NCBI RefSeq assembly: GCF_963921235.1
Contig: NC_086097.1
Span: forward strand, 161,884,001-161,948,000
DNA: 64,000 nt
Direction of reading: 5' to 3'
Source: Mobula hypostoma
Taxonomy: Eukaryota
The notes below the pieces were generated by a model. That model made no database searches. It saw only the letters and a program-made list of their open reading frames with translations, and was not told the origin of the DNA. Below are positions 1 to 64,000 of the stretch, one piece after another. The position numbers and the translations under genes are program-made. Numbering within the stretch: position 1 is the stretch's first letter; every line of letters starts with the position of its first letter.

Positions 1-1109
1 TCTGTACATTCGCGTCTGAATATTTGCAGCTTTTCCTTGTAGTTTGACACTCTGGTTCGGGTGGAGCGTCCTCGCCCCACTAACTGCCACGACTTCTGCC
101 GAATCCTCTCCAGTAGCGACTCCGGTTGGGTGATAACTTTAATGGGTAGTCCCCGGTCCGCCAGGTCCGACGTTGCCTCCTCCACCGTAGCGTAAGTTTT
201 TGTCCCTTCGTCGTAAAAGACTCTCAGCCGAGCTGGATACAGGGTCTGGAATCTGATGTTGTTTTCCTTCAGGACTCTCCGTGTTTCCGTATATTCCTTC
301 CGTCTGGCAAGAATCCCCGGTGCGTAGTCGTGGTCTAAACTGATTTTGCAGTTGTTCCACATGAAACCTTTCTTTTGCCATGCTCTTTTAAGCACCTCTT
401 CCTTCGTTCTGTAACTGAGAAATCTGATCAGAATCAATCTGGGCTGGGCGCCTGCCGGAGGCTATGGTGCCAACGCGCGGTGAGCCCTTTCTATCTGTAG
501 GTCTTTTGCGGCCGGCATATCAAGGTTCTCTCTAAGCAGCTTCTCCACGAAGGGAATCATCAATCCCGGTTTACCTTCGGTTCCTTCGGGAACTCCGTAA
601 ATCCTCACATGTTCCCTTCTCGAGCGGCCTTCTTGATCTATTAGTTTCCACTGGAGTTGGTCTTGTAGCTTCAGCATTTCTGCTATCACTTCCTCGGCGT
701 TTTGTAGCTTTTCTTCAATTCCAACAATCCTCGCTTCGGCTTCATCTATCCGCGAGTTAGTTTTTACTATTTCTCCTTTAATATCTTCCAGCTGTTTGCT
801 ATTATCTTGTCGGAACTCGCGAATCTCTCCGAGAATCAAAGACAGAGTCACTGATTCCCCCTCATTATCTCCGTCCTGGCTTGCCGTGGGGGAGCTCGGC
901 CCGTCGCCTTGCTGCGCCTCTTTACGTTTATCAACCTTCGAAGCGGACTTTTTATTCTTGTTCTTAGACATCATCCTTGCCCCTTTTATTAATATAGTTA
1001 TGCAATATTAAGTATTTGTCTAAATTCGATTTTGGGGCAGTTTACCTTCTTTTTTGTCGAGTGACCTTTTCCTTACGCCGCCATTCCCTTGATGACCCGG
1101 AAGTCCTCC
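1..1109 (-). mobile_element. L1 LINE 5' end (5'UTR + ORF1); continues beyond window start
   Basis: ORF1 974->1 with coiled coil and RRM motifs (DQEGRSRREHVRIYGVPEGTE, IERAHRA, ILIRFLSYRTKE, ISLDHDY, FQTLYPARLRV). One in-frame TAG at 462-464. 5' end reads GGAGGACTTCCGG...ATGGCGGCG. Confidence 0.9.
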
Positions 1110-1255
1110 GTCAGTGATTTTCATAAACCTTTTAATGTTTATTTTCTCAACATTGTCTTAGTGAAATTATCTTTTGAGCTGCTGACTTGATGGGTGAATA
1201 GAGATGTCAGAATAGTATCTAATTTCCTATGCAGTAAAAAGTCAGGATGAACTCA

Positions 1256-2271
1256 GGGTACGTCCACACTACGCCGGATAATTTTGAAAACAAAGCTTTT
1301 TCTCTTCGTTTTGCCCTCCTGTCCACACTGAGCCGGCGTTTTCAGCCCCTGAAAACGGAGATTTTCGAAAACACTCTCCAGAGTGAATAAATCTGAAAAC
1401 GCTAAATATCCGGCGTAGTGTGTACGGGGTAAACGGAGAGATTTAAAAAACGTTGTCATGACAACACCACAACAACAGTGCTTTTTTCTGCTTCTGCTTG
1501 GTACTGCGCAAGCTGTTATAATGCGCAGTCGGTGTGAACGGTGTGAGAGTTAAATTGTAAAGTGAGCTTTTTTGACTATTTAAAAACGCTGTCATGACGT
1601 GCCGGAACAGATGTTCGTTGTTTTCTTTCACGCCACCACCTAACAATTTCAGAACAGATGGACTAGACTGAAGCCGGAAGGGTTAGAAATGTACTCACCA
1701 AATACTTTGACCCATAGCTTACTGAATAAATAAGTATACTCACTTCGCCCTGTTTTCTGTCCTTGCTTGTATGAAGATGGTTCACCTATTTATGCAAGTA
1801 CTTCTCTGACAATAGATATGTAACAGCCTAATGTAACATTGTATGGAAATACAAGATAACGCTGATGCAGACATTTTATACATTTAACAAGGTGCTTTAT
1901 TAATGCAACAGAGTTAGTCAGTTTTTCAATGTTCGTCGTCAGCTGGGTCATACTGTCGGTGAACTTGCTGTCGATTGCCTCCATACGCTCCAGTATTTGT
2001 TTTTTTTTAAGTTTTAAGTCCTCCTGCGCGAGAGCCAAGAGCAATTCCTTTAAAGTTTTTCTACTCTGTAACTGGACAAATGCGCACTAAGTATACTGAT
2101 TCCTCTTCGCTTGTTTTCTGTGTGTCCTGCGCATGCCCAGTAGGAGGAGATTTGCCCAAATATCCATCTAATGTGGACAGAGATATTTTGAAAAACGCTT
2201 AGTGTGGATGCCTGTTGTTTTTACTCGAAACCGGCGTTTTCAAAATTATCCGGCATAGTGTGGACGTAGCC
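1256..2271. mobile_element. Non-autonomous PIF/Harbinger DNA transposon
   Basis: About 35-bp TIRs GG(G/C)TACGTCCACACTA(C/T)GCCGGATAATTTTGAAAAC, 3-bp TSD TCA (1253-1255, 2272-2274), subterminal GTCCACACT/GAAAAC repeats, coiled-coil ORF remnant 1790-2044 (-). Confidence 0.85.
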
Positions 2272-3213
2272 TCAATTGTGGGTCATTTTTTTCAAAGGGG
2301 GTTTAAAGATGATGTGTAGTAGATACTGCACATTACAACATTTTCGTTATTTGGATTACAAATAGCAAAATACTTTTGTTTCTGCTCCTTAATAATCATT
2401 TAATGTGAAACGTTTGCTTTTTTGATAAATGAATTAAAATATCATTCATTCCTCCTAGTCTGTTTATGGATGACCTGTGCTTCAACTTCATTTCTGAGCT
2501 GTTCCATATCCAATGATTCCTGTATCCAGCAAGTATTTACCTCTCTTAGACATTATCAGATTTTCAGGTTTTTATTAGCTTTGTATTTGAAATTGTGCTT
2601 TTTGATATAACTTCTCAGTAGTTAGCTCTAATTTAAGCATCTTTGCATCCAGACTTTACAACAATGTAATCACTTTCTCAAATTTACCTTGTTGAATTTT
2701 GAAGTTATCTTTATAAACTGAGCCACATTTGCTGTCACACCTTTACATTTAATCTCTGAAACTTCAAGTAGCATTTTGATACAAGTAATGGATTCTGCAT
2801 TCCAGAGGCACTATTTAAGCGTATTTAAACATGTTACTGGGTGCCTTTAACTGTGGGTGAATGTAAAAGACATTAAGAAAATGTTTAAGACTATTTATTT
2901 CAGATTAGCTCCATGCTGTGTTGTTTCTCGACTTCTGTGATCTGATGTGAGACACAAGGCATTTATCTGGACGGCCAGAAAGTATATACCATAAGGCTAC
3001 CTGTGTCTCTGAAAATGTAGCCCTTGACGTAATGAGTAGTGAGGAATTGCTTTTAATTTAGAATAGCATCATTACAGTGCAGTAGGGCAATTGCATTACC
3101 ATTGTGATTTTTTAAATGTAATTTATAAGTTATGTAAAGGTGAGGGAGGAAAACTCTACTTTTCCATCTTTAATTTCTGTACCCAGCAAAGGATTTATAA
3201 ATACTCCTTAGAG

Positions 3214-3283
3214 CAGGGGTTCCCAACTTTTGTATGCCATGGGCCCCCTATCATTAACTGAGAGGTCCGTGGATCCTAGGTTG
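3214..3283. mobile_element. Small hAT (Charlie/Buster-like) MITE remnant
   Basis: Starts CAGGGGTTCCCAAC and ends ...AGGTTG; preceded by nnnTAnnn octamer CCTTAGAG. Confidence 0.55.
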
Positions 3284-3574
3284 TGTCTAAAAGCGCATCC
3301 TTGGTTAGTACAAGTGCTATATGTGCTATATAGTAGCTTCTACTTGTTCTCTTTTGATAGTTTCACTTACTTTAGAAGGCAATTATGTCACCAAGTACGC
3401 TGGTGTCCATTTTTCGTACTGATGGCTCACCTTGAGGAAAAAATTGCTGGAAAATTCTTCCACAATGAAGATGTCCACAACATGACCATCAAATATACAT
3501 GGATTGTTTTCCATTGCTCTCGTGTTAGTGCTGATTCTACTCCAATGTGAACAGATTTTTAAAGAAACATGATA

Positions 3575-3906
3575 AAAGTTCAAAGTAAAATTTATTAACA
3601 AAGTGCATACATGTCAGCACATAAAACTCTTGAGATTCTTTTTTTGTGGGCATACTTAGTAAACCTATAGAACAGTAACTGTAAACATGATCAATGGCAG
3701 CAAACTGTGCACATCCAGATATAAATAAATAGCAATAAATAATGAGCATGAAATAACAAGGGTCCTTAAATGAGTGTAGTTTATCCCCTTTTGTTCAAGA
3801 GCCTGATGGTTGAGGTGTAGTAACTTGGACTCGAACTTGGAGGTGCGAGTCCTGAGGGACCCGTACCTCCTACGTGATGGCAGCAGCAAGAAAAGAGCAT
3901 GGCCTG
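3575..3906 (-). mobile_element. Rex1/Babar-type LINE 3' fragment
   Basis: GHALFLLLPSRRRYGSLRTRTSKFES C-terminal motif; (ACTTTGA)n-like tail; same family as 53385-54362. Confidence 0.75.
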
Positions 3907-6126
3907 TACAAAAAAAAATGCTGGTTTCAGCTGGAGTGCATGCACAGTCTGATACTGCATTATAGAAAAGTTGTGTCAGCACTGCAAAAATGTTTTATGT
4001 GAATTCTAATCATGGGGTGGGGAGGAGACTAGCCTTGTGGGGTATATTTTTGTTAGAACTGAGAGGATGACGAAGTAAAATGGAAGTGGTTCAGTGCACC
4101 AGTTGGACAGACCCTATTTACTGTGGGAGAAGAGGAAATACTCAGGTGCATAGATGTAAGGGTCTGAGGACTCGGAGTTGGATTTGCCCTTGTTTGATAT
4201 CCTTTGCTGTTATTAATATTCTTTGCCCTTGGATGCTAGCTATGAAGAATCTTCAGTGTAATCAAGATAACTAAGCAGTGGGATTTAAAAATTTTGTACA
4301 AAAACAAAGCAGAAAGTTTTAAATGAAGTCTTTTACAGCTTTGTCGAAACATTGCACAGAACACAAAATAAAGATTGGAAAATGTACTTTGATTGTGATT
4401 TTTAGCCTCAGCTTTAATCAATCAAAAATAATTAATAATGCACAATAAGGAGTTTGACTCCACGTGTATATAAAATATTTGAGGCCGGAGAGGTGATTCA
4501 CTGATTTGCCATTTAAAATATCATTTACACCTCCTTCAATCATATGTAGCATTTTGAGTAATTTTTCTCAAAATAATTTTAAATTAATTGAAAATCATGT
4601 CAATTTAGTAATGCTATACTGATTAGCTTTATAGCTACAACAGTGTCATTCATTTTAAATATGCAAATTCCAGAGATTGCTGTCCAATGATCTCCATTAT
4701 AACAGCTATGATGGATACCTAACTGTCTTTCTCTTCACAAATTGTAAACCACTGAGTGTGTTCCTTTAAGTGTAGTAGGCCTGTTAAGACACAAAGCTAA
4801 TTTTGTGTTTTCTGCCAAAGCACACTGAATATTTTACACTTTTGTAGTTTCCATTGTTGTATTTATTGGTATCATTCAATTGATTCTGATAACTCCTTTG
4901 GATGTTCCAAGTATTTTTCTGTTCATAACGTTACTCTGCATCATAGAATGTGTTGTGAGTTCCACACAGCCTTTTGTCTTGCTTAAAATGTTAATCCTCC
5001 CATGCATGCTTAACTCTTATTAACCTCAGTTTTATCTAGCGTGTACAGCTTTTGATAAGTGTTTAAATTTGTAGGTTTGCTGCCCTAATAGAACAAATTT
5101 TGGTTGATCTCATTCAGAGATGGCTTGTATCTTAATTTTAAAGTATTTCCCACTTCTGTATTTTTCCATCTCTATTCCAAAGCTATTCTGATATATTGTG
5201 GCATATTTTAAGTCATTTTAATTACAAATTGTTAATTTGTATTATTAAAGCTGTTAATAAGTATACAACATTTTAAAAAGCTATAGGTGTGCCTCATTGC
5301 CTCACCAGATAGCTTTACTTTTGGCAGAACATCTGGCACAAGGAGGATTGCTGCTTTAGGTCCACAGAAAGTGTTACTTGTCAGTAGTACTGCAGCTCAT
5401 GTAGGAGGGTATTCTTTTTAATTGGCTAGTGCAAGAACTTTTCCATTTATGAAAATTAGAAAAGGATTAATTAGATTTTCCTGGTGGTTCAATTTTTATT
5501 TGTCCTATTCCAGTTACAAATGAACCATTAAGATCAAGGTGACTTTACTCATCAAATTTTGCAGCAGATGATGATGTATTTGGCTTCAGCATCTCCTATC
5601 TGAGGAGAAAATGAGCCTTGGTTCTTTTGCCAGTCATGTCTGCTGAAATATTGGCCATATCCACAAATGTAAACTCTGTATTTATACATAAGGACCTTTG
5701 GTTATATTACATCTTGAGCCCTTGCATCATTTCCCAGTATTTTGAAATACTGAGTAGACTATTTAGTTTATACTCCATTTTAAATAAATTTCAGGCTGAT
5801 TCCATATCTTGGTCATTTTCCTGTTGATCTTCCAATTTTCTTGTTTTAAAAAAAAGCTAAATAAAGAATCAAGTTAAACCGTGTTTAATCATAAGATCAA
5901 ATAACATTGAAGTATATTGCAATAGGAAGAGAATTGAGGTTTGTAGGAGACATGCTTAAAGTTTCATAGTTAGTATATTAACTATATCAAGTTTGCTGAA
6001 CAAATTTGAAAGGCAAATGACTACACCTATTCTGAGCACCACTAACAAAACTCACATTTACTGTCTATTTCTAATTGTCCTTGAAATTTGAAACAAGTGG
6101 CTTATTCAGTCACTTAGAGGCCATTT

Positions 6127-7475
6127 TTTTTTTTGGAATTTATTTTTTATTGAAGTTCTTCATCAAACAAACATTTCTATAAGATGTATTTCAGATACTG
6201 TACATATATATCATATAGTCATATTTGTCACAAATTTCTACAAAATATTTATCTGAGGTATACACTTATAGAAAGGAGAGGAAAGAAAGAACAATCAAAA
6301 GAAGAAAACTATGTACAAAGTAGAGAGTGATCTTTCTTTTTTACAACATATTCATTGACTTGTGAGAATAAAATCAGGCCTATGAGGTGTTATGTAGTTA
6401 AACCATTTTTCCCAGTATGAATCAAATTGTTCCAATTTATGATTAACAGATGCTGTTATCTTCTCCATTTTGTAAATGTCCATTGTAATTTCCATCCATA
6501 CATTTAAAGTTGGGCTCTCCTGTGATAACCATTTCCTGGTAAGAGTCTTTTTACCAGCCACCAGCAATATATTCATTAAATATTTATCTCTTTTCAACCA
6601 TCCTTGAGGTACATGCCCAAAATATATGATCTTACTTTCTAAGGGTATTTCACACTTAAAGGTGTCTTGTAGGGCATTGTGTATCCCGCTCTAATAGTCT
6701 TTGATAATGGGGCATTCCCAGAAAATATGATAATGGTTTGCATTTTGATTTCCACAATTTCTCCAGCAAACAGGGAGGTTACTATCATAATGGGATTTCT
6801 GATAGGGTGTAATAAAATATCTTATCAAGTTTTTCTACCCGAACTCCCTCCATTTCTGAGAACTGGTACACTTCCATTGATACTTCCATATTATTGTCCA
6901 GTCTTCCTCAAATATTATTATCCCTTCTTCCTTCTCCCATTTTGTTTTAATGTATGAAGTCGAATGTGTTTTAAGATTTGACAAACCCTTATACACACTT
7001 GAAATGATTCTACTACCGTTGTCTGAATTATATGCTTTTCTAAATAGTTCTATCAAACATGTACTTGCCTTGGTTACATTTTTAATCGTCCTATTAACAT
7101 ACTATCGCATCTGTAAATACTGGTAAAAGTCTGTTTTTCTAATAAGTGTTCTTGTTTGAGCATTTCAAAACTGAGCAGTGTTCCTTCTTTCATTATGTTG
7201 CAAATAGCTGTTATTCCTTCAGCTGTCCAGTCCTTAAATCTAGCATCCAGTTTATTTGGCATAAAATCCAAGTCATATGCACACTATTTAAGAATTACAG
7301 TGTCTCTCTTTAGTTTATATTCTTTTATACAGTAATAGTTTTCCATATTTTAAGAGTCCATTTCACCCATGGGTTATCAATAGTATTTATATAACTTTGT
7401 AGATTGTTATCAGCCAAAATTGCCTGTATGGAGATGGAAAGTATCCTCTCCTCAATGTTTTTCCATTGAGCATTC
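6127..7475 (-). mobile_element. 5'-truncated L1 (ORF2 C-terminus, 3'UTR, polyA)
   Basis: CCHC zinc knuckle region (CWRNCG...NHYHIFWEC), MEKIT...WEKW end, AATAAA + polyA. 11-bp TSD AGAGGCCATTT (6116-6126, 7476-7486) at a TTT/AA endonuclease site. Confidence 0.92.
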
Positions 7476-9156
7476 AGAGGCCATTTAAGAGTTGAACACA
7501 TTGGTAGCTCTGGAGTCACATATTGAATAAAGATTTTCTTCCGGAAGGCCATTATCAACCAGATACGTTTTCACAACAGTCCAGTATTCATGTACTTATC
7601 ATTACTAAATAATTAGTTTTATTAAACTTCAGAATACCATCTGAATTTAAATTCCACAGAGAACTAGGCCTCTGAGTTGATAATTTAAATACATAGTACC
7701 CAATAGGTGCTTGATACGATTCATTAATCCTGACTGTCATTCCTCTAACGTTTTTTCCCACGGTGAGTTATGGAAAATATTGATCTTGAACTGAGGAGGC
7801 ATTTGAGAATCATTTGCATTGATGGCTGTTGATGAATGGAAAATGCTGTTTGAAATCCTGAGTATTTAGTATTAATATATATAAAAAAAAAGGAATGGTT
7901 CAATTTTGAAATAGTCTCATGAAGGCAATTTTTGGCAAAAAGCTGCATTTTAAGTAATTATTTTAAAAATCCACTATAATGTATAAATTGCTATAAAATA
8001 TCAGATTCTTAAACACAAGATTTCTTAAAATTCAACATTATTTGCTTTGTGGCTTGTCTAAAGCATATTATAGTTCCTAAAGCTGCTACTGTTAGTCAGT
8101 AACTGATCAGGAAAGTACAATGACAGAGTAATCTTTGCTTGCCTGTGCAACTGCAGTGGTTCAGTTTCAATCCCTTTTTGCCATTGATCACAGCACACAA
8201 TGTAGGTCAATTTCAAGTGAAAATCAACCCACACAACATTCTAAATGAGCAAAACATTTAATGACTATTTTCAGACTGCCTGCTAAAGCAGAATGCCCTG
8301 TGTGATTGTTAGCCTTTGTTTATTCAGAATAACGTTGTCTGGAAGGACCCTTGGCTCTTAAAACGTGATTACTGCATTACTTAAACTGTACATAATATTG
8401 TGTGAATAATGGTTGCACTGATTTATCTTGCCACATTTTATTCGCCTTGAAATGAAGTTTTAAATGACGAATTTAAATGGTTAAACAATGGACGTTTCAT
8501 AATTTTCTGTAATTTGTTTGAATAATTCCCTAGTAGAATGTAGTTAATGCCTTGGATTAAATGTTAGGAAAACATTTCCCTTGAATATAGCATTTCTGGA
8601 GGAAAATATTTTAGCAAAACTATTTAATAGGCCAGAATTTACTTCTAAAATGAACAGAGTAGAGCTTCAGAAGTGGATGAGAGAGAAGGTTGCTGTCCAT
8701 TTGACTTGTTCCACCTTATTTGAGCAGTAGTGTTCATGTCTGCCTCACTATTACAATGTCTGAGAGCTGCTGTATTTGTGCATTAGATAGTTATTGCAAA
8801 TCTAAGTTTGCTATCACTGTTAATCCAATGAATTTGTCTGCAATGCAGATCAATTAAAGATACTGTTCTGCAGCAACACCCTGTTACCATTAATGCTGCC
8901 GAATAAACAGTTACGTATAAACCAGAGCATTATGAACACACAATATGATCACAATGAAGGAACCGGTTTACTGTCAACGGAGAATTAAATTGAGTTACAC
9001 CACACAACATAGATTGATAAAATTACGGTTGAGAAGAGAAATGTAATTGAGAGGACGCAAACAGCAGGAATTCTGCAGATGCTGGAAATTCAAGCAACAC
9101 ACATCAAAGTTTCTGGTGAACACAGCAGGCCAGGCAGCATCCCTAGGAAGAGGTAC

Positions 9157-9192
9157 AGTCGACGTTTCAGGCCGAGACCCTTTGTCAGGACT
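9157..9192 (-). ncRNA. Minimal hammerhead ribozyme, core mutated (CUGACAA)
   Basis: AGUC-CUGACAA-AGGGUCUCGGCCU-GAAA-CGUC-GACU; G8->A, probably inactive. Confidence 0.7.
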
Positions 9193-10062
9193 AACCGAAG
9201 GAAGAGTTAGTAAGAGATTTGAAAGTGGGAGGGGGAGGGGGAGATCCAAAATGATAGGAGAAGACAGGAGGGGGAGGGATGGAGCCAAGAGCGGACAGGT
9301 GATTGGCAAAAGGGATATGAGAGGATCATGGGACAGGAGGTCTGGGGAGAAAGACAGGGGGGGGGACCCAGAGGATGGGCAAGGGGTATAGTCAGAGGGG
9401 CAGAGGGAGAAAAAGGAGAGTGAGAGAAAGAATGTGTATATAAAAATAAATAACGGATGGGGTACGAGGGGGAGGTGGGGCATTAGCGGAAGTTAGAGAA
9501 GTCGATGTTCATGCCATCAGGTTGGAGGCTACCCAGACGGAATATAAGGTGTTGTTCCTCCAACCTGAGTGTGGCTTCATCTTTACGGTAGAGGAGGCCG
9601 TGGATAGGCATGTCAGAATGGGTTACAGTAGAGGAGGCCGTGGTCTGTCCACGGCCTCCTCTACTGTAAAGATGAAGCCACACTCAGGTTGGAGGAACAA
9701 CACCTTATATTCCGTCTGGGTAGCCTCCAACCTGATGGCATGAACATCGACGACTCTAACTTCCGCTAATGCCCCACCTCCCCCTCGTACCCCATCCGTT
9801 ATTTATTTTTATACACACATTCTTTCTCTCACTCTCCTTTTTCTCCCTCTGTCCCTCTGACTATACCTCTTGCCCATCCTCTGGTCCCCCCCCCACTTGT
9901 CTTTCTCCCCAGACCTCCTGTCCCATGATCCTCTCATATCCCCTTTGCCAATCACCTGTCCAGCTCTTGGCTCCATCTCTCCCCCTCCTGTCTTCTCCTA
10001 TCATTTTGGATCTCCCCCTCCCCCTCCCACTTTCAAATCTCTTACTAACTCTTCCTTCAGTT

Positions 10063-10098
10063 AGTCCTGACGAAGGGTCTCGGCCTGAAACGTCGACT
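10063..10098 (+). ncRNA. Minimal type I hammerhead ribozyme (intact core)
   Basis: Stem I AGUC/GACU, CUGACGA, stem II AGG..CCU, GAAA, minimal palindromic helix III ACGU, GUC cleavage triplet (cut after 10094). Confidence 0.85.
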
Positions 10099-13073
10099 GT
10101 ACCTCTTCTTAGAGATGCTGCCTGGCCTGCTGCGTTCACCAGCAACTTTGATGTGTGTTGCTGTAATTGAGAGGAAGTCTGTTACAAGTTCTGGATCTGC
10201 AAAATTAAAATGTGGTGCAAGAAACGAAGTGCTGAAGCATTTTGATGGGTGAAGCAACATCTGTGGGGTAAAGGAAATTGTTGACATATTCGTTCAGGAC
10301 CCTGTATTGAGTAACGAATGTTGTTTCTTTCAGAAGGGTAAATTCAAATGAAATTGTGGCTGCAGCATTAAAAGTTCCATATCTGAGTTGGGAATACTTG
10401 AAAGATAAAATAGAATTCCCATAAGTTTAAAGATGTATTGTATAAACAGTGTATTCTTAGATTAGTAAGAAAAGAAATATGCTCATAGAAGGCCATGTGT
10501 ATTTATTTCAGTAGTACTTTTTAAATAGACATTTTGTGTCAATTCTTCATAAATTAATTGTCATAAAATAGAATCTACATGTGTATATTACTTCATTATC
10601 AATCAGAAGATCACACAAATCAATTTTATGGGTAGACAGAATTTTGGTACGTTCTGCTGCAATGCAACACGCGAGAGAAAATAAATTGAGTCTTGACAAT
10701 TCATGCAAGTCAGGGAGAGGAGGAAAAAAGTTGAAACCAGAAATTTTGCCTTGAGCAGCTTCCCACTGAAGACCATTTAGTTCCAAAATGCTGCTTTGCA
10801 AACTGCAGAAAGGATAATAAATCATAGCAAATGTAAAATCTGCAAAAATGAAAATAAAGCAACACCACAATAACTGAATAAAAATATTGGCCATTCCTCA
10901 ATGTATAATAGTTTGTTCTGAGTGTGAGGAATAATCAGCAATATTCAGCTCCACTTTTACAGAAAGTGGATTCCTTAAAAAAATCTTTTAATAAGCAACT
11001 GTAACAAAATCAGTTTATAATCCATGCACTTTAAGCAGGAAATATCAATACTTAAAACAAAAGTAGACAAAATGTTGAAGTTAGGAGTAGTCAATCACAT
11101 TTCAATTGACCCAAAAGTCAATTTCATTTTTCTTGATCACATATGTCTTACCATGAAAATCATTGGCAAAATTAAATACCTCAGCATAGATCAATAAATA
11201 TTGAAGCTATTTTGTTTATTGAGCTGTTCAATAAAAGGGCTATGCTTATTATGATTTATGTCTGCTAAATGTCAATTTTAAATATGGTGTTTAAAAATTA
11301 GTATGTTATCTGAAAGTTATCTGTAACATTTGTGCTAACAACTATACCCACCATGTGTTGGGTCAGTGATTCACTGCAAGCTGCAGCCTCAACCATAACC
11401 TGCAGCGGAAATTAGCAAAGGATTGGGTATTCACCAGAAGAGAATACTACAGTGAGGATGAAATAACTATTCAACTGAAACTTTGCTGTGCAAAAATTTC
11501 TTTGACCATTTCAAATATTCTCAAACCACAGGGAATGTAAGAAAACATGATGGTAAAAAAAATACCCAACATATATTCCCAGCCATTTTACAATTGTGAT
11601 TATTTCATACCTTTCTTTTAAGGTATCTTGTAAGGCCAATGATCTCAAAAGGAAATGGGCAAGATTTATGAACTCAAGTTATTATATTTTTGCTTTTGTT
11701 TTCAAGCACAGTAAATAACGATTTACAATAAATGAAAAATAAAGTCATACCGTTTCTTCAGCAGATAGGATCAACATGTCATTTTTGTGTTGTAAGTTTA
11801 GGGAAACAATCTTAACAACCTTTTAAAATCACCTGGCTCCAATGAGAAGGAACTAGAGGCATAGAAAAGTACAACACAAGCAGGCCCTTTGGCACATTTA
11901 GTCTGTACCGAGCCATTTAAACTGCCTACTCCCATCACCAGGATCATAGTCGTCCATACCCCTCCCATCCAAGTACTTATCCAAACGTCTCTTAAACGTT
12001 GAAATCGAGCTTGCATGCACAATTGTGCTGGCAGTTTATTCCACACTCTCATGACACACTGAGTGAAGATGTTCCCCCCTTGTGTTCCCCTTAAGCCTTT
12101 CACCTCACACTCTTAACCCATGACCTCCAGTAGCAGTCCCACCCAACCTCAGTGGAAAAAACTTGCTTACATTTGCCCTATCTATACCCCTTAGACTTTT
12201 GTACACCTCTATCAAATTTCCTCTCAATCTTCTACACTCCAAGGAATGAAGTCCTAACCTATTCAATCTTTCCATATAACTTGGGTCTTCCATAACCAAC
12301 AACATCCTTGTAAATTTTCTCTGTACTCTTTGAAACTTATTTACATCTTTCCTGTACAAAACAGCACAAATTAGGCCTCACAAATGTCTTGTACAACATA
12401 TCATCTCATCTACTGTACTTAATACTTTGATTTATGAAGGCCCATGTTCCAAAAGCTTCATGACCCTATCAACCTATGATGCCACTTTTAATGAATTATG
12501 GACCTCTATTCCCAGATCCCTTTGTTCTACCGCACCCCTGAGTGCCCTCCCGTTCATTGTGTAAGACCTACCCTGGTTGGTCCCATCAAAGAGCAACACC
12601 AATCCCTACAACACTCCAATTGTCATGGGTCTCCAATCAAAGAGGCAACCATCTACTTCCACTCTCTGACTTCTCCCATAAAGCCAATGGCTAATCCAAT
12701 TTACTACCTCATCTTGAACACCTAGCAACTGAGCCTTCGTGACCAGCCTCCCAGGCAGGATCTTGTCAAATGACATACTAAAGTCCATGCAGACAACAGC
12801 CACTGCCTTTTCTTCATCAACTTTCTTGGTAACTTCCTTGGTTGGACATGACTTATGACACATAAAGCTATGCTGACTCTCCTTAATTAGTCCATGTCTA
12901 TCGAAATACTCATATATCTGGTCCCATAGAATACCTTCCAATAACGATCCCACTACTGATGTCAGGCTCACCGGCCTATAATTTATTTTTGAAGCTTTTC
13001 TTAAACAGTGGAACAACATTGGCTATCCCCCAATCTTCTGGTACTTTACCTGTCGCTAAGGATGATTTAAGTG

Positions 13074-13757
13074 AGGAGAGGAGAAGATGGCGGTGCGATG
13101 CAGCCTGCAGCGGCCACTTCGGTGGTGATGTCTGTTATTTGTCAAATAGAGAGTGCCATACACAATCCTGATTTGATGGAGACGGACGTGAGACTTCTGG
13201 TGAACATCTGGTGAAACTTCTGAAATGCCTACTTCGCTGCTGCTGCTACTGTGTGGTCCGAAATCTCCAGAGGGGAAGGCCCCGAGTCCTCGGCTTTGCT
13301 TGTTGCTTGGCGGCCGGGGTGGGGTCGAAGCGCTCGGCAGAGGATGGTGCTCAGAGAGGCTGTGTCGAAGGGCTGGTCGGAGGCTCAAAGTTTTCGGACG
13401 GACTCAGAGTCCGCTGCGGTCGGGTGCTTCCAGTGGTGCTGCATCAGCAAGTTTGCGGCGCTTGGAAGTTCATGGCAGGGAGAGTTTCTCCCTTCTACCG
13501 TCTGCGTGAGATGATGAGGCTATCGGGACTTTGAGACTTTTTTTTACCATGTCCATGGTCTGCTCTTTATCAAATTATGGTATTGCTTTGCACTGTTGTA
13601 ACTATATGTTATAATTGTGTGATTTTGTCATTTTAGTCTTGGTTTGTCCTGTGTTTCTTGTGATATCATTCTGGAGGAACATTGTATCATTTTTTAATGC
13701 ATGCATTTCTAAATGACAATAAACGAGGACTGAGTGTCCTCATAATCTAATAATCTA
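13074..13757 (+). mobile_element. Non-autonomous, non-tRNA retroposon (probably Rex1/RTE-mobilised)
   Basis: 5' AGGAGAGGAGAAGATGGCGG, GC-rich body, 3' GACAATAAA...(TAATCTAA)n tail, 5-bp TSD AAGTG (13069-13073, 13758-13762) inside CR1. Confidence 0.7.
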
Positions 13758-14515
13758 AAGTGTCTCTGTGAGGACCCCGGCAATTTCTGCACTTACCTTT
13801 TGCAGAGTTTGAGGGAACATCTTGTCAAGCCCTGGGGATTTGCTTCAAGATAGCAAACACTTCCTCCTCTGTAATCTGTATGCAGTTCATGAAGTTGCTG
13901 CTGTTTTACCTTATTTCTAGAGACTGTGTCCATCTTCTGAGTAAGTGCAGATGGGAAAAAAATCGATAATGATCTCCCCCATCTCTTTTGGCTCCACACA
14001 TAGATTACCATTGTGATCTTCCATTGGACTAACTTTGTTTCTTGCAATCCTTTTGCTTCTAACATACGTGTAGAATCTCTTGGCATTCTTCTTCACCTTG
14101 TTTGTTTGGGCAACCTCATGCCTTCTTGTAGTTCTCCTGATTTCTTTCTCAAATGCTCCCTTGCATTTCTTATATTCCATTGTCACCTGATTTGTTCCTA
14201 ACTGCCTATACCTGTAATGAACCTCATTTTTTTTTCTTAACTAGGGCCTCAATATTGCTTGAAAACCAAGGTTTTCTACACCTGTTATCTTCACCTTTTA
14301 TTCTGACAGGCAAATACAAGCTTTATACTCTCAAAATTTCACTTTTGAAAGCCTCCTACTTACCAAGTATACCTTTGCCAGAAAATAGCCTGTCCCAATC
14401 CACACTTGCCAGATCCTTTCTGATGCCATCAAAATTGGCCTTTCTCCAATCTAGAATCTCAACCTGTGAACCAGACCTATCTTTTTACATATTTACATTA
14501 ACACAAATGGCATTG

Positions 14516-15070
14516 TCATAGTCATAGTCATACTTTCTTGATCCCGGGGGAAATTGGTTTTCGTTACAGTTGCACCATAAATAATAAATAGTAATAGAAC
14601 CATAAATAGTTAAATAGTAATATGTAAGTTATGCCAGTAAATTATGAAATAAGTCCAGGACCAGCCTATTGGCTCAGGTTGTCTGACCCTCCAAGGGAGG
14701 AGTTGTAAAGTTTGATGGCCACAGGCAGGAATGACTTCCTATGACGCTTAGTGCTGCATCTCGATAGAATGAGTCTCTGGCTGAATGTACTCCTGTGCCC
14801 ACCCAGTACATTATGTAGTGGATGGGAGACATTGTCCAAGATGGCATGCAACTTAGACAGCATCCTCTTTTCAGACACCACAGTGAGAGAGTCCAGTTCC
14901 ATCCCCACAACATCACTGGCCTTACGAATGAGTTTGTTGATTCTGTTGGTGTCTACTACCCTCAGCCTGCTGCCCCAGCACACAACAGCAAACATGATAG
15001 CACTGGCCACCACAGACTCGTAGAACATCCTCAGCATTGTCTGGCAGATGTTAAAGGACCTCAGTCTCCT
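14516..15070 (-). mobile_element. Rex1/Babar LINE 3' fragment
   Basis: LRRLRSFNIC..MFYESVVASAIMFAVVCWG..HPLH..RKSFLPVAIKLYN; (ACTATG)n tail. Confidence 0.85.
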
Positions 15071-16632
15071 CACCAGATGCAAAGTATTCCCCAATACAAA
15101 CTTGTATCACCTTCCATGCCACATTCCCTAACAGCAGATCAAATATCACACACTCTCTCTTTGCGATTTCTACATACTCATTAAGAAAACTTCCCTGAAC
15201 ACATTTCACAAATTCTATTGCATCTAGTCCTTTTACAGTGTGGGAGTCCCAGTCAATATGTGGACAGTTAAAATCAACTACTCTAACAAACTTGTGCTTC
15301 TTGCAATAGTCTGCAATCTCTACAAATTTGTTTCTCTAAATCCCCCAGACTGTTGGGTGATCTGTAATATAGCCCCATTAACTTGCACATACCTTTCTTA
15401 TTACTCAGTTCCACCCGTAACGCCTCACTGGATGAGTTTTACAGCCTGTCCTGAAAGAGCACTGCTGTGACATTTTCCCTGACTAGCAAACAACTAATAG
15501 TGCAGCTGCTAATGACAAAGTGAGGGGAAGTGAGCAAAATGTTGGTGAATAGAGAATGCATTTGGTTCTCCTGAATCAAATTAAATCGATGAACTGAGGA
15601 TGTCTGAGGAAGAGCATTTATCTGAAGAGAAATATAGGGAAGTCCTGAGATAAAAATACAGTAACTTTAAAACAGTATACTTTTGATTCTTTGAAAGTCC
15701 AATAGTTAAAGCCTAAATAACCCTATCTAGAAAAAAGCTGTCAGCAGCTATTGGACCCAAAAAAGGCGATGGCCAACGGTGACTGGAGAGCAGCTTGCTC
15801 CAAAGGCATTTTACAAATGGCCCACATACTCCCAAGGACACACATAAGAACATAAAAGCAGGAGTTGGCCACCAGACTCTTAAAGCATCTATTTAAAATG
15901 ATAATGGTTAATCCATGCTGCTCTCAACTTTTTTTTGCAATTTTGTTATACCCCTCTATTCCTCTATCTGTCTAAAATATGAAATTTTAGGGGGTGTACA
16001 GAGAAGGAATATTTTAACATATTTAGATTTAAAACATTATCAAAATGCTTATAAATACATGTTAAATATTACAGAATTTACGGTAAAAATAGGTCACCAG
16101 TATCAATTAAAATTCCGTTGTCAATAGAAATGTGGCAGTTTGCCTGTATGACATTGGCATAGCACAGTTTCTACTGGGTTTGTCATCAAAATTGATTCAT
16201 TTTGTCATTGTTGCTGTTGGAGAATAATGGTCGTACTGTATTTTCGGAGAATTATTTTTTGTGATTAATACATGTATTTCTTGCTATTGTTTTGCACAGC
16301 ATAAGATATTTCAGTATCTCAAGGCTTCTGTGTGATACAAGTTACCATATAGTTATAAAACCAATTCTCATAATCAGATTTAATGAAAAAAAATAATTTC
16401 TTGGTTTGCTGAAGAATTCCAAAGTTTACTGCATTAATCTCACCATTTAATGGATAGCCAGTCACCTTTGTGAATGTCACCAGTCATCACTTAAGTGGCA
16501 CAAAGAACTTACATTGAGTTTTGAATGAGGTCTCTGCCTATAGAGAAATGTCATTTATTTTAAAGTTGAGTGATTGAGGAGTTAGATGCTTGATTGTATT
16601 GCAAAACACTAAGGTGAAGTAAATAAACTGTC

Positions 16633-16926
16633 GGGCAGCACAGTAGCGAAGTGGTTAGCACTGTGTTTTACAGTACCTGTGACCCGGGTGCAACTTCTAC
16701 CGCTGTCTACCGGAGTTTGTGCATTCTGCCTGCCACTGCATGGGTTTCCTCCGGATGCTTCGGTTACCTCCTGCAGTCCAAAGGCTTGGTAGGTTTATTG
16801 GTCATTGTAAATTGTCCTGAGATTAGGTTAGGGTTGAATCAGGGTTTGCTGAGCAGTGTGGCTCAAAGGGCTGGAAGGGCCATTTTCACGCTGTAGCTCA
16901 ATAAATAAATAAATAAACAAACAAAC
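16633..16926 (+). mobile_element. tRNA-derived V-SINE (HE1-like)
   Basis: A-box TAGCGAAGTGG, degenerate B-box, V-domain TGGGTTTCCTCCGGATGCTTCGGTTACCTCC..CCAAAG, CR1-like 3' end, (AAAT)n tail. Confidence 0.8.
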
Positions 16927-17079
16927 CCATACATTATAAAGCAGTAGACTAAGATTAATTAAAATACATTTAGGCACAATTATTCTACAGCTTTTTTCAC
17001 CCTTTCTTTCTTTCATCTCTCCTCATTGTGCTTGAATCCCACTTGATATATTGTTTGGAGCTTCAGTACCACAAGTGGT

Positions 17080-17185
17080 AAACATAAAATACTCTGCAGA
17101 TGTTGGGGTCAAAGCAACACTCACAACACGCTGGAGGAACTCAGCGGGTTCCCAACCTGCTGAGTTCCTCCAGCGTGTTGTGAGT
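17080..17185. mobile_element. Mini palindromic PLE tail insertion
   Basis: 27-bp perfect inverted repeat ACTCACAACACGCTGGAGGAACTCAGC; TSD AGTACCACAAGT(G/C)GT at 17065-17079 and 17183-17197. Confidence 0.8.
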
Positions 17186-17204
17186 ACCACAAGTCGTTCT
17201 TTGT

Positions 17205-17720
17205 CAGCACTGGAATTGTAATGTTGAGGCCTCTGTCGGTCAGGGCCAACCACTGATGTTGTGTCCCAGCTGTCTAGGTACACCAGTCAGGACAGTACAA
17301 TATTGAGAGCAAGCTGTTGTCCATAGCAAGCTCTCCCTCTCCAAGCGTCTGATGAACCCAAAGGAATGGCAGAGACTGATACAGTTTGGCACCTGTAACG
17401 TCACAGGAGTCAGCATTGAATTCAACTTCGGACTGCTTTAGGGACTTCGGCTATGGAATTTTCCCTCGGGGTTTACGCCCAAAACCTACCCCATGAGTGG
17501 GTGTATCTGCAAGGCAGCGGTGACTTGAGACCAAAGTTTTCCTTCTAGATGAGCTGCCGACCATGACTGACAAGCCCCATCTGCCCAAAGTGACTGGTTT
17601 TAAGACTTCAGTAACACAACTTTGTCCCTTCTCAGTAGAAACGGTTCTGCTGGGCTTAGTAGTTAAGCCACACGTGAAGGCCAGGAGCTCGACTTGGTTC
17701 TGGGAGCTTTTCCCCATTAC
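17205..17720 (+). mobile_element. Probable RTE-clade LINE 5'UTR-derived fragment
   Basis: GC-richer block resembling RTE 5' regions (CTGATGAACCCAAAGGAATGGCAGAG...CAGTTTGGCACC); no coding motif to confirm it. Confidence 0.4.
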
Positions 17721-18019
17721 CACTGCCTGTTATAACAACCTTAAGGATCCAAGCACTGGAGTTATGCAAACAGTAACACTGACTCCAACACTGGTTTTCA
17801 GAAAGAGTGCAGTGAGAACAAGTTTCTTTTTCCAATAGAACCATTAAGTTGCTGCAGAGGAAAAGTGAAGTGGAGATCTGTTTACTATTTGTTGTAGCAA
17901 CACACCTTTGTACGCCATTGCAGTGATCTGTTTCTTGTCAAAGAACAAAGAAAAGAAAAAGATGGCCTTGGTGACACACAGCAACATTTTGCAGGCCACG
18001 CACAAAAATTCTAGATATA

Positions 18020-18575
18020 ATCAGAGTCAGAATCACCTTATCGCCAATATATGAAACATATCAAAATTGATTGTAATCCGGTGCCAAGCATAAAATACAG
18101 GACAATACCATAAAGGACAATGCAATGACAACTGACAATTTACAAGATGCTAGTGCAAACAGCCATGAGCAATTAACAAAATTAGCAGAATGGTCACAAG
18201 TGCAAACATCAACAATTAGATTTAAATTACTGTGTACATTTGAACAGACTTAATAATTATCAACAGAATAAAGAGAGCAGGAAAACCATATAATGGATGT
18301 TGTGCAGGGACATTTAGGGTATTACAACTGAATGAGTTTTGTTGAGAAGCTGGATAGCTTGGAGATGACGTGTAGTGCTGGTGGTGATGGAGTTGTAGCA
18401 TCTTCCTGATGGCATTTTGGTGAATAGGTGACTGTTAGGATGGGTGGAGTCAGCAGTAATTTTTTCAGCTCTTCTTCACTTTGGTGATGAACAGGTGTTT
18501 TATTGTCGATAGCTGACAGACAATGATCTCTCTGCTGAGTGAACTACTTGCTGCAACCTGGACTTGGAGAGGGAG
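18020..18575 (-). mobile_element. Old Rex1-like LINE 3' fragment
   Basis: SKSRLQQVVHSAE motif, degenerate HPS/LPSGR region, (TCTGA)n-like tail. Confidence 0.55.
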
Positions 18576-18689
18576 GAGGGAGGTACCTCTTCTGAACTAT
18601 TATCGCTGCACTTTACAGCTTGTATTATCCCTTTAAGTAACAGGCTTAACAAACTAACAATTTTATGATCTTCTGAAGGACTCAACGGA

Positions 18690-19536
18690 CTTAACTCTCA
18701 AGAATACGGTTGTGGCATCTTCATTAGATGAAAGCACATTGCCAGGTCTGGGAGGAGTGGAGTACTCCAAGCCAGACTAAAATATTGGGATACAAAGCTT
18801 CCCCTAACAAATATCTTGTTAGAAATATGCAGTTTCTGGAGGTTAAGATTGAGAACCCATGGGGAAGATTGTTTTTTAAGAGGGAAATGAAGGATTGCAG
18901 CATTATCTTTTTCAGGGAGACATGGTGGACCTCAGATACGGCTTTAAGACCCAACAGCTTCTTGAAACATTGGATGGACTGGGCTGCTGATTCAAAGAGG
19001 GCAAAAATTGGGGGACTGCATTTTGTGGTTAACTCTGTGTGCTGCTCAGACACAGTGGTCTTATCTCCCTAGCCTGGAATATGGAACGATTAAGTGCTAA
19101 CCATTATACTTACCAAGAGAGTTCTCCTCCATGATACCAACCACCGTTTACTTATCACCAAAGCTGATGTTAGGCAAGCACTTGAGGTATTGAGTGCAGC
19201 GATAAGCAAACAAAACAATTTCCGGGCACTTCAAATCAGACTTGCTTGAAGAAACCTCTGCTCAGTTATAGTTAACATATCACCTGCAGCAGCAGGGGTC
19301 CCAACACACTTGACCACTGATATTCTACCATAAGGAATGCATATCGTTTGATCCTGAGACCACTTTTCAGAAAATCTGACCGTCTAGTTTTTGTCCTGTT
19401 TCTACCTGCACATAGGCAAATGCTAAAGAGCAAGGCTCCAGAAGTAAGGACAATGAAGAGTTGGTCACCAGAGGCAGAGGAGTGACTACGGGACTGCTGT
19501 GGGTCAGTGGACTAGGCCATGTTCAAGGACTTAGAG
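18690..19536 (+). mobile_element. Degenerate Rex1 LINE endonuclease region
   Basis: Frameshifted APE motifs: NMQFLEVKI, REMKDCSIIFFRETW, GGLHFVVN, RGPNTLDH, KSDRL. Confidence 0.7.
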
Positions 19537-19696
19537 CAGTGGTTCCCAACCTCCGGGCTGCGGACCGATACGTTGCCACGAAGAATGCAGTGGTGCAGCG
19601 GTAGCCGGAACGCACCCAGCACATCTTTAAGAAAAAAGCCGAAATAAACAAGCTAATTAATTAGGTGCCGCCTGGCATGTAAATGTCAGCCCAGAT
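19537..19696. mobile_element. hAT MITE, one arm
   Basis: CAGTGGTTCCCAACC terminus after ACTTAGAG; body matches both arms of the palindromic MITE at 56985-57332. Confidence 0.7.
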
Positions 19697-20224
19697 TGCC
19701 AGAGGGTTTATAATGTATACATGGAGTTTCTGTTACGGGAGTCGGGTTTCATCTGTGTGAATGTTGTGGTCTGCTCAGTAGAATTGACTGTATGTAATAG
19801 TTTTGATGGCTGGTTTCACCTATCTTGCTAGTGGATTTGAAAGGCTTTGTGAACAAAACATTGCCTATCTCCTTCTGAGACTTGGACTACTTATTGCTGT
19901 GATTAGTCAAAGTCTCAAGTACTCAGAACCATCGGAATCATTCCTGCTCAATAGACAGTGGGTTTCGTCTCAGTTATTAGGTATTGATCTTTAAACACTA
20001 TTCAGATAGCCAAAGATTGCTGGCACACTATATGTGAAGCTTATTTTCATCTGACTTGACAGATCAGTGACTCTTGCAATATGAGAAAGCATGTTGGGCT
20101 TGTATAGCAAGGACATGATAGCAGAACTTTGTTTTGCAAAGTTTGAACATCAGGCTCACTTATTTTTTAGTGTACAAGTCAGTGATAACTTGGAATTTCA
20201 CTTTTGAGTCCATCAGCTTTCAGA

Positions 20225-20540
20225 GGAAAACAAGGCTGTTCAGCCCATCTCATCTGCACTGCCATTAAATCATGGCTGAATTTTTTCAACTCCATCCTCT
20301 CGCCTTCTCCCCGTAACCTTTAGTCCCCATGTTCTTTAAGAAAATCGTCGATCTCTGCCATAAGCATACCCAATCACTTGGCCTCTACAGCCTTCAGCTT
20401 CAGCAAATTCCAGAGATTCACCACTCTCTGGCTGAAGAAGTTCTTCTTCATCTCAATTTCAAAGTGATGTTCCTTTATTCTGACGCTCTGCCCTCAGATC
20501 CTACGCATTACACTTGAATCCTCGACTTTCCTATTCTTAA
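20225..20540 (-). mobile_element. CR1 3' fragment
   Basis: Minus strand AACTTCTTCAGCCAGAGAGTGGTGAATCTCTGGAAT and CR1 3'UTR. Confidence 0.65.
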
Positions 20541-20714
20541 AACATGCACATAGGCAGTGAGCTTGGGATGACCTTGCTTCTGATGTGGAGGTGATATAGT
20601 TGAGCCATCTCAACTATTAGTCTTCTTGATTAGCTCCACTGTGGCAGAGAGTTTACTGTAACACTGATGGGAGAAAGATTGTAAAACTTTTAATGAAGCC
20701 TTGCACAATGCCCA

Positions 20715-21300
20715 TCAGCACTGAGATTGACTTCCCCTCAAATCCACAGTCAATTCCTTGGTCTTACTGGCGTTGAGTACAAAGTTGTTGTTACAACACC
20801 ACTCAACCACCTGATCATTCTCACTCCGGTAGTCCTCCTTATCACCACCTAAATTTCTGCCAACACTAGTTGTGTCATTGGCAAATTTATAAATGATGTT
20901 TGAGCTGTTCCTAGCCATGTAGTCATGGGTGTAGAGAGAGGAGAGCAGTGGGCTAAACGCTACCCTTGACGTGTGATGATGACTGCAAGCAGGAGATGTT
21001 ATTTCCAATCCATATTGACTGTGGTCTCCTGATGAGGAAATCAAGGATTCAGTTGCAGAGGGAGTTACAGGGGACCAGGTCTTGGAGCTTGTTGGTTCGA
21101 ACTGAGGATATGATTGTGTTGAATACTGAGCTGTAATCAGCTTGACATAGGTATCGCTATTGTCCAAGTGATCCAAAGCATAGTGAAGACCCAGTGAGAT
21201 TGCATCAGCTGTAAACCTGTTGTGGCAATAGGCAAATTGCAGCGGGTCCAAGTTCTTGCTTAGGCAGGAGTTGATTCTCATCATGACCAACTTCTCAAAG
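20715..21300 (-). mobile_element. Rex1 LINE RT fragment
   Basis: LDPLQFAY..TADAI..HLD, SPLLSSLYTHD, IYKFANDT, LNASKTKEL. Confidence 0.8.
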
Positions 21301-22105
21301 GATTATGGATCTGTATTCCCAGATCTTTTTGTTCTACCCCACTCCCCAGTGCCCGACCACTCACTGCGTAAGTCCTACCCTACCCTTCTTCCAAAATGCA
21401 ACACCTCACAATTGGCTGAATTAAATTCCATCTGTGATTTTTCAGCTTATTTTTCCAGCTGGTGCTGGTCCAGATCCTGTTAAAAGGCTGATAGTCTTCC
21501 TCGCTGTCCACTATGTCCCCGACTTTGGTGTCATCCTCAGATTTACTGATCTAGTTTACTACATTATCATCCAGATCGTTGATACAGATGACAAGGACCC
21601 AGAACCAATCCCCACATAATGCCACTTGTCATAGGCCAATAGTCAGAGAGGCAACCATCCATTCTCCTGCTTCTCCAGTAAGGCCAATGTCTAATCTAAT
21701 TTACTACCACATCCTGAATGCCAAGCAACTGAATCTTCTTAGCCAACTTCCCATGCAGGATCTTATCAAAAGCCTTGCTAAAGTCCATGTGGACAACAAC
21801 TTGTCGTCTTCAACTTTCTTGGTAATTTCCTCAAAAGACTCTGTAAGATTGGTTACACATGACCTCCCATGCACAAAGCCATGTTGACTAGACCTAATCA
21901 GTCCCCGTCTATCCAAATACTTATATATCTGGTTCCTTAGAATACATTCCAGTAACTATCCCATTACTGACTTCAGGCTTACCAGCCTACAATTTCCCTG
22001 CTTATTCCTAGAACCTTTCTTAAACAATGGAACAACATTAGAATCCTCCAGTCCTCCAGCACCTTGCCTGTGGCTAAGGACATTATAAGTATCTCTACTG
22101 GAGCC
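21301..22105 (-). mobile_element. CR1 LINE RT fragment
   Basis: SQHGFVHGRSCVTNLTESFEE and neighbouring CR1 RT motifs. Confidence 0.8.
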
Positions 22106-22199
22106 CCAACACTATGTTCATTTGAGGCAATGACTCCATCCCTTTAACAATAAGGACAGCAACCTTGCTACTTGCTATATCTGTATAGTAATTTTGTGC

Positions 22200-22500
22200 T
22201 TCAAATTCAGATTCATTTGGTTAAAACATAAGCATCAAAACATATAGTGAAATGTGTCATTTGTGCTAACAACCAACACAACCTCAGGATGTGCCAGGGG
22301 CAGGCCTCAAGTGTGGCCACACATTCTGGGTTCCAACACAGCATCTCCACATTGTTCAGCTGAGCAGAGCAACACCAAGTAACAGCAACAGCAACAATAG
22401 AACAACAGAAAAACAGGCCCTGTTTACTTACGCACACACACACACCTCTCACCCTCCCTGGTCTGCTGGCTCGACATCTGACCAAAGATCTCCTTCGTCA
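22200..22500 (-). mobile_element. Non-autonomous Rex1-tailed retroposon fragment
   Basis: (TCTGAA)n-like tail; homologous to 63615-63820. Confidence 0.55.
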
Positions 22501-22729
22501 CACGTCCTTTTCGCTGGCCTTCGAATGCAGAGGACATTCTTAATGTAAGCAATATTTTGCTTTGTTTCCTACTAAGGTACATTCAGAGTAGATGCTAATT
22601 TTCCAATATTATACTCCAAGTCTAATTTTTTTTTCTTACTTGCTCAAATCATTTACATCCCATTTCATACTCCTGTATCTTAATAACTTGCTTTCTCATA
22701 TAGGTTTGCATAATCAGAAAATGTATCTA

Positions 22730-24870
22730 CAACCAGTATGGTAGAGCTGAGGATGAGTCAACAGGTTTACAAGTAGATGATGGGTGTAACATGAATGTGA
22801 GGAAGGACAAGTGGAGACAGAGCAAAGAGTTAAATTGTACATCAGAGGCAAAATTCAAAAGAATGCAGGACTGAAGGTGCAGTTTTTAAATCCGTGCAGC
22901 ATTCGGAAAATGGTGAATGAACTCGTGGCACAAATAGAGATTGGTCGGTATGAAGTTCTGGGCATCACTGAGTTCTGGCTGAAAGGCGGCCATAGTTGGG
23001 AGCTTAACATTAAAGGATATACTTTGTATCGAAAGGACAGGCAGGAAGGCATTGGCTCTTTTGGTAAGAGATGGAATTAAATCTTTAGAAAGAGCTGACA
23101 TAGGGTCAGAGAATTTTGAATCTTTGTGGGTGAAGTTAAGAAACTGTGAGGGTAAAAAAATAAATCATTATGGGAATCATGAAATTCTGCACCCTTTTTT
23201 CTCCAAACAGACCTTTGCTCATTGCAGCCGAAAAGTTCTATTCAAAAGGTTCAAAGGAACATCTATAACAAGCCTGATGCATTTTGGAAACAAGTCCTGT
23301 GGACTGATGAAGTTAAAATAGAACTTTTTGGCTGCAATGAGCAAAGGTCTGTTTGGAGAAAAATGGTGCAGAATTTTATGAAGAGAGCCTCTCTCCAACT
23401 GTTCAGCACGGGGGTGGATCGATCATGCTTTGGGCTTGTGTTGCAGCCAGTGGCATGGGGAACATGGGTAGAGGGAAGAATGAATTCAATTAAATACTAG
23501 CAAATTCTGGAAGCAAACATCACACCATCTGTAAAAAAGCCGAAGATGAATAGAGGATGGCTTCTACAACAGGATAATGAACCTACACACACCTTAAAAT
23601 CCACAATGGACTACCTCAAGAGGCGTAAGCTGAAGGTTTTGCCATGGCCCTAAACCTCAAAAGAGCAGTGCATGCAAGACGGCCCAAGAATCTCACAGAA
23701 CTGGAAGCCTTTTGCAAGGAAGAATGGGCGAAAATCCCCCAAACAAGAATTGAAGGACCCTTAGCTGGCTAGAAAAAGCGTTTACAAGCTGTGATACTTG
23801 CCAAAGGGGGTGTTACAAAGTACTGCCATGCAGGGTGCCCAAACTTTTGCTTCAGGCCCTTTTGCTTTTTTGTTATTTTAAAACTGTAAAACATGGAAAT
23901 AAAAAAAGTTTTCTTGCTTAAAATATTAAAGGAATGCATCATCTTTAACTTTAAGCCTTTTAGAAATCAGTTCATCTTTTACTTGCTTAGCTATTCACAG
24001 TAACAGAAATTTTGACCGAGGGTGCCCAAACTTGTGCATGCCACTGTAGGTCTCCAAATAGTAGCTAAGGTGCGGGGTTGAGATTGCAAAGTGAGCTGGA
24101 AAAGGTGTATAATAAAGGTAATGTCACAATTGTAATGGGGTCTTCAGGAGGGGGACTGGGAAAATCAGGTTCGTGTCAGATCGCAAGAAAGGGAATTTGT
24201 TGAATGCCTACAAGATGGCTTTTAGAGCAGCTTGTGGTTGTACCTACTTGGGGAAAGGCTATCTTCAATTGGGTGTTGTGTAATGACCTAGATCTTATTA
24301 GGGAACTTAAGGTAAAGGAACCCTTACGAGGCAGTGATCATAATATGATTGAATTCATTCTACAGTTTGAGAGGGAGAAGCATATGTCACATGTATCAGT
24401 ATTGCAATGGAATAAAGGGAATAACAGAGGCACGAGAAAGGAGCTTGCCCGGGTGGATTGGAGAAGTATCCTGGCGGGGATGATGGCAGAGCAGAGGTGA
24501 CTGAAGGTTTTGGGAACGTTTCACAAGGCGCAGGATAGATATGTCCCACAGAAGAAGTTGTTCTCAAATGGCAGGGCTAAGCAACCATGGCTGACCAGGG
24601 AAGTTGAGGACTGTATAAATGCCAAGGAAAGGGCATATAACGAAGCAAAAGTGAGTGGGAGGTTGGATGATTGGGAAGTTTTTAAAATCCAACAAAAGGC
24701 AACTAAAAAAGCTGTAAGAAAGGAAAAGGTGAAATATGAGGACAAATTAGCCAATAATATGAAGTGGGATACTAAAAGTTTTTTTCAGTTATGCAAAGAG
24801 TAAAAAGGAGAGTTGATATTGGACCACTGGAAAATTATGCTGGTGAGGTAGTAATGGGGGACAAAGAAAA
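22730..24870 (+). mobile_element. CR1 ORF2 endonuclease region, split by Tc1
   Basis: LNPCSIRKMVNEL, GITEFWL, GYTLYRKDR, GSDHNMIEF, WLTREV motifs. Confidence 0.85.
23181..24046 (+). mobile_element. Tc1 (IR/DR type) transposon, 5'-deleted
   Basis: FWKQVLWTDEVKIELFG and LQQDNEPTHT transposase motifs; right IR with DRs GGGTGCCCAAACTT ending CACTG|TA. Confidence 0.88.
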
Positions 24871-27151
24871 GCAAAGCTCAAATGTTGAAAGTTTTCTAAA
24901 ATCTTAGTGTGGCTCAAGTTGGTGTACTGTGCTGATTCAGGACTCTACATTATGAAGAGATCTAACAAAATATAGTGATGGAAAGATGGGGGCAGTGGAT
25001 TATTTCCAGCTGTTAAGGAGTGCAAGTAGATAATAAATAAATATAAATTATGGCATATAAAAAGAGGAATCATTTTATAAAGGGTTATAATTCAATAGTT
25101 GTACCAGCATGTTTAATGAATGAAACAGAAGCATCATCTTTAATAGATTAGACATGTGGTTGAAGGAAGATGTTTAATGGAAGAACTTGGCCATAAAGCA
25201 CTAGGATTGCCTTCATATGTGGAATAACCACTCAGGTCAAATGACTGCACTTAAAAAACTCATATTCTATAAATTATGCAAAATCTCTTGTATAATGTGT
25301 AAGAAAAAAACAGAAGGCTGGATGTAAAGGAGTTAGAAATGACTACTGAAGCAATATGTTACAGAATATTCCACCTTCTCTCCCAGAATACAATGTATTT
25401 TATTTAGAAAGATGATGCATAATGTAAAAGGCAATTAAATATTGAAAGCAAAGGTCAAATTAGGACAGTGTGATCTCTGTAATTACATACAGCGCTAGAG
25501 GCCACTGCTTTTTAGGATAAGTTGATTTCTAATAAAGCAAGTTACTGAACACAGACTGGATGCACGCCATTGGTTGGTTTCTTAAAATATAAAGGTGTGA
25601 TTGCTTCACGATTTGATTAACCACATCCTTCAGCATGTTTGCATTTGTAGCATATCAGATCTGGTATTTTAAACTCAATGTTTAAAACTATTGCACTTGA
25701 TCCTGGATCTCTCTTGACGAAATGTCATGTATGTGGTTTGGATTTAGTCAAATGAGGTGACATGTACAATAAAAAATATGTTATTCTGGCACCCTCGGGA
25801 CTTTGGTAGTGCTAATACAGCAGACTTTATGGATAATAGGAGCATTAATAACTATTGCTTCACTTTTTACAGTAATATACTAAATTTTCCAGCCAACCCA
25901 ATTAGTTTAAAGGGGGCAGGAAACAAATATGCATTCCTGGCTGTAGTTGAAAATTATCTGGGTTCCTGTGCACGAGTGTTGCAAACTGCAATCCTGGCCC
26001 TGTCCATCCCTCTGGACTCGGTTCTGGCTGAACTCACTGCCTTTATTTTGGCTCCCCTGCTCACATTTCAGGCTGATGAGTGAACCAAATGCTGAACCAT
26101 CAAGATTTCTGAATAATTGGATTATTGAGTTAACACTGGAGAGAGTTTTCAAATACATTTAGTTTGTGTTTGTTTATGATCAGGTACTATGAAATGATTT
26201 TGCTTTTGAAAGAACATTGGACATGTAAGAATATTGGGTTAATTTTTAATTATTTTCATTTTTCCAGAAAATGATCTTTTTCAGTTTTGTTTAAAACCTA
26301 TCTTTCCATACAGTACCACCTATTTGTTGTTACTTTTATTTAAATATGATGGTTCTGCGTATTTAAGCAGCTTTAGCTTATTTTCCATCATGTATTTTGT
26401 ATTTTAAACTTTGAGTTCCTAGGAAATCTCCTCACCATTTTGGTTTTTTAATGTCTTTAAAATAAATCAAATCTGTTTTGAAATAACACACTAATTGATT
26501 TATTTTAAATCGTGGGCTATCTTGAGACCATTATTGGAACATTATTTAGAGTGATTTAATTGAGCTGGTTATAATTTCTCTGCTTCAATACAGAGGTACA
26601 AGATATTTTATTATGATAATGGTCTGCATTCTTGCTATTAACCATACTGACCAGCTGTCACTGATGGCATATGGTCACACATTTGCGCAATTGCACATGT
26701 GCCAAGTTGACATAAGATTAAATTAATGCATTGAAGTTCCTAGTTCCTTTGTCTCTTGAAATGTTATACTGGAATTGAATACTGAATGAAGACCACCTCC
26801 CCCATGTAAAGCAACACTATTCTGACGTAAAGATAACGGGTAAAGGACAAAAAGGAAAATGTGGATGAATAGGTCATGCCAAGACTGAAGGGTAGAATTA
26901 TCTTTTCCCTAATTCTCAAGTAAAAGGTACTATGTTTCTGGTTAGTTCGGCATCATTGTCATGGTGATTGACAAGGAAAATATTTATAGATACATTATTA
27001 ACGTGCCTTTTTCTCCATTAATGCTGATTGATTTACAATTTACAAAGTTTTCTGTTTTTCAATGTTGGATTTCATGAATGCAGATTCATTGGGAGTTGTA
27101 GTCCAGGAATGAGTACTTCAGCTCTTAAAGTTGTTGCTGACCATCAATTGA

Positions 27152-27560
27152 TTCTAGAGTCATAGAGAAGTACAGCACAGAAGCAGGCCATTCAGCCCAT
27201 CTAGTCCATGCTGAAAATTATTTAAACTGCTACTCCCAATGACCTGCATAGGGACCATAGCCTTCCATATCCCTACTATCCATGTACCTATCTAAACTTC
27301 TCTTAAATGTTGAAATTGAACTTGCATGGACCACTTGCGCTGGCAGCTCATTCCACACTCTTATGACCTTCTGAGTGAAGAAGTTTCCCATCATGTTCCC
27401 CTTAAACTTCTCACATTTCACCCGTAAGCCATGAACTCTGGTTTTAGTCCCACTCGACTTCAGTGGACAAAAGCCTGCTTGCATTTACCCCATCTTTACC
27501 CCTCCTAATTTTGTATACCATTATTAAATCTCCTCTTAATCATCTACGTTCTAAAGAATC
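27152..27560 (-). mobile_element. CR1 3' fragment
   Basis: GNFFTQKVIRVWNELP...FKRSLDRYM; CR1 3'UTR. Confidence 0.8.
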
Positions 27561-27624
27561 CTATCTTTCATATCTTCCCCAGGTTACAACAGAGTTCTGT
27601 TCTTGTGAGCTATTCATAACCCAT

Positions 27625-27995
27625 ACACACAAGAGAGTTTGTAGATGCTGGAAATCCAGAGTAACACACAAAATGCTGGAGGAACTCAGACAGCATCTAT
27701 GGAAATTAATAAATAGTCAATGTTTCAGACTGAGGCCCTTCTTCAGGACTGGAAAGGAGGGGGGAAGACACCATAATGAAAAGGTTAAGGGGAGGGGAAG
27801 AAGGACTAGCTAGAAGGTGATTGGTGAAGCCAGGTGGGTGAAAAAGGCAAATGGCTGGAGAATAAAGAAAGATAGGAGAGGAGAGTGTAGCATGGAAGAA
27901 AGGGAAGGAAGAGGGGCTCCGGGGGAGGTGATAGGCAAGTGAGGAGAAAAGGTAAGAGGCTGGAGTGGGGAATGGAGGAAGGAGGAGGGAAAAAT
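27625..27995 (-). mobile_element. Older PLE pLTR/tail fragment with hammerhead (27715-27750)
   Basis: GCTGGAGGAACTCAG motif, pyrimidine-rich pLTR, AGUC-CUGAAGA..GAAACAUU-GACU on minus strand. Confidence 0.75.
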
Positions 27996-28234
27996 TACTT
28001 TTTTTCTCATAACTTAGACAGTTTGCAACTCAAATATGGCTACATAGTGTGTTCCCAGGCAGCAGAGGACACCTACAGCTCTACAGCAGCCAGCAAACCC
28101 ATCCCCCTAGTCTCCCAGACATTTATTTGTTGTCACTGGCTGCCCATAAATCTGTCCATTAGATGTTCTTGTCACATTACCATCAGCTCTGCAGATTCTA
28201 CCACTCATGTTACATGCAACTGCCAATTAAATTA

Positions 28235-28385
28235 AAAACCCACAAGTCTTTGGGATGTGGGAAGACAGAGCAGCCAGAGGAAACTCGTGCATTCACAGGG
28301 AAAAAGCACAGGCTCGACGCAGACAGCGATCATAGTCAAGTTTGAACCTGGGTCTCTGACACTGAAGCAACCGCACTATTAATGG
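28235..28385 (-). mobile_element. Degenerate V-SINE
   Basis: Reverse-complement V-domain (TCTTTGGGATGTGGGAAG..GAGCAGCCAGAGGAAAC) and B-box (TTTGAACCTGG). Confidence 0.6.
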
Positions 28386-30074
28386 TGGCACTGCACTGTT
28401 TCTTTCTTGTTTCAATTACTTGAACTACTGTTAAAATGTTTGAGATTGGTTCTAGAGTTGGTGACAAAAAGCATGGTTTCAAGCTAAGGAGCATAAATGC
28501 TGCGAAGACTCTTGGAATTAAAGGATGTGGAAACGTTTAAGAATGATTTAGTAAATATTTGAAAGTGTAGGTGATCAGGCAACATTGTTTCCATTCTACT
28601 CATATTTTGACACTGTCTGTAGGTCCTGTTAATCCTATTTAATGTAAATATGATGGCTTTCTGATGGGACACAGTGAGAATTACTTTTAAAATAACCAGA
28701 TTAAAATAATTTGCCTTCATTGTCTGTTACTGAAGACCTGAAAGAGTTAAGGAAAGTACTACTAAGCATTCCTGTCTGTGGTGCCCCACCTCATGGAGCA
28801 GTATTTGGCATGGATCCTATGGATTGCAATTCTGTTTATATTAGTTTTCAACCAATCAGATCTTAACATAATCACATGGTGCAATCTAATACTTACTGAA
28901 CTCCAATTATACATCTTTAAAGTCTGGAGGCAGTCCCTGTCAGATATGCAAATACATGTGCTCTCAATGCTCTTTGGTCAAATATACAGGCAGTAAGACA
29001 ACTGGGAAGTACACTACCTATGATGTTTGAAAAGCCCCAGGTTATAATGATTCATATTTTGCTGATTTATGAATAGTGTGACTGAGAATATGACTCAAGA
29101 AGAATGTTCAGAAGCTTATTTTCTTTTTAATAGTGAAACTTGATTATTTTCTTAATTGTAAGTTTTATCTATGATTCTTTCTGGGAAGGTTCCTCCTTCC
29201 CCACCATATTCCTACATTCCATGTGTTTGCTGGGATGCTCGAACAAGACATGAGGTGGAAGTACAACATCTCGAGGCAGAAGGTAGTATCACAAAGGATC
29301 CAAGTCATTATTGAAGATTTTGAAGTAATTGTGATTTGTTATTAAACTTTGTTATTGAAAAGTATTTAGTGGTTCAACAGTCTGTACATTGAATTGAATC
29401 TGCTTGTTCAGCCTTAAATTGTGACTGGAGTAAAATTAGCATTTAGACTGTGTTTAATGTCATCTCTTTTTGTAGTTATTTTTGTCTTGTAACTCAGACA
29501 CCACAGCTCACTTAGTGGGTTGATGTGCTGTGAGGTTTTTCTATTGCTAACAGTTGCAAAGAGGCTTGTGGCCTTCATGGGGAAATAGACTTTTTTTTAA
29601 TTTTGCATTTTGGAAGTCAGGCAGCTAATTCATTCATTAATCTGTGTCCAGTGCACTTGAGGTTTTAAGTCCTATGTTTGGTCCCCTCTATCAAGAATAT
29701 TTTATTTGTGGAATTTGAAAATTTGCAGGTGATATATTCACCTTTATAAATCTGTTCTTGAAATTTTGATTGTGATGTTTACATAATTACACTGAAGTCT
29801 AAACATGAAGCAATGCAAACAACTTTGATTTATTAGACAAGGCCACTATAGCTTGCTTAGTACCTGTGCCTTTATTTTCCTGATGAGTTGCATGGACATA
29901 AAACAGTCAAGCTTTTTCAAAGTGATTCTATTACAAGTTACATAATTCTTTCACATTTTTGGTTTTTATTTTTCAAAAGGCTTTAGGCAATTTTACAGGT
30001 TTTTAAAAAAATTGAAATTAAGCAGTTGAAATCAGATGAAGTCAATTCAATTGCATTTTTTTTAACTTATAGAC

Positions 30075-30880
30075 ATTTAGAGTCATGGAGTAATGGAAAA
30101 CAAAAATAGGTCCTTTGCTCACCATTTCCAAGCTGGTTGTCAAGCACTTGTACGCAATGGACTGACTGCTAGAAAATGACATTGTTCTTTGTTCATGGCA
30201 TTTCAAATGTGAGAGTTCCGGCCTTCACTATGACCTCAGGCAGTATGTTACAGATTCAATGAGCCTCAGGGTGCAAAACACAAAAATCTTAAAGTCCTCT
30301 CTAAATCACCAACCCCTTACCTTAACTGTATGCCCTCTGGTACAATCACATCTGCTAAGGAGACTAATTAGTCTCTACCTATCCTATGTTCCTTATTACT
30401 TTGTATACCTTGGTTAGGTCTGCATTCAGTCTTCTGTGCAGGGAGAACACTCAGTGGTTTGGTCTGTCTTCTGTTGCTGAACTGTTTCATCCCAAACAAT
30501 GATCTGGTGCGTTTTTTCTGCACCATCTCCAGGCAAATTCTTCCTATCATGTGGCAATCAAAACCTCACAGCATATTTTAGCAATGGACAAACCAGTGTT
30601 TTGAACAACTGCACCATAATCTCCTACTTGTAGATTCCATGCACTGGCTTATGAAGGCATGTATCCCATTCACCTTCATACAAGCAACTACAACCACGCC
30701 AAGGTCCCTGTGTTCCTCACTAATTTCTTGGGTTGTGTAATTCATTGTACATATCCTATATTGTGTCTCCCAGAATCATATTTTTCAGGATTAAATTCCA
30801 TCTTTGACTTCTCTGTTGATTTTAAGTGCCCATCAATATCATTCTGTAGTTAATTGCGTTCCATACTACATTCAATACTA
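30075..30880 (-). mobile_element. Highly degenerate CR1 3' part
   Basis: Residual CR1 RT C-terminal and 3'UTR motifs. Confidence 0.5.
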
Positions 30881-30895
30881 TCTGCAAAATAGTAA

Positions 30896-30988
30896 ACACG
30901 AGGAATTTTGCAGATGCTGGAAATTCAAGCAACACACATCAAAGTTGCTGCCTGGCCTGCTGCGTTCACCAGCAACTTTGATGTGTGT
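30896..30988. mobile_element. Mini palindromic PLE tail insertion
   Basis: Inverted GCAACACACATCAAAGTTGCTG arms; 13-bp TSD TGCAAAATAGTAA (30883-30895, 30989-31001). Confidence 0.85.
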
Positions 30989-33900
30989 TGCAAAATAGTA
31001 ATCCTGCATTCATGTTCATGCAGTTAATGTATATTATGAGCAGCAAGGGACCTTGCATTGTTCCTCAAGGTAGGCCACTGGTCAGACTCCAATTATAATA
31101 ACACCCCTTGGCTATCATCTTGTGTGTGCTTCCTGTGAGTGAGGTGTTTTTGATCAAATTCGTTGAATTGCTTTTAATCTTGCAGCCTCCTTTGGATCAG
31201 TCTTCCCCATGTGACCTTAGATTCCCTGTGCTTTGTTTTTAAAGAGGAGACTCCTTCAGTGTTTGAAAGCAAAGTATATCTAAAACAAGAACCTGAGTGG
31301 TCCTATCAACCCTTGACCAAGCTCTGCCATTTCATAAGAACATAAGAAATAGGAGCAGGAGTAGGCCATCGAGTCTGCCCCACCATTCAATAAGATCATG
31401 GCTAATCTGTCCATAAACTCAGCTCCATCTACCTGCCTCTTCCCCACAACCCTTAATTCCTCTACTATGTAAAAATCTATCTAACTATATCTTAAATATA
31501 TATAGTGAAGAAGCCTCAACTGCTTCCCTGGGCAGAGAATTCCACAGATTCACCACTCTTTGGGAAACACAGTTTCTCCTCATCTCCGGCCTAAATCTTC
31601 TCCCCTGAATCTTGAGGCAGTGTCCCCTAGTTCTAGTCTCACCTACCAATGGAAACAACTTTCCTACTTCTATCTTATCTATCCCTTTCAAAATTTTGTA
31701 TGTTTCTATAAGATCCTCTCTCATTCTTCCGAATTCCAGAGAGTACAGTCCCAGGTGGCTCAGTCTCTCCTCATAGGTTAATCCCTTCATCTCTGGAATC
31801 AACCTGGTGAACCTCCTCTTCACTGCCTCCAAAGCCAGTATATTTAAATGGTTTGGCATGGACCAGATGGGCCAAAGGGCCTGTTTCTGTGCTGTACTAC
31901 TCTATGACTTTATGCTTATCCTTCCTGAAATATGGAGACAGAACTGCACACAGTACTCCAGGTGCAGCCTCACCAGTACCCTGTACAGTTGCAGCATGAC
32001 CTCCCTGCTCTTGAATTCAATCCCTCTAACAATGAAGGCCAACATTCTATTTGCCTTCTTTATAACATGTTCTACCTGCAAGCCAACTTTTTGTGATTCA
32101 TGAACAAGCATTCCGAAGTCCTTCTGCACAACAGCATGCTACAATCTTTCACCATTTAAATAATGATCTGCATTTCTATTATTCCTTCCAAAGTGGTTGA
32201 TCTCGCATTTACCAACGTTATATTCCATCTGCCAGACCTTGGCCCACTCACTTAACCTACCTATATCCCTCTGCAGACTCTCCACATCCTCTGTACTATT
32301 TGCTTTTCCACTCAGTTTAGTGTCATCTGCAAATTTTGCTTTGGTACACAGTCCGCTCTTCCAAATCACCAATGTAAACGGTAAACAGCTGCAGGCCCAG
32401 CACCGATCCCTGTGGCACCCCACTCACCACTGACTGCCAACTGGAGAAATACCCATTTATACCAACTCTCTGCCTTCTATTGGTTAACCAATCCACTATC
32501 CATGCCAATACACTTCCTCTGACTCCCTGCATCTCTGTCTTATTTGGAAGTCTCTTGTGCGGCACCTTATCGAACACCTTCTGGAAATCCAATGGGACAT
32601 CCACCTGTTCCCCTCTATCCACTGCACTCATTATGTCCTCAAAGAACTTCAGTAAGTTTGACAAACAGGACCTGCCCTTTCTGGATCCATGCTGCGTCTG
32701 TCTAATGGAACCACTCCTTTCTAAATGTTTCACTATTTCTTCCTTAATGACTGCTTCAAGCATTTTCACGACTGCAGATGTTAAGCTAACTGGCCTATAG
32801 TTGCCTGTCTTTTGCCTACATCCTTTTTTAAAAAGTGGCGTGACACTTGCTGTCTTCCAATCCACCAGGACCTGCTCAAAGTCTAGAGAATTTTGGTAAA
32901 TGATTACCATTGCGTCTACTATAACCGCCGCCAATTCCCTCAGCACCCTGGAATGCATCCCATCAGGACCGGGGACTTATCTATCTTCAGGCCCTCTAGT
33001 TTGCTCATCACTATCTCTTTAGTGACAGTGATTTTATCGAGGTCCTCACTTCCCATTTTGTCCATAACATCCTTCTTTGGCATATTAGACATATCCTCCA
33101 CTGTGAAGACCGACACAAAATAGTTGTTCAATACCTCAGCCATTTCCTTATCACCCAATATTAATTTCCCCTTCTCGTCTTCCAAGGGCCCTACATTGAC
33201 TTTAGCCACCCTCTTCCACTTTATATATTTATAAAAACTTTTGCCATCTGTTTTTATATTTTGTGCTAATTTAGTTTCATACTCTATCTTCCCTTTCCTT
33301 ATTTATTGTTTAGTTGTTCTCTTGCTTTTTAAAGTTTTCCGAATCCTCCAGTCTCCCACTACTCTTTGCGACTTTGTACACATAAGCTTTTAATTTGATA
33401 GTATCGTTTATTTCCTTAGTTATCCAAGGCTGGCTCTCCCCACACATACTGTCCTTCCTTCTGACTGGAATATACTTTTGTTGAGCTCTGTGAAAAATCT
33501 CTTTTGAAAGTATTCCATTGTTCCTCAACTGTCCTACCAAATAGCCTGTGCTCCCAATCCACATTAGCCAGCTCCTCCCTCATCCCATTGTAGTCTCCCT
33601 TGTTCAAGCATAATGCAGTTGTTTTAGATCTAACTATTTCATCCTCCATCTGTATGCGAAATTCAATCATACTATGATCACTCTTTCCAAGAGGATCCCT
33701 GACTACAAGATCGTTAATCTTACCTGTATCATTGCACAAGAATAGATCTAAGATAGCGTTTTCCCTTGTAGGTTCACTAACATGCTGCCCAAGAAAGCCA
33801 TCCGGGATGCATTCTATGAAGTCCTGCTCAAAACTTCCTTGACCAACCTGATTCACCCAATGTATGTGGAAGTTAAAATCCCCCATGACAACTGCTGTTA

Positions 33901-34893
33901 CGTTCTACAAGCCTCAGTTATTTCTTGGTTCATCGCCTCTGTCACTGCAATATTTTTATTAGGCAGCCTGTAGACAACTCCCACCAATGATTTTCTTTTC
34001 CTTTTACTATTCTTAATCTCTACCCAAATGGACTCAACATTCTGCTCCGTAGATCTTATATCATCTCTCTCAATCACCCTGATCTCATCCTTAACTAAGA
34101 GTGCCACCTCACCTCCTTTGCCTTCCTGCCTATCTTTCCATATTACCTGATGCCCTTGGATATTTAATTCCCAGTCATCTCCACCTTGCAACCAGGTTTC
34201 TGTAATGGCCACCAAATCATATGCCTTGGTACTGATCTGTGCCACAAGTTCACTAATCTTGTTTCTAATACTACGAGCATTTAGATAAAGTGCCCTTATA
34301 CTCATTATCCTTTTAGAATCTAGTGACCTATGCGATTTTTGCTTTTTACTTTTATGCACTCTACTCGTACTTTTTTCTTCTCTAACATTAGCTTTGGTGT
34401 TCTGTATCACTTCCCTCTTCTTTTCTGTGTGGGTTCCCATCCCCCTGCCATACTAGTTTAAAGCCTCCCCAACATCTCTAGCAAACAATCTCCTTAGGAT
34501 ATTGATCCTGGCTGTGCCCAGATGTAGATCGTCTGGACAGTACTGGTCCCATCTCCCCCAGAAGTGGTTCCAATGCCCCAAGAATCTGAAACCCTCCCTC
34601 CTGCACCACTGCTCAAGCCACATATTCATTCTAGCTATCCTGCTATTCCAACTCTGGCTAGCACATGGCACCAGTAATAATCCTGAGATTATTACCTTTG
34701 AGGTCCTACTCTTTAATTTATCTCCTAGCTCCCTAAATTCAGCTTGTAGGGCTTCATCCTGCTTTCTTCCTTTATTGTTAGTACCTACATGCACCACGAC
34801 AGCTGGCTGCTCACCCTCCCCTTTCAGAATTTCCTGCAGCCTCTCCGAGACATCTCTGACCCTTGCACCCGGGAGGCAACACACCATACGGGA

Positions 34894-35368
34894 ACACACA
34901 TCAAAGTTGCTGGTGAACGCAGCAGGCCAAGCAGCATCTATAGGAAGAGGCGCAGTCGACGTTTCAGGCCGAGACCCTTCGTCAGGACTAACTGAAGGAA
35001 GAGTGAGTAAGGGATTTGAAAGCTGGAGGGGGAGGGGGAGATGCAAAATGATAGGAGAAGACAGGAGGGGGAGGGATAGAGCCGAGCGAGTTTGAGTCAA
35101 AGTGTGGTCGAAAAGTTGAAGGGCCGAAGAAATTACAGATGGGGAGCAGTGAGAGATGGTTTCACTGAACTCCCGTCGAAGAGAGGATCTAAACTTCTTC
35201 GGTGTAGGCATCACCGGAAGAGGCTTCGCAGTAGTGAATTTAAACGCAAACAACAGGAATTCTGCAGATGCTGGAAATTCAAGCAACACACATCAAAGTT
35301 GCTGGTGAACGCAGCAGGCCAAGCAGCATCTATAGGAAGAGGCGCAGTCGACGTTTCAGGCCGAGACC
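34894..35368 (-). mobile_element. Internally deleted direct-repeat PLE (5' pLTR remnant, tail, ORF start, 3' pLTR)
   Basis: Two direct pLTR pieces flank MPTPKKFRSSLRREFSETISHCSPSVISSALQLFDH; CGGGA duplicated at 34889-34893 and 35369-35373 in CR1 ORF1. Confidence 0.8.
34954..34989 (-). ncRNA. Minimal hammerhead ribozyme (intact core)
   Basis: AGUC-CUGACGA-AGGGUCUCGGCCU-GAAA-CGUC-GACU. Confidence 0.85.
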
Positions 35369-35617
35369 CGGGAGTCCAGTTTGCGGCCACAGAAGCTCCT
35401 CTCTATTCCCCTTACCATGGAATCCCTTACCACAACAGCTCCACCACCAGGTCAGCTCAAGAATCTGATGGTTGTAGGCAAGTAGCTATTCTTGTACATG
35501 GTCGTGCCTTCTTTTGTTTTAAGATGTACTTTAAAAGCACTAAACAACATTTTTGAGCACCTCTAATTAGCTGACCACCTTTACCTATGGATTTTATTTT
35601 CCTCTTATGGTTTGAAA

Positions 35618-37737
35618 TCTATTTACTATTAAAACTCTCATCCTCTGTCTGTTTGTCTGTTTGTGACCTCCAATTAGTGCAAATGGTGCATTACAGCGGC
35701 ACTCGTTTTGGCCTAAATTGAATTAAAATGCACTAACTTAGAGAATGCAGGCAAAGTTCAGGGTTATATGTTCGTATAAAATTGCTCATTCGCCAAAATA
35801 AACAGGCTGCCTTTTAACCCGAGACCCGATCGGCCATCATGGAAATCGGGACGCGACAGCCCGACGCATGTGCACGGCCAGTTGCAGCAGCGACACCTAC
35901 CGGAGCAAAAGGGCAGGGCAGCTCTATTTCGTGGGGTCACATTCTGCTAATCACCACCATCAACATGTGCAGGATTGGGACAGATCTAACTGCCACCCAT
36001 CAATAAGAGGTAATTAAATCTTATTGTAACGACATACTTTGAGACACCCATAAAACCCTTTGCTGCAGTCAAAAGACAGCGGTGACTATATCACGTCCAT
36101 TTAGCAGAACGCCAACCACATCATCAAGGATAATCAACATCCTTTGGTGTTACTGTTTCGTATCTTCTATCCAGCATTAGGGTAAAAAAATAGTCAGCCG
36201 AATTATGCCACGTGGAAAGGGAAGGGAGACATTATAGTCAAGACCCAGGATCAAAGAGTCAGGACAAAAAAAGATGAGAGAAGAAGAGACAGAGGAGGAG
36301 AGGCATGCACATCTCCAGGATCAGAGATAAACAACAAACAGCAGAAGAGCTGAAGAGATGGGGGATGAAAGGGCTACATGTCTCCAGAATGACAAGGAGA
36401 GGCACAAAGGTGGCAGAGCAACTCTTACAACACACTGGAGGAACTCAGCAGGTCGGGCAGCATCCATGGAAATGATCAGTCAACGTTTCGGGCCAGCCGG
36501 AACCCTTCATCAGGACTGAAGAGGGGAGGGGCAGAGGCCCTATAAAGAAGGTGGGGGGAGGGTTGGAAGGAGAAGGCTGGTAGGTTCCAGGTGAAAAAAC
36601 AGTAAGGGGAAAGATAAAGGGGTGGCGGAAGGGAAGCAGGGAGGGGATAGGCAGGAAAGGTGAAGAAGGAATAGGGGAAAGCACAATGGGTAGTAGAAGG
36701 AGGCGGAGCCATGAGGGAGGTGATAGGCAGCTGGGGAGGGGACAGAGTGAAATAGGGATGGGGAAGGGAGGGGGAGGGAATTGCCGGAAGTTGGAGAATT
36801 CAGTGTTCATGCCCAAGGGCTGGAGACTTCCCAGACGGTATATGAGGTGTTGCTCCTCCAACCTGAGTTTGGCCTCATCCTGGCAGTAGAGGAGGCCATG
36901 TATGGACATATCTGAATGGGAATGTGAAGCAGAGTTGAAGTGGGTGGCAACCGGAGATCCTGTCTGTTGTGGCGGATGGAGTGCAGGTGCTTGATGAATC
37001 GTGTTTCACCGATGTAGAGGAGGCCACACTGGGAGCACCAGATGCAATAGATGACCCCAACAGACTCACAAGTGAAGTGTTGCCTCACCTGGAAGGACTG
37101 TCTGGGCCCTGAATGGTGGCAAGCGAGGAGGTGTAGGGACAGGTGTAGCACTTACGCTTACAGGGTTAAGTGCTGGGTGGGAGATCTGTGGGGAGGGACA
37201 GGTGGACCAGGGAGTTGCCGAGGGAACGATCCCCGCAGAAAGCGGAGAGGCGTGGAGGGGGAAAGATGTGTTTAGTGGTGGGGTCCTGTTGAAGGTGGTG
37301 GAATATGGAGGATAATGTGCTGAATCTGGAGGCTGGTGGGGTGGTAGGTGAGGACAAGGGGAACTCTGTCCCTGTTGTGGTGACAGGAGGATGGGGTGAG
37401 GGCCGAAGTGCGGGAAATGGGAGAGATGTGGGTGAGGGCATCATTGATGATGGCAGAAGGGAAACCATGATCCTTAAAGAAAGAGGACATTTGAGATGTC
37501 CTGGATGGCAGATAAGCCAGAAATGATGCTATCAAAAGTGTCCTTCGTTAAACAAGGAGGAGCTATATTTGCTTTGCTATGCGTCGTTCTTCTTTAATAA
37601 ACTGAGGTTTACTCCTTCAGTTTCCAAGGCAAAGCGATACCAACAGTATTCAGGAAAATTTAATGTTCATTCTGGTCACATCAGACTGCACTACCCTTCT
37701 CTCAAAAGGTGCCCCAACAGGTCACCCTGTTGTCTAT
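35618..37737 (+). mobile_element. Probable non-autonomous Helitron
   Basis: A|TC start with TCTATTTACTATTAAAAC and (TGTC/TGTT)n; E/R-rich ORF remnant (ETEEERHAHLQDQR); 3' hairpin GGTGCCC..GGTCACC followed by CTAT (degenerate CTRR); no TSD. Confidence 0.5.
36418..37505 (-). mobile_element. 5'-truncated Neptune-type PLE (second subfamily) with hammerhead at 36477-36518
   Basis: GVIYCIWCSQCGLLYIGET GIY-YIG domain; CAGUC-CUGAUGA..GAAACGUU-GACUG; 7-bp TSD TGGCAGA (36411-36417, 37506-37512). Confidence 0.88.
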
Positions 37738-37744
37738 ATTAGCT

Positions 37745-38450
37745 AAATCATGAAGTTGCTGCAGCTCAGAAACCAGCCATTCAAGTCAAGTTTGTATTAG
37801 TTCTGCATAAGGCAGCCACATCAGTCCTCATCCCCTTGTTCTTTCCCCAGGGACCTGCAAGTTCTTCCTCAAATATATGAAAATTTAAAAAAAAAACCAG
37901 ATAAAGAAAACTGAAATCAAAGCAGCCTGGCCCAAGGCAGTAACTTGGCAGTAAATTTCAGATCAGATCTATTCCCTGAATATAAAAGTAATTCTCTCAG
38001 TCCTCTTGTGTCGTAGGCCTTCGATTATATTTCTATACTCCCATTCATTAACTCATCTCTGCTGATGGAAATAGTTGCATCAGTCAACACCATCTAAGAC
38101 TCATCTTGATCTTTCACGTAACTACTAAATCTCTTCTCAATATTCCTTCCTGCAAGGAGTATACACCCAGCTTCTCATTGTAGTTGAAATCCTTCGTCCC
38201 TCGAATCACGCTCTTAAATTATCTCTGCCTCCCCTCTAAGACCTTCATGTCCCAGAGTGAAAATGAAGGGATATGGTTTTTCAGTTGTGGTCAAACATTA
38301 GTGTTTTATGGATGTTCAACATAACCTTTCTGCTTTTATAATTACTGGGATCCTATATAGTTCACCAACTGCTCTTTCAATGTGCCCTGATGGTTTCAGA
38401 AATTTATACTAATTTGCATGCAAGTCCTTTGTTCCTTCACGTTTTGGAAC
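37745..38450 (-). mobile_element. Highly degenerate CR1 3' part
   Basis: Residual CR1 3'UTR and RT C-terminal nucleotide motifs. Confidence 0.45.
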
Positions 38451-39048
38451 TTCATGTCTTTGTTGCTTTTTATTTTTGGCAAATTGTATAACTTCATCCT
38501 TCTGTATTAAACTTTATCTGCCAATTGCCTGTTCGTTCTGCCAGCCTGTCTGTTACCCATCCATATCATTACTAGCAAACTTCCAAGCCTTGTTATTGGT
38601 GCAGTTTTTGTATGGTTGGGCACCTGCTGCTGGGTTATGTTGTTTGTTCCAACATAGTCACTTGATAAGAGCCTGGAGTACTTTGGCAAAGCCTACTGTG
38701 GCATCAGGGCTGTCTTAGCTTCTGCAGTAGTATACAGGTTCCCTTTGGCAGCAAATGAGACTGTCCCCAAGCTCATTAATTGTCAGACGTGTCAGTATTA
38801 TAATTCTTTCTGAATGTCTTTGATGCTCACAATAACATAAGAACTGTTTTAAAAATATTTACATATTAAAGTTCAATAAATGACATTGCAATAACTTCTC
38901 AAAACAAAACGATCTCCATTTAGGTTAACTTAATGAATGCAGCTTCAGTGGACAGACTTTCCTGGAAGAACTGGGAACTTGGAAGCAGATTCTGCTGTTC
39001 TGTTGGACTTAAGTCTACTGAGCAATATTGGGACAGTTATAACCCATG

Positions 39049-39202
39049 CAAATACACTCAAAATGCTGGAGGAACTCAACAGGCCTTGTAGCATCTATGG
39101 AAAAGAGTATTTTCCATAGATGTAGCCTGGCCTGCTGAGTTCCTCCAGCATTTTGTGTGTTGCTTGGATTTTTAGAATCTGCAAATTTTCTCTTGTTTGT
39201 GA
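39049..39202. mobile_element. Mini palindromic PLE tail insertion (opposite orientation)
   Basis: Inverted AAAATGCTGGAGGAACTCA..CATCTATGGAAAA arms; TSD TATAACCCATG (39038-39048, 39203-39213). Confidence 0.82.
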
Positions 39203-39893
39203 TATAACCCATGGCAGTGGGTTAAAAGGTGCTGCTTATGGTTGAGTTGGGACACAGGATTTGACCCGTTCAGAAAACTGTTAGCGTCACATAGTGTGAA
39301 CATCAACGAGTATTAGAAATCTCAATTTCCTCTTTCACTTTTCCCATTCCTACTGCTATTGATACTTTAATTCCATGGGTTTCAAGTTTGCTATTCAGCC
39401 TTTTGCATAGGACGTCATCTTCTGAAATGCATGCAGGTGATATTTATTGCATTCTTTTGTTTCTGACTGTTGTGAATTTGTTTCCATATTTAGTGATTTT
39501 TATTTTTATAAAAATTATGAGTTCCATATTCAAATTAAATTCTCTTCCAAGCTGTAATTTGACTTCCTAAAGATGTTTGCTGTTTCATCAATAAAAACAC
39601 AATCAAGTTAGTTAAATGCAGTTTTCCTTAAATAATTCAATGTTGGCTCTTCCTTAACAACGTGAGCTTCAAAAGTAGTTTTTAATGTTTTCTGTGAACA
39701 TTGGTTCTAAGTGTTTCTCCTCAGCTAAGGACTTGTAATTTCCTGGTATTTCCTTACCTCCCCTTTGAACAACTTTTGTGTTACTTTTTAAACGCAAACA
39801 ACAGGAATTCTGCAGATGCTGGAAATTCAAGCAACACACATCAAAGTTGCTGGTGAACGCAGCAGGCACGGCAGCATCTGTAGGAAGAGGTGC

Positions 39894-39929
39894 AGTCGAC
39901 GTTTCAGGCCAAGACCCTTCGTCAGGACT
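39894..39929 (-). ncRNA. Minimal hammerhead ribozyme (intact core)
   Basis: AGUC-CUGACGA-AGGGUCUUGGCCU-GAAA-CGUC-GACU. Confidence 0.85.
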
Positions 39930-41833
39930 AACTGAAGGAAGAGTGAGTAAGGGATTTGAAAGTTGGAGGGGGAGGGGGAGATCCAAAATGATAGGAGAAG
40001 ACAGGAGGGGGAGGGATAGAGCCAAGAGCTGGACAGGTCTTAGGCAAAAGGGGATACGAGAGGATCATGGGACAGGAGGTCCGGGAAGAAAGACAAGTGG
40101 GGGGGGAACCCAGAGGATGGGCAAGAGGTATATTCAGAGGGACAGAGGAAGAAAAAGGAGAGTGAGAGAAAGAATGTGTGCATAAAAATAAGTAACAGAT
40201 GGGGTATGAGGGGGAGGTGGGGCCTTAGCGGAAGTTAGAGAAGTCGATGTTCATGCCATCAGGTTGGAGGCTACCCAGACGGAATGTTGTTCCTCCAACC
40301 TGAGTGTGGCTTCATCTTTACAGTAGAGGAGGCCGTGGATAGACATGTCAGAATGGGAATGGGATGTGGAATTAAAATGTGTGGCCACTGGGAGATCCTG
40401 CTTTCTCTGGCGGACAGAGCGTAGATGTTCAGCAAAGCGGTCTCCCAGTCTGCGTCGGGTCTCGCCAATATATAAAAGGCCACATCGGGAGCACCGGTGG
40501 GATCCCGTTGGAGGTTGCACGCATGCAGAACTCGTTGACTTTATTAACTTTGCCTCCAACTTTTACCCTGCCCTCAAGTTTACCTGGTCCATTTCCGACA
40601 CCTCCCTCCCCTTTCTAGATCTTTCTGCCTCTGTTTCTGGAGACAGCTTATCCACTGATGTCTACTATAAGCCTACGGACTCTCACAGCTATCTGGACTA
40701 TTCCTCTTCTCACCCTGTCTCTTGCAAAAACGCCATCCCCTTCTCGCAATTCCTCCATCTCCACCGCATCTGCTCTCAGGATGAGGCTTTTCATTCTAGA
40801 ACGAGGGAGATGTCTTCCTTTTTTAAAGAAAGGGGCTTCCCTTCCTCCACTATCAACTCTGCTCTTAAACGCATCTCCCCCATTTCACGTACGTCTGCTC
40901 TCACTCCATCCTCCCGCCACCCCACTAGGAATAGCGTTCCCCTGGTCCTCACCTACCACCCCACCAGCCTCCGGGTCCAACATATTATTCTCCGTAACTT
41001 CCGCCACCTCCAACGGGATCCCACCACTAAGCACATCTTTCCCTCCCCCTCTCTCTCTGCATTCCGCAGGGATCGCTCCCTACACAACTCCCTTGTCCAT
41101 TCGTCCCCCCCATCCCTCCCCACTGATCTCCCTCCTGGCACTTATCCGTGTAAGCGGAACAAGTACTACACATGCCCTTACACTTCCTCCCTTACCACCA
41201 TTCAGGGCCCCAAACAGTCCTTCCAGGTGAGGCAACACTTCACCTGTGAGTCGACTGGGGTGATATACTGCGTCCGGTGCTCCCGATGTGGCCTTTTATA
41301 TATTGGCGAGACCTGACGCAGACTGGGAGACCGCTTTGCTGAACATCTACGCTCTGTCCGCCAGAGAAAGCAGGATCTCCCAGTGGCCACATCCCATTCC
41401 CATTCTGACATGTCTATCCACGGCCTCCTCTACTGTAAAGCTGAAGCCACACTCAGGTTGGAGGAACAACACCTTACATTCCGTCTGGGTAGCCTCCGAC
41501 CTGATGGCATGAACATCGACTTCTCTAACTTCTGCTAAGGCCCCACCTCCCCCTCGTACCCCATCTGTTACTTATTTTTATGCACACATTCTTTCTTTCA
41601 CTCTCCTTTTTCTCCCTCTGTCCCTCTGAATATACCTCTTGCCCATCCTCTGGGTCCCCCCACCCCCCGTCTTTCTTCCCGGACCTCCTGTTCCATGATC
41701 CTCTCGTATCCCCTTTTGCCTATCACCTGTCCAGCTCTTGGCTCCATCCCTCCCCCTCCTGTCTTCTCCTATCATTTTGGATCTCCCCCTCCCCCTCCTA
41801 CTTTCAAATCCCTTACTCACTCTTCCTTCAGTT

Positions 41834-41869
41834 AGTCCTGACGAAGGGTCTCGGCCTGAAACGTCGACT
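41834..41869 (+). ncRNA. Minimal hammerhead ribozyme (intact core)
   Basis: AGUC-CUGACGA-AGGGUCUCGGCCU-GAAA-CGUC-GACU. Confidence 0.85.
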
Positions 41870-42132
41870 GCACCTCTTCCTACAGATGCTGCCTGGCCTG
41901 CTGCGTTCACCAGCAACTTTGATGTGTGTTGTTTGTGTTACTTTTGCTATTTTTTAGTCCTCTGGCATCTCCCCTAAGGAAGTTCTGCAAAAATCACCCT
42001 CATCTCTTTTGGCAACAGAAAACATTCCATTCTGCATTTTAAATTTTGAGCAAAGCTCAAAAGTTCTTGTACCCTTTTGACATCAGTTTTTTCCCTCATA
42101 CGTCATTTCTACTTCCTCAACAAGAAATATTT

Positions 42133-42325
42133 AAAGTTCAAAGTAAATTTATTGTCAAGTATATACATGTTACTATATACTACCCTGAGATTCATTTTCT
42201 TGCAGATATTCACAGCAGAATAATGCAATGTAATACTATCAATGAAAAACTGCACACAACCAAAGTGCAAAAGAGACAAACGGTGCAAATACAAAAATAA
42301 TTAATAAGTAATATGGAGAGTATTC
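42133..42325 (-). mobile_element. Rex1-type 3'UTR fragment
   Basis: AAAGTTCAAAGTAAATTTATT..ACCCTGAGATTCATTTTCTTGC, as at 3575 and 53385. Confidence 0.6.
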
Positions 42326-43215
42326 TTCCTTGATACAAAGTAATCATTTAGAATTGCATATGTTCATGCTTCCCACCCCGCTTGTATGCTGATTCACATG
42401 CCATTGTTAATATATGTCTGTATTAAAGGACACCCATAAAGTTAATTGTCTATGGTTCTCTCAATGCCAGCTCCAGCTACAGTTCGTGTTGCTACTGGAT
42501 TACTCTACAAATCTTTTCTTTTGACAACAGCTTTTGATCTTGTAATTGTTTATGCTGGAATTTCAGCCCAGGGGCCTGATATTTATGTGCACAGAAGTGC
42601 TGCTTCTAGAATTAAGCAGTGCTCTTGGGTGTGATTGTAATTGGGCATGTTGCCATGAGAAACTTGGGAGGGGAGAGTGCCTCTCTGTGGAAGGCCTTTT
42701 GAAAAGCCTTTGTGAAATTTTGGAGGAGTGGTCAGAAGAAAGAATCTAATTGTGACCTGGATGAGTTTGAAGAAAAAAAGTTATTCTGAATAGTTGGGGA
42801 ATGGTGGAAGAGGGGAATACCTTGGTTTGAACTGTGTAAAGTGACTTCAAGTAGTTTGTAAAAGATGAAATTTGGTCACGGAGAAACTCCTGTGCTTTTT
42901 ATAAAATTAAAAATATAATACTTTCTAAAAATGCTAATGAAGTAGAGTAACGATCATTTAGAATGTGAGAGCTAGCTTAAAAAATCAGATAGCTCATTTC
43001 TGTATTTCTACGTTTCAAATGGCATGTATAAGAATACAATCTTCGCATCCTGTTCTTATTACTGTTTTAGAAAATGAAAAAGGTTAAGATCAGTTCAGCA
43101 AATTTGTAATAAACAAAGCGAGTTTTGCTCGAAAGGGTTGTTTTTAATTAATGAGGTGCTTGAAGGAATTATGCCACTCCCTGGAAGACCAAGGGAAAAC
43201 AGAACTTTAAGAATG

Positions 43216-44439
43216 TTTCTATCTCTGAAGGCAGCTCACCCACTGATGTCTATTATAAACCCATGGACTCTCACAGCTATCCATACTGTACCTCTTCCCA
43301 CCCTGTTACTTGTAAAAACGCCATCCCCTTCTCTCAATTCCTCTGCCTGCACCGCATCTTCCCTCAGGATGAGGCTTTTCATTCCAGAACAAAGGAGATG
43401 TTCTTGTTTCAAAGAAAGGGCCTTCCCTTCCTTCACCATCAATGCTCCCCTCAACCACATCTCTTCCATTTCATGCATGTCTGCTCCTACCCCATCCTCC
43501 CGCCACCCTACCAGGGATAGGGTTCCTCTTGTCCTCACCTACCACCCCACCAGCCTTTGTGTCCAGCACATAATTCTCTGAAACTTCCGCCATCTCCAAC
43601 GGATCCCACCACCAAACACATCTCCGCCCCCCCCCCACTTTCTGCTTTCCGCAGGGACCGCTCCCTATGCGACTCCCTTGCCCATTCATCCCTCCCAGTG
43701 ATCTCCCTTCTGGCACTTATCCTTGCAAACGGAACAAGTCCTACACCTGCCCCTACACCTTCTCCCTCACTACCAGTCAGGGCCCTAAACTGTCTTCCAG
43801 GTGAGGTGACACTTCACCTGTGAGTTTGTTGGGGTCATATACTGTGTCCGGTGCTCCCTGTGTGGCCTCCTGTATGTCGGTGAGACCCGACATAGATTGG
43901 GAGACCAAATTGCAGAGCATCTATGTGCTGTCCGCCAGAAAAAGTGGTATCTCCCAGTAGCCATCCATTTTAATTCCACTACACATTCCCATCCTGATAT
44001 GACTGTCCATGGCCTCATCCACTGTCGTGATGAGGCCACACTTAGCTTGGAAGAACAACAACACCTTATATTCTGTTTAGAACCTCCAATCTGATGGCAT
44101 GAACATCAATTTCTCGAACTTCTGGTAATGCCCTTCCCCATCCCTGTTTCCCCCTCTCACCTTATCTTCTTGCTCATCCATCATCTCCTTCTGGTGCTGC
44201 TCCCACTTTTCTTTCTTCCGTAGCTTTTTTTGTCTCTTTCAGCAATTTACTTCCCAACTGTTTACTTCATCTCTCCTCCTTCAGGTTTCACCTATCACCT
44301 TTTGTTTCTCCCTCTCCTTCCCCCCATCTTTTAAATCTCAGGTTTTTTTCTCCAGTCCTGCCGAAGTGTTTCGGCCCGAAACGTTGACTGTACTCTTTTC
44401 CTAGATGCTGTCTGGCCTGCTGACATTTTGTGTGTGTTG
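43216..44439 (+). mobile_element. Older 5'-truncated Neptune-type PLE with mutated hammerhead (44354-44389)
   Basis: Frameshifted RT thumb/GIY-YIG; core CUGCCGA; ends at GTGTGTTG; imperfect TSD TAAGAA(A)TGTT. Confidence 0.85.
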
Positions 44440-45129
44440 TATAAGAAATGTTGGTAATGCAAAAGATCTTTGCTGATTGTTGTTAATAATAAGGCAGTAA
44501 GAAATTGATAATACTGATGGAAAATTAAGCAAAGAATTGTTTTTGACTAACATTATTTTGTTTGAATTCCATTAAAGTTAATAAAGATTAGTAACTATGG
44601 TATTTCAGAAGTAATTTGAATTTCTAAAATCCTATTCTTGTGCCAGTAAGAATTTGTTAAAGATAATTCATAAAAACTATTTTGTATACAATCATTGTTA
44701 AGTTGTAAATATAAAAATAACTAAGCATTCTTTGAATTATATAAGAAATTTTATTTTGAAGAGCCTCTAAATTACAACTTCTCTAAGGAACAAAAGCATA
44801 GCCTATTTTTCCTTTACAGAACATTATAATAGGCATGTATGAAAACTAAAAGAATGCAGATACTAGAAATATAAAACAAAAACAAAAACAAAATTCAGGA
44901 AGCGCTCAGACTTCCGAATTTGTGCAAAAAGAAACAACCAGGTGTGACCTATGAATTTCAAATTGCACATCTCAGTTTCCACAAGTTTTCATTCCAGACA
45001 CTGTCCTTCCTTCCTGAAGATCTGTAGTATGCGGGCTTCTTTGAACATGACCCATTTTGCCCATATGAATTAATTTGTATCATTGCTACTCATTCACTTA
45101 TAAAATTGCATAAGATACAAAACTGCAAG

Positions 45130-45370
45130 TTTGAAAATCAAACTTGTCATATGATCAGAGCTAGCAGCTTGTTCCAGGTTGCCACCATCCTTTGCGTGGA
45201 AAATTTTTTCTAAGATCTACAAATTTCTCCCCTCTCACCTTAACCTGTGTCCTCTAGTTGTATATGCCAATGTTCTGAGACCAGGATGCTATCAATCCTA
45301 TCTCTGCTGTATATAATTGTAGAAACCTCTGAGGTCATCCTTAAGTATGCTGCATTTAAGTAAGAAGAAA
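45130..45370 (-). mobile_element. Degenerate CR1 3' fragment
   Basis: TTCCAGGTTGCCACCATCCTTTGCGTGGAAAA..CCCCTCTCACCTTAACCTGTGTCCTCTAG. Confidence 0.5.
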
Positions 45371-47838
45371 CTGATGGGATAGAATTTGTCAAATGTGTTC
45401 AGGAAGGTTTCCTTAATCAGTACATAGAAGTCCCAACGAGAGAGTTTACGATACTTGATCCACTATTAGGGAATGCGACCAAGTTGTTGACAGAAGGTTG
45501 TGTAGGGGAACACTTTGCATCTAGTGATCACAATGCCATTTGTTTCAAAGTAAGTATGCAAAAAGATGGATCTGGGCCGTGGGTTGAGATTCTGAATTGG
45601 AGAAAGGCCAATTTTGTTGGTGTCAGAAAGGATCTGGCATATGAGGATTGGATTGAAATTTTGAGAGTACTAATCTTGTATATGCCTGTCAGAATAAAAG
45701 GTGAAGTTAGCAGATGTAGGAAAACTTGGTTTTCAAGAGATATTGAGGCCCTGGTTAAGAAAAAAAAGTGTATTGCAGGTATAGGCAGGTAGGAACAAAT
45801 GAGGTGATTATGGAGTATAAGCAATACAAAAGAACATTTGAGAAAGAACTCAGGAAGGGGTAAAAGAAGGCATGAGTTTGCCCAAATAAACCAGGTGAAG
45901 GAGAATTCTAAGGGATTCTACAAATATGTTAAGAGCAAAAGGATCGCAGGGGACAAAATTGGTCAGCTGGAAGATCAGAATGGTAATCCATGTGTGGAGC
46001 CAAAAGAGATGGGGGGAGATCATAAATAATCTTTTTTGCATCTGTATTTACTCAGCAGACAGACAGAAAGTCTATAGAAATGCAGTAAAGTGGCACCAAC
46101 TCCATGGATCTTATACATATTACAAAGCAGAAGGTGTTTGCTGTCCTGAAGCAAATTAGGATAGATTACTCCCCAGGGCTTGACAAAGTGTTTCCTGAGA
46201 AATTGCTAGGGCCCCAGCAGAGATATTTAAAGCATCCTTAGCGACAAGTGAGGTACCAGTGGATTGGAGGATAGCCAATGTTGTTCCGCTGTTTAAGAAA
46301 GGCTCTAGAAATAATCCAGGAAATTAAAGTCTTTTTCTTTTTAAATCTTTTTATTGAATTAGTACACAAAAGGCAAACCAAATAGACACTAATACACTGT
46401 TGCAATATAAATTTACAAGAGATATTAATACACAAAATAAGTTAGTACAAACAGTGCAGTTTGGATATAAAATAATAAGGTAATATAATAGTATACTAAT
46501 TTTCCATACATATCAATAAAGCGAAGAAAACCCCCCCCAAAAAAACCCACCGTGCAACTAATCTAAAAAGCAAAGCAAAGCAATGGGCTAACTAGGTATC
46601 AAGTAGACTTAAACAACTTAAAACAATCACGTCCTCAAACCCAACCTCCATTAAAAACAGTTAAAAAGCAAGAAGGGAATGTAAATATGGGCAAAGAGAA
46701 AAAAAAATACATTAAATGAAAATGTTGAATAAAAGATCTCCAGGTCTGTTCAAATTTAACTGAAGTATCATAAAGATTACTTCTGATTTTCTCCAAATTT
46801 AAACATAGTATCGTCTGAGAAAACCAAAAGAACGTAGTTGGGGCATTAATCTCCTTCCAATGTTGTAAAATACATCTTTTCGCCATTAAAGTAAGAAATG
46901 CAATCATTCTACGGGCTGAAGGGGAAAGATTATTGGAAATTTTAGGTAATCCAAAGATAGCAGGAATAGGACGGGGAGAGATATCTATATTCAATACCTT
47001 TGAAAAAATATTAAAAATGTCTTTCCAAAAAGTTTCCAAAGTAGGACAGGACCAAAGCATGTGAGTTAAGGAAGCAATCTCCCCATGACATCTGTCACAA
47101 AGAGGATTAATATGAAAATAAAAACGAGCTAATTTATCTTTAGACATATGTGCTCTATGATTTTAAATTGAATTAGGGAATGTTTGGAACAGATAGAGGA
47201 AGTATTGACTAGTTGTAAAATATGTGCCCAGTCATCCGCCGAGATAATAAAGCCCAATTCCTTTTCCCAATCTGACCTAATCTTATCGAATGGAACTTTC
47301 TTAAGTTTCATGATAATATTATAAATAATAGCCGTTACACCTTTCTGACATGGGTTAAGGTTAATTATAGTATCTAAAATATATGTAGGAGGTAACATCG
47401 GAAAGGAAGAGAGTATAGTACTTAGGAAATTTCTAATTTGGAGATATCTAAAAAAATGTATTCTTGGTAAGTTATATTTGTTAGATAATTGTTCAAAAGA
47501 CATAAGGGAGCCATCTAAAAATAAATCCAAAAACCATGATATACCATTAGTCTTCCAAATTTGAAAGGCACGGTCTGTGGAAGAGGGGGGAAAGAATATG
47601 TTGCCTAAAATAGGAATCGCAAGCCCAAATTGATTAAGATCGAAAAATTTTCGGAATTGAAACCAAATACGTAAGATATATTTAACTATCGGGTTACAAA
47701 CCTGTTTGTGGCGTTTCAAATTGAAAGGAAGAGAAGAACCTAAAATGGAGCCAAGTGCATAACCTTGAGCAGATTGTAATTCCAATACTACCCACTTAGG
47801 AATGGATAATGTATCTTGATCAAGTAACCAAAATTTCA

Positions 47839-49028
47839 ATTCCTCCGTCTCCGCCGCATCTGCTCTCAGGATGAGGCTTTTCATTCAAGGACGAGGGAGA
47901 TGTCTTCCTTTTTTAAAGAAAGGGGCTTCCCTTCCTCCACTATCAACTCTGCTCTTAAACGCATCTCCCCCATTTCACGTACATCTGCTCTCACTCCATC
48001 CTCCTGCGACCCCACTAAGAATAGGGTTCCCCTGGTCCTCACCTACCACCCCACCAGCCTCCGGGTCCAACATATTATTCTCCGTAACTTCCGCCACCTC
48101 CAACAGCATCCCACCACTAAGCACATCTTTCCCTCCCCCCGTCTCTCTGCATTCCGCAGGGATCGCTCCCTACACAACTCCCTTGTCCATTCATCCCCCC
48201 CCATCCCTCCCCACTGATCTCCCTCCTGGCACTTATCCGTGTAAGCGGAACAAGTGCTACACATGCCCTTACACTTCCTCCCTTACCACCATTCAGGGCC
48301 CCAAACAGTCCTTCCAGGTGAGGCAACACTTCACCTGTGAGTCGACTGGGGTGATATACTGCGTCCGGTGCTCCCGATGTGGCCTTTTATATATTGGCGA
48401 GACCCGACGCAGACTGGGAGACCGCTTTGCTGAACATCTACGCTCTGTCCACCAGAGTAAGCAGGATCTCCCAGTGGCCACACGTTTTAATTCCACATCC
48501 CATTCCCATTCTGACATGTCTATCCACGGCCTCCTCTACTGTAAAGATGAAGCCATACTCAGGTTGGAGGAACAACACCTTATATTCCGTCTGGGTAGCC
48601 TCCAACCTGATGGCATGAACATCGACTTCTCTAACTTCCGCTAAGGCCCCACCTCCCCCTCGTACCCCATCTGTTACTTATTTTTATGCACACATTCTTT
48701 CTCTCACTCTCTTTTTTCTCCCTCTGTCCCTCTGAATATACCTCTTGCCCATCCTCTGGGCCCCCCCCCGTCTTTCTTCCCGGACCTCCTGTCCCATGAT
48801 CCTCTCGTATCCCCTTTTGCCTATCACCTGTCCAGCTCTCGGCTCTATCCCTCCCCCTCCTGTCTTCTCCTGTCATTTTGGATCTCCCCCTCCCCCTCCA
48901 ACTTTCAAGTCCCTTACTCACTCTTCCTTCAGTTAGTCCTGACGAAGGGTCTTGGCCTGAAACGTCGACTGCACCTCTTCCTACAGATGCTGCTTGGCCT
49001 GCTGCATTCACCAGCAACTTTGATGTGT
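47839..49028 (+). mobile_element. 5'-truncated Neptune-type PLE inserted in L1 ORF2
   Basis: PCKRNKCYTC linker + intact GIY-YIG (GVIYCVRCSRCGLLYIGET..RFAEH..EEQHLI..GMN); 15-bp TSD GTAACCAAAATTTCA (47824-47838, 49029-49043). Confidence 0.93.
48935..48970 (+). ncRNA. Minimal hammerhead ribozyme (intact core)
   Basis: AGUC-CUGACGA-AGGGUCUUGGCCU-GAAA-CGUC-GACU. Confidence 0.85.
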
Positions 49029-52000
49029 GTAACCAAAATTTCATGTGTTGAATATTAATTGCCCAATAATAGAATCTAAAGTTAGATAATGTCAAACCTC
49101 CATCTCTCTTAGCTTTCTGTAGATGTATTCTACCCAATCTCGGGTTTTTATTTTGCCAAATAAATGAAGAAATTTTAGAGTCAACTTTGTCAAAGAAAGG
49201 ATTTTGGAACAAAAATGGGTAGTGCCTGAAATATATATAAAAATTTTGGCAGAATAAACATCTTAACAGCATTAATACAACCAATCTAAGTTAAATAAAG
49301 TGGAAACCATTTAAATGGAAGTTGAGTAATGTGATCAATTAAGGGTAGGAAATTAGTCTTAAATAAATCCTTATGTTTACAGGTAATTTTAATCCCAAAA
49401 TATGAAAAATTGTTATTAACCAATTTAAATGGGAGGTTCTGATATAAGGGAACTTGCTTATTAATCAGGAAAAGTTCACTCTTACTGAGATTTAACTTAT
49501 AACCCGAAAAAAGACTAAATTGTGCTAATAAATCTAAAGCAGCAGGAATAGATTTTTGAGGATTAGAAATATATAAAAGTAAGTCATCAGCATAAAGTGA
49601 TACTTTATGAGACTTTAAACCAGGAGTTATACCAATAATATTTGGAGATTCTTGAATAGCAATTGGAAGAGGTTCTAATGCAATATCAAATAATAAAGGA
49701 CTAAGAGGACAACCTTGTCTGGTACCTCGAAAAAGAGGGAAAAAAGATGAGTTTAAAGAGTTAGTACGAACTGAGGCCATAGGAGAATGATATAACAATT
49801 TGATCCAGGACATAAATTTCGGGCTGAAATTAAACATTTCAAGCACCTTAAATAAGTAAGGCCATTCGACTCTGTCGAAGGCTTTTTCAGCGTCTAAGGA
49901 AATGACGCATTCAGGATCATTTTGTGACGGGGTATAGACAATGTTTAACAGCGTACGAATATTATAAAAAGAGTAACGACCTTTAATAAAACCCATTTGG
50001 TCTTCCGAAATAATATAACGAAGTGCTTTTTCTAATCTGTTTGCTAATAATTTAGAAAAGATTTTAGAGTCAACATTTAATAAGGATATTGGTCTATAAG
50101 ATGCACATTGAGCAGGATCTTTATCTTTCTTTAATATTAAAGAGATCGATGCTGTATAAAAGGATTCGGGAAGTTTACCAAGTTTTAATGAGGCCTCCAG
50201 AACCCTGAATAACCAAGGGATTAATGAGGATGCAAAAAATTTATAAAATTCCGCGGTAAACCCATCAGGACCAGGAGCTTTCCCCGGGTTCATAGAAAAA
50301 ATAACATTCTTAATCTCATCAGTGGTAAAGGAAGTGTCTAACATAGAAGATATATCATGTGAAATCTTAGGGAAACCTAGGTTATCTAAAAAGTCATACA
50401 TATATTTAGAGTCTGGTGGAGACTCTGATTGATATAAGGAGGAATAAAAGTCAAAAAAGGATTGATTAATCTCAGCTTGATCAAATATCAGTTGATCTTT
50501 TTGATTATAAATCTGATTAATTTGAAATTTAGTATAGTTGGTCTCCAACTGATTAGCCAACAGTTTACCAACTTTGTCACTATGTATATAAAATTCACTT
50601 CTTGTTTTCATTGATTGATTTGCAATAGAGGACGAAAGTAATAAACTGTGTTCCATTTGAAGTTCAGTTCTTTGTTTATACAACTTCTCAGAGAGAGCTG
50701 TAGCATATTTCTTATCAATTTCCTTAATCTTGTCCACAATAACCAGCTCCTCCTCCTTCAACCTCTTCCTCAAAGCAGCAGAATACGAGATGATCTGACC
50801 TCGAATATAAGCTTTAAAAGTATCCCAAAGGGTGTTCATGGATATATCCTCTGTACAGTTGATTGTAAAAAAGAGATCAATCTGTTCATTCATAAAGTTA
50901 ACAAAATCCAAGTCCTGAAGCAACAGTGAATTAAAACGCCATTGTCTATTATTTTGTGTATTGGCCAATATTTTAATAGAAAGTTTAAGTGGAGCATGAT
51001 CTGAAATGGTTATAGAGTCATATTCACATTTAACCACTGAAGAAATAAGATGAGAGTCAATAAAAAAAATAATTAATTCTTGAATAGGAATGATGAACAT
51101 GTGGAAAAAAAAGAAAAATCTTTTTCCTGAGGATGCAAAAAACGCCAAATGTCCGTCGACCCGGAATCTGAGAGAAATGAATTAATCAAGGTTGCAGATT
51201 TATTGGGTAGAGTCCGTAAAGGAGCCAAATTGTCCAAAAATGGGGATAAACAAGTATTAAGATCCCCGCTCCAGATTAGTGAAAACTCATTCAAATTCGG
51301 GAACAAATTAAATAATGATTTATAAAATTCCAGACAATCCATGTTGGGAGCATAGACGTTAACCAAAACTACCTTTGTATTAAAGAGTAAACCACTAACC
51401 AATAGATATCTACCATTCGGATCAGAAATAATATTGTGTTGTACAAAAGTGCTTGAGGGATCTGTAAAAATAGAAACGCCACGAATTTTAGTGTTGGAAT
51501 TCGAATGGAAGTGTTGACCCTTCCAGAACTTAAAAAAACGTAGTCTGTCCCCCCTCCGCACATGGGTCTCTTGTAGAAATAGAATATGTGCTTTAAGTCT
51601 CCAGAATACTTTAAAGACTTTTTTCCTTTTTATTGGATGATTAAGACCGTTAGTATTCCAAGAGACAAAATTAATAGTAGACTCCATAATCCCTAAAGTC
51701 AACCCTCGAATAAGGGAGGATTGACAATAGGTTCAACCCACGAACCCGGAAAGGGAACAGAATAAACAAGAGACAACAGGAAAGAGAACGCGACTAATAC
51801 TTCGGTAATATAAGTAGCCCAAGAAAAAAGAAAAACTAAAGTGAAGCCCCCCCCACCCCGTAACACCAAAGCTAAATCTAAGATAGACCAGCGAGAAAGA
51901 AGCGAGCAATAGAACTACCCCCATGACTTCCGATGGACGCTCACTAAAAAAAAGTGTATATATAAAAAGATCAGCTAAAGTTATAAAACAGTGAAGGAAT

Positions 52001-53384
52001 AAAAAATAGTACACCGATTAAAACAAAAACAATATAATACAAAGAAAAAACAGGTACATATAAAGAAAACATTAACCTACAACAGACCGTATAATTAAAC
52101 AAGAAAATGAAGTATTAGCATAGACTAGCCAAGAAAACTACAAAAAGTATTTTTGAAAACTACAAAGTTTATGGCCTCCAGGGATATACGTAAAATGATG
52201 CTGAGGGAATAACCACCCAGAATCCCCAGGGAAGAAGAAAGGAATGACGCAGTTAAAAAAAAGTTTGGTAACCATATTAATTAAACCGAAAAAAACCTTT
52301 TCTGCCCTCATATAAAACAAAAAAAAAATTAAATCCAACAGATCAACTGCCTCCGATCAAGCAGAGATGATTTAATGGTGCGATTAAGATGTTGAAGGCA
52401 AGAGTTGATCCAGGTAACTCTGGGCTTCCGATGGAGAGTCGAAAAAACGGGAAGGCCCATCAGACAATCGAATCCTCAAACGTGCGGAATAAAGCAACAC
52501 TGGTTTTAAATCCATATTGTAAAATTCCGACATCACAGATCTGTAACAGACACGTTGATCACGAACCTGTTTACTAAAATCTTCCACAAATCGAAAGCGA
52601 AAATCTGAGAAATCAATGTAACCTTTAGGTCGAGCAAAACGAAGCAACTTCTCCTTGCCTTGAAAATAATGAAATCGTAAAATAACATGCCAAGGTTTAT
52701 CTGACTTAGGCGAATATAATGGGACTCTGTGAGCCCGATCCAATAGTGGTGGTTGATCAGGAAGTAAGGTGGGAAATGAATCTTTTAAAAGTTGAGAGAA
52801 AAACTTTATAGGGTCATCAGATTCAGCAGTTTCACGAATGTTCTGTCGTCGTATTCTGCATTCTAAGTCAGAATTTTTAAACGTCAGAAAGTCAAGTTTT
52901 TTCTTCATTACAGTAATTGTTTCTTCCATTTTCCCCATCTTGAGTTAATTTTGTTGCGTGGATCTTTGGAGATTAGATATAGCGGTCTGATGTTCCGTGA
53001 CAGATGTTTTCATTTTATCAATTTTTAATCGATAATTTTCTGCAGTTTAGTTGAGATTTCCGCATGAATCAGATCCGATATAGTAGTTGAAACTTCCCTA
53101 TGAATCAGATCCGATATAGCTTGCATAGTTACCGCTGGTTCAGTCGGAGGGGGGGTCGGTAACTTTCGGTCTAACCGGAGGTTTGCCGTCTTTCCCGTTC
53201 TTAGACATAGCGGACCTTAAAAGCATTCAAAGATATAATGGCAATGCGCTGCAAGGTATTATTAAAATTGGTGCCTTAAAAGTTAGCTTAAATATAGCTG
53301 ATCATAGGAAAAAGCTCAGAGGTAATGGAGCGAGTCAAGAACACGACTTCACTCCATGAGCTCTACCGGAAGTCTCTCCGAAAT

Positions 53385-54362
53385 TAAAGTCAAAGTCAAA
53401 GTAAAAATTTATTATCAGAGTACATACATGTCACCACATACAACCCTGAGATTCTTTTTCTTTTTCTATAGGCATACTTAGCAAATCTATGAAACAGTAA
53501 CTGTAAACAGGATCAATGGACAACAAGCTGTGCAAATGCAGATAAAAATAAATAACGAACATGAAATAACAAGATAAAAGAGTCCTTTAATGAGTGTAGT
53601 TATCCCCTTTTGTTCAAGAGCCTGTTGGTTGATGAGTAGTAACTGTTCTTGAACTTGGTGGTGCGAGTCCTGTGGCACCTGATGTCAACAGTGAGAAAAG
53701 AGTATGCCCTGGGTGGTGAGGATCTTTGATAATGGATGTTGCTTTCCTCTGGCAGTGTTTCATGTTGATGTGCTCAATGGTTGGGAGGGTTATAATTGTG
53801 ATGTAATGGGCCAAATCCATTACTTTTTGTAGGATTTTTCACTCAAAGGCATTGGTGTTCCCATACCAGATCATAATGTAGCCCATCAGCGCACTTCCCA
53901 CCACACATCTATAGAAGTTTGCCAAAGTTTTTGATGACATGCAGAATCTCCACAGACTCCTGAGGAAGTAGAGGCGCTGTTGTGCTTTCTTCACAATTAG
54001 ATTTATGTGTTAGGTTTAGGACAGGTTTGAGATAGTGACACCCAGAAATTTAAAGTTCCTGACCCTCTCCACTTCTGATCCTCCTGTTAGTACTGGCTCG
54101 TGGACCTCTGGTTTCCTTCTCCTGAAGTCTACAATCAGTTCCTCAGCCTTATTGACACTGAGTGAAAGGCTATTGTTATTACACCACCAGCCAAAATCTC
54201 CCTCCTGAATGCTGATTCATTGCCACCTTTGATACAGACCACAGCAGTGGTGTCATCAGCAAACTTATACATGCCGTTGGATATGTACTTAGCGACATAG
54301 TGATAGGTATAAAGCGAGTAGAGTTGGGGACTAAGTACGTATCTCTGCAGTGCTCCTGTGCT
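53385..54362 (-). mobile_element. Rex1 LINE 3' part
   Basis: LSPQLYSLYT, KFADDT, IIKDPHHPGHTLFSLL; (GACTTT)n tail, which is the L1 target. Confidence 0.85.
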
Positions 54363-55439
54363 GTGAGCCTAACATCAGTAGTGGGAAAGTTAATAGAAGA
54401 TATTCTTATTTGGACCAGATTTATTTGGCTAGACATCAACTGATTAAGGATAGTCAGCATGGCTTCATGCATGGTAGGTCATGTCTATCCAACCTTATAG
54501 AGTTTTTTGAGGAATTTACCAGGAAAGTTGAAGATAAGTCTTTTGACAAGATCCAACATGGGAGTTTGGTCAAGAAGGTTCAGTGGCTTGGCATTCAACA
54601 TTAGATAGGAGATTTGATTAGACATCGGCTTTGTGGGAGAAGTCAGAGTCGTAGTAGATGACTGGAGACCTGTGACTAGTGAAGTGCCACAGGGATTGGT
54701 GCTGGGTTCGTTGTTGTTCGTTATTTATATAAATGATTTGGATAATAGTGTGAGTAATTGGTTAGCATATTTGCAGCTGACACCAGTGGACAGCAAGGAA
54801 AGCTATCATGGCTTGCAGTGAGATCTGGACCAGGTGGACAAATGGGCTGAGAAATAACAGATGGAATTTAATGCAGACAAGTACAAGATGTTGCACATTG
54901 GGAGGACCAACTTGGGTAGGTCTTACACAGTAAACAGTAGACCACTGAGGAGTAGAACAAAGGGATCTGGAAACACATGTCCATAATTCATTGAAAGTGG
55001 CATTACAGATAGATAGGGTCATAAAGAAAGCTTTTAGCATATTGGCCTTCATAAGTCAATGTATTGAGTACAGAAGATGGGATGCTATGTTGAAGTTGTG
55101 AAAGACATTAGTGAGACCTAGTTTGGAGTACTGTGTGTAGTTTTTCTCACCTTACAAGGTTGTCGCTGGGTTTGGAGGTCCTGAGTTATATGGAAAGATT
55201 GAATAGGTTAGGTCTTTATTCCTTAGAATGTAGGTGATTGAGAGGAGATTTGATAGAGGTATACAAAATTATGAGGGGTATAGATAGGGTAAATGCAAGC
55301 AGGCTTTTTCCACTGAGGTTGGGTGGGAATACATCTAGAGATGATGGGTTAAGGGTGAAAGGTGAAAAGTTTAAGGAGAACATGAATTTCAGAGTTGTAT
55401 ATGGTGACATATATGTACTTTGATAATCAAGTTTACTTA

Positions 55440-56210
55440 GAGCTTTAACCTGCCTCAATGACTACGGTCCAGTAGCACTTACAAACCATTGATGAAGTTC
55501 ATTGAGAGGTTGAAATGAGAATATATCAACTCATGCCTGAGAAGTGACTTGGATCCACTCCAAGTTGCCTACAGGTCAACAGCAGATGCCATTTCTTTGG
55601 CTCTTCACTCAGCCCTGGAACATCAGGTCAGCAAAGATGCATACATCAGGATGGTCTTCATGGACTGCACCTTGGCACTAAATATTATCATCCCCTAAAA
55701 ACTAATAAATAAGCTGCAAGCCCAGGCCTTAGTACCTCTTTGTGCAACTGGTTCCTCGATTCACTCATTTGCAGATCCCAGTCAGTTCAGACAGGCAACA
55801 GCATCTCTTCCAAAATCTCCTTCTGCACAGGTGCACCACAAGGCAGTGTGCTTAGCCCCCTGCTCTACTGGTTTTATACTTGTAACTGAGAGGCTGAGTA
55901 CAGCTCCAATGTCATACATAAATTTTCTGACAATGCAACTGTTACTGGTGGATTCAAATTTGGTGACAAATTAGCATATTGGAGGGAAATCGACAAGCTG
56001 GCTGATTGGTGCCAGAACAACAACCTCTCACCTAATGTCAGCAGGACCAAGGAGCTGATTATTGACTTAAGGGGGAGGAAACCAGACACAGGTCCATGAA
56101 CCAGTCTCATCAGGTGAATTAGAGGCTGAGATGGTCAGCAAATTTAAATTCCTTAGTGTTATAATTTCAGAGGATCTGTCCTGAGTCTGGTACGTTAAGT
56201 GCCATTACAA
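55440..56210 (+). mobile_element. Rex1 LINE RT fragment
   Basis: [42 protein letters not shown]. Confidence 0.8.
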
Positions 56211-56458
56211 CGAATCATGGGAATGCTGTTGTGGGCATCACTGAGTTGTGGCTGAAAGAAGATCATAGTTGGGAGCTTAACATCCAAGAATACACTTTGT
56301 ATCAGAAGGATTGGCAGATAGGCAGAAAAGGTAACGTGTCTCTGTTGGTATAAATTAAATCAAATCCTGAGAAAGAAGTGACAAAGAGTTAGAAGATGTA
56401 AAATCCTTGTAGGTAGATTTAAGAAACTGTAAGTGTAAAAAGAGCCTGATGGGAGTTA

Positions 56459-58075
56459 CAGGTTTCCCCCGCCATCCGAAGGTAGAGCGTTCCTATGAAA
56501 TGGTTCATAAGCCGAAATGTTGTAAAGCGAAGAAGCAATTACAATTTATTTATATGGGAAAATTTTGTGAGCGTTCGCAGACCCAAAAATAACCTACCAA
56601 ATCATGCCAAATAACACATAAAACCTAAAATAACAGTAACATATAGTAAAAGCAGGAATGATATGATAAATACACAGCCTATATAAAGTAGAAATACTTT
56701 TCCACAATCATTACTGCACTGTTCTCCATAGCGAAAATCTCACACAAGCGCCGTCGACAGAAAATCTCACGCAAGTGCTGTTGGCAAAAACACGGGGCAA
56801 GCACTCTCCGGTAACCTTTAACCTATGAAGCTGCCAAATCATACCAAATAACACGTAAAAATACCCAGCCTATATAAAGTAGAAATAATGTATGTACAAT
56901 GTAGTATCACTTACCGGAATTGGGACAGCGCTGAGCACACTGATGATGGTGTGTTAGGCTGACTCATTGCAGGTTGGGGTGGTGCAATGGCCCCCACCCT
57001 CCAGGCCACCAACCAATACTGATCCGCAAAGCATGCAGGAGTGCAGCGGTCGCCAGGAGGCACACAGCACATCTTTAAGAAAAAAGCTGAAGCAAACATG
57101 CTAATTAATTAGATGCCGCCCGACACATTATTGTCGGCCTAGGTCAGTGCTGATTTCCGATTGCGTCGTCTCTGATCTGGGCCAACAATTACGTGTTGGG
57201 CGGCACCTAATTAATTAGCATGTTTATTTCAGCTTTTTTCTTAAAAATGTGCTGTGTGCCTCCCGGCTACTGCTGCATCCTCCGCGAATCCGTATCTGTC
57301 CGTGGCCTGGGTGTTGGGGTGGTGGGACACTGGGGTGTCATCTTGTCATCGTCTGTTTCCATTAGGGCAGGAAGGTCATCTTCTACCTCTGCCTGCCTCG
57401 ATGTCGAAGGTCGAGGTTCATCGTCTGCTGTGGCTGATGTGGAAGGCTTGCTTGACTGCTGAGCCTCGCGCATTTTTCTATCACACAGTTCTTTGTAAGG
57501 ACTCAAACCATCTTGCAAATATCCTCTAAATCTACGTACCCTTTCAAAATTAAAGTCGTACTTTATCATTGCAGCGAAAATCTCACGCAGTTGCTTTACG
57601 TTCAGTTCGCTACTGCATTCAGTTTCGATTGTTATCCTTTTTTCTTCCAATTGCATCAGCTCTTCATCTATCAGTTCTTGGTTATGGGATGCCAAAACCT
57701 CTACAACATTATCTTCATCAACTTCCACAAGCCAAACTCACTTTGTCCTTACTTCGTTCACCATGATCAAAACGCTTAATTATATCTAGTTTTACGCTAA
57801 GTGTAACACCCTTATGAGTCCTTTTAGGCTTTTCCAATACCATAGAACTCATCTTGCAAATGACTGCTGACAGGCATGTGTTTAAGCAATGCCGGCGAGA
57901 ATACTGTTCCGAATCCGGGGAGAGCCGCTGCTTGGGGCATGCTGATTTTTTCACACGCTGATTTTTTTTCTTAACAGTGAAAACACCTTCTGAAAGCGAA
58001 AACATGGTACTAATGTAGATCTTTCATAACAGTAAGGTTTCGTAAAGCAAACGTTCGAAAAACGGGGGACACCTG
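56459..58075 (-). mobile_element. Internally deleted Tigger/pogo DNA transposon
   Basis: TIRs CAGGT(T/G)TCCCCCG, TA TSD (56457-56458, 58076-58077); CENP-B-type HTH start (KGVTLSVKLDIIKRF) joined to acidic C-terminus (DNVVEVLASHNQELIDEELMQL); DDE domain absent. Confidence 0.88.
56985..57332. mobile_element. Palindromic hAT MITE nested in Tigger
   Basis: About 160-bp imperfect inverted arms (GCACATCTTTAAGAAAAAAGC..CTAATTAATTAG..GCCGCC), CA(A/G)TG termini; homologous to 19537-19696. Confidence 0.7.
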
Positions 58076-58914
58076 TATATACTGGCCCCTGAATAGTAGC
58101 CAGGATATGTGATATAAATTTCAATTTGAAATAGAAAAGGCATGTAACAAGGGCAATATTATGATAGTCATGGAGGAATTTCAATATTTAGGTGGATTGG
58201 AAAATCAAGTTGGTGCTGGGACTGTGGGAGGTCTAAAGTGGGATTAATGTAAATGTTTATAGCTGATGTGGACTCATTGTACTGAAAGGCGCATCTAAAT
58301 GCTGAATGAGTGACTTTGGGTTAAGAAGACATCTTACTTGGCTGGATTAAGACACTTTTTAAGAATTTTAAACCTCTGAACCTTAGGAGGTAAAATATGA
58401 GCCTTGCATTACCTTGTCAGATCTTAAGAGACTCAGTATATTTCTTCTAAACTGAATTTCGGCTTAATAACTTAGTATAGTGACGATGGTCATAACATAA
58501 TAACGCTCACTATCTGCACGAGCAACAAATCTGCCATCCCAGAAATACATTTTGTGAATCTTTGCTGTGCTCTCTGTCTCACAAGTGTATCCCTCCTTGG
58601 TTCGGTAGACCAGACCAAAGCACAGTATTCTAGGTGTTGTTTCATCATGCCTCGGTATAACTGGAACAAGCAAATTGTTATGCAGTATGGTCAACATAAT
58701 GTTTAGTTTACTTTTCATCCATTGGAAATTAATTTTCAGTGATTTGTGTACTTGGATACTCAGGCACCCCGGGACATCTTCTATTTTTTTTATATTACAT
58801 GTACAAGTGCTGACAAATGCACTTCCTTCCACTAGGTTTGACTTTTGACTTAAATATAGCATTATACACTGTACAGATTGCAACAAAATTTTTATTTTTT
58901 TTAACCTACAGAAT

Positions 58915-58929
58915 ATGACCGACACATAG
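58915..58929 (+). promoter_or_regulatory. Short upstream ORF (MTDT*) in the PTK2 start exon
   Basis: ATG ACC GAC ACA TAG ends 14 nt before the main ATG, out of frame with it. Confidence 0.6.
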
Positions 58930-58943
58930 CAACCCGCAGAGGC

Positions 58944-59132
58944 ATGGCAGCTGCTTACCTTGACCCAAACTTGAATCATACAGCAGGTTCAGGAGCCAAG
59001 TCCCGTCTGAGTATGGAGCGTTCTCCTGGAGCCATGGAACGAGTGCTGAAGGTCTCCCATTACTTTGAGAGTAACAGTGAACCTTCATCTTGGGTCATGA
59101 ACATTCGGCATGGTGATGCAACAGACGTCCGG
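58944..59132 (+). CDS. PTK2: Focal adhesion kinase 1, first coding exon (exon 58912-59132; N-terminus and start of FERM domain, 63 codons)
   Basis: MAAAYLDPNLNHTAGSGAKSRLSMERSPGAMERVLKVSHYFESNSEPSSWVMNIRHGDATDVR matches the vertebrate FAK N-terminus. Polypyrimidine tract + CAG acceptor (58909-58911), phase-0 GTGAGT donor at 59133, Kozak GGCATGG. Confidence 0.97.
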
Positions 59133-60814
59133 GTGAGTGAAATAAAACTTGGTAGGCTTGCTTTCTTTTAAATTAGGTCAGAAATGTTTGCTTTCTGGGA
59201 AGAAGTCCTTATGTTCTGCAGTTGGTGAATGCTGAATACCTTAGTACATTTGTAATTTCAGTATTCGTTCTATTTCTCGAAAATTTGTGAGGGATATTGG
59301 TTTAAAAATAATTATTTAAATCTTTCTAAAGATTTTTCTCAATATATCAGCAATAAATATGTGAACAGGGAGAATGTACAAACTCAAGACAACACAAGGG
59401 TAGGAATGAACCTTTATCCCCCATCAATGTCTTTTTTGTTCTTAATTTTCTCATATTTCAGTGAAGCATTCAGATCTTTTTAAAATATTTAAGTCTTCAA
59501 CAATTTCTACTAAATATGGAAGTGTGACTTCAGCAGCTGTCAATTTTTTCTTCTCATTTTGTAGGCAGTACTATTTTTGGCCACCTTGGGTAATGATCCT
59601 TTTACAACCCTCAAGTCCTTAGGATATGTAAAGCCTTGATTGACACAGAGAATCCATCCGACATTTTTTTTCAAGTTTCTTCTGAGGGGATTGTTAATGA
59701 CACTGGTATTATAAAATCTAGTTTATTTTGGTTCAAATTTGTATGCAGTGCGTGTTTGAATATCATGCATTAAATATGCAGCTCAGTCTTGATTCATTTG
59801 TAGCCATGAGTATTTTCTTATGAGTCAGTGGTACTCTTTTGCTTGCTGTAGCATCAGCTCGAACAAACCAATGCAACCGCTGGCGGCCCCATAGGTCATT
59901 ATCCTTGTATGATGCGTTCTCCGATCAATCCAATAATAATGTTCCCAAAAATCGAAGAAATGTATTTGAACCTTTGTTAGCAACTAGCAAGACATACAAT
60001 CCTGAAATGATGAAACTTGTGATATTAAAACTACTGATTATGAATGTACTTAAGTGGAGTTAAGCAAAGTTAAGCTTAATTAGGCTATTTCAAATGTAAT
60101 TAACCAAAGTTAAGCTGTCAACAAAAGATATGACACCTGATGGTCCCAGCTTCTAACTGCTAAGAACAGAGCATGGATACGTAACTAAACCCTCTCACTT
60201 TTACCACGCTCCCACCCACATGACTAGCTACCATAATAAATGCGCAACACAGAATACAATGTGGATAGATGCATGGCTCCTATATACCAGCTCCCTAATT
60301 ATTATACTAAAATAATTACAACTATATATGACACAGGAGAATGTATGATAATTCAAAAATAACTCAAATAAACCAATCCCTGTGTTCCATAACTTCAGCA
60401 TCACCACAAGTAGATATTATACTGTTCATGTTGTATCCTTCTCTGTGTGTGGATTTGCAACTTGAACCGAGAATCAGCTGTGTTGCTCCAGAATTCTTCA
60501 TCCAAGATCATTGTGCTTTGGATGCAAATTTAATAAAAAAAAATCCATCAACTCTAATAATTTTTGGAGTTAATTTCTGATCTATAAATAATATTGAATG
60601 TTATTTTTGTAATTGAGCATTCACTTACCATGAAGGCAATTGATCATTCACTTCAAATTGTATACTGTGAAAGTGTGCTGTTGGGTGGGTCTTGCAGATT
60701 GGTCATATTTATCTGATTGATTAAACATCATGCAAACAGGAACCTCAAGCAAATAGTGGTTCTGAACTGAAGTCCACACTAAGAGTCCCATGGTGCAGCA
60801 CCGAGCCGAGTAGT

Positions 60815-61310
60815 TTTGGGGCGCGCTTATCTAAGAAAAGATGTGCTGGCATTGGAGAGAGTCCAGAGAATGATCCCAGGAATGAAAAGGTTAGCGTATG
60901 AGCAGTGTTTGATAGCTCTGGGCCAGTGCTCGCAGGAGTTTAGAAGAATAGTGAAAGGTTTGGATAAAGTGGATATGAAGAGGATGTTTCCTATCTTCGG
61001 GAGTCTAGGGCCAGAGACACAGCCTCAGAATTGATGGACGTTCACTTAGAACAGAGATGAAGAAAGATTTAGCCACAGCGTGGTGAATCTGTGGATTTCT
61101 TTGTCATAAACAGTTGTGCAGGCCAAGTCATCGGGTATATTTAAAGCAAGGGTTGATAGGTTCTTGATTAATCAGAAAATCAAATGTTACAGGGAGAAGG
61201 CAGGAAAATGGGGTTGAGAGAGCTAATAATAAATCAGCCATGATGGAATGGTGGAGCAGATTTGATGCGTTAAATGGCCTAATTCTGCTCCTATGTCTTA
61301 TGTCTTGTCT
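60815..61310 (+). mobile_element. CR1 3' fragment
   Basis: YLRKDVLALERVQR..IPGMK; 3'UTR with (TCTTATG)n tail. Confidence 0.8.
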
Positions 61311-61344
61311 TAAACTAATAGAATTTTGATCACGAGATCTAAAG

Positions 61345-62400
61345 TGTTTCCCTGCACATTAATGTCATCTGCCCAGTCTCATTCCCTAAGAGGAGAACCA
61401 GTATTGCACTCTCTCTAGTTGGGACCTCTATATATTGATTAAGGAAACTTCTGAACTCATTTGACAATTTCTATCCCATCCAGTCATTTTACAGTATGGG
61501 AGTCCCTCTCAATTTGTGGAAAGTTAAAATCACCTACCATCGCAACTTTATTTTTCTTGCAAGTGTCTGCTATCTCTCGAAATGTTCTTCTCTATGTCCT
61601 GCTGACTATTTGGAAGTCAATAAATAATCCCATTAACGTGGTCACCACTTTTCTTATTCCTCAGTTCCACCCATATAGCTTCAGTAAATAAGCTATCAGC
61701 CTGTCCTGTCTGAACATCACTTTGACATTTTACCTAAATAGTAATGCCATGCTCCCCCTTTACTATCTCCCATTCTATCATATCTAATGGAACTCCAGAA
61801 CACTGAGCTGCCCCCCATCCCTCCTGCAAACAAGTCTCTCTAATCCATGACTGCAATGTCATAATTCCATATGCTGATCAATGCTCTAACCTAATTTGCC
61901 TTACCTACAGTGTTCCTTGCTTTGAAAGACATATAACTAAAAACATTAGTTCTACCATTTTCCATCTTTCAGTTCCCGTCTTTGTATTTTAGGCTTAACA
62001 TCTACTTTCCCCACAACCACTCCACTAGATGCCCTGGCACATTGGTTCCCTGCAACACTAGTTTAAACCCTTTTGGAGCAGCACTAGTAAACCTTCCCAC
62101 AAGGATATTGGTGCCCCTCTAACTTAGGACCAAATTGTCCCATTTGTACATGTCCCACCTTCCCAGAAAGAGAGCCCAATGATCCAAAAATCTGAAGCTC
62201 TCCTTTCTACACCCTCTCTTTAGCCTTGCTTTAAACTGTACTGTCTTACTGCTTTTGGCTTACAATCACTACCCTGGTGGTCCAGTCATTTAACTTAGCA
62301 CCTAACTCTCAGAACTCACGTTGCAGGATCTTGTCACTTTTCCTGTCTATGTCATTGGTACTGACCTGGATCATGACTTCTGGCTGCTTACCCTATCCCT
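61345..62400 (-). mobile_element. Degenerate CR1 ORF1/EN fragment
   Basis: VGDFNFP-like and ORF1 FRFLDHW..WDMYKWDNL motifs on minus strand. Confidence 0.7.
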
Positions 62401-62405
62401 TAAGA

Positions 62406-63594
62406 CAGTGGTCCCCAACCACCGGGCCGCAAAGCATATGCTACCGGGCCGTGAGGAAACAATATGATTTGGCGATAATGAAACGATATGAGTTTCAGCT
62501 GCATCTTTCCTCATTCCCTGTCACACCCACTGTTGAGCTTGAACGCACGCGATGTCATTAAACATGCATCATCCATGTCAGCGCGGGAAGGAGATCAACT
62601 CTTTGAGCTTGCAAATGACGACGGGCTGTTTGGCATAACATCTCTGCTGGCATTCTGGATCAAAGTCAAGGCTAAGTATCCTGAGATTGCCATGAAAGCA
62701 CTGAAAACATTGCTTCCATTTCCAATATATCTCTGCAATGAATGCAACAAAAACTAAATTGCGGAATAGACTGGACATATGGAACCCCCTTTGAGTATCG
62801 CTGTCTCCCATCACCCCTCGAGAGGACCGTCTTGTTGCAGGGAATCAAGCCCAGGGCTCCCACTGATTCAGCGATATTGGTGTGTTGCAATGATATTATA
62901 TGTTCATACGGGGGAAATATGTGCTGTGTGTTTAACATCCAAACGTTACTTAAAATGTTATGATGCTATTGACTTGTAAGTGACCTATATAACCATATAA
63001 CAATTACAGCACGGAAACAGGCCATCTCTGCCCTTCTGGTCCGTGCCGAACGCTTACTCTCACCTAGTCCCACCGACCTGCACTCAGCCCATAACCCTCC
63101 ATTCCTTTCCTGTCCATATACCTATCCAATTTTTCTTTAAATGATAATGTCGAACCTGCCTCTACCACTTCTACTGAAAGTTCGTTCAACTCTTAGTTCA
63201 AGCTCCCCTGTCCTCCCCGGACTTATCACTATATTCATGTGAGGAAAATATGCACTGCGTGTTTAATATTAAATTCGTTAGATAAACCCTTTTAGAAACG
63301 AAATTGAGTGTATTAGCCTCTTATCACCTATATTCTGTTCGTGATTAACCCCCCCGAACAGAATCACCAAAAACTATTTGTAGAAAAAAATGGGCACGTT
63401 ACACGCATGCGCACACGTGCCCACGCAAGACTTCATGGTCATGGTAGTCTTTCTTGGGGTAAACACAACGTATTTGACTGCTACTGTTCTCCGTTGGCAA
63501 CCCTACCCCCCTCCCCGCCCCCGGGTTGGCCGGTCCGCAAGAATATTGTCAATATTAAACCAGTCCGCAGTGCAAAAAAGGTTGGGGACCCCTG
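62406..63594 (+). mobile_element. Non-autonomous hAT (Buster/Charlie) transposon with nested CR1 3' end (~62985-63185, -)
   Basis: TIRs CAG(T/G)GGTCCCCAACC; 8-bp TSD (C/T)CTTAAGA with central TA; hATC dimerisation remnant SLLAFWIKVKAKYPEIAMKALKTLLPFP..KTKLRNRLDI. Confidence 0.9.
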
Positions 63595-63614
63595 TCTTAA
63601 GAATTCAATAGACT

Positions 63615-63820
63615 TGATCTGAGATCTGAGTTAGATTTATTGATCACATGTACATTGAAACATGCAGTGAAATGTGTCATTTGCATTAACAACCAACACA
63701 CATTGGGAGGTGCTGGGGGCAGCCCGCAACTGTTGCCACATGTTCCAGTACTAACATAGGATGCCCACAATGCTTTGCAGAACAACACAGAGCAAAGAAA
63801 AATACGATAAACCAAGTTTA
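63615..63820 (-). mobile_element. Non-autonomous Rex1-tailed retroposon fragment
   Basis: Homologous to 22200-22430; (TCAGA)n-like tail with AATAAA on minus strand. Confidence 0.55.
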
Positions 63821-64000
63821 AACATAATTTTAAAGCTATGTTAGGTCACCTCTCAGTTTTTTCTCCTCCACCCTTTACAGCTACTATGTATTTTTGGCAG
63901 AAACTTTACTGAGTTGATTTGGTGTATAAATAAAACCCAGAGATGTAACAGGTACGTTACATCTCTTGATCTTAACTGAGCAATTGAATCCAATTGCATA

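What the first reader, a model, noticed from the sequence alone, without database searches (positions are those of the whole stretch)
9042..10175. Palindromic Penelope-like insertion with two fixed but different ends: a twin-priming signature
Seen: between a perfect 14-bp TSD lie two inverted copies of the PLE 3' end. One arm ends at ...GATGTGTGTTGC; the other runs about 40 nt further through the tail (...CCAGCATCTGCAGAATTCCTGCTGTTTGCGT). The same asymmetry recurs in all five palindromic insertions (9056, 17080, 30896, 39049, 39789). The four non-palindromic copies with TSDs also stop at the GTGTT(GC) point (34894, 36418, 44439, 49030), often with 1-3 nt microhomology to the target. Known: PLEs have pLTRs, short tails and occasional inverted copies, and internal priming has been described for PLEs. 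Inference: each strand of a ~14-nt staggered GIY-YIG cut primes its own cDNA, one internally and one at the tail. The arms cover the same sequence, so two templates (or re-use of one) are needed. This would be a distinct, rule-governed integration route for Neptune PLEs.
Basis: partly seen in the sequence, partly recalled or inferred. Interest (0 to 1): 0.8.

Follow-up and report, generated by a model that had tools for sequence, protein, structure and literature searches.

The report
Two-ended Penelope retroelement insertion, one-sided tail
This is a real, decayed mirror-image insertion of a Penelope-like jumping gene with about 38 extra bases on one arm only; that layout is already described for this class, and it was likely made by copying the element's RNA from both cut strands of the target.

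Summary
Bases 9056-10161 hold two head-to-head 3' pieces of a Neptune/Nematis-type Penelope-like element (PLE) between an exact 14-bp target-site duplication (TSD). One arm stops at site A (end of GTGTTGC); the other runs 38 nt further, to site B. All 5 of 5 palindromes in the window pair an A arm with a B arm (TSD 11-14 bp). The ends are clusters (A -8..+4, B +33..+44), not single bases, and only 1 of the 4 named solo copies has a clear long TSD. Arm divergence of 3.7% excludes an assembly fold-back. Contigs of three runs show sharp ends at B; site A appears in one run's listed rows. The anatomy is published: an inverted pLTR with a 30-40 nt tail on one end (Arkhipova 2013; Craig 2021). Two RT start sites and extension of both target strands were shown in vitro (Frangieh 2024). 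It is not Neptune-specific. Priming from both target strands is the likeliest mechanism (about 0.6): neither arm contains the other in 4 of 5 palindromes. I found no paper stating that model (4 searches). A strict genome-wide A+B rule could not be tested.

The parts
9042..9055 (.). Left copy of the 14-bp target-site duplication
   Evidence: exact match to 10162-10175
9056..9622 (-). Tailed (B-ended) arm: 5'-truncated 3' end of the PLE (end of the endonuclease ORF, 3' UTR/pLTR, hammerhead-like core, site A at 9094, 38-nt tail 9056-9093)
9623..9643 (-). Extra 21-nt inverted piece at the centre; forms a perfect hairpin with 9649-9669 around a 5-nt loop that reads in the right arm's orientation
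   Evidence: direct reading; alignment
9644..10161 (+). Untailed (A-ended) arm covering the same element region; differs from the left arm at 19 of 514 aligned sites
10063..10100 (+). Minimal hammerhead-like core (CTGACGA...GAAAC) about 65 nt upstream of site A; mirror copy in the left arm near 9155-9192
   Evidence: sequence read against the min-HHR description in PMC4209133 (passages); no Rfam hammerhead match
10162..10175 (.). Right copy of the 14-bp TSD
17065..17194 (.). Short palindrome of another subfamily; tailed arm left, A arm right; TSD 12 bp exact
30883..31001 (.). Short palindrome; tailed arm left, A arm right; TSD 13 bp; 5-nt microhomology at the centre
39038..39213 (.). Short palindrome of an older subfamily; A arm left, tailed arm right; TSD 11 bp
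39775..41945 (.). Long palindrome; 709-nt tailed arm (minus, 39789-40497) and 1434-nt A arm (plus, 40498-41931); TSD 14 bp
47824..49043 (+). Simple 5'-truncated A-ended copy with a 15-bp TSD; encodes a linker CX4CxxC motif and a GIY-YIG endonuclease with two internal cysteines
34889..35373 (-). Direct partial tandem: pLTR piece + tail + 158 nt of putative ORF start, joined to an A-ended 3' piece; 5-bp TSD; shows that the template runs past site B
27618..27939 (-). Old tailed copy without an inverted partner; no TSD found
36418..37490 (-). Old A-ended copy; TSD doubtful
43218..44439 (+). Old A-ended copy; 10-bp TSD candidate at 43025/44438

Best explanation
This is a dead, 5'-truncated head-to-head insertion of a Neptune/Nematis-type Penelope-like retroelement, likely made by two-ended target-primed reverse transcription. 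Shown: two inverted arms from one subfamily, an exact 14-bp TSD, one arm ending at A and the other 38 nt further at B, and a template that continues past B in another copy. Inferred: the element's GIY-YIG endonuclease nicks both target strands 11-15 nt apart. Each 3'-OH primes a cDNA on a read-through (tandem) RNA at one of the two internal start sites that bound the tail. The two truncated cDNAs are then joined at their 3' ends by a template jump or 0-5 nt microhomology, and host repair fills in. Also inferred, and less sure: the site-A cDNA usually reaches further and jumps onto the end of the site-B cDNA, which would fit two RT subunits working on one RNA.
For: TSDs of 11-14 bp around all 5 of 5 palindromes. 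0-3 nt microhomology to the target at most A and B ends. The solo copy at 49030 with a 15-bp TSD shows that A is an ordinary primed end. In 4 of 5 palindromes neither arm contains the other, so one cDNA folding back on itself cannot make them without a later deletion. The centres differ at every locus, so they are made anew. The two arms at 9056 share 14 diagnostic sites against three other copies. Contigs laid on 35087-35369 show loose ends with long unrelated flanks at B. In X1 these are 35242/46/47/48 with 226/181/238/261 contigs; in X5, 35242/47/48 with 161/218/213; in X20, 35247/48 with 85/77. At A they show in X5 (35281, 146 contigs). Summed depth falls by roughly 65- to 350-fold across B in these three runs; X16 laid only one contig. 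In vitro, the anole Poseidon protein cleaves and extends both strands, starts RT at two sites that bound the tail, and is predicted to be a dimer (PMC11167929, parts 1-2 of 4 read).
Against: Only 5 palindromes were examined, as no genome is held. At the focal locus itself the tailed arm reaches about 14 nt further 5' than the untailed arm, and the centre holds a small fold-back piece, which is what self-priming leaves. Two other centres are near-perfect hairpins with 3-5 nt loops; two independently truncated cDNAs would rarely give that. In vitro no strand preference of start site was seen, so nothing known forces A+B pairing. Site A is not among the 6 loose-end rows shown for X1, and only 18 of 787 loose-end rows were shown in all. 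The arms of the 39789 palindrome are no closer to each other (3.7%) than to the solo copy (3.2-3.6%), so a shared RNA molecule is not shown. A tailed solo exists (27618).
Confidence: 0.6

Rival explanations
1. Self-priming and trimming: one long cDNA that starts beyond the tail folds back and copies itself into a hairpin. The endonuclease then resolves the intermediate asymmetrically, at A on one strand and B on the other, before or during integration.
For: Arkhipova 2013 reads junction palindromes as self-priming, and Craig 2021 ascribes the tail to endonuclease resolution of an intermediate. Hairpin centres with 3-5 nt loops occur at 17151, 39105 and 9644, each loop reading in the A-arm orientation. 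There is a 5-nt microhomology at the 30946 centre. This model builds in the A+B pairing and the longer A arm.
Against: Both tail boundaries were later shown to be target-primed RT start sites in vitro. Solo copies end at A with a TSD. At 9056 the tailed arm overshoots the hairpin by about 14 nt, which needs a second template read.
Confidence: 0.25
2. One target-primed cDNA starts at A, then the RT jumps to an antisense transcript or another genomic copy and writes the second arm in the sense direction, ending near B.
For: Bidirectional pLTR promoters and antisense templates were proposed in PMC3846280. A template jump is visible in the tandem at 35086/35087.
Against: It gives no reason for the second arm to stop within +33..+44 at 5 of 5 loci, or for the sharp B boundary in three runs.
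Confidence: 0.1
3. Assembly fold-back artefact, or chance juxtaposition of two separate insertions.
For: Inverted PLE structures are known to trouble short-read assemblies.
Against: The arms differ at 19 of 514 sites, with 10 and 7 private changes. One exact 14-bp TSD brackets both arms. The ends and the centre are asymmetric. Four runs of one sample hold 95-96% of the sampled words of 7500-11500, though these may be the window's own source.
Confidence: 0.02

Closest known systems
Canonical endonuclease-bearing PLE insertion unit, e.g. Pen2a_Av of Adineta vaga (Arkhipova et al. 2013, PMC3846280; passages read)
   Same: Inverted pLTR next to the direct copy, whole unit inside one TSD, a 31-bp tail on one of the inverted pLTRs, small palindromes at the inversion junction.
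   Different: TSDs here are 11-15 bp versus 8-10 bp in the passages read; the copies here are 5'-truncated stubs; that paper invoked self-priming, not priming from both target strands.
General PLE layout in Craig et al. 2021 (PMC8557442, Fig. 2 legend and passages)
   Same: An inverted 5'-truncated copy and a 30-40 bp tail often present at only one end; Neptune/Nematis linker CX2-5CxxC and CCHH endonuclease motifs.
   Different: There the tail is ascribed to endonuclease resolution of an intermediate, and no A+B pairing rule is quantified in the passages read.
PAc, Poseidon of Anolis carolinensis (Frangieh et al. 2024, PMC11167929; parts 1-2 of 4 and a term search)
   Same: Two internal RT start sites bounding the tail, downstream of a hammerhead, near a stem-loop; both target strands cleaved and extended; AT-rich targets (TSDs here 70% AT versus 60% for the window).
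   Different: Different clade (Poseidon lacks the linker Zn-finger); its loop is AC-rich, the loop here GU-rich. The main text has no occurrence of 'palindrom', 'TSD' or 'duplication', and its only 'twin' is a tag name, so it does not link the two sites to inverted insertions.
L1 twin priming
   Same: Both target strands prime cDNA, giving an inverted 5' part inside one TSD.
   Different: In L1 the two parts are adjacent, non-overlapping pieces of one RNA and one primer uses the poly(A) end; here the arms overlap and both start at recurrent internal sites.

Membership tests
Endonuclease-bearing Penelope-like elements | C-terminal GIY-YIG endonuclease with the two cysteines of the CCHH motif between GIY and YIG | tested here: met
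   Frame 47820-48644 reads VIY-CVRCSRC-GLL-YIG; Pfam GIY-YIG E=3e-4, 21.4 bits, just under the 22.6 cut-off; definition
Endonuclease-bearing Penelope-like elements | PLE-type reverse transcriptase upstream in the same ORF | tested here: inconclusive
   All copies in the window are 5'-truncated; frame 40501-41316 gave no Pfam hit; the homologue search with the 47820 frame gave 3 hits, none named as a PLE
Endonuclease-bearing Penelope-like elements | pLTRs in direct or inverted arrangement with an optional 30-40 nt tail | tested here: met
   5 inverted units and 1 direct tandem; tail +33..+44
Endonuclease-bearing Penelope-like elements | Minimal hammerhead motif in the pLTR | tested here: inconclusive
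   Core motif seen by eye at about 10063-10100 and in line with PMC4209133; no Rfam hammerhead match; activity untested
Neptune clade | CX2-5CxxC Zn-finger-like linker between RT and endonuclease (shared with Nematis, absent in Penelope/Poseidon) | tested here: met
   C-KRNK-C-YT-C in frame 47820-48644; definition
Neptune clade | RT phylogeny placing it with Neptune rather than Nematis | not tested
   No RT core in the window and no reference set fetched
Twin-priming products (L1 sense) | Inverted and direct parts are non-overlapping pieces of one RNA | tested here: not met
   The arms cover the same element region; it works like twin priming but is not the L1 form
Twin-priming products (L1 sense) | Both ends primed by target DNA within one TSD | tested here: inconclusive
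   TSD and 0-3 nt microhomology fit, but priming itself is inferred

The most novel reading that the evidence does not exclude
The A+B pairing is obligatory because the two RT active sites of a PLE dimer load on one RNA 35-45 nt apart, each primed by one strand of a staggered cut. The leading (A) enzyme is followed by the trailing (B) enzyme, which displaces its cDNA, and the leader then jumps onto the trailer's 3' end. This would explain in one step the one-sided tail, the overlapping arms, the A arm reaching further in 4 of 5 cases and the near-symmetric centres. It would be a single-RNA, double-copy integration route not stated in the papers I could search.
Probability: 0.25. Interest if true: 0.65.

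Novelty: new member of a known kind. Interest (0 to 1): 0.3.

Why it matters
How PLEs make their inverted repeats and one-sided tails is still called undefined in the papers read. The structure here is the known one, so the locus alone adds little. Its use is as data: a ray-type fish family at high copy number (tens of thousands of contigs laid per run) would allow a census of end pairing and arm reach. That census can separate two-ended priming from fold-back, and it extends the two-start-site finding from a Poseidon element to a Neptune/Nematis-type one.

Tried and rejected
No whole genome is held, so the census of palindromes could not be done. Pattern scans for the family found 0 loci in metagenome contigs and 0 in genome contigs. 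Run X16 laid 1 contig and was uninformative. Rfam: no match at gathering level in the window; E-value hits at 9570-9682 are hairpin-shaped miRNA models far below their cut-offs and only reflect the palindrome. RNA folding: site A sits in the 3' strand of a hairpin closed by pairing with the tail, but z-scores are -0.68 and -1.61. Only 1 of 20 consensus pairs has a compensatory change, and it is not in that hairpin, so a conserved structure is not shown. A same-molecule test from shared variants was inconclusive. Hammerhead cleavage as the source of either end was rejected: the core lies about 65 nt upstream of A. Literature: searches gave no paper that proposes twin priming for PLEs (judged from listings and abstract starts). 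[quoted passage not shown] S1, S2) were not read; they may bear on novelty. Preprint 10.64898/2026.07.22.740005 (term search) has no mention of tail, TPRT or priming.
Full report
Observation. The focal locus is as described. Bases 9042-9055 and 10162-10175 are an exact 14-bp duplication. Between them a minus-strand arm (9056-9622) and a plus-strand arm (about 9644-10161) cover the same 3' region of a retroelement. I call the last base of the motif GTGTTGC site A. The right arm ends at A+0/+1 and the left arm runs to A+38/39, site B. The arms differ at 19 of 514 aligned sites, with 10 and 7 private changes among five long copies. They share 14 diagnostic sites against the other three copies. 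This, the asymmetric ends and the single TSD rule out an assembly fold-back for practical purposes.

The other four palindromes are also real, each with one tailed and one untailed arm and an exact TSD of 12, 13, 11 and 14 bp. Five mixed pairs out of five has a chance of about 0.03 under free choice of end: suggestive, not proof of a rule. The ends are clusters. Nine A-type ends lie at -8..+4 and five palindrome B ends at +33..+44, counting microhomology (my reading). The copy at 49030 has 15 bp, 34894 has 5 bp around a direct tandem, 44439 has a 10-bp candidate, and 36418 has nothing convincing. 27618-27939 is tailed with no partner and no TSD found. 35369-35087 runs through the tail and 158 nt on into a putative ORF start, so B is likely not the end of the template.

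Identity. The longest solo copy encodes a CX4CxxC linker and a GIY-YIG endonuclease with two internal cysteines (Pfam PF01541 E=3e-4, slightly below cut-off). By the definitions in Craig et al. 2021 (PMC8557442, passages) that is a Neptune- or Nematis-type PLE; the RT core is missing, so the clade was not placed on a tree. A minimal hammerhead-like core lies about 65 nt upstream of A (compare PMC4209133, passages). Rfam does not detect it.

Beyond the window. No genome is held, and pattern scans of two collections were empty. I laid contigs of four runs on 35087-35369, which spans A, B and the ORF start. X1, X5 and X20 laid 63,183, 40,343 and 8,399 contigs; X16 laid 1. Summed depth drops steeply across 35237-35256 in all three, by roughly 65- to 350-fold between the tail bins and the bins beyond. 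This figure is inflated, because older subfamilies share the tail but not necessarily the ORF start, and contig depth is no copy number. The listed loose ends with long unrelated flanks fall at 35242-35248 (A+35..+41) in all three runs and at 35281 (A+2) in X5. Only 18 of 787 rows were shown, and A is not among X1's six. So B is a sharp, recurrent end in three organisms, and A is seen in one. The pairing of A with B per insertion could not be counted.

Mechanism. A single cDNA that starts at B, folds back and stops at A must leave the tailed arm as the longer one. In 4 of 5 palindromes the opposite holds. The untailed arm reaches further by about 3 nt (17151), 5 nt (39105), 24-27 nt (30946) and about 775 nt (40498). 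A cDNA that starts at A and folds back cannot supply the tail. So two reads of a tail-bearing template are needed, or one longer hairpin trimmed afterwards. Frangieh et al. 2024 (PMC11167929, parts 1-2 of 4) showed that a Poseidon PLE protein cleaves and extends both target strands and starts RT at two internal sites whose spacing is the tail; they also predicted a dimer. Together with TSDs and short microhomologies at both ends, this makes two-ended target priming the best reading (0.6). Against it: three centres are tight hairpins, including a 21-nt piece at 9623-9643 in the focal locus. There the tailed arm is also the one that reaches about 14 nt further. The in vitro work saw no strand preference of start site. 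Self-priming with endonuclease trimming, close to the views in PMC3846280 and PMC8557442, remains at 0.25. Whether one RNA is read twice is open: the arms of the 39789 unit are no closer to each other than to the solo copy (3.2-3.7%).

Comparison with what is known. Arkhipova et al. 2013 describe an inverted pLTR inside one TSD with a 31-bp tail on one of the inverted pLTRs as the typical Penelope structure, also seen in flies and fish (passages). Craig et al. 2021 state that the 30-40 bp tail is often present at only one end and that this layout is shared by Penelope/Poseidon, Neptune, Nematis and Naiad (passages). The anatomy is thus known and not special to Neptune. I did not find in print the explicit link from the two start sites and two-strand extension to inverted units with one end of each kind (searches; term search of the 2024 paper). 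Subscription papers and supplements were not seen. Earlier scan notes from this and other genomes reach the same view; they are unchecked notes and are not counted as support.

Verdict. A real feature and a new member of a known kind. Interest 0.3. The bolder reading, an obligatory A+B pair made by a dimer on one RNA, has probability about 0.25 and would merit about 0.65.

Noticed in passing
tables 5 and 5c (window 35241-35291): Four of the five opposite-strand joint rows shown join a B end (35241-35248) to an A end (35278-35291), 10 contigs in X1 and X5. As I read the table this is a tail-to-tail A/B arrangement; no A-A or B-B row is shown, but 15 of 30 rows are hidden and the spacer length is unknown. 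It could be neighbouring insertions, tandem palindromes or another resolution product of two-ended priming.
   Followed up: no
window 30880-30916, 39770-39788, 34875-34883: Several target sites resemble the element's own A-B region (11-nt identity with the tail at 30880; a 9-nt copy of the site-A motif next to the 34894 junction). The mean local score of 7 rebuilt empty sites was 19.0 versus 16.4 for background, P=0.026, post hoc and uncorrected.
   Followed up: partly
window 34889-35373: Direct partial tandem whose two pLTR pieces are identical over 84 sites, with a jump about 195 nt downstream of site A. It is inserted in the esterase-like frame (34453-35292) of another repeat; that label is recalled from the motif, not from a call.
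   Followed up: partly
window 9056-10161 and 39789-41931: Arms of both long palindromes differ by 3.7%, the same as separate copies of one subfamily, so there is no sign of gene conversion between arms despite the hairpin geometry.
   Followed up: partly
window 46635-52944: A long, decayed L1-like (APE endonuclease + RT) element on the minus strand into which the solo PLE copy 47824-49043 is inserted; further L1-like, L2/CR1-like and RT fragments at 462-1007, 20715-21302 and 32323-34452 (family labels recalled from the translated motifs).
   Followed up: no
window 12083-12313/55152-55382, 13976-14130/45861-46015, 15070-15224/45373-45527: Inverted pairs of other dispersed repeats at 78-85% identity.
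   Followed up: no

Follow-up and report, generated by a model that had tools for sequence, protein, structure and literature searches.

The head-to-head arrangement is already a textbook feature of Penelope-like retroelements: an inverted, truncated copy lies within one target-site duplication (TSD), and a tail is present on one side only (PMC3846280, PMC8557442). How it forms is still debated, because the account in PMC3846280 favours self-priming for inverted insertions, whereas work on an anole Penelope-like protein points to the priming of both strands by a predicted dimer. In vitro, that protein cuts and extends both strands, with two reverse transcription (RT) start sites bounding the tail; its dimer is an AlphaFold2 prediction (PMC11167929). 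The available text of PMC8557442 calls the features behind tandem and inverted structures undefined. In L1 retrotransposition, opposite ends can be extended from different RNAs, and opposite-orientation inserts occur among nine two-transcript cases (PMC11702581). If the arms of single insertions often stem from different source variants, self-priming would be out and a two-template reaction in; such a reaction, if true, would also explain element recombination and host-sequence capture. A search of titles and abstract openings, which left most subscription papers uncovered, found no arm-against-arm allele tests in such insertions, and the available portion of bioRxiv 10.64898/2026.07.22.740005 contains nothing on inverted insertions.

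Here we analyse one such insertion within a 64,000-nucleotide (nt) stretch of the Mobula hypostoma genome (contig NC_086097.1; hereafter, the window). An earlier note had described a minus arm and a plus arm bracketed by a 14-bp TSD, and this layout proved exact. The 14-mer TTTGTGTTACTTTT has precisely two occurrences in the window, at the outer borders of the element (Table 1), and was found twice in 0 of 100 shuffles. The left arm, including its tail, spans 39789–40497 (709 bp), and the right arm measures 1416 bp. Starting at the left duplication, the left arm extends the top strand in antisense; the right arm does so for the bottom strand, starting at the right duplication. Two outward-facing arms within one 14-bp duplication support a single insertion of a Penelope-like retroelement, in agreement with the identity and the single event that had been proposed, and the locus is an ordinary member of the published inverted, one-tailed arrangement.

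Table 1 Features of the inverted insertion, in window coordinates
Feature	Position	Strand	Remark
Target-site duplication, left copy, 14 bp	39775–39788	+	
Tail, 43 nt, left arm only	39789–39831	−	Ends compared with the 35239–35369 copy, which continues beyond the tail
Left arm: endonuclease end, 3′ region and pLTR end	39832–40497	−	Corresponds to element positions 41274–41931
Diagnostic site, T allele	40018	−	Left arm; partner of 41745
Junction piece, 20 nt	40496–40515	−	Reverse complement of 41006–41025
Right arm, 5′-truncated, tail-less, 1416 bp	40516–41931	+	
ORF remnant	40516–41538	+	Starts just past the YIDD motif and runs through the GIY-YIG domain
Poly-C tract, with 5 of 20 arm–arm substitutions	41655–41668	+	Left partner 40095–40108
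Diagnostic site, C allele	41745	+	Right arm
Second hint	41799	+	Right arm T; left arm and the copies at 48841 and 35075 A; 9056 arms both C
Target-site duplication, right copy, 14 bp	41932–41945	+	

The arms are 96% complementary over their longest ungapped stretch of 460 nt, and 490 nt of the right arm (40516–41005) have no counterpart in the left arm. At the end of the left-arm tail, two further bases are common with the duplication. The centre of the palindrome is occupied by the junction piece, which has a 2-nt microhomology to the left arm and joins the right arm bluntly; since this piece derives from the region of 41006–41025, the left arm skips about 250 nt. The right-arm start was fixed by family contigs running on upstream (loose ends in runs X1, X5 and X9). 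The right arm has a private 15-nt deletion after 41386, and the left arm a private 7-nt deletion at 40285/40286; family contigs retain the 15 nt (loose ends 41387/41391). The arms thus differ by indels, as the earlier note had observed, but each indel is private to one arm among the window copies, which removes them as evidence on the templates.

Side-by-side arms might also arise from two separate insertions at one spot, or from a misassembly that fused two haplotypes or copies. None of the contigs among the pieces listed crosses the central junction or covers a whole arm: an X1 contig matches 41908–42155 with 0 differences and extends only 24 letters into the arm, below the 31-letter threshold for a bridge, and the candidate relative-site contigs cover only 41975–42192 (X5) and 42064–42192 (X15). 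However, a single exact 14-bp duplication brackets both arms, and the same build recurs in all four palindromes described below. We consider such a composite origin highly improbable.

Protein comparisons support the classification of the element as an endonuclease-bearing Penelope-like element, in which RT is followed by a C-terminal GIY-YIG domain. The plus-arm ORF has 114 relatives of at least 467 residues, the best of which are cartilaginous-fish proteins with 60–67% identity, and the relative P0015, which has RVT_1 and GIY-YIG matches, aligns through its residues 457–800 to 40501–41514 at 48%. The RT core was lost by truncation; the right arm encodes only the end of RT plus the GIY-YIG ORF, with a premature stop at 41314–41316 from a CpG change. 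The YIDD motif is present in family contigs that extend upstream past 40516 (X1, X5 and X9 loose ends). The left-arm frame matched GIY-YIG at E 0.0036 and 18 bits, under the cut-off of 22.6, and an initial Pfam scan of the right-arm frames returned nothing relevant. The family was found in 4 of 4 sequencing runs, labelled as four organisms, and the summed contig depth reached 7.7 million at 41883–41943, compared with 17–24 in the next flank bins of X1, where depth does not equal copy number. A search of viral, metagenome and genome contigs for further flanked copies gave 0 matches. A very large, polymorphic family would let the template question be settled from one genome.

Each arm also bears what we take, by eye from its core boxes, to be a hammerhead-like minimal core (39897–39925 on the minus strand in the left arm, and 41838–41866 on the plus strand in the right arm). 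Rfam gave no hammerhead match within 34500–49500, and RNA folds of the pLTR end plus tail did not differ significantly from shuffles (z scores of −0.94, 0.89 and −1.08). Minimal hammerhead motifs without a stable helix III have been described, and motif pairs 100–700 bp apart on opposite strands have been noted (PMC4209133).

We checked four TSD-flanked palindromes in the window, at 9042–10175 (hereafter the 9056 element), 17065–17194, 39038–39213 and 39775–41945, with duplications of 14, 12, 11 and 14 bp, respectively. In all four, a single arm carries the tail, an outcome with a probability of 0.06 under independent, even-odds choice of the end. The tail measures 43 nt in the 39775–41945 element and 39–40 nt in the 9056 element. 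The palindromes at 17065–17194 and 39038–39213 are miniatures made of related pLTR ends, with the tail on the left in the first and on the right in the second. The right arm of the 9056 element is nested within its left arm. Its junction (9623–9668) holds a 21-nt hairpin copy of the right-arm start with a 5-nt loop; this hairpin bears the right arm's allele and resembles a short snap-back before joining.

Two young single-direction copies, at 47824–49043 (the 48841 copy; 15-bp duplication) and 34867–35374 (the 35075 copy; 9-bp duplication), end without a tail. The former belongs to the same subfamily as the 39775–41945 element and is inserted into, and runs opposite to, long minus-strand frames (46635–51732) that look LINE ORF2-like by eye. 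In the latter, a short pLTR piece and a tail are followed by an open stretch of 53 codons and a pLTR end of 194 nt, and a 9-nt additional copy of the start site (34876–34884) looks like an aborted first priming. Its 53-codon stretch has a weak likeness to the N-terminus of a relative (11/19, E 0.036). Its two pLTR pieces are identical (0 differences in 85), which shows that a tandem source can have uniform units. Related elements are also present as two older, diverged copies, at 36445–37505 and 43218–44440 (73–80% identity), with no clear duplication found. Two other self-inverted elements (23177–23381 and 56992–57319; arm identity 76–77%) are unrelated to the Penelope-like family and look like miniature DNA-transposon relics.

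The anatomy bears on the number of priming events. The right arm's end matches that of both single-direction copies (49030 and 34893), and numerous X1 and X5 contigs exit the element at this same position, 41931 (loose ends). Because each arm holds sequence that the other lacks, and their ends are the two usual 3′ ends of the family, two primings are likely and a plain fold-back is not; two priming events, in one form or another, very probably took place. The simple fold-back, with one arm inside the other, was rejected, as the tail is on the left only and 40516–41005 on the right only. L1-type twin priming on one RNA was also rejected, as roughly 650 nt of one 3′ region are copied in both arms. 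In a more elaborate scheme, one cDNA would fold back and prime itself, and the unstable palindrome would then undergo asymmetric central deletions. This scheme can draw on the gap of 250 nt with its 20-nt remnant already present in the left arm, and on the junction hairpin and nested arms of the 9056 element. It would nevertheless require that 490 nt or more were lost in a second deletion, and that copying stopped at precisely the tail-less end at which single-direction insertions finish. It also predicts sister arms with shared private alleles, and among the window copies no derived allele outside the poly-C tract is confined to the two arms. Self-primed fold-back is accordingly improbable. 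The locus argues against plain fold-back; alone, it cannot carry the two-template claim.

The arms differ from one another by 20 substitutions in 651 sites, and from the 48841 copy by 18 in 659 (left) and 21 in 651 (right). The two arms of the 9056 element differ at 19 of 516 sites, and differences between the subfamilies number 30–35 in 512–559. A comparison of arm–arm with copy–copy divergence, which had been proposed as a check on the templates, favours neither side (20/651 versus 39/1310, Fisher P = 0.89); as judged from these sequences, the similar values fit a young, star-like subfamily. Apart from the poly-C substitutions, 13 of the 20 differences are private to one arm among the window copies, and two, at 41745 and at the CpG site 41852, have both alleles elsewhere.

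The first of these two is the diagnostic non-CpG site on which the earlier note had mainly relied, and its alleles were read correctly: the T of the left arm is shared with the 35075 and 48841 copies, and the C of the right arm with both 9056 arms. The old 44254 copy has C opposite 41745, by eye, so C is likely ancestral. At 41799, the right-arm T is a transition from C and a transversion from A, and an ancestral C is favoured about fivefold over A. Position 41533 lies in a CpG, and its right-arm T makes up 25% of the depth in X1 and 72% in X5, compared with 9% of the depth at 41314, the other CpG site among the rows listed. The sites at 41745 and 41799 are separated by 54 nt that hold no diagnostic site, and on either side, at 41721 and 41811, the alleles are those of subfamily A.

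Elsewhere the arms largely agree. Their alleles match at 9 of 11 informative non-CpG sites, and at all six sites within the left arm's span at which the family is polymorphic at 21–62% (among 40 of 66 rows). The right arm equals the 48841 copy at 11 of 11 ORF sites polymorphic at 17–57% (again among 40 of 66 rows), and is thus subfamily A throughout; the 40 rows do not include 41745 or 41799, and the family allele counts behind them are incomplete for X1 and X5. In the poly-C tract, an A-C-T-T interruption is common to the left arm and the 9056 right arm, across subfamilies, and both long palindromes have discordant arms there (41655–41668 and 40095–40108; 9884–9898 and 9355–9370; compare 48760–48772). 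Such cross-subfamily sharing needs recurrence or recombination. The CpG site 41852 joins the left arm with the 48841 copy and not with the 35075 copy. By these two patterns, homoplasy or mosaicism is present in the Penelope-like family.

A phylogeny of the arms, also proposed earlier and built here from the window copies, gave a mixed answer. In the free tree, the right arm falls outside a group of the left arm, the 48841 copy and the 35075 copy (support 59/64), and the same placement is recovered after masking 59 of 537 columns (CpG and poly-C; support 70/76). The arms thus fall in non-sister positions, yet a tree with sister arms is not rejected, either unmasked (p-AU 0.226, a cost of 0.65 log-likelihood units) or masked (p-AU 0.113, 1.38 units). 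In 2 of 2 long palindromes, both arms belong to one subfamily (support 100/99). Grouping the left arm with the 9056 right arm over the full length was rejected (p-AU 0.001). The claim that two distinct RNAs were copied at one target therefore divides: two primings stand by anatomy, and distinct templates are neither shown nor refuted.

The most direct competitor keeps the two primings and makes the templates identical at birth: a single stretch of RNA could have been copied from the two start sites with strand displacement, or one source could have supplied two identical units or transcripts. Every difference between the arms would then be a later mutation, with 41745 as a recurrent transition. 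With rates taken from private changes (0.71% per site for transitions and 0.13% for a given transversion), recurrence would produce one or more discordant informative sites with a probability of 0.08–0.12 per element, and 0.16–0.21 over the four window arms, or higher if the sites are fast. The two sites together gave a raw likelihood ratio of 383, which was dismissed as evidence, because the sites had been chosen after seeing the data and the rates were assumed equal. Identical templates are consistent with this recurrence probability, with the common subfamily of the arms in both long palindromes, with their agreement at 9 of 11 sites, with the unrejected sister-arm tree and with the one-sided tail in 4 of 4 palindromes, which suggests a coupled reaction. 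They require, however, that 41745 underwent one specific transition and 41799 a transversion, and leave the two arms with no derived allele of their own outside the poly-C tract. We regard identical templates as possible but rather unlikely.

Arms identical at birth could also have diverged by ectopic gene conversion from a family member, replacing at most 89 nt (41722–41810) of the right arm. Donors are abundant, and the two best hints lie close together with subfamily-A alleles on either side; against this, 41533 lies outside the patch, and we give this route only a slim chance. That the templates were not identical is suggested by 41745, 41799, 41533 and the free trees, with L1 as a precedent. 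Weighing against it are the unrejected sister-arm tree, the recurrence probability, the allele agreement between the arms, the homoplasy or mosaicism of the family and the uniform tandem units of the 35075 copy, and on this sequence pattern we hold it to be about evenly poised.

Our preferred reading, to which we assign a probability of about 0.5, is that both cut ends primed on two slightly different sister templates, and that the cDNAs were truncated and joined. Both 3′ ends of one 14-nt staggered cut would each have primed RT on a pLTR-bearing RNA stretch. By analogy with the anole reaction in vitro, the top strand would have begun at the far site, with the tail included, and the bottom strand at the near site. 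Both cDNAs would have ended early; the left cDNA would have jumped about 250 nt on the 2-nt microhomology, or lost that stretch later, and the two would have been joined bluntly at 40515/40516. Later decay would account for most of the 20 substitutions between the arms and for the two small indels, and the two template stretches would have been slightly different sister variants of one young subfamily. A more specific model would place two separate RNA molecules on an RT–endonuclease dimer, one per subunit and each primed by one cut strand at a different start site, and would have it form head-to-head insertions routinely; this locus would then preserve two source variants. The N-terminal portion through which such a protein would dimerise lies outside this locus. 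Two RNA molecules and two units of one tandem RNA are indistinguishable at this locus, so this dimer model stays tentative and somewhat doubtful. Two tandem-RNA units, or a later gene-conversion patch, would leave the same sequence pattern.

The closest described relatives in architecture are the Pen2a_Av and Pen2 derivatives of Adineta vaga (PMC3846280; scheme in the Fig. 2 legend of PMC8557442), which likewise carry a head-to-head, 5′-truncated inverted copy. They also share one TSD around the whole, a tail at one end, microhomology deletions and short palindromes at the junction. The TSD is 14 bp here and 8–10 bp in A. vaga Pen2, and the tail is 43 nt here compared with 31 nt, or 30–40 nt, in A. 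vaga Pen2 and the Penelope-like scheme. Furthermore, both arms are truncated here and there is no direct upstream pLTR. The available text of PMC3846280 and PMC8557442 makes no allele comparison between arms.

Poseidon of Anolis carolinensis (PMC11167929) resembles the present element in having RT with a C-terminal GIY-YIG domain, an AT-rich target and two 3′ ends separated by the tail, and its protein extends both strands, as two arms require. The ORF here is a dead remnant, in contrast to Poseidon, and the likeness is one of architecture. The Poseidon paper, in its available text, does not state whether one or two RNAs are used. In L1 twin priming, the two copied parts of the RNA adjoin and barely overlap, whereas the arms here copy the same 3′ region and lack a poly-A tail. 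Nevertheless, in L1 twin-priming and two-transcript inserts (PMC11702581), as in the reading that we favour for this locus, both ends of a staggered cut are extended and the cDNAs are end-joined, and L1 keeps a TSD of 12–18 bp, compared with 14 bp here.
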